DNA of 47,978 bases from contig JAFDLS010000002.1 of the NCBI GenBank assembly GCA_019306365.1, positions 1-47,978 of the forward strand, given 5' to 3'. The position numbers were made by a program, and so were the translations under genes. The stretch is from Deltaproteobacteria bacterium (GTDB taxonomy: Bacteria; Desulfobacterota; Desulfarculia; Adiutricales; JAFDHD01). Positions within the stretch are counted from its first letter, which is position 1. Each line of letters starts with the position of its first letter. Positions 1 through 47,978 of this stretch are shown one piece after another. The notes under the pieces are model-generated. The model saw only the letters and a list, made by a program, of their open reading frames with translations, did no database searches and was not told where the DNA came from.

Positions 1-38
1 CACTCTGGACACCCTATGAACTCCCGGTGAAAACAAAA

Positions 39-70
39 GGCGTAATCCCTTAAGATCACGCCTTTATTGA
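39..70 (+). terminator. Rho-independent terminator-like hairpin, probably ending a + strand gene that lies left of the window
   Basis: GGCGTAATC / GATCACGCC stem with one A.C mismatch and a 6-nt loop, followed by TTTATTGATCTT. Confidence 0.4.
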
Positions 71-243
71 TCTTCGTCCTTTGAAGGTCTAGGTCAGGTT
101 CAAATTCCATCCCTCAGGATATGAATAATATTCCTCCGGTATGAATTTTGATCTTCCTCGGTTTTGCCCGAGTTCCTTTTTTTCCGCTTAAGTTCAGACA
201 TACTGCTTTACAGCGGAGATGCTCGCAGTAATTATTTACAAAC

Positions 244-1662
244 TCATTTCGGTTTCCGTTCGTAGTATCCGATTATTTTATTGGCCACGCGAGCGGCCCG
301 GCCTACATTCGGATAAACCGGGAATTTAGCCTCGATCAGCCTTTCTTGTATCTGAGCCGATATCTCCTTGTACCATTCGGCCTCTTTGCCGCTTCCCCTG
401 GGTCTGTCTCCGAAGACGGCCAAGATTGGCTTGCCCCCTAACTCGCGCAAATTATAGAACTCCATATGCCTATCAAGGGAAAATGGTTGTGAGCTTCTGC
501 GCCACGGCCCGTGGACAAACATGATGATCAGATCAAAATCCGGATGCTTTGCCATCATCTTCATTATTGAATTGGAAGCGTTGTGGTCACCCATGGAAAT
601 GGAGAAGTCAGCCGGATTACCGATCCAATCCCAGATAGGGTTGCCTTGAGCTTTTAATTCATCACGAATATCTTGGGGTAAGGGGATGACATTAAGCCCG
701 GCCTCTTCGCACTGGTCAGCCGCCTGTACACTGCTGCCGCCGCTCCCGCCTGCCACGGCTGTCCTTCGGCCGGTAATCAGGGGCATAAAATAAAAACCAA
801 CGGCAATATCCACCAGATCCTCAATATCCCCCACAGAGATGGCCCCGGCCTGGCGAACCATCGAATGCCACAACTGCTGTGAACCGGCCATGGACGCCGT
901 ATGGGAAGCCGTCGCCCTGGTTCCAGCTTCGCCCCGGCCGCCTTTGAGTATGACCACCGGCTTGACCGCCGCGGCCTTGCGCAGGGAGCTAACGAATCTT
1001 CGGCCTTCGCGCACGCCTTCGATATACAGCAAGATAACGTCGGTCTGGGGATCCTGGGCGAAATAATCCAGGTAATCGCACTCATTGAAATCGAGGGCAT
1101 TGCCATAACTAATGGCTTTGCTGAAACGGACACCCCTTTGAGCGGCGAACCCGACAATCTCTCCCACAACCTGGCCGCTCTGGGAAGCTAACCCCACGTT
1201 TCCGGACTCCTTTGGCATGCCGTCGTTGAAGGCGATGCCCTCTTCGGGATAATAGACTCCCATGCAGTTTGGGCCTATCAATCGTACGCCGCCCGCTTGA
1301 GCTCGCCGGAGCAGTTCCTGTTCCAGTTCCACCGCGTCCTTTCGACCGGTCTCGCTGAACCGGGCTGTGAACAGGTGGACGCCCTTGACCCCTTTTTTCA
1401 CGCAGTCATCGATTAAATCGAGAATGCCGGTGGAAGGGATGGAGGAAATGACAAAATCTACCGGTCCCGGGATGTCGCTAATCCGGGCGTAGGCTTTCAT
1501 GCCCATTATTTCATTATATTTGGGATTTACGGGGTATATATCGCCCCTGAAGCCCAGTTCCTGTAGCGGGGTAATGAAACCGCCTCCGCGGCCGCTCCCT
1601 GATGCTCCTGCTATGGCAATGGATTTTGGATGAAGTATTTCTTCAAGCGGATGAACTGACAT
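244..1662 (-). CDS. CoA-binding protein, ADP-forming acyl-CoA synthetase alpha-type (succinyl-CoA-ligase-like fold); no ATP-grasp partner adjacent
   Basis: 472-aa ORF. N-terminal KSIAIAGAS...YPVNPK CoA-binding Rossmann signature, then SCS-like domains. AGGAGG lies 8 nt upstream of the ATG. Confidence 0.7.
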   Translation of the reverse strand: MSVHPLEEILHPKSIAIAGASGSGRGGGFITPLQELGFRGDIYPVNPKYNEIMGMKAYARISDIPGPVDFVISSIPSTGILDLIDDCVKKGVKGVHLFTARFSETGRKDAVELEQELLRRAQAGGVRLIGPNCMGVYYPEEGIAFNDGMPKESGNVGLASQSGQVVGEIVGFAAQRGVRFSKAISYGNALDFNECDYLDYFAQDPQTDVILLYIEGVREGRRFVSSLRKAAAVKPVVILKGGRGEAGTRATASHTASMAGSQQLWHSMVRQAGAISVGDIEDLVDIAVGFYFMPLITGRRTAVAGGSGGSSVQAADQCEEAGLNVIPLPQDIRDELKAQGNPIWDWIGNPADFSISMGDHNASNSIMKMMAKHPDFDLIIMFVHGPWRRSSQPFSLDRHMEFYNLRELGGKPILAVFGDRPRGSGKEAEWYKEISAQIQERLIEAKFPVYPNVGRAARVANKIIGYYERKPK

Positions 1663-1735
1663 GCACGAGACCTCCTAAAAATTCAGCCGGCATAGACCGG
1701 CTTAAGGAAATAACAGTTGGATCCTCAAGATATCC

Positions 1736-1863
1736 AGAGCGTTTGTCATAAATAAGTTAGTTACGTTTGGCCTTGAAGCAGGAGAAGATGTAGCGTTGGC
1801 CATTCTTCTAAGCCGCCTTATGACAAACGCTAAAACATCATGTAATTGCCGTCTGGCAATTAC
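1736..1863 (+). repeat. Family-1 structured intergenic repeat, copy 1a (short 128-nt form)
   Basis: Perfect 14-bp stem AGCGTTTGTCATAA / TTATGACAAACGCT encloses about 60 nt. It ends in a GTAATTGCC-GTCT-GGCAATTAC hairpin and abuts copy 1b directly. Confidence 0.9.
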
Positions 1864-2098
1864 TTTAGAGCGTTTGTCATAAATAAGTTCCGTTTGGCCT
1901 TGAAGCAGGAGAAGATGTAGCGTTGACCATTCTTCTAAATCGCCTCACGACAAACACTAAAACATCATGTAATTGCGACCCCTCACGACAAACACTAAAA
2001 CATCATGTAATTGCGACCTGTTACATTATGTCAGCCGCTGTTAGAGGCTTGATTTAGTTTAGCAACCAAACGGAAAAATAATTTTAGCAATTACTATG
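1864..2098 (+). repeat. Family-1 structured intergenic repeat, copy 1b (full-length form with an internal 38-bp tandem duplication)
   Basis: Collinear with the copies at 28943-29135 (+) and 46789-46972 (-). The unit CCTCACGACAAACACTAAAACATCATGTAATTGCGACC occurs twice back to back (1943-1980, 1981-2018). Confidence 0.9.
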
Positions 2099-2407
2099 CT
2101 TGTGATCGTGACAGCCTTAATACACATACGCTCCTGACATAAATGAAACATTCCGGTGATTGACCCGTCAAGTATAAGAAGAAAGGGGCAAGCGTGTCAA
2201 GAGGGAGGTCTGGATATTAAGTGAATAATCACTATCTCGCATCTACTCAAATGATGCAAATTGCAAAAGATTACAAATAACTCATTGATATTCTTACTTA
2301 TCGAGTTCTTATAGGAAAATTAAAAAAATATCTATTAAAATGTGTTTAATTTTGATATATTAATATAAATTATCCAAATTAGTTTGGCGAAAGAAGAACC
2401 CTTCAAA

Positions 2408-2770
2408 ATGAATAAGCGCTATACCCGTAAAGGCTTTACCCTTATCGAATTACTAATTGTCGTTTGCATCATCGGGGTGTTAGCCGCTATAGCGATCCCT
2501 CAGTTTGCCAGGTACCGCACCAATTCAATGAATGCCGCAGTCAAAGCCAGCCTCCATCAATTGGCCAAGGCTCAGGAGGACTATTACCTTCAAAATCAAA
2601 CCTATACCGTCAATCGTGCAACCCTGCGCAACATGGTGGGCTGGACCGTGGAAACTTCGGTAACCATCACAATCCTGGCCGCTTCAACAGAATCATGGTC
2701 TGCCACGGCCAGGCACTTGAGTTCACCGAATACTTTCACTTATACCAGTTCTGGGGGAGGGCTGTTATAA
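2408..2770 (+). CDS. Type IV pilin (prepilin-type N-terminal cleavage/methylation domain)
   Basis: MNKRYTRKG|FTLIELLIVVCIIGVLAAIAIPQF shows the class III signal peptide with Gly-1, Phe+1 and Glu+5. I chose ATG 2408 rather than the ORF-track TTG at 2384. Confidence 0.85.
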   Translation: MNKRYTRKGFTLIELLIVVCIIGVLAAIAIPQFARYRTNSMNAAVKASLHQLAKAQEDYYLQNQTYTVNRATLRNMVGWTVETSVTITILAASTESWSATARHLSSPNTFTYTSSGGGLL

Positions 2771-2804
2771 AAAGCGCTGTTTTTGGGGTTTTCTGTTTGA
2801 GGTT

Positions 2805-2850
2805 ATAAAAAAATCTGGGGGAACTTGCTGAATCAGTTCCCCCAATTTTA
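2805..2850. terminator. Bidirectional rho-independent terminator between the convergent pilin gene and the nuoF-like operon
   Basis: 9-bp stem GGGGGAACT / AGTTCCCCC (2817-2825 / 2835-2843) with a 9-nt loop. AATTTTATT follows on the + strand and AGATTTTTTTAT on the - strand. Confidence 0.7.
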
Positions 2851-2859
2851 TTAGGAGCC

Positions 2860-2994
2860 ATCTCAAAATAGTTTGTTTACCCTAACTCATGAGCGCCGCT
2901 TCGCTTACGCTGCAGCGGTCGAAATATTAGATATATTTCTGCGGGTTAAATTTTCTTTCTCCGCGATTTAGACCAAAACACTAATTTTGAGATA
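2860..2994 (+). repeat. Family-2 MITE-like repeat, copy A (diverged or truncated ends, one internal hairpin module)
   Basis: Shares the core GAGCGCCGCTTCGCTTACGCTGCAGCGG ... ATATTTCTGCGGGTTAAATTTTCTTTCTCCGCGATTT with copy C. Ends are ATCTCAAAAT / ATTTTGAGAT. It stops 5 bp from the nuoF-like stop codon. Confidence 0.8.
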
Positions 2995-2998
2995 GCTT

Positions 2999-4786
2999 CT
3001 AATCAATAGCGTCAAATTTACAAGCTGAGAAACAACTCAGGCACTGGATGCATTTTTCTTGATCAATGGAAGCAAGCTGCTTTTTCTCCCAGATGACGGC
3101 ACCCGTGGGACAAACTCTGAAACAGGAACCGCATTTGGTACATTTTTCAGGATCAACCGTAAATTTCAGCAGATTCACGCACCGTTTCGCCGGACACCGC
3201 TTTTCCAGGATGTGCGCTTCGTATTCATCCCGGAAATACCTGAGCGTTGAAAGGATCGGATTGGGGCCTGTTTGACCGAGTCCGCAGAGGGCGGAGGCTT
3301 TGATATCAGCGCTGAGTTCCTCCAGTATTGTAATATCTTCAGGTTCACCATGGCCGTCACAGATTTTATCCAGGATTTGCAGCATACGTTTGGTGCCTTC
3401 GCGGCAGGGAGTGCATTTACCGCAGGATTCATCCTGGACGAAGTCCATGAAAAAGCGAGCCATATCCACCATACAGGTATCTTGATCCATCACGATCATG
3501 CCGCCCGAACCCATAATGGCTCCGGCCTGGACAAGGGATTCGTAATCACAGGGCAGATCAAGCTGCTCCTCGGGTAGGCATCCGCCCGAGGGTCCGCCCA
3601 TCTGGACAGCCTTGAACTTTTTCTTGTTTGGAATTCCGCCGCCGATGTCATAAATAATGGTTCTAAGCGGTGTACCCATGGGGACTTCAACCAGTCCGAT
3701 ATTATTGACGGTTCCGGTCAGAGCAAAGACCTTAGTCCCTTTGCTGGTTTCCGTGCCAATGGAGGAATACCATTCAGCGCCGCGAAAAATGATTTGAGGG
3801 ATATTGGCGTATGTTTCGACGTTGCTGTTAACGGTAGGATACCCGAATATACCGGATTCCCCTGGGAATGGAGGTCTGGGACGCGGCATGCCCCGTTTGC
3901 CCTCTATGGAGGCGATCAGGGCTGTTTCCTCGCCGCACACGAAGGCCCCGGCGCCCTGGTAAACCTCAAGGTCAAAATCAAACCCGGAACCCAAAATGTC
4001 TTTTCCTAAAAGCCCGTATTCCCTGGCCTGTTCAATGGCAATGTTCAGTCTTCGCACGGCCAGGGGATATTCGGCCCGGCAGTAAATGTATCCGTAATGA
4101 GCGTCGTTGGCCTTGGCGGCAATGATTATGCCTTCCAAAACCGCGTGGGGATCAGCTTCCAGTACTGACCGGTCCATGAAGGCGCCAGGATCCCCTTCGT
4201 CCGCGTTACAGAGCATGTATTTAATTTCAGCCTTTGACCTGGCCCCTAACTCAAGTTTTGTGCCGGTTGAGAAACCGGCCCCGCCGCGGCCCCTGAGACC
4301 TGAATCTTTAATCTCTTGAATAATCTCTTCAGGTGTCATTTCCAAGAGCGCCTTGGCAGCCGCCTGGTAACCGTCCCGGGCAATATACTCATCTATCTTT
4401 TCAGCGTCTATCAGACCCTTGTTCCGTAAAACGATAAGAAGCTGATTGGCGAAAAAGGGAATATCCAGCATCTCCGGAATTAGTTCCCTTTTCTCGGGTT
4501 CCTTATAAAAAAGTCTTTCTACGGGCCGGCCTTTTAGAAAATGTTCGCTAACCAACTCAGGCACGTCTTCAACCGTTAATTTCTGATAAAATAACCCTTC
4601 GGGATAAACAACCATAACCGGACCGGCGGCACAGTAACCGTTACAGCCGGTTTCTACGACCTTGACTTCTTCACCTAGTCCCTGTTTTTCCAGCTCAGCC
4701 TCCAGGGCCGTCTTGACCTCCATACTTCCCGATGCATGACACCCGGTGCCTCCGCAAATCAGGGCGTGAGAACGAAATACTTTCAT
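2999..4786 (-). CDS. NuoF-like NAD(P)H-binding FMN/Fe-S flavoprotein (HydB/HndC/FdhB type) with an N-terminal thioredoxin-like 2Fe-2S domain and a C-terminal 2x[4Fe-4S] ferredoxin domain
   Basis: 595 aa. GLRGRGGAGFSTGTK (FMN/NADH site), ESCGKCTPCREG (N3 cluster motif), C-terminal CxxCxxCxxxCP pairs. AAGGAG RBS. Confidence 0.9.
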   Translation of the reverse strand: MKVFRSHALICGGTGCHASGSMEVKTALEAELEKQGLGEEVKVVETGCNGYCAAGPVMVVYPEGLFYQKLTVEDVPELVSEHFLKGRPVERLFYKEPEKRELIPEMLDIPFFANQLLIVLRNKGLIDAEKIDEYIARDGYQAAAKALLEMTPEEIIQEIKDSGLRGRGGAGFSTGTKLELGARSKAEIKYMLCNADEGDPGAFMDRSVLEADPHAVLEGIIIAAKANDAHYGYIYCRAEYPLAVRRLNIAIEQAREYGLLGKDILGSGFDFDLEVYQGAGAFVCGEETALIASIEGKRGMPRPRPPFPGESGIFGYPTVNSNVETYANIPQIIFRGAEWYSSIGTETSKGTKVFALTGTVNNIGLVEVPMGTPLRTIIYDIGGGIPNKKKFKAVQMGGPSGGCLPEEQLDLPCDYESLVQAGAIMGSGGMIVMDQDTCMVDMARFFMDFVQDESCGKCTPCREGTKRMLQILDKICDGHGEPEDITILEELSADIKASALCGLGQTGPNPILSTLRYFRDEYEAHILEKRCPAKRCVNLLKFTVDPEKCTKCGSCFRVCPTGAVIWEKKQLASIDQEKCIQCLSCFSACKFDAID

Positions 4787-4813
4787 CTATTGTCTCCTTA
4801 ATATTCCACCTGG

Positions 4814-5197
4814 TCAGTTAGAGTGCTCACTGCCCTTGGCCATTACAAATTCGTCTTGCACTTCTCCTTCTAGGATATGGCGCTTAAAGATTTGACGCAT
4901 CTTGTTGGGGTCTACAAAGTGGTAACGAATTGCCTCTTCATTCAACAGCTCAACCGTTACAATCGGCTCCTCACTGCAAAGTCCGATGCAGCCCGAGGTG
5001 GTAACAGCGATATCCTGACGATCAGACTGACTGACCTCATCCATGAGCGCGTCCATTACCTGCCGCGCGCCGGAGGCAATGCCGCAGGTACCCATGTGAA
5101 CCGTAACCTTGGCTGTGGCGCCGCCTGTCCTTAGAGATGTATCTTTGAGGACCTGTTCTTTAATTTTTTTTAAATCATCTAATTTCAGTTTGGGCAT
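4814..5197 (-). CDS. Small thioredoxin-like [2Fe-2S] ferredoxin (HndB/HydD-like)
   Basis: Contains GTCGIASGA...SGCIGLCSEEP. Start moved to ATG 5197, which has GAGGAG 8 nt upstream; the ORF-track start at 5206 lies between that RBS and the ATG, too close to the RBS. Confidence 0.8.
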   Translation of the reverse strand: MPKLKLDDLKKIKEQVLKDTSLRTGGATAKVTVHMGTCGIASGARQVMDALMDEVSQSDRQDIAVTTSGCIGLCSEEPIVTVELLNEEAIRYHFVDPNKMRQIFKRHILEGEVQDEFVMAKGSEHSN

Positions 5198-5230
5198 GAT
5201 AAACACTCCTCATAAAATATGAAGCCCAGT

Positions 5231-5776
5231 TTAGATTGAACCTAATTCGGCCAACCCTTCCTGGAGATTTTTCCTTAAAAATTTTATCACTTCAGGGTTG
5301 CTCAGGGACACTCCCTCAAGCTCGTCTTTGATCTCCCTGGTATCAAGAACAAACTCGTTTGAGCCGATTTTCTGCGTGTACATGATATCGACCTCCGGAC
5401 GCCCCACAATCAGACTCATCAATGTGCCTAACATGTCACCCAAAGGGGCGCGATCGATGTGCGATAACCCAAATTCAGCTACAAGCTTGGTCCCGCTGCC
5501 GTGAACGGAATCTATTTTGAAAGATCCGCCTGTTTGCTCGGCGGCCTGACTCAGTAACGACAAGCCCAGGCCGACACGGCGGGTGGTTCTGGTTGTGTAA
5601 AAAGGATCTGTAACCCTGGAGAGCATCTCTTTCGGAATCCCAGATCCGTTATCCGAAATTTTCAATCTTAATATATCCCGGGCCGTGTCTTTTTCCAATT
5701 CAATTTCAATCAAACTCGCGCCAGCGTTAAGGGCGTTCTCTACGACATCGAGAATATGCAATGAAAGTTCCAGCAA
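5231..5776 (-). CDS. Stand-alone GHKL (HATPase_c) ATPase with no HisKA/dimerisation domain
   Basis: N-box LDVVENALNAG, G1 box DNGSGIP and G2-like GLGLSL. TTG start lies 2 nt after the PHP gene stop, suggesting translational coupling. Confidence 0.75.
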   Translation of the reverse strand: MLELSLHILDVVENALNAGASLIEIELEKDTARDILRLKISDNGSGIPKEMLSRVTDPFYTTRTTRRVGLGLSLLSQAAEQTGGSFKIDSVHGSGTKLVAEFGLSHIDRAPLGDMLGTLMSLIVGRPEVDIMYTQKIGSNEFVLDTREIKDELEGVSLSNPEVIKFLRKNLQEGLAELGSI

Positions 5777-5777
5777 G

Positions 5778-6545
5778 TCAACTTCTTCTGCTGAATATTT
5801 TATTTATCGTTCTGCCGTTTTCGTTCTTCAAAGCCATCTTTATTTCAGCCAGGTCAGGTTTGGCCAGGTAAAACTCCGTAAAGGCGGAACCGATGTCATC
5901 CACAAAATGAGCGTCCGAGTTTTTTAAAATCGGCCTGTTAGCCAGTTCCGGGTATTGACTCAGTATCTGTTCTAAATCAGCGAAAGCGGAAATCTCAAAT
6001 CCATCCAGGGCCAGCCCTTCAGGCACGAAACCCAACTGCCCCAGAAGGCTGAATGATTGCCGGTCAACGTGAGAAGCAATAGCCAAACCGCCTCGTTTAT
6101 GAGCTTCCTCAACGACAGTGTTCAGGTCCAGGTCTGTGGCTCCGATTAAAAGGCGTTCATTGAAACCTTCTACTTCGTCATCCTCATTAGCCATAACCTG
6201 CTCACCAAAAACTTCAGGACGATTAGTTCTCGGCGGCAGATGATCATAAACGAGAGCTTGCATGTCCTCGGCTGTCTCAGGTGAATCAAAAAGGGTCAAA
6301 ACATGAACTTCCTCAGCAGAACTAACCTCCAGGCCAGCTAAAACTTTTAATCTTCCGATGCGTTCCGCAGCCCGGAAGGCAGCTGCAACATTTTCCGCAG
6401 TGTTGTGATCGCAAATGGCTATGATATCCAGGTTTTTCGCAAGAGCCGCTTCTACGATGCCTCGAGGCGACATGTCCAGCTCTCCGCATGGCGAGAGACA
6501 TGTGTGTATGTGAAGATCAGCCCGAAAAGCGGACAGCACGGCCAT
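5778..6545 (-). CDS. PHP-domain metal-dependent phosphoesterase
   Basis: ADLHIHTCLSPCG ... ICDHN ... SDAH, the His/Asp motifs of the polymerase/histidinol-phosphatase fold. Confidence 0.8.
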   Translation of the reverse strand: MAVLSAFRADLHIHTCLSPCGELDMSPRGIVEAALAKNLDIIAICDHNTAENVAAAFRAAERIGRLKVLAGLEVSSAEEVHVLTLFDSPETAEDMQALVYDHLPPRTNRPEVFGEQVMANEDDEVEGFNERLLIGATDLDLNTVVEEAHKRGGLAIASHVDRQSFSLLGQLGFVPEGLALDGFEISAFADLEQILSQYPELANRPILKNSDAHFVDDIGSAFTEFYLAKPDLAEIKMALKNENGRTINKIFSRRS

Positions 6546-6548
6546 CGT

Positions 6549-6884
6549 TTATTCATTTAAAAGATTGAACAACAAACCGCTAATTTCAAAAGCAGGCCGG
6601 TCACTTTGGAGTATGGGAACATTCTCCTGTTTAGCCTTGGTTAGGGTGGCCTCATCCGGTGTCCGGTCTTTGATCAGAATTATTCCGGTAAGTTCGCGGA
6701 GCACCCCCACGGCCACTATATTTATATGGGCCTGAAGTGTGATCCAAACCTGGCCGGTATCGGCGTTAGCCATAACATCACTTAGAAGATCCCCAGTATA
6801 ACCGCCTGTTACCTCGCGCTCCAGCAACTCACTTCCTGACAGAACTTTGAGTTCGAGTCTTTGCACCACATCGGCCAGTGTCAT
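6549..6884 (-). CDS. DRTGG-domain protein (second copy)
   Basis: About 111 aa, paralogous in layout to 7352-7726. Start moved to ATG 6884, which has GGAGG 6 nt upstream. Confidence 0.65.
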   Translation of the reverse strand: MTLADVVQRLELKVLSGSELLEREVTGGYTGDLLSDVMANADTGQVWITLQAHINIVAVGVLRELTGIILIKDRTPDEATLTKAKQENVPILQSDRPAFEISGLLFNLLNE

Positions 6885-6911
6885 ATTTCGACCTCCAAAT
6901 CCTTCATCCAA

Positions 6912-7352
6912 TCACGCTTCTTCGGTTGTCCATCCAGAGCGGAAGATGATTTTGAGGCGCGTTCCTTCGCCCACAGCCGATGAGATGGTAAATTCATCCG
7001 CATTTTTCATGATATTGGGCAGACCCATCCCCGCGCCAAACCCCATCTCTCGTATCTCTTCTGTGGCCGTGGAAAAACCTTCCATCATGGCCTGTTCGAT
7101 GTCAGGGATACCGTCGCCTTTATCTTCCACGTATATATAGATACCCTCGTCATCGACCTCGAGTGACATGACCCCATCCCGGCCATATACGACCGCGTTT
7201 ATTTCGGCCTCATAACAGGCAATGGTCGCTCGACGTACCAAGTCGTTTTCGGCCTTCATTTCCCGCAAAATTTTTTTTACTTGAAGCGAAGCTTCTCCAG
7301 CGCGAACGAAATCCATCTCCTTGATGGGAAATTCGTGCCGTGGGTAGTGCAT
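6912..7352 (-). CDS. RsbW/SpoIIAB-like small GHKL ATPase (anti-sigma-type Ser/Thr kinase fold)
   Basis: 146 aa with EAEINAVVYG (N-box-like), DKGDGIPD (G1) and GFGAGMGLP (G2). Its ATG overlaps the upstream DRTGG stop (TAATG). Confidence 0.7.
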   Translation of the reverse strand: MHYPRHEFPIKEMDFVRAGEASLQVKKILREMKAENDLVRRATIACYEAEINAVVYGRDGVMSLEVDDEGIYIYVEDKGDGIPDIEQAMMEGFSTATEEIREMGFGAGMGLPNIMKNADEFTISSAVGEGTRLKIIFRSGWTTEEA

Positions 7353-7726
7353 TATTCAGTCGAGCCTGGCAAACCGTTTAAGTAAAGGTGGCCGGCAGCC
7401 TCATACATTGAATAGGAAGTTAGAAATAGAGGTAAACCAACTTCCTTCGCTTTGGCGATGACTTCCTTGGAAGGAGATCGCCCCCGAACAAAAACAACTC
7501 CTATTAGACCGGATATATCGGCCGTGTTAACAACCTGAATGTTAGTTAAACCGGTCAGAAGAAGGTTGCCTGATTTGATAAAAGCCAGCACTTGACTCAT
7601 GAGGTCCGTACACTCAACATGCTGTACCGTCTGGTCGAGAGGTTCTTCACCAGTAAGAACTTCCGCGTTTAGAATCTTTACGACATGACGCAGGCTTGTG
7701 CCGCTTTCCGAATTAGATTTGATCAT
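7352..7726 (-). CDS. DRTGG-domain protein (first copy)
   Basis: 124 aa. LLLTGLTN ... VVFVRGRSPSKEVIAKAKEVGLPLF matches the DRTGG-domain pattern recalled from Pta N-terminal and CBS-associated proteins. Confidence 0.65.
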   Translation of the reverse strand: MIKSNSESGTSLRHVVKILNAEVLTGEEPLDQTVQHVECTDLMSQVLAFIKSGNLLLTGLTNIQVVNTADISGLIGVVFVRGRSPSKEVIAKAKEVGLPLFLTSYSMYEAAGHLYLNGLPGSTE

Positions 7727-7756
7727 ACTGGTTCGCGTTACTTTCCATATTAAGGT

Positions 7757-8254
7757 TTATTCATATCCGTTCATAACATCAATGATCTTATTGGAAGTCA
7801 TTCCGCGATGGGTGTCATCATCAATAACAGTCATTGGGGCTAGGCCGCAAGCGCCCAGACACCGAACAGCCTCTATAGTAAACCTCCTGTCCTCTGTTGT
7901 TTTGCCCACTTCGACATTGTATTCGTGTTGGATTCGATTCAGCGTCTCATTGGCCCCTTTAACAAAACACGCTGTTCCCATACAAACACGGACCGTATGC
8001 CGTCCACGGGGCACCATGGTAAAAAATGAATAAAAGGTGACCACCCCGAAGACAGCGCTGCCCGGAATGCCAATCCCCGTGGCAATGTACTCCTGAATGA
8101 AAACAGGCAAATAACCGCAAACTTCCTGGGTCTCTTGAAGGACGGGAATAAGGGAACCCTGAGTACCCCTTCGGCGGGCGATAATTTCGTCGACCTTGAT
8201 CAACATTTCGTCAGTAATGTCGTCTGGTCTTCTTATAATAGTAGTATGGTTCAT
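7757..8254 (-). CDS. NuoE-like [2Fe-2S] subunit (HydC/HndA type)
   Basis: Contains GSLIPVLQETQ ... VCMGTACFVKG ... AVRCLGACGLAP. Start moved to ATG 8254, which has AAGGAG 8 nt upstream. Confidence 0.9.
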   Translation of the reverse strand: MNHTTIIRRPDDITDEMLIKVDEIIARRRGTQGSLIPVLQETQEVCGYLPVFIQEYIATGIGIPGSAVFGVVTFYSFFTMVPRGRHTVRVCMGTACFVKGANETLNRIQHEYNVEVGKTTEDRRFTIEAVRCLGACGLAPMTVIDDDTHRGMTSNKIIDVMNGYE

Positions 8255-8561
8255 CCGCACGACTCCTTGGTATAACAATCAGTTGTATATGCTGATAGCA
8301 TAAAACCCTGCAGGGGGCAAGGCTTTTTCCTTTAAGTCGCAGCGAATTAAATTTTTTGCAAAAGGTATGTTTTTGTTCGATTTTATTCAAGATACCTTCT
8401 CTATGGTCAGCCCTTGAGAGATAAAATGAATTACGAGGTATTGGGTCTGAAATCAGGTTTGTCTAACAGTGGCTTAAGGGCTTAAATGATAAGCCTTTAC
8501 TTAAAAAAAGAAAGAGACCGGAGAACATCGTCGATCCAGGATGAAAACGTCTTGGTCTAAA

Positions 8562-8592
8562 GTTTTGGATGGCATTTAAGGCCATCCAAAAC
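8562..8592. other. Perfect 12-bp hairpin immediately flanking Family-2 copy B
   Basis: GTTTTGGATGGC-ATTTAAG-GCCATCCAAAAC. It could serve as a weak terminator for the upstream minus-strand methyltransferase operon. Confidence 0.5.
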
Positions 8593-8595
8593 CTT

Positions 8596-8800
8596 GAGAC
8601 CTCTGCAAAACCAGTAATTTTGTTGAAATCGCGGAAGGCGAAAAATTAACCCGCAGGAATATTACCTAGTATTTCGAGGACTTAATTTTGAGCCTGACAT
8701 ATGCCGCTCCAGCGTCAGAGAAGCGGTGCTCAAAACCGCTGCAGCATGAGCGAAGCGGTGTTCATGAGTTCGGCTAAAGGTTGAAGTTTTGCAAGGTCTC
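8596..8800 (-). repeat. Family-2 MITE-like repeat, copy B (longest form, two internal hairpin modules)
   Basis: Ends are GAGACCTCTGCAAAAC ... GTTTTGCAAGGTCTC. The core is the reverse complement of copy E, plus two tandem CCGCT...AGCGG modules. Confidence 0.9.
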
Positions 8801-8875
8801 ACTTTATTAATAGCGTCTAAATCCTTCTTCAATTTTATCTTCGATTTTGGCCAGGCTGTAGTTTTTACAAAAGAT

Positions 8876-9577
8876 TCAATAAGGCTTTTGTGTATAAACG
8901 ACCATGCTTTTAGGGAAAAGGTGGTTGCAGGATTTTTCCCAGCGCTTGAGCCGGTTATCCAGGACGACCCTGTGTAGAAAACGGTGGTATAATTTAGGCA
9001 CCTTAGCCTCCTCGTTGTCTAAACCTGAAAGACACCTGAGAACCCAATAAAGACTGTGGAAGGCATGAGCAAAACTGATGGCGTAAATCTTAAGCCCGCC
9101 GGAAGTAAGCACATGAAAAAGCTGTTTGGGACGATATATCCTTATATGTCCGCCTGGCGTGCGAAAATATTTCCAGGACAGCCGTTTGTATACATGTTCC
9201 GTAAAAGGCGTGGGTACGGTCACGGCTAATACTCCTCCGGGCTTGAGCACCCGGTAAAACTCAGCTACGACCCCCCGGTCGTCCGGGATATGCTCCATCA
9301 CCTCGGCACAGATGATCCTGTCAAAAGTGGCATCCTGAAAAGGCAGTCTAAGGGTGTCGCCCCGGATGAACAGGGCCGGCCCATTAGTGTCACCCTGCTT
9401 GACCATTTCTCGAAATACATACTGGGCTTTACCAACGCTTTGATAATCAAAATCCAGGCCAAAGACCTTGCAGCCGGCCCGGTTTAACGCAAAGGTATGA
9501 CGGCCTTCACCACAGCCGGCGTCCAGAATAAAATCTCCCGGCTGAGGGTTGAATTTTTTAAAATCAACGGTAAGCAC
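8876..9577 (-). CDS. Class I SAM-dependent methyltransferase
   Basis: ILDAGCGEGRHT (motif I) and VLKPGGVL (post-I/II). Overlaps the upstream GT gene by 14 nt. Confidence 0.8.
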   Translation of the reverse strand: MLTVDFKKFNPQPGDFILDAGCGEGRHTFALNRAGCKVFGLDFDYQSVGKAQYVFREMVKQGDTNGPALFIRGDTLRLPFQDATFDRIICAEVMEHIPDDRGVVAEFYRVLKPGGVLAVTVPTPFTEHVYKRLSWKYFRTPGGHIRIYRPKQLFHVLTSGGLKIYAISFAHAFHSLYWVLRCLSGLDNEEAKVPKLYHRFLHRVVLDNRLKRWEKSCNHLFPKSMVVYTQKPY

Positions 9578-10826
9578 TCATAACCTCACGGTACGCCTGC
9601 ACCAGTTGCCTGGCTGCCATATCCCAGCTGAAGACGTCAATTATGCGCTGGCGGGCGGCGTGTCCCATCTCCAGGCATTTTGCCGGGTCTTTGAGGAGAC
9701 CATTGATGGCTTCGGCCAGGCGATCCGGGTTTCGGGGCGGGACCAGACAGCCGGTTTCTTCCGTGGAACCGATTACCTCTGGCAGAGCGCCGGCCGTCGT
9801 GGCCACGACAGGCAGTTCGCAAGCCATGGCTTCAGCGGCCGGGAAACCGAATCCCTCATAAAGAGAAGGCACCACGGCCAGCTGAGCGGACGAATACCAT
9901 TTGACCAGTTCCCCCTGGTCGACCTGTCCGGTAATGTGCACTCGATCCTCCAGCCCATAATGCTGGATTATATCTTGACTTGAAATTCGCGGAGGAGTTC
10001 CGCCATTTACTATGATCAGGTGGATGTTCGGGTCCATAAGAGGCATGGCCTGGAGAACATATTCAATACCCTTTTTGGGATCCGCCACGTTACCCACGAA
10101 TATGATCCGTTTGGGTACTTTTTCCACTTCAGGGACAGGTCGAAAAATTGAAGCGTCCAAACCGTTGTAAACAACTCGAATCTTTTTCGCGTCCACCCCA
10201 AAGGCTTTCTGAATTTGGACGGCTGAGTCCTCAGAAACCGTTATGATTCCATCTAAACGGTTAGCCACAAGCCTCTGCATAACCAGCGGGTAGTACAGCA
10301 GTCTTTTGATCTTTGATTTAAGCGAGTGCGGCTGTTCAAACCAGACTTGTCTGTCAATGGAAAGGGGATGATGAATGGTGGATACCAGAGGAATGCCAAA
10401 ATGCTTCATTAAAAGGAAACCATAGCCCAGGCATTGGTTGTCGTGAATAATATCGTACCTTTCATGCTTTAATATTTCCCGGAGACGGAAGTATGCTCTG
10501 AAGCTAAAGGCTTTTATCTCAGGGAAAACACCCATTCTGGAAGCTGTATACTCGTAAAAATGAAGAGGGTTTAGAAATTCTTTGGCTGAGGTCCTCGCCA
10601 GGATCTCCGCGGAGGAGGAGCCAAAGTAAATGTTGTTTTGGATATGGTCAACACTTGCTCCATTCATGAATATGGGGTAAGGAGGCCCCACAAGGGCATG
10701 AACTTCGTGCCCCAGTTTTCTTAGTTCTTGGGCCAGATATTGAAGGTAAATCCCTTGCCCTCCGCAGTAAGGGTTACCACGATAGCTCAATAGGCAGATT
10801 TTCAGTTTGTCTTTGTGGTAATGCAT
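9564..10826 (-). CDS. Glycosyltransferase, GT4 / group 1 (GT-B fold)
   Basis: C-terminal EGFGFPAAEAMACELPVVAT (E-x7-E region). N-terminus KICLLSYRGNPYCGGQGIYL is paralogous to the neighbouring GT. Confidence 0.8.
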   Translation of the reverse strand: MHYHKDKLKICLLSYRGNPYCGGQGIYLQYLAQELRKLGHEVHALVGPPYPIFMNGASVDHIQNNIYFGSSSAEILARTSAKEFLNPLHFYEYTASRMGVFPEIKAFSFRAYFRLREILKHERYDIIHDNQCLGYGFLLMKHFGIPLVSTIHHPLSIDRQVWFEQPHSLKSKIKRLLYYPLVMQRLVANRLDGIITVSEDSAVQIQKAFGVDAKKIRVVYNGLDASIFRPVPEVEKVPKRIIFVGNVADPKKGIEYVLQAMPLMDPNIHLIIVNGGTPPRISSQDIIQHYGLEDRVHITGQVDQGELVKWYSSAQLAVVPSLYEGFGFPAAEAMACELPVVATTAGALPEVIGSTEETGCLVPPRNPDRLAEAINGLLKDPAKCLEMGHAARQRIIDVFSWDMAARQLVQAYREVMSAYR

Positions 10827-12103
10827 TGCGATTTTCCTTTCGGAAAAGGTGCCGCTTGTCGAGACGTATGCTGATTAATCAATTGCTGGTAAATTTGAAC
10901 TGTATTTTCAGCTGTCCGGTCCCAACTGAACAGGCGCTCAACGCGTCTACGCGCTCGCAGACCAAGTTCCCTTGAAAAATTAGGTTGAGAAATGAGTTTA
11001 TTAATCGCTTCACTTAGAGCATGTGGATTCTTCGGAGGCACCAAAAGTCCCCCTTCCTGGTCATCTCCAACCACCTCCGGCAGGGAACCGGATCTGGTAG
11101 TGACGACCGGTGTCCCGCAGGCCATTGCCTCGGCCACCGGAAGACCAAAACCCTCAAATAATGAAGGCATCACCAACACCTGAGTCCGTCGATATCTTTC
11201 GACCAGTTCAGCTTCGGTTAATCTCCCGGTGAAAGTGACCCGGTCTTCGAGACCCATGGACCTGACAAGGCCTGGCGCATAATGCTTATCCGGCTCTCCT
11301 TGATCGACTACCGTAAGGATTACTCCCGAAGGCAGATCTGACATAGCCTCCAGAAGATAACGTATTCCTTTTCTCGGGTCCTCGGCATTGCCTACGAAAA
11401 GAATTTCTTTAGGGTCTCTTTCAAGTGAAGGGTCCGGTGAAAATGTGGCTGCGTTCACTCCCGTGTAAACCAGATGAATTTTATTCGTTTTTACTCGAAA
11501 GGCCTCGTTTAATTCTTTCAGGCCGACTTGGGAGGAAGTGATCATCCCGTCGATCCTGCGGGCCACAAGACCCTGCATTAATAGAGGATAAAAGACCGTG
11601 TTGTGATATCGTTCCCGCCAGGAGGTGGCGCGCGGTAAAAACGCCGCCAGGTCACGACGCAGCGTGTGATGAACCGTCGATACTGTGGGCGTTCCCAGGG
11701 TCCGGGCCAGAAGGAGACCAAACCCCAGAGTCTCAACATCGTGAAGCACATCAAAAGGCCGGTCCTGGTGAAGTTCTTTAAATTTTAAAGCCGCTCTTAT
11801 ACTAAAGGCCAGAGGTTCAGGGCAGTAACCCGTCCTGCTGGCCACATATTCAAAAAAATTGAGCGGAGTAAAAAGGCTTTTCAGATCGTGTAAAAGAAGA
11901 AGATCCTTTACCTTAACGCCCCATAAATGCTTGTTAGGGAGCCTGATTTCCCGAACCTGAGGCATGGGATTAGGGTAGGGGGGACCAACGAGCGCGGTGA
12001 CATCGTGTCCCTGTTTCACTAAAGCCTGGCTCAAATTAGCAAGATATATCCCTTGCCCGCCGCAAAAAGGATTTCCGCGATAACATTGTAAGCAAATTCT
12101 CAT
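10802..12103 (-). CDS. Glycosyltransferase, GT4 / group 1 (paralogue of 9564-10826)
   Basis: MRICLQCYRGNPFCGGQGIYL ... EGFGLPVAEAMACGTPVVTT. Confidence 0.8.
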   Translation of the reverse strand: MRICLQCYRGNPFCGGQGIYLANLSQALVKQGHDVTALVGPPYPNPMPQVREIRLPNKHLWGVKVKDLLLLHDLKSLFTPLNFFEYVASRTGYCPEPLAFSIRAALKFKELHQDRPFDVLHDVETLGFGLLLARTLGTPTVSTVHHTLRRDLAAFLPRATSWRERYHNTVFYPLLMQGLVARRIDGMITSSQVGLKELNEAFRVKTNKIHLVYTGVNAATFSPDPSLERDPKEILFVGNAEDPRKGIRYLLEAMSDLPSGVILTVVDQGEPDKHYAPGLVRSMGLEDRVTFTGRLTEAELVERYRRTQVLVMPSLFEGFGLPVAEAMACGTPVVTTRSGSLPEVVGDDQEGGLLVPPKNPHALSEAINKLISQPNFSRELGLRARRRVERLFSWDRTAENTVQIYQQLINQHTSRQAAPFPKGKSQCITTKTN

Positions 12104-12116
12104 GCCCTGAGCCGGT

Positions 12117-13181
12117 TCAATCTTTTTGAAGGTTTACCTGAGGCTCGACCTGAATTGTTAATAATGTCCAGCCAATCCAGAATCCAAGCCCTAAGAGCCA
12201 AAAAAATCCGATGGCCACAGGAATGGCGAGGGCCCACCAATTTTTAGCAAAAATACCAACCAGGAACAAAAGGGCGGCTAAAAAAGTGACCAAACAAAGG
12301 ACCAACCCTTGAATACGGGAATACTTGTTCATTATCTTAACTCCAATCTTCTTTTCATTTCTTTCTACTTCCGATTTCTTTTCAAAGGATTTATTGCCTT
12401 CATCAGGGACTCGTTCAATGCGAAACACCAGCACATCGGCCAAGCTGGGGCAGGTTCGGGCTATCGAGTTCAGGGTATTCAAGATTCCTTTAGACGCCCT
12501 TGCAGGCAGGATTTTCAAGAACTTTCCCCACTTCGGGAAACCCCAAAACATGGAAACCCCAAATTCCTGATCAATGCGAGATTCCTCGGGGATCAATTTC
12601 AGTAGAAATGGGTAGTTGAACTCATAAACATGGTCATCGGGTTTGTCCCAGATGTGAGGCGCTGATAGCTCCCGGCCCTTGATAGCTTTATGAATTCGAT
12701 TGTAAAGTTTAGCCGACCTAAAACCAAGGTTGCTGAAGTTGGCCACCGAGATAATCAAACGGCCGCCAGGCTTGAGTACCCTGACCATCTCTTGTATGGC
12801 CTTGCCCGGATCATAAAAATGATCGATAGCCCCTTTACAAATGACCTTATTGAAACTCTTGTCCGCGTAAGGGAGATTTTCAGCGCTGCCGCATGCCAGC
12901 CGGGGAGGAATGCTCTGGGCTATAAAATTTTCCGCAGCCCGTTCTATCATCACACGCGAGCCGTCGAAACCAAAGAGGATTGCGCCCTTTGCGCCCAAAG
13001 AGAGCAGGTCCAGGGCGCGGCCGCATCCCACGTCCAGAATTAGTTCGTCCGGGCTGGCATCCACCGCTTCCAGCGTTTGGCCAGTCATCTGGTCGATCAG
13101 GTATGCCGTGTCCGGATTGATAGTGTCCGGGATCACACCTTCATCATCCCATTTTTTATCTATCAGTTCCTGATTCGTCAC
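12117..13181 (-). CDS. SAM-dependent methyltransferase fused to a C-terminal two-helix membrane anchor
   Basis: ILDVGCGRALD and VLKPGGRL motifs. A Lys/Glu-rich linker is followed by about 70 hydrophobic residues (LVLCLVTFLAALLFLVGIF ... AIPVAIGFFWLLGLGFWIGW). An in-frame ATG at 12332 has its own GGAG. Confidence 0.7.
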   Translation of the reverse strand: MTNQELIDKKWDDEGVIPDTINPDTAYLIDQMTGQTLEAVDASPDELILDVGCGRALDLLSLGAKGAILFGFDGSRVMIERAAENFIAQSIPPRLACGSAENLPYADKSFNKVICKGAIDHFYDPGKAIQEMVRVLKPGGRLIISVANFSNLGFRSAKLYNRIHKAIKGRELSAPHIWDKPDDHVYEFNYPFLLKLIPEESRIDQEFGVSMFWGFPKWGKFLKILPARASKGILNTLNSIARTCPSLADVLVFRIERVPDEGNKSFEKKSEVERNEKKIGVKIMNKYSRIQGLVLCLVTFLAALLFLVGIFAKNWWALAIPVAIGFFWLLGLGFWIGWTLLTIQVEPQVNLQKD

Positions 13182-13451
13182 AAAAGCGTTCCTGTTTTCA
13201 CACGTGTTAAAAAAGAAAAAGGAATTTTGATTGCATTAAATCTAAGCCAAGGGTTTATGCCATCCTTTTAGGAATGAATAAACCGATTAACAATAATACA
13301 ATCTACTCCCTAATTTCAATACCCTTTAAGCGGGGTTAGGAAAATTATTTTTAGCCCTTGATATTTGCACCATCGAGAAAGAAGAAAATTATCGACAACG
13401 CTTCGGGCGATTTCAGGTCAATCAATCATCCGCATGATTTTATTTTGATTG

Positions 13452-14381
13452 TTAAACCGTCGGCCGGGGCAATAACCCGGCAGCTTCCACGATTTCAGGA
13501 ACCCTTTCTTCCCATTCAATCGCCATTAAATGTACACCGGCTACACCGGGGATCTCCTTGAGAATTTGAATCTGATCAAGGAGGATGTTGATGCCCTCTT
13601 TACTCTGCCCCCCTTTTTCCACGCCTTTTAAACGGTTAATTATTTCGTCTGGAACGTCCATACCCGGGACGGATTTTTGCATGTAACGAGCCATACCAAG
13701 GGACTTCATAGGAGTAATCCCGGCCAGGACATGAACCTTTTCGGTTAAACCCATGTCGTGTGCCTGTTTCATGTACTCTTTAAATTTGTCCATGTTGTAA
13801 ATACACTGGGTTTGAACAAAATCGACACCCGCCGCGATTTTCTTGGCCAGACGGTAAACCCTGTATTCAAAAGGGTCGGCAAAGGGATTAACTGCCGCGC
13901 CGATAAACAGCCTGGGTTCAGTACCTTCCGCCATCTCTTGGCCTGAGATGAGTTTCCCTTCATCTCTCATCATCTTTACGGTCTGGATAAGCTGAATTGA
14001 GTCCAGATCGAAAACGTTTTTAGCTTCCGGGTGATCACCGAATTTTTGATGGTCACCGGAAAGGCAGAGCATGTTGCGGATACCGAGGGCCGTTGCTCCC
14101 AAAACGTCAGACTGAATGGCAATGCGGTTTCGGTCCCGGCAAACCATCTGCATGTTTGCTTCGACGCCTTCCTCCTGAAGGATCAGAGATCCGGCCAGGC
14201 TGGACATTCGGACCACGCTGGTCTGATTGTCGGTTACGTTTACCGAATCAACGTATCCTTTAAGATATTTTGCCTTTTCTCTAACAACGCTGGCATCCGC
14301 GCTGCGCGGCGGGCCACATTCACCGGTTATAACGAATTCGCCTGCATTTAGAAGTTTTTCAAGATTGCTGCCCGATTTCAT
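13452..14381 (-). CDS. metF: Methylenetetrahydrofolate reductase
   Basis: 309 aa, with ...VNVTDNQ...MVCRDRNR...CLSGDH... typical of the MTHFR TIM barrel. Overlaps the metV stop (ATGA). Confidence 0.85.
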   Translation of the reverse strand: MKSGSNLEKLLNAGEFVITGECGPPRSADASVVREKAKYLKGYVDSVNVTDNQTSVVRMSSLAGSLILQEEGVEANMQMVCRDRNRIAIQSDVLGATALGIRNMLCLSGDHQKFGDHPEAKNVFDLDSIQLIQTVKMMRDEGKLISGQEMAEGTEPRLFIGAAVNPFADPFEYRVYRLAKKIAAGVDFVQTQCIYNMDKFKEYMKQAHDMGLTEKVHVLAGITPMKSLGMARYMQKSVPGMDVPDEIINRLKGVEKGGQSKEGINILLDQIQILKEIPGVAGVHLMAIEWEERVPEIVEAAGLLPRPTV

Positions 14382-15046
14382 ATTTTTAAGTCCTCCCTAA
14401 CTATCTTGCGAGGACCGCCGTCGCGACTTGTGGTCCAATTTTTGAGTGGTTTAACTTGCGTTAACTGATCCAACTTACCTTGCTTCATTAGTTTGTTTAC
14501 AATAAGGTGCCAGACACAGTCAATTTCTTTGTCGACCTCACACTTGCCATCCGCCGATCCCCCGCAGGGCCCGTTTAGAAGGCTCTTTGAACAGCGGGCA
14601 ATGGGACAGTAACCGCCAAACAGGTGGATTTTACAATCCCCGCAGGCCTGGCAGAACTCGGCCCAGACGCCATGCTCTTGGGCTCCGCCCATGAAACATG
14701 TATTCAGGGCCGGATAAACTATGGCCTCAGGGAATTTTTCAGAAATATACTGCGGGCCAATGCTGCACGCCATGGATAGAATAATGTCGTAATTGGCTGC
14801 GCGTTCTTCAAGAATTTCAATGTATTCCGGATCACACTGACGCTCTAAGGTCATCTCATCAATTTCAATGGGATTGTCTTCTTTTAGCCTGGCTAAACGG
14901 AGAGTAGCGGCCAGAATACCTACTTCCTTGGTTCCACCGGCATTACAGACCGTGACACAGCCCTTGCAACCCACAATGAGAATCTTCTTCGCATCCTTGA
15001 CCATCTCCAGAATTTCATCTAGTGGTTTTCTTTCTCCTACTATCAT
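14378..15046 (-). CDS. metV: Methylene-THF reductase-associated Cys-rich subunit (MetV-like)
   Basis: 222 aa with an N-terminal VGCKGCVTVCNAGG and a Cys-rich C-terminal half (CQACGDC ... CPIARC ... GPCGG). Lies directly upstream of metF. Confidence 0.75.
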   Translation of the reverse strand: MIVGERKPLDEILEMVKDAKKILIVGCKGCVTVCNAGGTKEVGILAATLRLARLKEDNPIEIDEMTLERQCDPEYIEILEERAANYDIILSMACSIGPQYISEKFPEAIVYPALNTCFMGGAQEHGVWAEFCQACGDCKIHLFGGYCPIARCSKSLLNGPCGGSADGKCEVDKEIDCVWHLIVNKLMKQGKLDQLTQVKPLKNWTTSRDGGPRKIVREDLKI

Positions 15047-15067
15047 TAATATTCCTCTGCGTATCTC

Positions 15068-15496
15068 TTAGGCCGCCTGGTCCTTTGGTTTAATAAACGG
15101 GCTAGGCCCCAGCTCTTGAATTTTGGATTTAAACTCTTCAGCCACCTGCACAAAACGCGGTCCGTCAGCGGCGGACATGTTGTACATCGCCACCCGTTCC
15201 GGTTCCACTCCCATACTTTCCAATACCTTCTGGACGTATTCCACCCTTCTTCGCGCCTTGAGGTTGCCGGTAAGATAATGGCAATCTCCTTCCATACAGC
15301 CAGCCACGTAAACTCCGTCGGCTCCATCCTCAAAAGCCTTAAGAAGGTGCAGGATATCTACTCGACCGGTACATGGAACCATGATTATTTTAACATTGGG
15401 TGAGTATTGCAGTCTCATCGAACCTGCCAGGTCCGCAGCGGAATAAGCTCAGAACTGACAGCAATATGCAATTATTTTCGGTTCAAACTCAGCCAT
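15068..15496 (-). CDS. mvhD: MvhD-like (methyl-viologen-reducing hydrogenase delta subunit family) protein, predicted selenoprotein
   Basis: Extending the 116-aa ORF upstream gives MAEFEPKIIAYCCQF-[TGA]-AYSAADLAGSMRLQYSPNVKIIMVPCTGRVD. The TGA (15449-15451) sits where MvhD/VhuD has the second Cys of the CCNWCxY motif. The ATG is at 15496, 25 nt after the hdrA-fusion stop. Confidence 0.75.
15419..15435 (-). promoter_or_regulatory. Candidate bacterial SECIS hairpin downstream of the mvhD UGA
   Basis: CGGACC-UGGCA-GGUUCG: a 6-bp stem with one G.U pair and a GG-containing loop, starting 14 nt after the UGA. The stem is short, so this is tentative. Confidence 0.35.
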
Positions 15497-15521
15497 TTTT
15501 ATTACCTCATCTTATTAAATC

Positions 15522-18500
15522 TCAGGCGATCAAAGCCCGTGTTTTTGCTAGTAACTGCTCATCCGTGAAATGCTGGAGGCTGATTGCCTTACCAGGACAT
15601 TCTGAGACACAAGCGCCGCAGCCCTGACAGATGGCAGGCTCAATAACAGCATGACCTTCTTCGCCAATACGGGGCACACCAAAAGGACAGGTTCGTACAC
15701 AGGTTAAACAAACAGCGCATTTGTCCGGATCGACCACCGCCACAATACCGCCAACACTTATGGATTCCTTGGCTAGAATAGTTACAGTCCTGGCGGCTGC
15801 GGCTCTGGCCTGAGCAATGGATTCTTCTATGGGTTTGGGATAATGAGCCAGACCGGCCAGGAACATGCCTTCATTCGCAAAATCAACCGGTCTGAGTTTC
15901 ATGTGGGCTTCCAGGAAGAAACCTTCGGCATTCAGCGAAACCTTATAAGCCTCTGAGATCACTTCCCCTTCATTAGGCAGGATAGCTGCGGCCAGGCACA
16001 CGATATCACAATTGATTTCGAGAGGCAGACCTAAAATAGGATCAGTCACCGTCAGTTTTAGCTCTTCCGGACTGGCCGCCTCGACCTTGGGTTTGTCGTC
16101 AACGTCATACCTGATGAAGAGAACCCCAAGCTCCCGGGCCTTTTTATAGAGCGATTCCCTGAACCCATAGGTTCTGACGTCACGGTAAATTATGTACACT
16201 GTGGTTTCAGGATTCGCCTCTTTGATCTTAATAGCGCTCTCCACCGAATGGGTGCAGCAGATCTTGGAACAGTATGGACGGTCCGGTTCCCTGGATCCGA
16301 CACACTGGATAAAGGCCACGCTTTTGGCCTGCTCAAGTGTCTTGGATTTCTCAACCATAAGCGCGTCAAGTTCCAGCGATGTTAATACCCGGTCATGCTG
16401 GCCATAAAGGTATTCGTCGGGTTTTAGAGCTTTGCCGCCAGAAGCCACAACAACGGCCCCATGGGGGGTGCTAATTGTCCCCTCGGGGGTTTTAATCTCA
16501 GAGACAAAATTACCCAGGAATCCGTCGCATTTAGTTATTTCGGAATTATAATGGATGGTAACCAGCTTGGAGGCCTCAACCTTTTTAATCAGATCCTGCG
16601 TAAATGATTTAATATCCTCTCCACGCCAGGTCTTATTGAGATTGAGCGCGTTCCCGCCCAGATGATCGCTTTTTTCTACGAGATGGATTGGAAAGCCTTG
16701 TTCGGCAATGGAAAGAGCGGCGGTCATCCCGGCCACGCCCCCGCCAATGACGATGGCTTCCTTGGTCAGACCCATCTGAGTTTGGTGCAGGGGTTCGAGC
16801 AAAGCCACCTTGGCCACCGCGCCCCGGACCAGATCCTTGGCTTTGTCGGTCGCTTTTTCAGGTTGATCGCGGTGCACCCAGGAGTTGTGATCCCTGATGT
16901 TGGCCATTTCAAAGAGGTATTTGTTCAAACCGGCTTTGGCCAGAGTTTCCCTGAACATGGGCTCATGAGTCCTGGGTGAGCAGGAAGCCACAACGACACG
17001 GTTCAGATTATGTTCGGTGATGGCTTCTTGAATCTTACCCTGGGTGTCCTGGGAGCAGGTAAAGAGGTTGTGATCAGCGAGTTCGACAAACGGGAGCGTA
17101 CTCGCGTATTCCGCTACGGCCGGTACGTCAACAACCCCACCGATATTGATGCCGCAATGGCAGATGAAAACACCGATACGAGGTGCCTGATCGGCTACTT
17201 CCTGCTCAGGCGGATACTCGATGGTTTTGGTTTGAGTGAAACGAACCTCACTCAATTCGGATGAGGCTGCGCTGGCCGCGGCTGAGGCCTCCATAACCGA
17301 GATAGGAATGTCTTTGGGCTCATTAATAGCGCCGCAGACATATATTCCCGGTTGAGAAGTCTTAACCGGCTCAAACGTGGATGTAGAGACAAAACCGTCT
17401 TCCGTTAAATCCACCCCAAGGCGTTCGGCCAATTCTGTGAATTCGGCTGAAGGCTCTAAACCAACTGAAAGAGTAACCATGTCGTACTCTTCCACCTTGA
17501 CTTGACCGGTTTCGTCGGCGTAACGAATTATCAAGTTTTCGTCAGATGTCCGGTCAATGGTGTGGATTCGGCAGCGGACAAATTTGATGCCGAGTTCCTT
17601 GGCCCTCTCATAGTATTTTTCAAAATCCTTCCCATAGGTTCTCATGTCCATGAAAAAGATAGTGGTATCCAGTTCCTCGGCCGAATGCTCCTTGGCAATG
17701 ATCGCTTCCTTGATGGCATACATACAGCAGACAGCAGAGCAGTAGGGCCGGTCACAATTGTTTATATCCCTCGAACCTACGCATTGAAGCCATGCGATTT
17801 TTTTCGGCTCCTTGTGATCAGAGGGCCTGATCAAATGTCCCTGATAAGGTCCTGAGGCGGATAATACCCTTTCAAATTCCATGGCTGAAAGGACGTTCGG
17901 GCTTTCCGAATATTGATAGTTTTGAAAACGGGTTGGGTCAAAGGCGTCAAATCCGGCGGCGAGAACCACAGAACCGACCTCGAGGTCAACGATTTCGTCC
18001 TGCATCTTATGTGTTTCAAGCGTTACTGCTCCAGCTTCGCAGGCCGCCACACATCTGTGACATTCACAGCAAAGGCCACAGGCCAGGCACTTTGAAGCTT
18101 CAAGCTCACCCAACTCGGGATCAAAGCCAAGTTCGATCTCATCAAAGGTCGTCTTGCGCTGTTCGAGCGGAATCTTTGGCATTTCAAGGCGAGCTCTTTT
18201 CTTTTCATTAGCGGGCATGTCTCGCCAGTTTTTATTATCAAGGCTTCGATCGATAGGCTCGCGACCGGCAGTTAAATCCTCTCCTTTTAGATAACGGTCA
18301 ATAGATATGGCCGCCTCTTTTCCTCCGGCAACGGCTTCAATAGCGGAACGAGGACCGGTTTGCATATCGCCAGCGGCAAAAACACCGTCTCGGCCGGTGG
18401 CCAGACTTATGGAGTCAACCTCTATGTTGCCTCCCCGCGTGAATGTCAATCCATCGACATTGCTCAACGGATCTATAAGCGGCGCCTGACCGATAGCTAC

Positions 18501-19961
18501 AATAACCGTATCAGCCTCGATAGTTTCGATTTTTGATTCGTCATATTCTGGAGAGAAACGGCCTTCAGCGTCAAAAACCTGTGTCACAGCCTTGAGTTCA
18601 AGTCCAGTCACCCGGCCATTTTCGACCATGAAACGCCGGGGGCCCCAGGAGTGGAGAAAGGTGACTCCCTCTTCTTTGGCCTCTTCGATCTCCCATTCCC
18701 AGGCCGGCATCTCATCAGCCGACTCCAGGGAGATCATGGTGATCTCTTTGCTGCTCAGACGCAAAGCGCTTCGAGCCACGTCAACGGCCACGTTTCCGCC
18801 GCCGATAACCAGTACCTTCTTGCCGAGTGACGGAGCCTCGCCAAGATTCACGTCCTTGAGAAAAGACATGGCCGGGATGATGCCTTCGGCGTCTTCACCT
18901 TCCACGTTTAGCGTCCTGCTGCCATGAGCGCCCATGGCCAGGAAGATGGCCTTGTAACCCTGCCCCTCCAGGTCTTCGATAGTCAAATCAGGTCCCAGCG
19001 GCGTGTTGTATTTGATTTCAACACCCAGACGCGTGATGGCCTCAACCTCTTTGTTTATAACTTCGACTGGAAGTCTGTAATCGGGGATTCCCAAACGAAG
19101 CATGCCGCCCGGGACTGAATTAGCCTCAAAAATAGTTGGTTTGTAACCCTTTTTAGCCAGATGATAGGCGGCGGCCAGTCCACCCGGACCTGCCCCGATA
19201 ATGCCTACCTTTTCAGCCTTTTCGTCCTCGCACGGGACCTCAATCTCCAGAATGTCCGCCTGGTCAGCGGCCAGGCGCTTGAGATCCCGGATACTGACGG
19301 GCTCGTCGATCTCAGCCCGCCGGCACGCCTGCTCGCAGGGATGGAAACAGATGCGCCCTAAGACTCCCGGCAGAGGCAGTACCTCCATAATGACTTCCAT
19401 GGCTTCTTTGTATCGACCCTCTTTCACCAGGGAGACATATCCGTGGGCATTGACGTTCGCGGGACAGGTTATGGTGCATGGTGAGGTGTCAAATTTTTGA
19501 ATGGCGTAAGCGGTTGGATAGGCCTGCGCATAAGGCTTATAGACCGGATGATTCTCATCAAGGCCCATATTGAATAGATTGGGCATATCAATGGGACAGG
19601 CATTGGCGCATTCTCCGCAACCGGTGCATTTATCCAGGTCAACAAATCGGGCCTTTTTCAAAATCTTGGCCTTCATGTTTCCTGGCTTGCCTTTCAGATC
19701 AAGCAGTTCGGAACAGGTGTGAATTTCAACGTTAATGTGTCCGCCGACTTCATTGAGTTTTGGCGATATGATACACATGGAACAGTCGTTGGTTGGAAAG
19801 GTTTTATCCAGTTGGGCCATACGTCCGCCGATGGCAGGCGTTTTTTCAACCAGGTGAACGTAGTACCCCATCTCAGCCAGGTCCAGTGAAGCCTGCACTC
19901 CAGCAATACCAGCCCCTACGACCATCACTGATCCTATTTTCTTATTACTTGCATCTGACAT
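15522..19961 (-). CDS. Giant HdrA-like flavoprotein: HdrA module interrupted by a GltD/NfnB-like NAD(P)H-binding domain, followed by a second HdrA-like module and a C-terminal 2x[4Fe-4S] domain
   Basis: 1479 aa. N-terminal VVGAGIAGVQASLDLAEMG...FPTNDCSMCI (HdrA). About residues 160-560 carry CPANVNAHGY...GRICFHPCEQAC...IIGAGPGGLAAA...GIPDYRLP (GltD-like). HdrA motifs reappear (CVGSRD...YCSAVCCMY, and again IGGGVAGMTAA...CVGSRE...YCSKICC). Confidence 0.85.
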   Translation of the reverse strand: MSDASNKKIGSVMVVGAGIAGVQASLDLAEMGYYVHLVEKTPAIGGRMAQLDKTFPTNDCSMCIISPKLNEVGGHINVEIHTCSELLDLKGKPGNMKAKILKKARFVDLDKCTGCGECANACPIDMPNLFNMGLDENHPVYKPYAQAYPTAYAIQKFDTSPCTITCPANVNAHGYVSLVKEGRYKEAMEVIMEVLPLPGVLGRICFHPCEQACRRAEIDEPVSIRDLKRLAADQADILEIEVPCEDEKAEKVGIIGAGPGGLAAAYHLAKKGYKPTIFEANSVPGGMLRLGIPDYRLPVEVINKEVEAITRLGVEIKYNTPLGPDLTIEDLEGQGYKAIFLAMGAHGSRTLNVEGEDAEGIIPAMSFLKDVNLGEAPSLGKKVLVIGGGNVAVDVARSALRLSSKEITMISLESADEMPAWEWEIEEAKEEGVTFLHSWGPRRFMVENGRVTGLELKAVTQVFDAEGRFSPEYDESKIETIEADTVIVAIGQAPLIDPLSNVDGLTFTRGGNIEVDSISLATGRDGVFAAGDMQTGPRSAIEAVAGGKEAAISIDRYLKGEDLTAGREPIDRSLDNKNWRDMPANEKKRARLEMPKIPLEQRKTTFDEIELGFDPELGELEASKCLACGLCCECHRCVAACEAGAVTLETHKMQDEIVDLEVGSVVLAAGFDAFDPTRFQNYQYSESPNVLSAMEFERVLSASGPYQGHLIRPSDHKEPKKIAWLQCVGSRDINNCDRPYCSAVCCMYAIKEAIIAKEHSAEELDTTIFFMDMRTYGKDFEKYYERAKELGIKFVRCRIHTIDRTSDENLIIRYADETGQVKVEEYDMVTLSVGLEPSAEFTELAERLGVDLTEDGFVSTSTFEPVKTSQPGIYVCGAINEPKDIPISVMEASAAASAASSELSEVRFTQTKTIEYPPEQEVADQAPRIGVFICHCGINIGGVVDVPAVAEYASTLPFVELADHNLFTCSQDTQGKIQEAITEHNLNRVVVASCSPRTHEPMFRETLAKAGLNKYLFEMANIRDHNSWVHRDQPEKATDKAKDLVRGAVAKVALLEPLHQTQMGLTKEAIVIGGGVAGMTAALSIAEQGFPIHLVEKSDHLGGNALNLNKTWRGEDIKSFTQDLIKKVEASKLVTIHYNSEITKCDGFLGNFVSEIKTPEGTISTPHGAVVVASGGKALKPDEYLYGQHDRVLTSLELDALMVEKSKTLEQAKSVAFIQCVGSREPDRPYCSKICCTHSVESAIKIKEANPETTVYIIYRDVRTYGFRESLYKKARELGVLFIRYDVDDKPKVEAASPEELKLTVTDPILGLPLEINCDIVCLAAAILPNEGEVISEAYKVSLNAEGFFLEAHMKLRPVDFANEGMFLAGLAHYPKPIEESIAQARAAAARTVTILAKESISVGGIVAVVDPDKCAVCLTCVRTCPFGVPRIGEEGHAVIEPAICQGCGACVSECPGKAISLQHFTDEQLLAKTRALIA

Positions 19962-20008
19962 ATGTCCTGACCTTTATATTTAGGTTTTTTATGTAAAAAA
20001 ACTTTTCT

Positions 20009-20037
20009 TTTATATCGGATATCATGTCTCCTGTCAA
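20009..20037 (-). promoter_or_regulatory. Sigma70-type promoter for the hdrA-fusion/mvhD/metVF operon
   Basis: On the minus strand TTGACA, a 17-nt spacer, then TATAAA. It lies about 45 nt upstream of the ATG. Confidence 0.55.
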
Positions 20038-20101
20038 AGGTTTAGAGTGTACGGATCTCAGGTTTTTTAACCAGGAGCGCTTAAATAATTTTTATTTTAT
20101 C

Positions 20102-20141
20102 GAAAAAATGCCGGAGGGCTTCCCCTTGGAGTCCCTCCGGC
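20102..20141 (-). terminator. Rho-independent terminator of fhs
   Basis: 9-bp GC-rich stem GCCGGAGGG / CCCTCCGGC followed by ATTTTTTCG on the minus strand. Confidence 0.8.
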
Positions 20142-20178
20142 ATTGGTGTAATCACATTGTTTCGGTCTTGTTTATGGG

Positions 20179-21945
20179 CTAAAATAGGCCTTTAACTTTT
20201 CCAGTCTCAATATCGACATCAACTCGTTTATAGGCCGGGTCTGAGGCAGTACCAGGCATCAGGCTGATAGCTCCGGCTACCGGCACAACAAAACCAGCTC
20301 CACCATATATAAGGATATCACGAATATTGAGTTTCCAGTCCTTGGGTACGCCCTTGAGCATTGGATTGTCCGTTAATGAGAGGTGCGTTTTCACCATACA
20401 GGTTCCAAGCTTGGCAATCTCAGGATCCTTTTCCATCCTCTCCGCTTTCTGGAGGGCTTCCGGCGAGTATTCCACACCGTCGGCGCCGTAGACTTCCACT
20501 GCGATTTTTTCAATGCGCTGACGTAAAGGCATTTCGAGATCGTAAAGTAGCTTGAATTCGTTTTCTTCCTCGCAAGCTTCAACGACCGCGTCGGCAAACT
20601 CAAGCGCTCCGTCACCGCCTTTAAGCCAATGTTCGGACAAGGCCACTCTGGCGCCGGCTTCTTCTGAAAGGCGGCGGATAGCGGCGATCTCGTCCTTGGT
20701 GTCGGTGTAGAAAGAGTTGATGCAAACAACCGGGTTGATACCGGCTTTACGAACCGTCTTGATGTGATGAATCAGGTTTGCGCAGCCCTGTTCAACCCAT
20801 CCGACGTTTTCACTGTTATATTCTTCCGGCATTGGTCTGCCCGGAATGGGAATGGGAGCGCCGCCATGACATTTGAGGGCGCGAATGGTGGCTACAATAA
20901 CCGCGCAGTGAGGTTTGAGACCTGAGAAACGGCACTTCAAGTTCCAGAACTTCTCAAATCCAATATCCGCTCCGAAACCAGACTCGGTGAGGTGGTAGTC
21001 GGCCAGCTTCAAGGCGACCCGGTCAGCGATAATGGAACTTTGTCCAATAGCTATATTAGCGAACGGTCCGGCATGAACAAAAACCGGCTGGCCTTCCAGA
21101 CTCTGAAGCAGGTTTGGATTAAGGGCTTCGGTCATCCAGGCGGTCATCGCGCCGGCCACCTGAAGATCTTCAGTCGTGACGGGTTTGCCGCTCTTGTCAT
21201 AGGCAACCACAATCCGTCCCATGCGTTCGCGCATGTCCTTGAGATCTTTGGCCACGGCCAGGATAGCCATAACTTCTGAACTCACGGCGATGCCGAATTT
21301 GGAAGGCATCATGAAACCATCCATCTTGCCGCCGATACCAATTATAATATTACGCAGAGCCTGGGCGCAAAAATCAATAATCCAACCCATCTCCATGTTG
21401 TTTGGGTCAATATTGAGCCTCGGGCCCATATTTCGCCTCTCCATGGTCGCGTCATCGTAGTTGAACTCATGCTGGATGCGGGAGGTTGCGGCGACCATAG
21501 CCAGGTTGTGAGCGTTCATAATGGCGTTTATGTCACCCGTGAGTCCCAATGAGAAGGGGGTGAGAGGTATACATTGAGCCAGGCCGCCACCAGCGGCTGA
21601 ACCTTTGATGTTCATGGTCGGGCCGCCGGAAGGCTGGCGGATAGCCGCTATAACGTCCTTGCCGCGTTTGCCCATACCCTGAACCAGACCCATGGTCGAA
21701 GTGGACTTACCTTCGCCCAAAGGGGTTGGGGTAATGGCTGTCACGTCAATGTACTTTCCATCGGGTTTGTCTTTCAGCCTTTCCAGAATCTTGGCGAAAT
21801 CGACTTTAGCCACATAATGGCCGTGAGGGAGCAACTCCTCTTTTTCAAGTTCCATCTCCTCTCCAAGCTGGTACACGGTTTTCATTGTTTCTTCAGCAGC
21901 TTCTGCTATCTGCCAGTCTGCCATTTTGGTGGGATCAAGAGCCAT
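20179..21945 (-). CDS. fhs: Formate--tetrahydrofolate ligase
   Basis: 588 aa with ...[16 protein letters not shown]... (P-loop) and overall FTHFS layout. AAGGAGGAG RBS. Confidence 0.95.
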
Positions 21946-22078
21946 TCCATCTCCTCCTTAAATTTTATCTTTGGTTCGGTTTATGCCCCTAAGACAGTCC
22001 GGTGACGACTTGGATTACGATGCCTTTTCAGGGGGCGGAAATTCCCTATGTGATGGTGTTTGCCTGAGCTGAGTGGCT

Positions 22079-22128
22079 TTGTGAATTTTGGTGTTCGCCA
22101 AGACCCTCAGGGCGCCAACACTTGTGAA
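22079..22128 (-). promoter_or_regulatory. Two direct TTGTGAA boxes flanking a hairpin in the fhs promoter/leader (candidate operator)
   Basis: TTGTGAA at 22079-22085 and 22122-22128 (+ strand spelling). Between them is the hairpin GTGTTCGCC...GGCGCCAACAC (22091-22121). The second box overlaps the predicted transcription start. Confidence 0.35.
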
Positions 22129-22133
22129 ATTCG

Positions 22134-22163
22134 TCATTACCATATACAAGGTTAAGCAGTCAA
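22134..22163 (-). promoter_or_regulatory. Candidate sigma70 promoter of fhs (extended -10)
   Basis: On the minus strand TTGACT, an 18-nt spacer, then TGgTAATGA. This implies a leader of about 180 nt. Confidence 0.4.
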
Positions 22164-22236
22164 GCTATTTAGACGCTCCTAAAGATAACTTTTTAAAAAA
22201 TGATAAGCTGAATTAACCTAAAAAGAATGGTGTGTT

Positions 22237-22409
22237 GAGACCTCTTCAAATCATCGTCCTTTAGCTGACTTCTTGAGCGCCGCCTCGCTGACATTGCAGC
22301 GGCATATGTCAGTCTCAAATTTAAGTTCTCGAAATATTTAACATATTTCTGCGGGTTAAATTTTCTTTCTCCGCGATTTTAACATAATTACTGGTTTTGC
22401 AGAGGCCTC
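22237..22409 (+). repeat. Family-2 MITE-like repeat, copy C (one internal hairpin module)
   Basis: GAGACCTCTTCAAATC ... GGTTTTGCAGAGGCCTC. The core ATATTTCTGCGGGTTAAATTTTCTTTCTCCGCGATTT is identical to copy A. Confidence 0.9.
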
Positions 22410-22565
22410 ATGTTAGAAATAAATTCCACGGCAGCCAGAAGCCGCCTTGCCCCGTTTAATGGATTTAGGGGGATGTCTTTTGATTTTTCGGGATTCAAGG
22501 GAAAGAAAAGCGTAATTTTTAAAGGTTGTGATATTAACAGCTCTTTTAAATAGTCAAACGTCAAA

Positions 22566-22636
22566 TCTGATGCTATCATCAGAAGTGAATGAACCGGGTG
22601 GCGGTCTCCTGGTAATTCACTTTGTTTCTATTTTTA
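22566..22636 (+). terminator. Two consecutive hairpins plus a U-rich tail upstream of nfnA (orphan terminator, attenuator or sRNA 3' end)
   Basis: TCTGATG-CTAT-CATCAGA, then AAGTGAAT..ACCGGG...CCTGGT..ATTCACTT, followed by TGTTTCTATTTTTAC. It ends about 205 nt upstream of the nfnA ATG. Confidence 0.4.
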
Positions 22637-22843
22637 CTAATTATTGCAGGCGTTTTTCGGTATTTATCATTTTTCAACCTGTTAAAAACCTGGCGCTTGC
22701 TTGTGCGAGGCATTCAACAAAATCCTCAAGGTGGTATTTCCCTTTGACTCCATCATTTTTTTCTGCTATTGAACCAATTCTTATATGAATTTGTTTGACT
22801 GGGTCGAAGTGAGGATCGGTTTCGACCAAAGTGGGAGGTTAGA

Positions 22844-23695
22844 ATGTTCAAAATTCTGGAAAGAGAAGAGATGGCCCAGGGTACCGTTATTAAAAATGTT
22901 ATTGAGGCGCCCAAAGTTGCGGCTAGAGCCAAACCAGGCCAGTTTGTTATTATCAAGGCAAATGAAACCGGTGAGCGTATTCCGCTGACCATGGCTGATA
23001 CTGACCCGAAAAAAGGGACCATCACCATTATCTACCAAGTAGTCGGTAAATCGACTGCCCTGTTTAAAAGCCTGCAGGTTGGTGAAGGCTATCAAGACCT
23101 GTTGGGCCCTTTGGGCCAACCGACTCATATTGAGAAACATGATGGCCTGGTCATTTGTGTCGGTGGCGGGACCGGGACGGCAGTGGTTCATCCCATAACC
23201 AAGGGTTTCAAGGAAGAAGGTAATGAGGTCGTGGCCATTATCGGATCGCGTAACAAAGACCTCCTCATCCTTGAAGACGAGATGACAGCAGCCTCCACTG
23301 AGATTAAAGTCTGTACCGATGATGGATCATACGGCCATCACGGCTTTGTGACAGACGTACTCAAGACGTATCTGGAAGGCGACAGAAAGGTTAGTCTGGT
23401 CGTGGCCGCTGGTCCAGTCCCAATGATGAAGTTCGTTTCCAAGATGACCGAGGAATTTGGCGTGAAGACTCTGGTCAGTCTCAATTCCATTATGATTGAC
23501 GGCACGGGCATGTGCGGCGGTTGTCGTGTTTCCGTCGGCGGCAAGACTCGTTTTACCTGTGTCGAAGGCCCGGAGTTCGACGGACATCAAGTCGACTTCG
23601 ATGAATTGACGCAGCGTTTGTCCGCCTACCAGCAGATGGAAAAAGAGGCGATGGAAAAATTTGATCACGATTGTAAAATCGGTCTGAACAAATGA
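22844..23695 (+). CDS. nfnA: NfnA-type FAD/[2Fe-2S] subunit (PyrK/sulfide-dehydrogenase-like) of NADH-dependent ferredoxin:NADP oxidoreductase
   Basis: 283 aa with GQFVIIKANETGERIPLTMAD ... CVGGGTG ... C-terminal GMCGGCRV...FTCVEGPEF. GGGAGG RBS. Confidence 0.85.
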   Translation: MFKILEREEMAQGTVIKNVIEAPKVAARAKPGQFVIIKANETGERIPLTMADTDPKKGTITIIYQVVGKSTALFKSLQVGEGYQDLLGPLGQPTHIEKHDGLVICVGGGTGTAVVHPITKGFKEEGNEVVAIIGSRNKDLLILEDEMTAASTEIKVCTDDGSYGHHGFVTDVLKTYLEGDRKVSLVVAAGPVPMMKFVSKMTEEFGVKTLVSLNSIMIDGTGMCGGCRVSVGGKTRFTCVEGPEFDGHQVDFDELTQRLSAYQQMEKEAMEKFDHDCKIGLNK

Positions 23696-23726
23696 TGATG
23701 TTCATCTAGAAGCGGAGAAAATAAAT

Positions 23727-25127
23727 ATGGCAGAGAAGAAAGAGAAGACGCCCCGGCAAGCGATGCCGGAACAGGACCCGCAGGTTAGGCGCAATAATTT
23801 TGATGAGGTTCCTCTGGGATACTCACCTGAGACGGCCCAGCTTGAAGCCAGCCGGTGCCTTCAATGTAAAAAACCATCCTGTGTGAGTGGTTGTCCGGTT
23901 GAGATCGATATACCCGGTTTTATCGGTTTAATCAAGGAAGGTGATTATAGCGGCTCGATAGCTAAACTCAAGGAAATGACAGCCCTTCCAGCTGTTTGCG
24001 GACGGGTCTGTCCTCAGGAAGTTCAATGTGAAACCCTATGTGTTTTGGGTAAAAAAGGTGAACCGGTGGCTATTGGCCGGCTGGAGAGGTTTGCCGCTGA
24101 CATGGCTCGTGAAAAGGGTGATCAGACACTGCCCGCGGCCGCTCCCAAAACCGGAAAGAAGGTGGCGGTGGTCGGCTCTGGTCCGGCTGGGGTTACAGTG
24201 GCCGGCGACCTGATTCTTAAGGGTCATGACGTGACCATTTTTGAGGCCTTTCATAAGGCTGGCGGTGTGCTCGTTTATGGTATACCTGAATTCAGGCTGC
24301 CAAAAGCTATTGTTCAGGATGAGATGGACGGTTTAGCCAAGCTAGGCGTTGTATTTGAACTCAATCAGGTTGTTGGCCGCACCGTTAGCGTAGACGAGCT
24401 TTTGGAAGAATACGACGCGGTTTTCATTTCGGTCGGAGCGGGGCTGCCTAGCTTTCTGGGTATCCCGGGTGAGAATCTTATTGGTATCTATTCGGCCAAT
24501 GAATATTTGACTCGTTCCAACTTAATGAAGGCCTACCTCTTCCCGGAGTATGACACGCCCATCGTCCGGGGTAAAAATGTCTGTGTGCTGGGCGCTGGTA
24601 ACGTGGCCATGGACTCAGCCCGAACGGCCCTCAGATTGGGCGCGGATAGGGTTAGGATCGTTTATCGCCGTTCACGAGAGGAAATGCCTGCCCGGGCTGA
24701 AGAGATCCATCATGGTGAGGAAGAGGGCGTAGAGTTCTATCTACTGACGAATCCTGTTACATTCATTGGTGATGAAAATGGCCGGGTCAAGTCCATGGAG
24801 TGCCTTAAGATGGAATTGGGTGAGCCTGATGACTCCGGTCGCCGGCGTCCTATCCCCATTGAAGGGTCAAACTTTGAGCTGGAAACTGATTTGGTGGTTA
24901 TTGCGGTGGGGGCTGGCGCCAACCCGCTGATCACGTCCACAACCCCTGGCCTGGAGGTCAACAAATGGGGTTACATCTTAGCCGAAGAAGAGACAGGCAA
25001 GACCAGGAAACCAAGAGTGTGGGCCGGCGGCGATATCGTCACAGGCCAGGCTACGGTCATTTTAGCCATGGGCGCTGGAAGAATAGCGGCCAACTCCATG
25101 CATCAGTATCTTACCTGGGGCTGGTAG
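23727..25127 (+). CDS. nfnB: NfnB-type subunit (GltD-like NADPH-dependent oxidoreductase, 2x[4Fe-4S] + FAD)
   Basis: 466 aa with RCLQCKKPSCVSGCPVEIDIPGFI ... VCGRVCPQE ... VVGSGPAGVTVAG ... GIPEFRLP. Confidence 0.85.
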   Translation: MAEKKEKTPRQAMPEQDPQVRRNNFDEVPLGYSPETAQLEASRCLQCKKPSCVSGCPVEIDIPGFIGLIKEGDYSGSIAKLKEMTALPAVCGRVCPQEVQCETLCVLGKKGEPVAIGRLERFAADMAREKGDQTLPAAAPKTGKKVAVVGSGPAGVTVAGDLILKGHDVTIFEAFHKAGGVLVYGIPEFRLPKAIVQDEMDGLAKLGVVFELNQVVGRTVSVDELLEEYDAVFISVGAGLPSFLGIPGENLIGIYSANEYLTRSNLMKAYLFPEYDTPIVRGKNVCVLGAGNVAMDSARTALRLGADRVRIVYRRSREEMPARAEEIHHGEEEGVEFYLLTNPVTFIGDENGRVKSMECLKMELGEPDDSGRRRPIPIEGSNFELETDLVVIAVGAGANPLITSTTPGLEVNKWGYILAEEETGKTRKPRVWAGGDIVTGQATVILAMGAGRIAANSMHQYLTWGW

Positions 25128-25154
25128 TCACCGTTATTTAAAGTAAATAAGTAA

Positions 25155-25180
25155 AGGGAGGGGTCCCTCCCTCCCTTTTA
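25155..25180 (+). terminator. Weak terminator or attenuator hairpin between nfnB and folE2
   Basis: AGGGAGGG-GT-CCCTCCCT followed by CCCTTTTAAGG. The loop is very tight, so the effective stem is shorter. Confidence 0.3.
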
Positions 25181-25190
25181 AGGCTCAATA

Positions 25191-25973
25191 ATGACCAAAG
25201 AAATAATCGACGTACAAAACCAGAGGGATCATCGTAACATCGAGATCGACAAGGTTGGGATAAAACATATCCGCTATCCCATCACTGTCCTTGATAAAGT
25301 CAAAGGCAAACAGCGCACCGTGGCCAGTATTGACATGTATGTCAATCTGCCCCGCCAGTACAAAGGAACCCATATGTCTCGTTTTATTGAGGTTTTATCC
25401 GAGTACTGTGATGAGATCTCTTTAAGGAGTTTGAGAACCATCCTTGAGGAGATGAATCGGCGGCTGAATGCAAAATCGGCCCATCTGAAATTGACCTTTC
25501 CTTATTTTATCGAAAAAAAAGCCCCGGTTACTAACACGGCCAGCCTGCTCGAGTACCAGTGTTCTTTCAATGGGTCCCTGGACGATCGGGGTTTGGACAT
25601 TATAGTCGAACTGGGAGTGCCCATAGCTACCCTTTGTCCCTGTTCCAAGGAGATTAGCGAGGTGGGCGCACATAATCAGCGCGGCGAAGTGCGAGTGGCG
25701 ATCCGGTTTAAAAAATTCTTATGGATTGAGGATCTTATTCGCATGATTGAATCATCCGCTTCAGCGGAAGTTTTTTCTTTATTGAAACGAAATGACGAAA
25801 AGTTTCTCACCGAAATAGCCTACAAAAATCCCATGTTTGTGGAAGACGTGGTTCGGGAGGTCGCCCAAAAACTCAACCAGGATAAAAATATTATCTGGTT
25901 CACCGTCGGGGCGGAAACCTATGAGTCCATCCACAATCACAATGCCTACGCTTTTATCGAACGTTGGAAATAA
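25191..25973 (+). CDS. folE2: GTP cyclohydrolase I type 2 (FolE2/MptA family)
   Basis: 260 aa with DVQNQRDHRNIEIDKVGI...YPI ... GTHMSRF ... CPCSKEIS..GAHNQR, hallmarks of the COG1469 family. Confidence 0.85.
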   Translation: MTKEIIDVQNQRDHRNIEIDKVGIKHIRYPITVLDKVKGKQRTVASIDMYVNLPRQYKGTHMSRFIEVLSEYCDEISLRSLRTILEEMNRRLNAKSAHLKLTFPYFIEKKAPVTNTASLLEYQCSFNGSLDDRGLDIIVELGVPIATLCPCSKEISEVGAHNQRGEVRVAIRFKKFLWIEDLIRMIESSASAEVFSLLKRNDEKFLTEIAYKNPMFVEDVVREVAQKLNQDKNIIWFTVGAETYESIHNHNAYAFIERWK

Positions 25974-26064
25974 CCCTTTATTAAACAACGAAGTTGTTTA
26001 GTAAAAGGAATTTTAATAATATCTCATCAGTAACTCAAAGTTTCTTATTGAAGGAGTGAAAAAA

Positions 26065-27354
26065 ATGAGTGAACTTAAGACCGCTTATCGGCGGGTGATG
26101 GATGATCACTTTCCCGATGAGATGAAGATCACCCTTGGGGATATGACTCTTGTTTACAAGAAACAGACCTGGAAAATTGAGGATGAACAGGGAAACCTGG
26201 TGGAAAAAGGGCTGCGCTATGGGGAAAATCCAGGCCAGGAAGCCGCTTTGTACCGGCTGGTAAACGGTAATGTCGCCCTTGGCGGCGTGGAGTTTATAGG
26301 CCCCGGTAAGGAACTGGTTAGCGGCTTGGACGAGGACGCTATGCTTCAATTCGGCAAACATCCCGGTAAAACCAACCTGACCGATATAGACAGCGCGATG
26401 GGCATCTTACGTTATCTCAGCAAGCGGCCCACAGTGGTCATTGTGAAGCACAACAATCCTTGCGGTGTGGCGAGCGCGTCCAGTCTGGCCGAAGCCTATG
26501 CCAGAGCTAATATGGCCGACCGGGTAGCCGCTTTTGGAGGCGCCGCCAGCTTCAACCGGGCAATGGACAAAGAAACCGCCGAAATTCTTCAGCAAAATTA
26601 TCTCGAAGTTGTGGCCGCCCCCGAATATGAGGAAGGTGTCCTGGATATTTTGAGCAAGAAAAAAAATCTGCGCATCATTCGTATAAAGGCGATAGATCGG
26701 CTGGAGGAATATGCGCTTTCCCGTTTCCTGGACTTCAAGGGCCTTATGGATGGTGGTCTGATCTTGCAGCAGTCGGCCGTCAACACTATTTTGTCCAAAG
26801 AGGATTTCCTGCCCGCAAAGGCTGAGTATCAGGGACAGGTATACAAGCCTGTTCGAGAGCCAACTGATCGAGAATATGAAGATCTTCTTTTTGGATGGGC
26901 CGTGGAACAAGGGGTGACATCCAATTCGGTTCTTTACATCAAAGATCAAGTCACCGTGGGCATTGGTACTGGCGAGCAGGACCGGGTCGGTGTGGCGGAG
27001 ATCGCTATTTTCAAAGCGTACACCAAGTATGTTGACGCTCTTTGTTTCAAGCGTCACGGAAGGCCTTATAAAGAGCTGGAGCTCGATGTATCCGATGGTA
27101 AAGCGGATAAGGCGCTGATAGAGGAAATCGACCAGGAAGCCAAGGCCAAAAAAGCCGGCCTGCCTGCCTCCGTAATGATTTCCGACGCCTTCTTTCCTTA
27201 TAGAGACGGCGTGGATGTAGCCATCAAGGAAGGCATCTCGGCCATCGCCCATCCTGGCGGCGCCATGAGGGACTGGGAGTCAATTCAGGCCGTTAATCAG
27301 GCCGATCCGCCGGTGGCCATGGTATTCACCGGCCAGCGTGCCTTTAAGCATTAG
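26065..27354 (+). CDS. AICAR formyltransferase-domain protein (PurH-like, lacking the N-terminal MGS/IMP-cyclohydrolase domain)
   Basis: 429 aa with LRYGENPGQEAALY ... VIVKHNNPCGVA ... GIGTGEQDRV ... SDAFFPYRDG ... PGGAMRD. ATG 26065 has GAAGGAG 7 nt upstream. Confidence 0.8.
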   Translation: MSELKTAYRRVMDDHFPDEMKITLGDMTLVYKKQTWKIEDEQGNLVEKGLRYGENPGQEAALYRLVNGNVALGGVEFIGPGKELVSGLDEDAMLQFGKHPGKTNLTDIDSAMGILRYLSKRPTVVIVKHNNPCGVASASSLAEAYARANMADRVAAFGGAASFNRAMDKETAEILQQNYLEVVAAPEYEEGVLDILSKKKNLRIIRIKAIDRLEEYALSRFLDFKGLMDGGLILQQSAVNTILSKEDFLPAKAEYQGQVYKPVREPTDREYEDLLFGWAVEQGVTSNSVLYIKDQVTVGIGTGEQDRVGVAEIAIFKAYTKYVDALCFKRHGRPYKELELDVSDGKADKALIEEIDQEAKAKKAGLPASVMISDAFFPYRDGVDVAIKEGISAIAHPGGAMRDWESIQAVNQADPPVAMVFTGQRAFKH

Positions 27355-27396
27355 GAGAAGGCTGGACTGGATTCCGCCCCGCACGATCTGGCGGGG

Positions 27397-27999
27397 CTAT
27401 AGATATCCCAAATCGGTGAGCCGCTTTTTGATGACCTCGGCTTCAGCCTCACTATAACCGTCTTCGTGTAAGGCCGGAATCCGTCCCAGGATTTCCAGGG
27501 TGCGGAGAATCCGCGCCAGACTTTCCTGAGGGCTTTCCTCATGAGACCGGATCACCACTTCCGATTTTTCAGGGACTTCATAAGGATCGTCAATTCCTGT
27601 AAAATGTTTTATCTCACCAGCAAGAGCCTTTCTATACAGGCCCTTGGGGTCTCTCTCAATACAGACTTCTAACGGGCAGTCCAGATAGATCTCGATAAAA
27701 TCACCAATTTCAGCGCGAACTTCATCACGTATGTTTTTATAGGGAGAAATCGCAGCCACAATGACCGCCACGCCATTACGGGCTAAAAGGTTGGCCACAA
27801 AACCAATACGTTTTATATTTGTGTTCCGGTCGTCACGGGAAAAACTCAGGCCTTTGCTTAAATTTTTCCTTATTATATCTCCATCCAGGACTTCCACAGA
27901 AAAGCCCCGTTCCAAAAGGGCCTTCTGAAGGAGATTGCTCAAAGTGGTCTTGCCAGACGCGCTCAAACCGGTAAACCACACGCAAAAACCGTTTTTCAT
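27397..27999 (-). CDS. cysC: Adenylyl-sulfate (APS) kinase
   Basis: The N-terminus [14 protein letters not shown] (P-loop) ... LDGDIIR ... FSRDDR matches the APS kinase pattern. Confidence 0.9.
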
Positions 28000-28055
28000 C
28001 TAAATCTCCTTTATCTCTTTACTTCAATTATTTTTCAATGATTAGCGATCTTGAT

Positions 28056-28823
28056 CTACACCGTAGGCGAACTTTTTTTCAGCTGCTCCATGAACTGAAC
28101 TGATTTTAGCTCACGGCCGATAGTGTAGGTTATATAGGCTCGTAAAAATGGTCCAACTTCCCCGAGCACCCGAGAAGAGGTTCTGACTCGATCCACTTTA
28201 TCCAATTTAAGCGTCTGAGCCAGTTCCATGAGTTTAAGCGCGCCAAAGGAAACGGGATAACCTGATGAAACGCAACTCCGGCAGACCACCCCGCCATGTT
28301 CCTGTTTCATGGATAAGGCTTGTTCGGCATCCACTGACCGTCCGCAAAGGGGGCAGGCTGAAATATTTGGACCGAAGCCGGTTAGTTTTAAAAACCTGAG
28401 CTGAAAGATAAAGACAGCTTCCTCCGGGCGTTCACCAGAGTCAATCCGGCCCAAAAACCAGATCAGCAGGTCAAATACCTCTGGCGCCGGGTCAAGAGGG
28501 GCACACAAATTACTTACCAGTTCCAGGGCATAGCTGGCCAAGCCCAGTCTGTTCAAATCCTTGGCCAATGCATCAAAATTCCTGATTAAATCACCTCGGT
28601 CCAGTCTGACCAGTTCTCGTCCGGGAGTGACGGTAAAATCCAGTTTGACAAGGGCCAGGGAAGATAAAATGTTCCCGAACCGCTTGCGGCTCTTACGGCC
28701 GTGCTTGGCCAAACCGCTTATTTTACCTTGCTCACGGGTCATAAAGGTGATAACCAAATCGGCTTCGCCGTAACTGGTTCGACCCAATATCACCGATGGG
28801 AGGCTGTATTGGCCTTTATCCAT
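28056..28823 (-). CDS. recO: DNA repair protein RecO
   Basis: 255 aa with an N-terminal OB-fold region (ILGRTSYGEADLVITFMTREQGKISGLAKHGRKSRKRF) and a Cys4 zinc motif CPLCG...CRSC. Confidence 0.85.
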   Translation of the reverse strand: MDKGQYSLPSVILGRTSYGEADLVITFMTREQGKISGLAKHGRKSRKRFGNILSSLALVKLDFTVTPGRELVRLDRGDLIRNFDALAKDLNRLGLASYALELVSNLCAPLDPAPEVFDLLIWFLGRIDSGERPEEAVFIFQLRFLKLTGFGPNISACPLCGRSVDAEQALSMKQEHGGVVCRSCVSSGYPVSFGALKLMELAQTLKLDKVDRVRTSSRVLGEVGPFLRAYITYTIGRELKSVQFMEQLKKSSPTV

Positions 28824-28942
28824 ATTATTTAGGCGATTAAAAAAGAATTTGACAAGGTTGTGGTAATTATCATAACTGGATTCCTTTTGAATCCTCTTTG
28901 GCGGTATCCGGGTTTCGGCTCTCGCAGTGATGCCAATGTATT

Positions 28943-29135
28943 TAGAGCGTTTGTCATAAATATTTTCCGTTTGACCTTATGATAGGGAAGATTTAATTTC
29001 AGCCACTTTCGTGTGCCGCCTTACGACAAACGCCGAAACATCATGGAATTGCCACTTGTTATATCATGGCAGGCGCTGTTAGAGTCTTGATTTACCTTAG
29101 TAATCGAACAGAAGATTATATTGGCAATCACTATA
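28943..29135 (+). repeat. Family-1 structured intergenic repeat, copy 2 (most diverged)
   Basis: TAGAGCGTTTGTCATAAATA...CTTACGACAAACGCC...GAATTGCCA...TGGCAATCACTATA. Collinear with copies 1b and 3. The interior of the first hairpin is replaced or diverged. Confidence 0.9.
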
Positions 29136-29328
29136 GCGGCCATTTCAGAGCAGGCGGTATTCAATAGAGGAGCAATATTTTGACGACAGCGCTAGCCTTT
29201 GTTGTCTTTCAAAACTTGGTTGTCAGGGTTCACGGTCCAAAAATCACCTCAAACCAGTCTTTTCAAGGGATAGTTTTAGGGAGCAAAAACGCCAAGCACA
29301 TGAATAATAGTGATCTTCCTCAAAAGTG

Positions 29329-30276
29329 TCAGGTATTGTCTTCAGATCTGGGAAGGGTTATTTCTTTCACCTGTCCGGGTTCCCCAATAGGAGGCAAAAG
29401 CTCATTGTCTAGATAAAGTTTAATCCCGCCAGCATTTCCGATCTTAAGCGTAAAGTATTTCTTGGCCTGCCATGACATAGACTCACCGGGTTTGAGAAGG
29501 TACTGCCTTGTTTTTTGTCCGTCGATAAAGATACGAATCCAGGTTTCCTCAAGAACGTCCATCCTCAATACATGTTCTACACCATCCGTTATGGTTTCTG
29601 AAGGCTGAGAAAGTATTTCCTCCTCAGCTTTCTCTTCGGTTATTGTAATTTTTTCCCGGGGCTCAGGACTCACCACGGTGTCTGCCATCGAGGCTGTTTT
29701 TTCAAGCGGGGCCGGCGACGCTTCTGTTCCTTGGGGTGAGGGTTCTGATTCCTGTTTCTTTATTTCAGCCGCGCCCGAATCTTCCGCCGGTTTTTTTTCT
29801 TCCGTCACGGTCGCGGGTTCCGGTTGAGTTTTTGACTCAACCTGTTTTGCCTCAGAAATTTGCGCCGTTGGGATTTGGGGAGCAGGCTCTTTTTGACGAT
29901 TAAAGAAGTAGTACCCCCCTGCCACTAACACCACGGCGGCGATCAGGCCTATTATAGAGATCTGCAGGATATAGCTTTTCTGCTTGGGAACTGTTGAAAC
30001 TCGAATCTTGAACTTTTCCGGCGTCAAGCCATAAGTATTATTATACTCCTCAAGGAGTTCCCATTCATCAAGCTCCAGTTCCCGCGCGTAGGCTTTGAGA
30101 AAGCCCCTGACATATACTGGGGCTGGCAGTTTATCTTCGTCTCCGATCTCCAGGGCCTCCAAATTACTTACCGGAATTTTGGTTGCCTTCGAGACTTCCT
30201 CAAGGGTTATTCCTTTTTCTTCTCGCTGCCTTCGGAGACGTTGTCCAAGGGTCTCTGATGTAACTTCCATATTCAT
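29329..30276 (-). CDS. rodZ: RodZ-like cytoskeleton protein (N-terminal XRE HTH, one TM helix, C-terminal DUF4115-like domain)
   Basis: LGQRLRRQREEKGITLEEVSKATKIPVSNLEALE, a TM segment ILQISIIGLIAAVVLVAGGYYFF, a low-complexity linker and a conserved C-terminal beta-rich domain. Confidence 0.7.
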   Translation of the reverse strand: MNMEVTSETLGQRLRRQREEKGITLEEVSKATKIPVSNLEALEIGDEDKLPAPVYVRGFLKAYARELELDEWELLEEYNNTYGLTPEKFKIRVSTVPKQKSYILQISIIGLIAAVVLVAGGYYFFNRQKEPAPQIPTAQISEAKQVESKTQPEPATVTEEKKPAEDSGAAEIKKQESEPSPQGTEASPAPLEKTASMADTVVSPEPREKITITEEKAEEEILSQPSETITDGVEHVLRMDVLEETWIRIFIDGQKTRQYLLKPGESMSWQAKKYFTLKIGNAGGIKLYLDNELLPPIGEPGQVKEITLPRSEDNT

Positions 30277-30290
30277 AGCGTTTCCCTTCC

Positions 30291-31592
30291 TCAGGGATAA
30301 AACCTATCCATCAAACGAGGGAATGGAATAGCTTCCCGTACATGTTTGAGTCCGCAAATCCAGGATATGGTTCGCTCAAGGCCCAGCCCAAATCCTGAAT
30401 GGGGAACCGAACCATACCTCCGCAGATCCACGTACCATTCTAAAGGCTCTTTGGGAATGCCTTCTTCCTCCATGCGGCTTACAAGGGAATCCAGATCGTC
30501 CTCTCTTTGCGATCCACCGATTATTTCGCCATAACCCTCCGGGGCCAATACGTCCATGTTGAGAGTAAGCCGCCGGTCAGTTGGGTCGGGCTTCATATAA
30601 AAGGCTTTGGCCTGGAGAGGGTAGCGATGGATTAATAGCGGCCGGTCGTACTGACTGGAGAGAAGCGTTTCATCTGTCGCGCCCAGGTCTTGACCCCATT
30701 CAGGTCCTCCACCTATCCTTTTCAATTGTTCCAAGGCCTCATCGTAAGTCATTCTTACAAATGGACGGCGAATTTTTCTAAGCGATTCAATATCCCGTTC
30801 GAGAGTCTCCAGGTCGGCGGCCCGATTTTGAAGTACTCTTTCCATGAAAAAGGAGATAAGGTCTTCGGCGAGATCCATGATGTCATCCAGGTCGGCGAAG
30901 GTCAATTCTGGTTCGATCATCCAGAATTCGGTCAGGTGCCGCCTTGTTTTTGATTTTTCCGCCCGAAAGGTTGGTCCAAAGGTGTAAACTCGGCCCAGGG
31001 CAAAGGCCCCCGCCTCGGCGTATAACTGTCCGCTCTGGGTCAGGTAAGCCTCCCCATGGTCGAAGTATGGGACGCTAAAAAGAGTTGAGGCGCCTTCACA
31101 GTTCGAAGGGCTGAAGATTGGCGCATCCAGGCGCATAAAACCTTGCTGATCAAAAAAATCCTGTATGGCCCGAATTAATTCAGCCCTTATTCGCATGATG
31201 GCCTGTTGACGTCTGGACCTGAGCCAGAGATGACGTCTTTGAAGCAGGAAATCCGCACCATGCTCTTTAGGTGTGATTGGATATTCTTCAGCTATACTGA
31301 CAATCTTAAGGTCTGAGAGACCTATCTCATAGCCCCCTGGCGCCCGTTTATCTTCCTTTACCACTCCGGTGGCCTCAATAGAGGATTCGGGTGTCAGCTC
31401 ATGGTACGAATCATAAATCCCGGCGGGTACATCCGACTGGCTCATTACCATCTGAACGATTCCGGTTCCGTCTCGTAATAACAAGAAGCAAATTTTACCA
31501 CTGCTGCGCTTATTATAAAGCCATCCTTTTAAGGTGACAGTCTTACCAACATGATCGCCAAGCGTATCAATTCTAGTCCAGGTATCTAACAT
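30291..31592 (-). CDS. asnS: Asparagine--tRNA ligase
   Basis: Class IIb motifs including [21 protein letters not shown] and GGSQRE...GFGLGLER. Start moved to ATG 31592, which has GGAG 6 nt upstream. Confidence 0.8.
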
Positions 31593-31605
31593 TGGGTGCT
31601 CCACA

Positions 31606-32565
31606 TCAGAATTTAATTTTAATCATAGATTTCGTTCGCGTCGCCTTTAGCCATGCGTTATACTTTTTTTTCAATTCTTGAGATATCAGCATTTCCTGAA
31701 TGCGTTTCTTGGTTGCGGCCACGGCCTTCTCATTTGACCCATACCTCGATACAACCTGCAGGATTTGGATGGTTTGACCAAGTTTTATGGGCTGGCACAT
31801 CTGCCCGTCCTTTAAATCTTTAAGGGCATCCCTGATGACAGGCGTCATATCATCCCACGCGACTAAACCCATATCCCCGCCCGTGGAAGCGTTCGTGCCT
31901 TTCGAGTATTCTTGAGCCGCGTCGGCGAAATTGCGGCCGTTATTAATTTCCGCGATGATTTCATTGGCACGGTTCATTTTTTCGCGGATAATGCTTTCAG
32001 AGGCGTTCATGGGCAATATAAGCAGTATATTACGGAGGTGAACCTTGTCCTCCTGATCATAGTCTTGGGCATGGGCTTTGTAGTAGGCATCAATCTGATC
32101 ATCTGAGATGATAATTCGGGGCCGCATCTCCTTGTTAAGCAGCTTCATTTTATTTAACTGCCCGCGTAGGTCGGTTTTAACCAGGTCCATGTTCATGCCC
32201 ATACGATTCAGATTCGCTTCAAATTCCTCCTGTGTGAATGAATTTCTTTTTTTTATCCGCTCAATGGCCTGATCCACTTCCTCATTACTAACGGTAATAC
32301 CAAGCTTTTTATTTTCCTGCGCGATAAGATTTCTTTCAATAAGCAGTTCCAAAATCTGCCTGCGTATTTGATTGATACGAACCTTGTCCTCGGTCGGTTG
32401 CCGTTTCAGGATAGTCTTCAATCGTCCGTCGATTTCCTGCATGGTAATGATATCTCCATTGACCACGGCCACGATACGATCCACGACCTCCGCTTTAACC
32501 GCTATAGAAAAAAAACCAATGGCAAGGGATATGCCTAATACCCCAATTGTCAATGCTTTTCGCAT
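31606..32565 (-). CDS. SurA-like periplasmic chaperone / parvulin-type peptidyl-prolyl isomerase
   Basis: Signal peptide [25 protein letters not shown], a SurA N-domain-like region and a parvulin segment GGDMGLVAW. Start moved to ATG 32565 (GAGGA RBS), which removes the overlap with the upstream gene. Confidence 0.75.
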
Positions 32566-32578
32566 TTGTTTTTCCTCA

Positions 32579-33532
32579 TTATTCTTTTGTCTCCTGAACC
32601 TGGCTGAATAGGGAAGATAAAAGGGGGTTGATTTTGATTTTGGCGTTGTTTTTAAGTTCTTCAATCCATTCAGTCAGAACTCGGGTTTCCTGACGAGCCA
32701 TATAGCTGCGGCGCAAATAATTCTCAACCTGCTCAAGACTCATAGGTTTGGCTTCTTTTACTTCAAGTACCTTTATGATCGAGTATCCATATTTGCTTTC
32801 CACGATCCCGCTGATCTGGCCGGGCTCTGTTTGCAAGATGGCTTGACTAATTTCGGCAGGAAGATTTTTCGGATTGATCCAGCCAATAGCTTTCCTTAAA
32901 GACTCAGTTTCCTCTGCCTTGTACTTTTGAGCCACACCATTAAAATCCTTGGTTGAATGAATATTACGAAGGGCTTTTTCAGCCTCCTTCCTGGAGGCGC
33001 ATGTTAGATGGTCAATTTTTACCAGGAGAGGATGTATCAAATCAGCCCGGTGAGTTTGATATAAAGTCTTCATCTCTTGGGCATTCATATTAACCCTGGA
33101 TTTTAACCTGTTTTCGATTGCTTTCTCTATCAAAAGACTTCGTTTTAGGCTGTTTAGCCATTCATCCATGAGGATATATTCCTTGACAAGCATTTCTTCC
33201 AGGGATCGGCCGGGATAATCGGCTTTGATCTCATCCACCTTGCTCTTAAGTTCGGCTTTGGTGACGTTTATTTTTAGCTTTTCCGCCTCCTGAAGGATCA
33301 ACTCCTCCTCAATAAGCTGATTGAGGATTATTTTTACTACCTCGCCCTTATATGCGGTACCGCCCCGAACCCCCGAAGAGGAATGAAGAGCGCGGTTTAA
33401 GCTGTCTGTTTTAATGGGACGGCCGTTTACCAGCGCGGCTACGTCCTCCCCCATCTCTGCCGCGCATCCGGATATGACAAAGATTGACAAAAGAGCCGCT
33501 AGAAGGATCCTCAAATGATTTATATCAATCAT
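32579..33532 (-). CDS. Parvulin-type peptidyl-prolyl isomerase, predicted lipoprotein (PrsA/PpiD-like)
   Basis: Lipobox LSIFVISGC near the N-terminus and a C-terminal parvulin-like segment GQISGIVESKYGYSIIKVLE. Confidence 0.7.
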   Translation of the reverse strand: MIDINHLRILLAALLSIFVISGCAAEMGEDVAALVNGRPIKTDSLNRALHSSSGVRGGTAYKGEVVKIILNQLIEEELILQEAEKLKINVTKAELKSKVDEIKADYPGRSLEEMLVKEYILMDEWLNSLKRSLLIEKAIENRLKSRVNMNAQEMKTLYQTHRADLIHPLLVKIDHLTCASRKEAEKALRNIHSTKDFNGVAQKYKAEETESLRKAIGWINPKNLPAEISQAILQTEPGQISGIVESKYGYSIIKVLEVKEAKPMSLEQVENYLRRSYMARQETRVLTEWIEELKNNAKIKINPLLSSLFSQVQETKE

Positions 33533-33616
33533 TTGATTTTCTCCGAGCCTTTTTTTAATGTCCTCATTGAGCCTAAATCTACAGTTGTTAAAAACTTAAT
33601 TTCCAAATTTAGCCTT

Positions 33617-36600
33617 TCAGGTGATCTCTTGCAAGATGTTTCTTGCCTTTTTTAGACCATTTAGACCTGAAAGTCCCTCAAAAGCCAGGAAAAGACGACC
33701 ATCAGGGTACAAACGGGCCTGATCAGGATAGGCGCCGATTAATTCAAGGATTTTATCCGGATCGATCGGGCCGTTTTCGATGAATGATAAGGTCAACCCC
33801 CCTTGACCCATTTCCAGCTTTTTCACCCCGACTGTCATAAGTTGGTGTTTTAATTCAATAACCTTGACAAGTTGCTTGACTTCGGGCGGCATTGGCCCGT
33901 AGCGGTCAATTAACTCGTCGCAAAGATCCGCCAGCTCATCAGCATCCTTAAGAGATGAGAATCGACGATAATGAATCAGTCGCTGCTCAGTGTCCGGAAC
34001 GTATGTTTCGGGAATATAGGCCTCCAGATCGAGGACCATCTCCGGATCAATCTTTTCCGCCGTTTTTTCACCTTTTATCTCTCGAATTGTTTGTTCCATG
34101 AGCTGAACGTACATCTCATATCCGACAGCGGCTATGTGTCCTGATTGAGCCACCCCGAGGAGGTTGCCAGCCCCGCGAAGCTGAAGGTCGTGCAGGGCAA
34201 TCTTGAAGCCGGATCCAAGTTCGGAGAAATCCATCAAGGCCTTGAGCCTTTTACGGGCGATCCGGCTCAAAGCGTCCTCATTTGACACCAGGAGGTAAGC
34301 GTACGCCTGGAGACCGGATCGGCCGACCCGACCTCTGAGCTGATAAATCTGGGACAGGCCGAACCGGTCAGCGTTATTTATAATAATGGTGTTGGCTGTG
34401 GGAATATCCAAGCCCGATTCGATGATGGTTGTGGTAACCAGAACGTCTATCTCCCGATGGAGAAACTTGACCATTACCCTTTCCAGGTCTCTTTCTTTTT
34501 GTTGGCCATGGGCCACGCCGAAACGAACCAGAGGCATCAGTTCCCTTAGTCTGGAAGTCAGCACATCAATATCCTTGACCCGATTGTGTACAAAGAAAAC
34601 CTGACCGCCCCGGTCCAGTTCTTGGGCGATGGCCTCGGATATTGTAATTTCATCATACTTGAGCAGGTAGGTCTTAATAGCCTGGCGATCCTGCGGCGGG
34701 GTTTCGATAATCGAGAGATTTCTGATATTGGTCAATGACATCTGGAGGGTTCTCGGGATAGGCGTGGCGCTTAAGGCCAGAACATCCACTATCAGTTTTA
34801 ATTTTTTCAATCGTTCTTTTTGTTTGACTCCAAAGCGATGTTCCTCATCAATTATAAGCAGCCCCAAGTCTTTGAAAACTATATCTTTCTGCATGAGACG
34901 ATGGGTTCCCACGATAACATCAAGCTTACCAGAGGCCAGTCGGGCAAGGACCTCACGCTGTTCTTTGCGTCCTTTGAAACGCGATAAAACATCCACCTTA
35001 ACGGGATAGTTGCTAAATCGTTCGCTAAAGGTCTGATAGTGCTGTTCCGCCAGAACAGTGGTCGGAACAAGAACAGCGACCTGCTTGCCATCTAAAACAG
35101 CCCTGAAGACGGCCCGCATGGCCACTTCGGTCTTTCCAAAGCCAACGTCACCGCAGACAAGACGGTCCATGGGCTTCTCAGACTCCATATCGGCTACAAT
35201 CTCTTTAATGGCCGTCAGCTGATCCGGGGTCTCCTCAAATTCAAAAGAAGCCTCGAACTCACGGTAATATCCATCTGTCGGGGAGAAAGCATGGCCTTTT
35301 TGGGTTTCCCTTTCAGCGTAGAGGCGAATAAGATCTTCAGCCATCTCCAGGATTGAAGCTTTGATTTTTTTCTTAACCCGGTCCCAGGTTTCACTTCCAA
35401 GTTTATCCAGACGAGTAGTCTTGCCGTCAGAACCAATGTACTTCTGTACCGCTCCGAAACGATCTACAGGGACATAAAGTCGATCTCCTCCTCGATAAAC
35501 GAGATGGAGGTAGTCATTTGACAGATCTCCCACGTCCAGTTTCACTAATCCTTGATACTGACCAATCCCGTGATCGTCATGGACTACGAAATCCCCCACA
35601 GAAAGATCTTGAAAACTGGACAGATGAACCCCTTTGATCTCTTCGATAGCCCGTCTGACAACCCGGCGTCTGGGGCCAAAAAGTTCCTCCTCGGAAACAA
35701 AAGCGCATTTGAAGGCATTCAGAACAAAACCGGATGATAAAAAACCGATCTTTATTTGAAAGCGGGCTGGAAGTTTCGCGGCGCTTTTTCGATCCCCAAG
35801 ATCCAGGGCCGGATAAAGGCTGTAATCCTCCAGGAGCTTGGCGATCCTTTTGGCTTGTTCTTTGGTGTGACAGGCCAGAATGACCTCCAGGTCCTGATCA
35901 AGCCAGGCCCTGACTCGCGCTACAAAGGGCGCTAGCAGCCCTGTAGTTTTGTCAGGCCGGTTTATCAGGGTTTTGAGATCCTCGTTGGTTTCAAGCCTGA
36001 AGTGGAAAGAGCGAGATTTATCAGATTTATCCTGAAGGGCCAGTTCCTCGGCTTTGATCAACGGTTTTCCCTCAAGCGAGGCCGTAAAATCGTCGGGAGC
36101 TTGGTACAGCCGGTCCAGGCTCAGGGTTGGCTGTTTCGCTTCGCGCAGCCGGTCTAAATGGGCTTGGAGTCTTTCCAGATGTTCAGCGCCGGTCTGAGTG
36201 AAGCGGTTTTGATCAAAAATCAGCCGTATGGTTTTTGAATCAGCGTACTCATCCGGCGAATAAAGCCGGTCATAAAATAAGGGTAAAAAAGATTCCAGGC
36301 CTGAAAAGTGTTCCGCTTGAGAAATTTTTTCTTCGATAGGCGCGCATATGGCTCCCTGCCAGCCTTCCCTGTCAGCGATTGTCCTGAAGGCGGCCAGAGC
36401 CTTTTCCCCTCGGTTTGAATCCAGAATCACCTCATTGGCCGGGAGAACGGCCAACTCCTCAATTTCGCCGACCGTGCGTTGATCCAGGGTTCTGAACGTT
36501 CTCAGAGACTCTATGTAGTCACCGAAAAACTCGGCCCGCACAGGCCGCTTCATACCCGGAGGATACAAGTCCAGGATTCCGCCCCGGACGGAAAAGTCGC

Positions 36601-37102
36601 CCGGACCTTGAACCAACGGTCCGGAAAAGTAACCTGTATTAACCAGATTAACCAGGAATTCATCTCGATCTATTTCCTGGCCTGCCTGCAAAAAATCAAC
36701 GTTTTTAGAAAGCACAGCCCCGGGTAGAGAGAGCTGAAGCGCGGCAGGGGCTGATGTCACTACTACTAGCGGGTTTTGGCCGGTTATCAGGGCGTACAGA
36801 GCCCTCAAACGATCGAAAACCAGTTCTGGAGCGGGTGACTGCCCGGAAAACGGTTTGACATCATACGAAGGCAGCAGAAGTACCGCCTCATTAGCCGCGC
36901 CTTCAGGCCAAAAAAACTCCAGGTCCCGGATAAAGTCCTCCGCCTCGATTGGGGTGGGCAGGTATACCAGATATGACGCCGCCTGGCGTTTGAGTATCTT
37001 CGCCAGAACAAATGCCGCGGCTGAAAGGTTAAGCCCGAAAAAATTAATTTTTTGACCCGGAGAGGGAATCATCTCAACCGGATCTTGAGGAAAAAGCGCC
37101 AT
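33617..37102 (-). CDS. mfd: Transcription-repair coupling factor
   Basis: 1161 aa with a CarD/TRCF domain (GDFVVHDDHGIGQY), SF2 helicase motifs (GDVGFGKTEVA, DEEHRFG, SATPIPRT, QLRGRVGR) and a C-terminal TRCF domain. Confidence 0.95.
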   Translation of the reverse strand: MALFPQDPVEMIPSPGQKINFFGLNLSAAAFVLAKILKRQAASYLVYLPTPIEAEDFIRDLEFFWPEGAANEAVLLLPSYDVKPFSGQSPAPELVFDRLRALYALITGQNPLVVVTSAPAALQLSLPGAVLSKNVDFLQAGQEIDRDEFLVNLVNTGYFSGPLVQGPGDFSVRGGILDLYPPGMKRPVRAEFFGDYIESLRTFRTLDQRTVGEIEELAVLPANEVILDSNRGEKALAAFRTIADREGWQGAICAPIEEKISQAEHFSGLESFLPLFYDRLYSPDEYADSKTIRLIFDQNRFTQTGAEHLERLQAHLDRLREAKQPTLSLDRLYQAPDDFTASLEGKPLIKAEELALQDKSDKSRSFHFRLETNEDLKTLINRPDKTTGLLAPFVARVRAWLDQDLEVILACHTKEQAKRIAKLLEDYSLYPALDLGDRKSAAKLPARFQIKIGFLSSGFVLNAFKCAFVSEEELFGPRRRVVRRAIEEIKGVHLSSFQDLSVGDFVVHDDHGIGQYQGLVKLDVGDLSNDYLHLVYRGGDRLYVPVDRFGAVQKYIGSDGKTTRLDKLGSETWDRVKKKIKASILEMAEDLIRLYAERETQKGHAFSPTDGYYREFEASFEFEETPDQLTAIKEIVADMESEKPMDRLVCGDVGFGKTEVAMRAVFRAVLDGKQVAVLVPTTVLAEQHYQTFSERFSNYPVKVDVLSRFKGRKEQREVLARLASGKLDVIVGTHRLMQKDIVFKDLGLLIIDEEHRFGVKQKERLKKLKLIVDVLALSATPIPRTLQMSLTNIRNLSIIETPPQDRQAIKTYLLKYDEITISEAIAQELDRGGQVFFVHNRVKDIDVLTSRLRELMPLVRFGVAHGQQKERDLERVMVKFLHREIDVLVTTTIIESGLDIPTANTIIINNADRFGLSQIYQLRGRVGRSGLQAYAYLLVSNEDALSRIARKRLKALMDFSELGSGFKIALHDLQLRGAGNLLGVAQSGHIAAVGYEMYVQLMEQTIREIKGEKTAEKIDPEMVLDLEAYIPETYVPDTEQRLIHYRRFSSLKDADELADLCDELIDRYGPMPPEVKQLVKVIELKHQLMTVGVKKLEMGQGGLTLSFIENGPIDPDKILELIGAYPDQARLYPDGRLFLAFEGLSGLNGLKKARNILQEIT

Positions 37103-37328
37103 CTAAAAATTCCGCTCCAGGGGCCAAAACCCCTTTACATCATTAATCAATCTATTATAGACGAATCTTCAAGGAAGGCAAGCCCTGGTTCAGGGCTAAT
37201 GCTTTGGCAAGGATTGGATTGAGGACATATACATAGTTAGTTACATCCAAAAAAAACCGATAATGACCTGCGGCAAGAAGGTCTGGATAAAACTGTAGTT
37301 GGGGCAAAACTCTTGTTAGAAGATATAT

Positions 37329-38108
37329 TTATTGTTTCGATTTCTTGATCTGAACAGGTGTCCCCAGAGTTAAGTCCGGGGGGTTCTCAGCCGAATCCAT
37401 ACTTCTGGCTATCTCCAAAAAGCCGCTGCTGCCGGTTACGGCCAGGTGCTTCCCCGGCCCAACCTCGCTGTAGCTCCTAGCCAGGCCATGAAGGGTCAAC
37501 GGGCCGGCAGAAATGATCACTTCCCAACCCTCGCATTCCTCATTAGGGATATTTGTTATAAGGTTGCCGAATCGATCGATGTAAATCACCTCTCCCCTGA
37601 TCAGGTTCGGTTTGATTTCTGGCCGTAAGGTTTTCAACCTTGTGAGATCGTTCGCCAATGGGCCGACCTCGTCAAAAGCGAAACCGAGGGAGAGATGGGC
37701 TGCCGCCGGGGCCATGTAATCCCGGCCGTGGAATGTTCGGCTTATCTGCGGAAGAGCCAGACTGGGATTTTCAATGTATCGGGCTTCAAACAGGGGAACT
37801 TTATCCAAAACATAACTGAAAAGACCGTTATCAGGACCAACGAAGTAGTGATTCCCAGCCTCAATAACCACCATGTGCCGCTTAGTGCCGACCCCTGGAT
37901 CAACCACGGCCAGGTGTACGGTCCCTTTTGGGAAGAAGGAGAAGGCGCTCATGAGAATAAAGGCGGCCTGAGTCAAGCCTTGCGGCGGCAGATCATGAAC
38001 CAGGTCAACCAGGGTGGCAGCTGGATTTATTCCCAGTATTACCCCCTTCATGACTCCGACAAAATGATCTTTCTGGCCAAAATCAGTGGTCAAAGTGATA
38101 ATTGACAT
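37329..38108 (-). CDS. SAM hydroxide adenosyltransferase family protein (DUF62; fluorinase/chlorinase-like fold)
   Basis: The N-terminus ITLTTDFGQKDHFVGVMKGVI and VVDPGVGT match the family signature as I recall it. Confidence 0.75.
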   Translation of the reverse strand: MSIITLTTDFGQKDHFVGVMKGVILGINPAATLVDLVHDLPPQGLTQAAFILMSAFSFFPKGTVHLAVVDPGVGTKRHMVVIEAGNHYFVGPDNGLFSYVLDKVPLFEARYIENPSLALPQISRTFHGRDYMAPAAAHLSLGFAFDEVGPLANDLTRLKTLRPEIKPNLIRGEVIYIDRFGNLITNIPNEECEGWEVIISAGPLTLHGLARSYSEVGPGKHLAVTGSSGFLEIARSMDSAENPPDLTLGTPVQIKKSKQ

Positions 38109-38554
38109 GCCTGTTGTCTCCCCTTCTGAAACGAACTGGAAGTTTAATAATTGTACCTTATTTTACGCGGCAATTGGAAAAGTCAAAGCTGATTTATCAG
38201 TAAAAACGCTGAAGGCCACGGGCATAAGCCCGTGGATGAAAGCGTTAAACAATGCCATAATATATAAAAATTTAATTTTCTAAACAAGTGAAAATAATAG
38301 GTATGCCAGACGCCTTCAAACAAGAGGAAAGCGCTAGAGGTCACTTGCTTGGTCCGCGCTGAAATCGGGAAGACTTGAACCCGGCTTAAGCGGTTCTGCG
38401 TGTCATCCTTTCCTTATTATTTCCGGGATAAATTCCCGTTCCCTGGGAGATTTCCTTATCAAAATGAAGCCTTCCCATTATAGTATAAAATGCATGAATC
38501 CTGTTTTAATCCTACATTAGAGTAGAATCGGTATGCTTGTGTATGGATGTTGAT

Positions 38555-38602
38555 AGCGGTGCTCATGAGTTCGGCTAAAGGACGAAGTTTTGCAGAGGTC
38601 TC
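38555..38602 (-). repeat. Family-2 repeat, copy D (solo end fragment)
   Basis: AGCGGTGCTCATGAGTTCGGCTAAAGGACGAAGTTTTGCAGAGGTCTC matches only the right end of copy B. No second inverted repeat lies nearby. Confidence 0.8.
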
Positions 38603-38626
38603 AAGTCAGTAGTCTGAAGGAAAATA

Positions 38627-38655
38627 TTGACAATGTATATTGAATGAAATATATG
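38627..38655 (+). promoter_or_regulatory. Candidate sigma70 promoter of the thiolase operon
   Basis: TTGACA, a 17-nt spacer, then TATATG. It starts 24 nt after the Family-2 fragment. Confidence 0.4.
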
Positions 38656-38790
38656 CCTTTATAAAAGCTTCGATGATTCCGACGCTTTATATTCCATTAG
38701 CTATCATCTGGTGAATCAAATCATTTACAGGCAGTTACAGGTCTGGAAGATGGAAAATCTGGCCATACTTTAAGAACTTTAGGAGGAATT

Positions 38791-39969
38791 ATGAAGGATA
38801 TTGTTATTGCCGGCGCGGTTCGAACAGCAGTTGGACGATTTGGTGGAACATTGAAAGATATATCGGCGGTGGATCTTGGCATGGTGGCCATGAAAGAAGC
38901 CCTCAACAGGGCCCAGGTAAAGCCCGAAGAGGTGGATGAAGTCATACTTGGTAATGTGCTTCAGGCCGGCCAGGGTCAAAACCCAGCCAGACAGGTAACC
39001 TTAAACAGTGGTTGTCCCTTTACAACTACTTCCGTGACTGTAAACAAGGTTTGCGCCTCTGGTTTAAAGTCCGTTGCCATGGCCGCTCAAGCAATCAATT
39101 CTGATGATGCTGACATAGTCGTCGCTGGTGGTATGGAGAACATGAGCCATGCGCCGTATTACTTAACCAAAGCCCGTTGGGGCGCCCGTATGGGTGACGT
39201 GGAGATGATTGACGGCATGGTTCACGATGGATTGACGGATATTTTTAATCGATATCACATGGGCATTACAGCGGAGAACGTGGCCGAGAAGTTCGGAATT
39301 AGCCGGGCCGATCAGGACGCACTGGCCTTTTCAAGTCAGAAAAAGGCTTTGGCCGCTATTGAATCAGGCCGTTTTCAAGACGAGATCGTACCGGTTATGG
39401 TACCTCAGCGCAAGAAGGAGCCCATCGTCTTTGATACGGACGAGCACCCGCGTACCACAACCATTGAGGCATTGGCCAAACTTCGTCCTGCCTTTAAGGA
39501 AGACGGAACCGTTACCGCGGGTAACGCTTCCGGTATCAATGACAGCTCCGCCTGCGTGGTAGTCATGCCTGAGAAACTGGCCTCGCAAAAGGGTCTCAAG
39601 CCTTTAGTCAGGATCGTGTCTTACGCTGCTGGTGGAGTCGATCCGGCTTTCATGGGCACAGGTCCAATTCCGGCCACTGAAAAGGCCCTGGCCAAATCAG
39701 GGTTAACCATTGACGATTTTGATCTAATCGAAGCCAATGAGGCTTTCGCCGCTCAGGCCATCGCCGTGAACCGTCACTTTGGGTGGGACATGGAAAAGGT
39801 CAATGTCAACGGCGGCGCCATAGCGCTGGGCCATCCCATTGGCGCCAGCGGCTGCCGGATTCTGGTTACCTTGATTTACGAAATGATAAAAAGGGAATCT
39901 AAGTACGGCCTGGCCACGCTTTGCATTGGCGGGGGTCAGGGTTTTGCCATGATTGTTGAACGTATATAA
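38791..39969 (+). CDS. Acetyl-CoA C-acetyltransferase (thiolase II)
   Basis: 392 aa with active-site contexts [18 protein letters not shown] and [14 protein letters not shown]...CIGGGQG. AGGAGG RBS. Confidence 0.9.
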
Positions 39970-39979
39970 AGGAGGTATT

Positions 39980-40768
39980 ATGTCTTACAAATACATGATT
40001 TTTGAAGTTGAGGAAAATATTGCTCTGGTGACGTTCAACCGGCCGGAGGCGCTTAACGCCTTGAGCCCTGATTTAATGATGGAGTTTGGGGACATACTTG
40101 ACAAAATCGCGGCCGATGAAAGCATCGCCGTTGCCGTTCTGACCGGCGCTGGCAAGGCCTTTGTCTCCGGAGCTGATATCCAGGCAATGAGCGAATTTAC
40201 CCCGCTTCAAATTAATAACTATCTCTCTACGGGCCACGAGATTCTTTTTAAAATAGAAAGTCTTCCCCAACCGGTCATAGCGGCGGTTAACGGGTTCTGT
40301 TTGGGAGGAGGCAATGAGATCGCCATGGCCTGCGATTTTGTCTATGCCTCTGAAAAAGCCCGTTTCGGTCAGCCCGAAATCAAGCTGGGCATCATCCCTG
40401 GTTTCGGAGGCACTCAGCGCCTGCCGCGTCTGGTTGGAAAAAGTTTAGCCAAAGAACTGTGCCTGACTGGTGAGTTTATTAAAAGTGAAACCGCCCAGGC
40501 CATTGGGCTGGCCAATAAAATTTTTCCTCCGGATAAATTGATGGAGGAAACTATGAAGACCGCCAAGCTGATCGCTTCACACGGCCGCGCTTCGGTTCGC
40601 GCGGTTAAACAGGTTATTGACCGCGGTGCGCAGATTGAGCTTCGGTCGGCCTGTGCCTTGGAGGTGGGGGCTTTTACCGCGGTCTTTAGCAGTTCCGACG
40701 CCAAGGAAGGATTAAAAGCTTTTCTTGAAAAGCGAAATCCTGAATTCAAAGGAACTTACGAAAGTTGA
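39980..40768 (+). CDS. Enoyl-CoA hydratase (crotonase family)
   Basis: Contains AFVSGADI ... GFCLGGGNEIAMACD ... PEIKLGIIPGFGGTQRL. ATG 39980 follows AAGGAGG; the ORF-track start overlaps the thiolase gene. Confidence 0.85.
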   Translation: MSYKYMIFEVEENIALVTFNRPEALNALSPDLMMEFGDILDKIAADESIAVAVLTGAGKAFVSGADIQAMSEFTPLQINNYLSTGHEILFKIESLPQPVIAAVNGFCLGGGNEIAMACDFVYASEKARFGQPEIKLGIIPGFGGTQRLPRLVGKSLAKELCLTGEFIKSETAQAIGLANKIFPPDKLMEETMKTAKLIASHGRASVRAVKQVIDRGAQIELRSACALEVGAFTAVFSSSDAKEGLKAFLEKRNPEFKGTYES

Positions 40769-40826
40769 CATTATTGAAAAAGAGCGGCGGGTAATAATTA
40801 CCTCGAAATGAGTTAAGGAGTTAGAA

Positions 40827-41975
40827 ATGGACTTTTCACTTTCTGAAGAGCATCAAATGGTTCAAGATATGGCTCGGCGATTTGCCACGGAGAAGATCAA
40901 ACCCGTGGCCGCTGAATTAGATAAAACTCACAGACACCCTGAAGAAATTATCAAGGAAATGGCTGAACTTAAATTCATGGGAATCGCTGTGCCCGAAGAA
41001 TACGGCGGCGGCGGCATGGATTACGTTTCATATGTCCTTGCGATGATAGAAATCTCCAAAGCCTGCGCCTCGATCGGAGTTATCATGAGCGTTAACAATT
41101 CGCTTTACTGCTACCCGGTCATGGCTTTTGGAACTGATGAACAAAAAGAGAAATACCTCACTCCGGTGGCCTCGGGTGAAAGTTTAGGCTGTTACGGCCT
41201 TACTGAAGCTGGAGCGGGTTCAGACGCGGCCGCAGTTAGAACCACAGCGGTTCGAGATGGCGACGGCTGGATTCTGAACGGTGAAAAGAAATTTATCACC
41301 AACGGCAATGTGGCCGATTACTGCGTGCTGGCGGTAAAAACGGAAAAGGATCAAGGCTATAAAGGCATTTCGACCTTTGTGGTCAACCTGAAGGAAACTC
41401 CTGGTTTTTCCGTGGGCGTGGTTGAGGATAAGTTGGGAATCCTGGCTAGCGGCACGGCCGAACTGGTATTTGAGGACGCTCGTTTGCCCGGTGACGCTCT
41501 GCTGGGTAAGGAGGGTGAAGGCTTCAAGCAGATGCTGACAACCCTGGACGGCGGACGCATCGGCATCGCCTCTCAGGCCATCGGTATTGGCCGGGCCGCC
41601 CTGGAAGAAGCGCTCGATTATGCCAAGGAAAGAGAGCAGTTTGGAAAACCCATCGCCAGACTGCAGGCCATTCAGTTCAAATTGGCGGACATGGCCATGG
41701 AACTGGACGCGGCGGAACTTTTAACCTTGAGGGCTGCCTATAATGAAGATAATCATCTTCCTTATGAGAAGGAAGCGGCCATGGCCAAATGCTTTGCCGC
41801 TGACGCGGCCATGCGGGCCGCGATCGAGGGCGTTCAGATCTTGGGCGGTTATGGATACATTAAGGAGTATCCCATGGAACGGCACATGCGAGACGCCAAA
41901 ATCTGTCAGATTTATGAAGGCACTAATGAGATTATGCGTGTGGTTATCGCCAGCCGCCTATTGCAAGGTAAATAG
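40827..41975 (+). CDS. Acyl-CoA dehydrogenase (short/butyryl-CoA type)
   Basis: 382 aa with GCYGLTEAGAGSD ... QILGGYGY ... YEGTNEI. AAGGAG RBS. Confidence 0.85.
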   Translation: MDFSLSEEHQMVQDMARRFATEKIKPVAAELDKTHRHPEEIIKEMAELKFMGIAVPEEYGGGGMDYVSYVLAMIEISKACASIGVIMSVNNSLYCYPVMAFGTDEQKEKYLTPVASGESLGCYGLTEAGAGSDAAAVRTTAVRDGDGWILNGEKKFITNGNVADYCVLAVKTEKDQGYKGISTFVVNLKETPGFSVGVVEDKLGILASGTAELVFEDARLPGDALLGKEGEGFKQMLTTLDGGRIGIASQAIGIGRAALEEALDYAKEREQFGKPIARLQAIQFKLADMAMELDAAELLTLRAAYNEDNHLPYEKEAAMAKCFAADAAMRAAIEGVQILGGYGYIKEYPMERHMRDAKICQIYEGTNEIMRVVIASRLLQGK

Positions 41976-42052
41976 ATCTGACGGTTAGCTAGACTAAGAT
42001 AAATAAAATCAGGGATCCATGAGAACAGCCTGATTGCGAGCCTCAAATACCA

Positions 42053-42086
42053 TGGCGGGGTTTTTTTGTGAACCCCGCCATTTTTT
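42053..42086 (+). terminator. Rho-independent terminator of the thiolase-crotonase-ACAD operon
   Basis: 10-bp stem TGGCGGGGTT / AACCCCGCCA, an 8-nt loop, then TTTTTT. Confidence 0.85.
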
Positions 42087-42265
42087 ATGTTTCTATGTTT
42101 TGGTTTGAGCCTCACCGCTGGCATTCATCTGCATCCCACCTTGAATTGTATCTTTCAAGACGGTAATACCCGAAATTGCTGACCCGGATGTCTTTTTTAA
42201 GTCAGCCGCGTCAGGTTATGCTTTTTAAATATGTGTTATAATTATTTTCAAAAGGGAATGGCCCC

Positions 42266-43147
42266 ATGAACAGTCAGACCTTTGACAGCGCGCTCGTTCT
42301 CGTAAGTCCTTCCTCCGGTCACGGGGAAGGATACAGGGCGGTGCCCCGTGTGGAACGCGCCTTTCGTCAAAATGGGATTGAGGCCAGGGTAGTTCTCATT
42401 TCGAGCCCGGAAATTGTTTCCCGGGAGATCGAAACCCAGGCCCCGGAAGCCTCCGTGGTCGTGGCCGCGGGCGGAGATGGAACCGTCAACCTGGTGGCCA
42501 GGGCGATTTTGTTAGCTGGCCAAGGCAAGCCCCTCGGCCTGATTCCGTTTGGGTTTGGGAACTGTCTGGCCAGGTCCCTTGGAGTCCCCTTAGACATAGA
42601 ATCCGCTGTGGACGTGATTGCCCGAGGTCAGTTTAAAACCATTGACATCGCCTGGACACAGGACAGACCGGTGATGTTTGCCTTGAGTTCCGGTTTTGAC
42701 GCGGAGGTCGCCAGAAAAGTTAGCGAGGCCCGGATTGGCGGTGTTAGTATGCGTGATTATCTCAGGGCCATCTGGTCCTCAGTCGTCCATTACGACTGGC
42801 CTGAGATAAAGGTTGAAGTAGACGGCCGACTGCTCAAAGACCACTACTCCCAGGTCATCCTCAGCCCTGTGAATAATTATGCCATCTTTTTCCAATTGAA
42901 GTCCGGCCCTGGTGTCAGGGTTTATCTCTTTCGCGACCATCTGCCAAGGGCCCTGCGTTATTTTCTATTAATGGGTCCAACCCGAAATCTTGCCTCGGCT
43001 TCAGATTTGTCCCTGCAGGTCAAAAGCAGTCTGAAAATGACCGCAACTCAGGCCTGCGCGCCCTCGCAGATTGACGGAGAGTTCAGCGGTTTTCTGCCGG
43101 TCGCGTGCGAGATAAGGCCAGGGGCCCTTCAGATACTGACGCCTTAA
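42266..43147 (+). CDS. Diacylglycerol-kinase-family lipid kinase (YegS/BmrU-like)
   Basis: VVAAGGDGTVNLVA (GGDGT motif) and ...GLIPFGFGN.... Confidence 0.7.
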   Translation: MNSQTFDSALVLVSPSSGHGEGYRAVPRVERAFRQNGIEARVVLISSPEIVSREIETQAPEASVVVAAGGDGTVNLVARAILLAGQGKPLGLIPFGFGNCLARSLGVPLDIESAVDVIARGQFKTIDIAWTQDRPVMFALSSGFDAEVARKVSEARIGGVSMRDYLRAIWSSVVHYDWPEIKVEVDGRLLKDHYSQVILSPVNNYAIFFQLKSGPGVRVYLFRDHLPRALRYFLLMGPTRNLASASDLSLQVKSSLKMTATQACAPSQIDGEFSGFLPVACEIRPGALQILTP

Positions 43148-43149
43148 CC

Positions 43150-43290
43150 GAGACCTCTGCAAAACTTCGTCCTTTAGCCGAACTCATTGTCAGTCTCAAA
43201 TTTAAGTCCTCGAAATATTGGAAATATTCCTGCGGGTTAAATTTTCGCCTTCCGCGATTTCAACAAAATTACTGGTTTTGCAGAGGTCTC
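43150..43290 (+). repeat. Family-2 MITE-like repeat, copy E (minimal 141-bp form, no internal hairpin module)
   Basis: Perfect 16-bp terminal inverted repeats GAGACCTCTGCAAAAC / GTTTTGCAGAGGTCTC. It starts 3 nt after the lipid-kinase stop codon. Confidence 0.9.
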
Positions 43291-43348
43291 TAACCGGCTT
43301 TTTCCCCGGGGAAGGGCAAGGGTATTCAGTATTATCATCGGTCTGGTT

Positions 43349-44704
43349 TTACAGGTTATACTCCTTGATCTTGTTCAGAAGAGTTTGGCGGGTAATCCCC
43401 AGCATGGCCGCGGACTTGGTCCGGTTGCCGCCGGTCTCCTCAAGAGTCCTTTGAATGAGTTCAGCCTCGACTTCCCTGATGGTCATCCCGGCGGCCAGAC
43501 TGTGATCTGACCTGTCTTTAACTGACTCTGACTGAATGGCAAGAGGCAGGTCCTCGAATTCGATCTGATCTCCCCGTGTCAGGACTACGGCCCTTTCGAC
43601 AGCATTTATAAGTTCACGCACGTTTCCCGGCCAGGTATGAGCGGTCAGGGCCTTGAGGGCACGGGGTCGGAAGCCTTTGATAACTCTTTTATTTCGAACC
43701 GCTGATTCGGCCAGAAAATGTTCGGCCAGGCAGGTGATCTCCGAAGGCCCCCGCTCTCTGAGATTCGGCACGGTGATTTGCACCACATTCAGACGGTAAT
43801 ACAGGTCTTCCCTGAAATTACCTTTTTCTATCTCCTCCTCCAGATCGCGGTTGGAGGCGGTCAGCAGGCGTACGTCCGCCTTCAGGCTCCTGGTTCCTCC
43901 CAGCCGTTCAAAGGTTCGTTCCTCTAAAATCCTCAGCAGCTTGGCTTGAATGGCCAGCGATAATTCGCCTATTTCGTCAAGAAACAGGACGCCTTTGTCG
44001 GCCAGTTCAAAGCGGCCTATCTTGCGCTGGTGCGCGCCTGTAAAGGCACCTTTTTCATGCCCGAAAAGTTCGCTTTCCAACAGGGTTTCAGGCAGGGCGG
44101 CGCAGTTGATAGCCACAAAGGGTTTATCACGGCGTGGGCTGTTACCGTGCAACGCCCGGGCAACCACCTCCTTGCCAGAGCCGCTTTCCCCCAAAATAAG
44201 CACTGTGGCTTCGGATGGAGCCACCAGGGCCAGGGTTTCTTTCAAAGCGAGCATCGGGGCGCTGTGCCCCTTGAGCTTTTTGAAGTCAAACTTGCTGGCT
44301 AACTCTTCCTCCCGGCGTGACTGAATCTCTTCCAGATCCTTCAGTTTCAGAACCTTTTCAATTTTAAGCAGGAGTTCATCCGTGTCCAGGGGCTTGGTCA
44401 GGTAATCCTCGGCCCCCATCTTGAGCGCTTTAACCGCCGAATCTATGGATCCAAAGGCGGTCATAATGATTACCGGAATTGGCAGGCCGGAATCAGACAG
44501 GGTTTCAAGAACCTCAAGACCATCCATGCCCGGCATTCTAAGATCAAGGAGGATCAGGTCCGGGGTATCGGAAACAGCCAGATCAATCGCTTCCTCGCCG
44601 GTGCCAGCTTCAAGGGTTTCAAAATCAGCTTCCTCCAGGTGAGCCTTGAGCATGAGCCGATGAGCTGATTCGTCATCCACAATTAATATAAGCTTGCGAG
44701 TCAC
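43349..44704 (-). CDS. Sigma54-dependent two-component response regulator (NtrC/ZraR/AtoC family)
   Basis: REC domain (DDE...[14 protein letters not shown]), AAA+ domain with GESGSGKE and GAFTGA, and a C-terminal Fis-type HTH ([11 protein letters not shown]). Confidence 0.9.
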
Positions 44705-46467
44705 GATTCCTCCATTGTTTCATTTGAGGCCCCGGAAAAGTAAAGGGAAATTTCCGCGCCTTGATCTCCTTGACCGCCCACGATAACCCGTCCGCCGTGA
44801 GCTTCCATGATCCGGGCTACCAGGGACAAACCCAAACCGGTTCCCTGATCCTTGGTAGTATAAAATGGATCAAAAAGGCGGAAGCGGTCTTCATCGTTAA
44901 ATCCGGGCCCGGTATCCTCAACCCGCACCACCGCGAACGAGGCTTCCAGGAAACTGCTGACTTTCAGCGTGCCGCCCTCAGGCATGGCCTCGATTCCGTT
45001 GAGCATTATATTTAAGATGGCCTGGATGGCCTGGTCCCGGTCAGCCATGGCAACTACCGGATCAGGGGACAGGGCCTTTTCAATATTCACTTCTTGATGT
45101 CGAGCGTCATCTGTAATCAGACCCAATGTGTGCTTGATCACGTCGTTGAGGTCGATACGCTTGAGATCCGGGTCACGCGGGCGTGCAAAATCCAGCAGAC
45201 TTGTCATTACCCGGTTCAAACGGTCGATCTCATCAACCATCACTTTGAGGTACTTGGCCTCCCTGCTGGCATCATCCAGATCCCGGGCCAGAAATCGAGC
45301 CAGTCCGCGCATGGAACTCAAGGGATTACGAACCTCATGGGCCACCCCAGCGGCTAAACGGCCCACGGCGGCCAGTTTTTCACTCTGTCGCACCTGTTCT
45401 TCAAGGTCTTTTATTTGGCTTAAATCCCGTAAAATAAACACAGTACCCGTGCCTTGATTGCCTTCTGTGTCGGCTGGGGCTACAGCGGCGCTGACCGCAA
45501 GGGGTATGGACCGATTATTTCCTGTCGAAACGCTGAATTCCTGTTCAAGCAGAGGGCTTCCTCTCTCCAGGCGGGGCAGGAACTCCTCGGCCAGTGATTT
45601 GATCACCGGTTGATCGGCCAGTTGTTTTTCGTCCGCCTCACCCCACTCAAAAATCTCACGCGCCGCCCGATTTATCATGACCAGTTCGCCGTTTTGGTCT
45701 AAAGTGATCAGGCCGTTGGGCATATTATCAACAATACCGCTGGTATACGTGCTCAAGTTCCGAAGCGTTCTATCTATAGTTCGATAATTCTGCAGGACAA
45801 AGATAAAGTAAATCGCGCCAAACCCGACCAGGAAAAGCAGGCCGGTCATTATCAAGGCATGCTGGATCTGGTTTCGCCTGCTCGATAGGTAGGCTTCCGT
45901 TTTCAACCCAACCAGAATGACCCTCGGCTGAAGAAGCTTTATCAGCCTCTCCGGCCGATTCTTCATCATGTCTGACCGGTGATCCATCATTCCCGGCCAG
46001 GGCATCATCCCGGGTCTCCGAAATTCGTTCAGTCTGAGTCGCCGGCCAGAAAGATAGAGCTGCTCGTTCTGAAACCAGCTCACGGCCTGGTCAGTTCTTA
46101 AAGGGCTGACTATTTCATTATAATTTTGGAGAACGCGCCCGGTAAGTTCAGGATTGGAATGAGCCAGAACCACGCCCCGGTCATCCAGCAGGGTAATAAA
46201 GGCCACATCACTGCTCTGGGACATTTCATGGATGAGCCCCTGCAATGATTCCTGCTGCCAGGTCCAGAACCTCCAGCCGGTTCGGAGGCCGGCGGTAAGA
46301 CCTGAAACCACCGCCGCTCCCTGAGCGGCCAGGATTCGCTCCGCCTGTTTCCCGCTTCGGTCCAGGTTAAAGTAAGTCGTAAAAGCAAGAACCGTTAAGA
46401 GCACCATGGCGGCGGCCAGAAGTCCGACCACAGGCAGGAATAGTTTTTTAACGGTGGGCCGACGCAA
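44701..46467 (-). CDS. Sensor histidine kinase (two TM helices, periplasmic domain, PAS, HisKA, HATPase_c)
   Basis: H-box AHEVRNPL, PAS-like NMPNGLITLDQNGELVMINRAA, G boxes DTGPGF / GTGLGLS. The start is uncertain: a TTG directly after the upstream TGA. Confidence 0.85.
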   Translation of the reverse strand: MRRPTVKKLFLPVVGLLAAAMVLLTVLAFTTYFNLDRSGKQAERILAAQGAAVVSGLTAGLRTGWRFWTWQQESLQGLIHEMSQSSDVAFITLLDDRGVVLAHSNPELTGRVLQNYNEIVSPLRTDQAVSWFQNEQLYLSGRRLRLNEFRRPGMMPWPGMMDHRSDMMKNRPERLIKLLQPRVILVGLKTEAYLSSRRNQIQHALIMTGLLFLVGFGAIYFIFVLQNYRTIDRTLRNLSTYTSGIVDNMPNGLITLDQNGELVMINRAAREIFEWGEADEKQLADQPVIKSLAEEFLPRLERGSPLLEQEFSVSTGNNRSIPLAVSAAVAPADTEGNQGTGTVFILRDLSQIKDLEEQVRQSEKLAAVGRLAAGVAHEVRNPLSSMRGLARFLARDLDDASREAKYLKVMVDEIDRLNRVMTSLLDFARPRDPDLKRIDLNDVIKHTLGLITDDARHQEVNIEKALSPDPVVAMADRDQAIQAILNIMLNGIEAMPEGGTLKVSSFLEASFAVVRVEDTGPGFNDEDRFRLFDPFYTTKDQGTGLGLSLVARIMEAHGGRVIVGGQGDQGAEISLYFSGASNETMEES

Positions 46468-46692
46468 TCAACTGGCTCCATACCCGGCCGCTTCGACCGC
46501 GGCCGCCAGGTCTTTGCGGCCGACCTTGTCTTTTTCTACAGTGACCACAGCCTTTTGAGCCTGGTGATCGGCCGCGGCTTTCTTGACGCCCTTGATGTTG
46601 AGAAGAGCCTCCTTAACCCGCGCTTCACAATGGCCGCAAGACATGCCCGTAACATTAAGCTCTATTTTCTCGTCTTTACTAAAAAAATTCAT
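46468..46692 (-). CDS. Heavy-metal-associated (HMA) domain protein, CopZ-like
   Basis: GMSCGHCEARVKEAL metal-binding loop. Start moved to ATG 46692, which has GGAGGA 7 nt upstream. Confidence 0.85.
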   Translation of the reverse strand: MNFFSKDEKIELNVTGMSCGHCEARVKEALLNIKGVKKAAADHQAQKAVVTVEKDKVGRKDLAAAVEAAGYGAS

Positions 46693-46746
46693 CGCGACTT
46701 CCTCCAAATTACGATAATACGTAATTATTAAAAATATATAAGGTCT

Positions 46747-46764
46747 AACCAGGAGATATGCCAG
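46747..46764 (-). promoter_or_regulatory. Weak sigma54-promoter-like element upstream of the HMA-kinase-regulator operon
   Basis: On the minus strand CTGGCATATCTCCTGGTT. There is a good -24 TGGCAT, but the -12 reads TGG instead of TGC. It lies about 55 nt upstream of the ATG. Confidence 0.2.
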
Positions 46765-46788
46765 TTTTACATCTATTTTATAGTAATT

Positions 46789-46972
46789 GCCGGAATTATT
46801 TTCCGTTTGATTACTAAGCTAAATCAAGCCTTTACCAGCGGCTGACATGATGTAACAGGCGGCAATTACATGATGTTTTGGCGTTTGTCGTAAGATGGCT
46901 TAGGAGAATGGCCAAAATTATACCTACTCCTGCCCCAAAGCCAAACGGAACTTATTTATGACAAACGCTCTA
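46789..46972 (-). repeat. Family-1 structured intergenic repeat, copy 3 (compact full-length form)
   Basis: The reverse complement reads TAGAGCGTTTGTCATAAATAAGTTCCGTTTGGC...CTTACGACAAACGCC...GTAATTGCCG...CGGCAATTACTATA. Confidence 0.9.
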
Positions 46973-47267
46973 TTCATTAAGGTTTAGTTTCCCAATACCG
47001 CCCTTATGAAATTTTGAGAAATTTCTGTACCTAATTTAGGTTAGGCAATGAATGTGCCACAAAGGGCTATAAGCCAATAGAATAACTTAATATACAGATA
47101 AGACTGCAATTGTCTCATTAAGTCTCTCGGTGGGTATCATAGAAAAGCAAGGCTAAACTGTCTAATTTTTTTACACGTAAAATTAAGTGTTAAAAAATTA
47201 GACAGCACTCTCTTTCCAACCGCCAATCAAGGCATGCGTAAGACAGCAAGGATAGTAAACGGATTTA

Positions 47268-47717
47268 TCAGGCTGAATCTTTTCTGGGAGGTTTGATAAT
47301 CAAGATCGGAACGGGGCTGTTCCGAGCGATTTTTTCAGCCATACTGCCAAAGACGATCCGGTTTAATCCCTGCCGGCCGTGCGTACCCATAATAACCAGA
47401 TCTATTTCGTTTTCTTCAATGAATGTGACAATCTCAGTGGCCGGGTCGCCAATCAGGATGTGGCTGGAAAAGTTCTTCCCCTGTAAGCGCGCATCGCAAA
47501 AATCTTTCATCTTCTTTTCCGCCCCTTTTTGAATATCCAAATTAAAGCTGTATATCGAAGGATGAGGCACGTCGAGCTCGGTAAAATAGGTCAGATCGCG
47601 AGCGACATAGAGGACGAAGATTTGGGATTCGAACTTTTCAGCGGTAGTGGTAACATAATTTATCATTTCCTCCTGGACTTCGGAAAAGTCGATCGGGAAA
47701 AGAATCTTGTTAAACAT
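47268..47717 (-). CDS. Universal stress protein (UspA family)
   Basis: KILFPIDFSE ... LVIMGTHGRQGL ... GSMAEKIARNSPVPILII. Start moved to ATG 47717, which has GGAGG 8 nt upstream. Confidence 0.85.
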   Translation of the reverse strand: MFNKILFPIDFSEVQEEMINYVTTTAEKFESQIFVLYVARDLTYFTELDVPHPSIYSFNLDIQKGAEKKMKDFCDARLQGKNFSSHILIGDPATEIVTFIEENEIDLVIMGTHGRQGLNRIVFGSMAEKIARNSPVPILIIKPPRKDSA

Positions 47718-47978
47718 AATTTGCACCTCCCTGTCAATAATTACAAATTAAGAAATAGCAATAAGCGCCCAACACTCGAATTATTTTCCACTTATCTTTC
47801 CTTTTCGGTGTGAATCATGCCAATACAACGCTGGTTCTATGCGGTGATCTGTTAATCTCAAGTTGATACGATATCTATTATTTACCTGAATTAATTTTAA
47901 AAAACAAGTCTGGTCTTGCTTTCTTAAGAAACCACTTGAGTAAAAATAAATTTTACGGGGTCGCCCAGTTACCTAATT

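Follow-up and report, generated by a model that had tools for sequence, protein, structure and literature searches.

A conserved putative regulatory cassette lies between the two core subunits of a predicted Bfu-type electron-bifurcating operon

An eight-gene operon on the minus strand (positions 2999-8254) of a 47,978-nucleotide stretch of DNA, referred to here in its entirety as the 48-kb window, encodes six genes between the two subunits of an electron-bifurcating core, and these six genes form a putative regulatory/accessory cassette. This gene set is widespread in anaerobes and unexplained; it is conserved across phyla and, among the matches listed, limited to Bfu operons. In the window, the sensor slot between the cassette halves is empty and the operon lacks a catalytic partner, and this sensor-less, partner-less form is itself conserved and under purifying selection. 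We favour, with about even confidence, the reading that the cassette would act as an ATP-dependent post-translational switch on the bifurcating core, being neither a transcriptional circuit nor a part of the catalytic holoenzyme.

Profile searches against Pfam and NCBIfam bore out the domain calls made in the initial annotation, all eight ORFs being confirmed with the expected domains in a tightly packed operon which reads NuoE-like, DRTGG1, RsbW/SpoIIAB-like ATPase, DRTGG2, PHP, 181-aa GHKL ATPase, thioredoxin-like ferredoxin and NuoF-like (Table 1). With respect to the two junctions at which translational coupling had been suggested, the TAATG overlap at 7352 between the DRTGG1 stop and the RsbW-like start is exact, but the gap at 5776/5778 is 1 nt and not 2, the PHP stop TGA at 5780-5778 being separated by one base from the TTG start at 5776.

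Table 1. Coordinates of the operon genes and flanking elements in the window
Feature	Position	Strand	Basis or remark
BfuC/HydC (NuoE-like) [2Fe-2S] subunit, 165 aa	7757..8254	-	Pfam 2Fe-2S_thioredx 155 bits
DRTGG1, stand-alone DRTGG-domain protein, 124 aa	7352..7726	-	Pfam DRTGG 36 bits, PucR 37 bits
RsbW/SpoIIAB-like GHKL Ser/Thr-kinase-type ATPase, 146 aa, start overlaps DRTGG1 stop	6912..7352	-	HATPase_c_2 30.6 bits
DRTGG2, stand-alone DRTGG protein, 111 aa from ATG 6884; longest ORF from 6911	6549..6884	-	hhalign
PHP-family metallophosphoesterase, 255 aa	5778..6545	-	Pfam PHP + PHP_C
Two-domain GHL-type ATPase, 181 aa, 'HisK' of Bfu operons, TTG start	5231..5776	-	HATPase_c 66 bits, HATPase_c_3
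HydD-type thioredoxin-like ferredoxin, 127 aa; alternative start 5206	4814..5197	-	2Fe-2S_thioredx 22 bits, below Pfam cut-off
BfuB/HydB (NuoF-like) FMN/NAD(H) subunit, 595 aa	2999..4786	-	Pfam + PDB match
Dispersed intergenic repeat copy	2880..2998	+	abuts NuoF stop
Second copy of same repeat, inverted orientation, upstream of NuoE	8600..8790	-	repeat matches
Bidirectional intrinsic terminator, common to operon and convergent pilin gene	2808..2852	.	inverted repeat I3, RNA fold

The NuoE-like gene starts with the ATG at 8254, preceded at a distance of 8 nt by an AAGGAG ribosome-binding site, and encodes a protein whose length of 165 aa was also obtained in an independent gene call and whose top NCBIfam match is HoxE/NuoE (dN/dS 0.09 relative to the syntenic relative L083). 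The NuoF-like protein consists of Complex1_51K, SLBB, NADH_4Fe-4S, 2Fe-2S_thioredx and two Fer4 domains in Pfam, the [2Fe-2S] domain being N-terminal and the 2x[4Fe-4S] domain C-terminal, and over residues 1-594 it aligns colinearly with A. mobile HydB (7t2r_B, E 6.5e-262), a bifurcating subunit of solved structure. These domains, combined with the full-length colinearity, identify the pair as BfuC/BfuB (HydC/HydB), the core of electron-bifurcating enzymes of the known Bfu family, in which the NuoEF-like BfuBC (HydBC) core couples NAD(H) and ferredoxin.

Downstream of the NuoF-like stop, the repeat element, strong bidirectional terminator and convergent pilin gene (2384-2770) described initially were all confirmed. 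The terminator is a 10-bp GGGGGAACU/AGUUCCCCC hairpin between A- and U-runs with a predicted dG of -21.7 kcal/mol (z -3.0) and a U-run past the stem on either strand. The dispersed repeat is present in four copies in the window (4 matches vs 0 expected), and the copy at 8600-8790 is absent from the orthologous L083 spacer.

At least 595 loci carry the cassette, in species-representative genomes from many phyla, 595 of 600 candidate stretches encoding PHP relatives. Among the matches listed, 80 loci were kept, originating from Desulfobacterota, Acidobacteriota, Ignavibacteriota, Bacteroidota, Cloacimonadota, Spirochaetota, Clostridia, Bipolaricaulota, Nitrospirota and others, and they carry Bfu genes wherever the contig permits, with which precomputed Pfam annotation independently agrees. 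Recurrence of a lone GHKL ATPase and small ferredoxin between NuoE- and NuoF-like genes, as stated in the initial annotation, was thereby confirmed. The catalytic partners encoded in other cassette loci are [FeFe] HydA, [NiFe] HydABCSL, Sec-FdhA, GltD/Nfn-type and HdrA-type subunits, and the designation 'orphan' does not describe the nature of the system, as related loci encode a catalytic partner and usually also a group D [FeFe]-hydrogenase-like sensor, to which the initial annotation makes no reference.

The cassette comprises two halves, DRTGG1 with the RsbW-like ATPase and DRTGG2 with PHP, the GHL-type ATPase and the HydD ferredoxin. Across the cassette loci the kinase gene always adjoins DRTGG1 and the PHP gene always adjoins DRTGG2. 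Between the kinase and DRTGG2 genes, 39 of the 80 loci encode a group D "sensory" [FeFe]-hydrogenase (HydS), whose mode of signalling PMC8163306 describes as an open question; a CBS pair fused to the RsbW-like kinase is found instead in 10, and neither in the remaining 31, truncated contigs counted in. Parts are also joined by fusion, as HydS~DRTGG2 (L011, L030 and L084), DRTGG~RsbW (L057, by Pfam), CBS~RsbW and FdhA~NuoE.

All three cassette enzymes keep their catalytic residues. The RsbW-like protein matches NCBIfam TIGR01925 spoIIAB (E 1.9e-13) and, as its top PDB match, SpoIIAB 1tid (E 5e-8), with the N-box (E48/N52), G1 (D77xGxG) and G2 (G104-G110) conserved in 71 orthologues. ATP-binding residues are present in both small ATPases, N, G1 and G2 boxes being conserved across 71-76 orthologues, and the 181-aa protein additionally retains an F box and an F102/H106/D108/P111/G113 motif. 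Its AF2 model (pLDDT 85, pTM 0.83) combines a Bergerat fold with an alpha/beta second domain and matches MutL, PMS2 and TopoVI-B over its full length in Foldseek (TMq 0.52-0.60). The model is thus that of a two-domain GHL (MutL/TopoVI-B-like) ATPase and does not resemble a kinase with a phospho-acceptor domain.

The PHP protein retains H12, H14, D46, H47, E73, H81, H159, D211, H213, C16 and C20 at ≥90 % conservation in 81 sequences. In PDB and NCBIfam comparisons it falls closest to nucleotide phosphoesterases, namely 3e0f, RNase AM (7ug9), the N-terminal domain of TrlF and pAp phosphatase, and neither comparison gave a CpsB/YwqE match. The suggestion that PHP is a CpsB/YwqE-type protein phosphatase was consequently not upheld, the closest proteins being TrpH/YciV, RNase AM and nucleoside-bisphosphate phosphatases. 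In the PDB, the HydD-type ferredoxin comes closest to the N-terminal 2Fe-2S domains of BfuB-type subunits, and Aquifex Fd4 (1f37) was also detected; its ligands H37, C41, C73 and C77 show conservation across 71 sequences, and dN/dS relative to L083 is 0.04.

The DRTGG1 model (AF2, pLDDT 88) is closest in Foldseek to the AF1212 DRTGG protein (2ioj, TMq 0.78), the next matches being the CBS-PPase DRTGG domain and the N-terminal domains of HPrK/P and MurE. A STAS fold was not found among its best 50 matches, and this difference in fold counts against the idea that DRTGG proteins replace STAS antagonists. D41, S44, T58, G59 and P85 are invariant in DRTGG1. DRTGG2 scores a mere 19 bits to DRTGG in Pfam but is a clear DRTGG1 paralogue (hhalign against the DRTGG1 family, 99.8 %, E 2e-28), sharing the invariant D-L-[ML]-S-D motif and adding a W-x-T-x-Q-x-H-x-N motif of its own. 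In CBS-pyrophosphatases (3l2b), DRTGG is a regulatory and dimerisation module beside nucleotide-binding CBS domains.

In the proposed switch, DRTGG1, together with CBS in the loci that have it, would tune the RsbW-like kinase, and DRTGG2, together with HydS in the loci that have it, would tune the PHP phosphoesterase. The two enzymes would work against each other and determine the phosphorylation or nucleotide state of a target among the GHL ATPase, HydD and BfuBC, and the altered state would gate assembly or electron flow of the bifurcating core. The DRTGG proteins would be regulatory adaptors or ligand-binding subunits of both enzymes, a role likelier than that of STAS-like substrates. In keeping with a switch of this kind, sigma factor, STAS, PP2C and HTH genes were not found in the operon or in the annotated neighbourhoods. 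Counting against the switch, the nearest relatives of PHP hydrolyse nucleotides or RNA rather than phosphoproteins, the GHL-type fold of the 181-aa ATPase also fits a chaperone or clamp, and the STAS and sigma-factor partners normal for the RsbW family are absent from the operon.

Partner switching in the literal sense, in which the RsbW-like kinase would phosphorylate a DRTGG serine in the STAS role, PHP would be the phosphatase in the PP2C role and unphosphorylated DRTGG or kinase would sequester a Bfu component, is possible but unlikely. This earlier reading has partial support: the SpoIIAB-type kinase keeps its N, G1 and G2 boxes, a DRTGG~kinase fusion exists in L057, each enzyme gene is constantly paired with its DRTGG gene, and Ser44 of the shared motif is invariant in both paralogues, where it sits at a strand-to-helix junction. 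Against it are the non-STAS fold of DRTGG, the nucleotide-type PHP without a CpsB/YwqE match and the MutL/TopoVIB-like 181-aa ATPase, and the CBS~RsbW fusions suit an adaptor role, as for DRTGG in 3l2b.

Improbable as well is a machine for maturation or assembly of BfuBC, with the GHL ATPase as clamp or chaperone, HydD as cluster donor or scaffold, PHP as nucleotide/flavin-cofactor phosphoesterase and the DRTGG proteins as nucleotide-binding helpers. The MutL- and TopoVI-B-like fold suits it, and HisK and HydD are not in the purified holoenzyme (PMC9304861). It also agrees with the paralogy of HydD to the BfuB N-terminal cluster domain, 3Cys+His ligands typical of labile clusters, the nucleotide-related relatives of PHP and the DRTGG fold, and placement of the cassette genes between two core genes. 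However, a SpoIIAB-type kinase, a sensory hydrogenase and CBS pairs belong to signalling rather than to assembly. The FeFe-HydABC of T. maritima is not known to need hisK and hydD for its assembly. The Figure 1 legend of PMC9304861 names neither gene for this enzyme, drawn beside the A. mobile operon.

The usual targets of RsbW-family proteins are STAS partners and sigma factors. Transcriptional control, with the RsbW-like protein as a true anti-sigma factor for a distant sigma factor and DRTGG proteins as anti-anti-sigma factors, would conform to the likeness to SpoIIAB and RsbW, and a canonical STAS/RsbW/SpoIIE set lies 7 kb off the NiFe-type locus L085. It is nevertheless very improbable: a sigma factor gene was not found in the window operon or the four annotated neighbourhoods, the cassette is embedded among structural genes, implying co-expression, and the fusions involve HydS, CBS and DRTGG, no DNA-binding parts.

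As claimed initially, no catalytic subunit is co-transcribed, the operon ending at the strong terminator and tblastn and Pfam detecting no HydA, FdhA, [NiFe] subunit or BfuA N-terminal domain in the 48-kb window. Two NCBI MAGs contain this operon with its neighbours in independent assemblies, and the diverged L083 has identical synteny at 75-92 % amino-acid identity, which rules out truncation of the assembly. dN/dS between the window and L083 is 0.04-0.10 for all eight genes; on the basis of this constraint and the synteny, the reduced form is probably functional. The window operon is flanked by dispersed repeats, and its close relatives L002, L003 and L084 keep GltD-type, FdhA and HydS genes in the same operon. 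That it is a decaying remnant or an assembly artefact, these genes having been lost, is already largely refuted by the eight intact ORFs with their catalytic motifs, this dN/dS, the shared arrangement and the absence of BfuA from L001 also.

We infer that genes elsewhere supply the missing third-substrate module. An NJ tree without support values places window BfuB as the sister of L001, L002 and L003, and FdhA is encoded in the operon of the latter two; by this phylogeny, the possible partner is a (Sec-)formate dehydrogenase. A formate transporter lies within the L030 operon. Conserved synteny suggests instead the HdrA-fusion/MvhD/MetVF complex, encoded 7 kb upstream, a link which had been suggested and is plausible, as L083 keeps synteny with these genes and homologous HdrA proteins occur in other cassette operons, the window HdrA fusion being 48 % identical to the BfuA-N~HdrA whose gene directly follows the cassette in L032. 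The formate dehydrogenase and HdrA complex clues to the partner diverge.

Judged by its sequence, the core encoded by the outer genes of the operon belongs to the Bfu family of electron-bifurcating enzymes, all of whose sequence-level features it possesses. Residues 1-594 of the NuoF-like protein, BfuB, align without gaps and colinearly (E 6.5e-262) with 7t2r_B, the HydB subunit in the solved structure of the electron-bifurcating Acetomicrobium mobile NiFe-HydABCSL, and the next-best matches are HydB of Acetobacterium woodii, Thermoanaerobacter kivui and Thermotoga maritima. The N-terminal 2Fe-2S_thioredx domain (residues 7-80; cysteines C11, C16, C48 and C52) and the two C-terminal Fer4 domains (residues 542-594, with a CPAKRC motif) correspond to the extra [2Fe-2S] and 2x[4Fe-4S] clusters that are missing from non-bifurcating homologues; both are present, with every cluster-binding cysteine in place. 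Together with BfuC, BfuB makes up the NAD(H)/ferredoxin core that is invariant in the family (Schut et al. 2022, PMC9304861). Pfam and NCBIfam bear out the domain calls of the initial annotation for all eight ORFs, and the TAATG overlap it described is exact, although the junction between the PHP and GHKL ATPase genes is a gap of 1 nt rather than 2 nt. Downstream of the NuoF stop follow, as described, a repeat element, a hairpin terminator and a convergent pilin gene.

Features of the window and of related loci (L numbers), with their coordinates
Feature	Position	Strand	Properties
Operon of eight closely packed ORFs	2999-8254	-	
NuoE-like [2Fe-2S] protein, BfuC		-	same operon as BfuB; Pfam 155 bits
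RsbW-like ATPase, HATPase_c_2	stop 6912	-	146 aa; closest to SpoIIAB (TIGR01925, E 1.9e-13; PDB 1tid)
DRTGG2	start 6884	-	only 19 bits for DRTGG (Pfam); clear DRTGG1 paralogue (hhalign 99.8 %, E 2e-28)
HydD-type ferredoxin	4814-5197	-	cysteines C41, C73, C77 only, plus H37
NuoF-like protein, BfuB		-	595 aa; Complex1_51K 149 bits (FMN/NADH); NADH_4Fe-4S 121 bits (N3-type [4Fe-4S])
TAATG overlap	7352	-	
Hairpin terminator	2808-2852		10-bp G+C stem, A- and U-runs on flanks; dG -21.7 kcal/mol, z -3.0
HdrA fusion	15522-19961	-	1,479 aa; HdrA N-terminal fragment, GltD-like Fer4_20/Pyr_redox_2, double HdrA-like region
SAM-methyltransferase, two GT4 glycosyltransferases, second methyltransferase	8876-13181	-	between MetF and NuoE; kept in L083
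Repeat copy	2880-2998	+	
Repeat copy	8600-8790	-	
Repeat copy	~22290-22420	+	
Repeat copy	~43150-43300	+	
Spaced direct pair	1736-2018		127 nt, 91 % identity; between CoA-binding and pilin genes
L030, formate/nitrite transporter	11434-12387		Form_Nir_trans, 254 bits; between GHKL ATPase and ferredoxin genes
L043, HydS	2420-5115		two copies in tandem
L009, split FdhA	5363-8149		
L013, L033, L034, L056, L059, L060 (Smithella-type Syntrophales)	~8130-9160		two tandem DRTGG1 before kinase
L085 (NiFe-type), STAS / HATPase_c_2 / GAF-SpoIIE set	1-2216		canonical; about 5 kb upstream of cassette

No catalytic subunit is co-transcribed with the operon, in agreement with the initial annotation, and genes for a hydrogenase, a formate dehydrogenase or a BfuA-type subunit are absent from the entire 48-kb window. 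FdhA, HydA, NiFe large and small subunit and BfuA N-terminal queries detected no partner gene in the window, where they matched only HdrA-related and MvhD sequences (15.1-18.1 kb) and, at 15.6 kb and 3.0 kb, short ferredoxin motifs. As BfuA or any other third-substrate module, as found in Types 1-3, is absent from both window and extended contig, the cluster is consistent only with Type 4 of the family or with a partner encoded in trans. Type 4 (clade 57, 47 members) has BfuBC only, and its third substrate could not be named by the authors and is mostly unclear (PMC9304861). The window resembles Type 4 in having no BfuA nearby, a likeness to clade 57 drawn from its description, but lacks the rubrerythrin found downstream in the described example.

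The 'orphan' NuoEF and the lone GHKL gene with a small ferredoxin inside the core, the latter named in the initial annotation as a recurring arrangement, are both already on record, since they are described in PMC9304861; the Bfu operon of A. mobile likewise carries 'hisK' and 'hydD' between its core genes. The two DRTGG genes, the RsbW-like gene and the PHP gene are not discussed in that account. The same accessory genes occur around HydS, the group D (M2e) putative sensory [FeFe]-hydrogenase: the TamHydS neighbourhood (PMC8163306) and Halsa_1862-1871 of Halanaerobium hydrogeniformans (PMC4237134) contain an anti-sigma-type Ser/Thr kinase, a PHP protein, a 'histidine kinase' and a small ferredoxin in the same order as the window, either ahead of a NuoEF-type bifurcating module or within it. 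In contrast, the defining HydS gene and HydA are both missing from the window. These accounts are descriptive and assign no mechanism (PMC8163306, PMC4237134), and no paper found in the partially covered open-access literature treats the DRTGG or PHP genes or a modular sensor slot, the genes being mentioned descriptively only. The operon is a variant of a known, unexplained kind, the genes of which are already on record descriptively.

The cassette of six inner genes is widespread. PHP homologues number 5,449 at E <= 1e-5, the best 120 having 53-78 % identity, and a PHP-alignment scan of one genome per species detected relatives in at least 595 of at least 600 candidate stretches. The eight window proteins, and reference domains taken from the loci themselves, were mapped onto the 80 best of these at least 595 stretches; gene labels derive from longest-ORF calling, which is error-prone at GC-rich loci, and representatives were checked by Pfam or precomputed annotation. 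Among the 80 best loci, the order DRTGG1, RsbW-like, sensor slot, DRTGG2, PHP, GHKL, (NuoE), ferredoxin, NuoF recurs across many lineages: Desulfobacterota, Acidobacteriota, Ignavibacteriota, Bacteroidota, Cloacimonadota, Fidelibacterota, Spirochaetota, Clostridia, Bipolaricaulota, Nitrospirota, Zixibacteria and others. The order of accessory genes in the window matches that of L001, L007, L008, L012, L085 and other loci. The catalytic partner varies, being [FeFe] HydA in Syntrophales loci, whose NuoF additionally carries a fused GltD/NfnB-like domain, and elsewhere a NiFe-HydABCSL set (BfuA, MvhD, small and large subunits), a selenocysteine-split FdhA, a GltD/Nfn-type BfuA, or HdrA-type proteins with MvhD. 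The common denominator of the cassette loci is the BfuBC core, not any single catalytic subunit, and the genes around HydS form a fixed cassette which tracks that core. The cassette is also nested and modular, as one locus (L064) has DRTGG2, PHP, GHKL and ferredoxin genes without DRTGG1 or kinase, and published operons contain GHKL and ferredoxin alone.

Several further arrangements were observed at these loci. FdhA beside the cassette is split by an in-frame stop into pieces of ~135-390 aa and ~539 aa in L009, L002, L003, L026, L042, L062, L078 and L084, which is consistent with selenocysteine-containing formate dehydrogenases. DRTGG1 is duplicated in six Smithella-type loci. In twelve NiFe-type loci (L008, L017, L027, L041, L050, L058, L061, L068, L070, L076, L079 and L085) a trio encoding a Fer4 protein, a CCG (HdrB-like) protein and a ~285-aa HdrA-like flavoprotein lies ~1 kb before DRTGG1 and has no counterpart in the window.

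The position between the RsbW-like gene and DRTGG2, the sensor slot, is modular, with HydS, a CBS pair or no sensor present. A HydS gene of ~430 aa occupies it in 39 of the 80 best loci, with the group D (M2e) make-up by Pfam (2x[4Fe-4S], Fe_hyd_lg_C and a C-terminal PF04060 FeS domain); an N-terminal CBS pair is carried by the kinase in 10, all without HydS; and in the remaining 31, incomplete contigs included, the slot is empty. The window belongs to this last group: RsbW-like stop and DRTGG2 start are only 27 nt apart, HydS is absent, and tblastn of the window gave short ferredoxin-motif matches only. Fusions among the loci join HydS to DRTGG2 (L011, L030, L084), DRTGG to the RsbW-like protein (L057), CBS to the RsbW-like protein, and FdhA to NuoE. 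TamHydS is the characterised group D member, the signal transduction of which was explicitly left open (Land et al. 2020, PMC8163306). One locus, L043, carries HydS in tandem.

Both small ATPases of the cassette retain their ATP-binding residues, the N, G1 and G2 boxes of the RsbW-like protein being conserved in 71 orthologues and the 181-aa protein (HATPase_c; 5231-5776, minus strand) keeping its N, G1, F and G2 boxes. In the AF2 model of the latter (pLDDT 85, pTM 0.83) a Bergerat fold is followed by a small alpha/beta second domain. Foldseek aligned histidine-kinase CA domains over ~100 columns only, whereas the N-terminal regions of MutL, PMS2 and TopoVI-B aligned over 175-210 columns (TMq 0.52-0.60, rmsd 4-8 A), with the second domain much smaller in the 181-aa protein. 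A two-component histidine kinase was considered and rejected, as no HisKA domain was matched by Pfam and residues 115-176 are modelled as the alpha/beta domain, not a DHp hairpin. The conserved F-x3-H-x-D-x2-P-x-G motif at residues 102-113 (F-G-L-S-H-I-D-R-A-P-L-G in the window) includes S-H106-I-D-R-x-P-L, which recalls a permuted H-box (cf. SHELRTPL); this reading was also discarded, the segment being a predicted inter-domain linker in a protein without a DHp hairpin for which Foldseek points to GHL ATPases.

The AF2 model of DRTGG1 (pLDDT 88) matches AF1212, a stand-alone DRTGG protein (Foldseek TMq 0.78), followed by the CBS-pyrophosphatase DRTGG domain, the HPr kinase/phosphorylase N-terminal domain and that of MurE. 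Foldseek gave DRTGG, HPrK-N and MurE-N only, with STAS absent from the top 50, so a hidden STAS or receiver fold was rejected. A D-L-[ML]-S-D motif at a strand-to-helix junction is invariant in both DRTGG paralogues. The PHP protein (PHP and PHP_C; 5778-6545, minus strand) keeps all metal ligands and has two invariant cysteines beside HxH, within an invariant H-x-H-[TS]-C-L-S-P-C-G at residues 12-20, right after the first metal-binding motif; TrpH-type PHP enzymes have S-D-G at this position. The cysteine pair could represent a different metal ligand or a redox-sensitive CxxxC. The initial annotation had pointed to the protein phosphatases among PHP proteins (CpsB/YwqE type), neither of which is among the matches; the nearest characterised relatives are nucleotide/RNA phosphoesterases (NCBIfam: TrlF N-terminal domain, RNase RNM and nucleoside-bisphosphate phosphatase; PDB: 3e0f, 9etk and 7ug9). 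The small HydD-type ferredoxin is thioredoxin-like and a paralogue of the BfuB N-terminal domain, the first cysteine of which is replaced by H37 (>=90 % conserved); C41, C73 and C77 are conserved as well. This pattern suggests a [2Fe-2S] site with 3Cys+1His ligands, of the type seen in labile or sensor-type clusters.

In fermenters, syntrophs, acetogens and sulfate reducers, Bfu-type enzymes (bifurcating hydrogenases, formate dehydrogenases and Nfn-like transhydrogenases) determine the balance of NADH, ferredoxin, H2 and formate. The composition of the cassette and its exclusive occurrence with BfuBC are results of the comparisons above; as to how it works, our favoured reading is that it would switch the bifurcating core post-translationally and in an ATP-dependent manner. 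Such a role is suggested by its signalling-type parts (SpoIIAB-type kinase, HydS or CBS input, phosphoesterase) with no DNA-binding or sigma component, by its location between structural genes, and by the failure of two members, HisK and HydD, to co-purify with the holoenzyme (PMC9304861). A kinase half would consist of DRTGG1 and the RsbW-like protein, with CBS input where present, and would be opposed by a phosphoesterase half of DRTGG2 and PHP, with HydS input where present, as the HydS-DRTGG2 fusions suggest; the target would be one of the 181-aa GHL-like ATPase, HydD and BfuBC. The window operon would then be a natural minimal version of a widespread, putative regulatory system, for which the loci supply a defined set of components and naturally occurring 'deletion variants' to experiment with.

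By analogy, the DRTGG proteins are more likely to be regulatory subunits of the kinase and the phosphoesterase than STAS-like substrates, given the DRTGG fold, its place beside CBS in pyrophosphatases and its homology to the HPr kinase N-terminal domain. The CBS-DRTGG-CBS insert of family II CBS-pyrophosphatases (3l2b/3l31) matches the fold with TMq 0.71-0.72, but the window proteins are stand-alone, without CBS, and the enzyme regulated would be a redox complex, not a pyrophosphatase; CBS and DRTGG parts do co-occur on separate proteins, as the CBS pair is fused to the kinase beside DRTGG1 in 10 loci. A model in which the DRTGG proteins are the kinase substrates nevertheless stays alive, drawing on the invariant serine of both paralogues and on the DRTGG-kinase fusion. 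Assembly or maturation machinery is a rival to a switch as the role of the whole cassette.

Anti-sigma control in trans is a further rival. The initial annotation read the cassette as a non-canonical partner-switching circuit. The operon shares with RsbW/RsbV/RsbU and SpoIIAB/SpoIIAA/SpoIIE a small HATPase_c_2 ATPase beside a small alpha/beta protein and a phosphoesterase in the operon, and the kinase-type ATPase with its ATP motifs is the part of such modules that is present. Partner-switching modules, however, have STAS, PP2C and a sigma factor, and the window has the DRTGG fold and PHP instead: Pfam matched no STAS domain in any operon protein, no PP2C (SpoIIE/RsbU) is present in the operon, where PHP is the sole phosphoesterase, and neither the operon nor the annotated flanking genes of four loci (L081, L083, L084, L085) include a sigma factor or other sequestered output protein, although a target may be encoded in trans. 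The cassette is thus not a member of the RsbW/RsbV/RsbU family, although its mode of working may be related. A canonical partner-switching set upstream of the cassette in L085 may be coincidence or may link it to classical partner switching.

Decay of the operon, the last alternative, is essentially excluded. The operon with the same neighbours is assembled in two NCBI MAGs, and L083, a 99.5-kb metagenome contig whose proteins are 75-92 % identical, has the gene order of the window throughout: HdrA fusion, MvhD, MetV, MetF, methyltransferase, two glycosyltransferases, methyltransferase, NuoE to NuoF and convergent pilin. All eight genes have Nei-Gojobori dN/dS values of 0.04-0.10 between window and L083, ratios which are rough, as dS is near saturation (1.0-2.1), yet far below 1, and catalytic and ligand residues of the operon proteins are conserved. 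Combined, these results rule out an assembly artefact as well as a decaying remnant; the sensor-less, partner-less version is maintained under selection. Among those of the 80 best loci with several kb of flank, a BfuA-type gene is otherwise missing only from L001 and L030. It is odd to find the methyltransferase/glycosyltransferase block inserted where it separates two sets of genes for energy metabolism.

Clues to the third-substrate partner disagree, pointing to formate dehydrogenase or to HdrA/MvhD/MetVF, and we choose neither. Window and L083 form the sister group of L001, L002 and L003 in the BfuB NJ tree, and L030 branches next; the operons of L002 and L003 include genes for a GltD-type protein and Sec-FdhA, an arrangement shared by L084 (61 % PHP identity, outside the tree). 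These neighbours favour a formate dehydrogenase with its genes elsewhere, a partner that would go well with the formate-tetrahydrofolate ligase encoded alongside. L030, a Desulfarculus cassette operon, has a formate/nitrite transporter gene and is otherwise without a catalytic partner. Conserved synteny points instead to HdrA/MvhD/MetVF: MvhD, MetV and MetF follow the HdrA fusion, 7 kb upstream of the operon on the same strand, and the block is syntenic in L083. Residues 633-1472 of the fusion are 48-52 % identical to the cassette-adjoining HdrA proteins of L032 and L035; in the former (Cloacimonadota) a fusion of the BfuA N-terminal domain to HdrA, 48 % identical to the window fusion, lies directly 3' of the cassette, and the cassette also occurs in HdrA/MvhD-type operons in L020, L055 and L071. 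BfuBC-type modules with HdrA-/MvhD-like subunits are known from BamB-I (class II benzoyl-CoA reductase, Bam-Bfu) and MetFV-HdrABC-MvhD (PMC9304861). Against this partner, the BfuB proteins of Hdr-type operons are distant from that of the window and the window HdrA fusion has no BfuA N-terminal domain; compared with Bam-Bfu, the window lacks a BamI/BfuA-type connector and a BamB-type catalytic subunit, and the association of its core with HdrA is a putative one.

The BfuBC core is flagged here as lying beside Wood-Ljungdahl genes. It is conceivable, though we consider it improbable, that the cassette is a phylum-spanning post-translational switch gating Bfu bifurcation through interchangeable inputs (H2 by way of group D HydS, adenylates by way of CBS, or no input), that DRTGG proteins are a new class of kinase/phosphatase partners, and that the window form controls a BfuA-less core docked on HdrA-fusion/MvhD/MetVF. 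If true, sulfate reducers would have a methylene-tetrahydrofolate reductase that is both coupled to NADH/ferredoxin and regulated, for use in the reverse Wood-Ljungdahl pathway.

A dispersed intergenic repeat family of ~150-190 nt has four copies in the window against 0 expected by chance. Its core is CTGCGGGTTAAnTTTTCnnnnTCCGCGATTT, it also has a CCGCT..AGCGG hairpin module, and two copies, inverted relative to each other, flank the operon; the upstream copy is absent from the orthologous L083 spacer. An Rfam scan of the window, repeats included, matched no riboswitch or sRNA. The family could represent a MITE- or REP-like element, possibly mediating rearrangements. Separately, the region of the spaced direct pair also contains three 38-nt units and 14-nt perfect inverted repeats.
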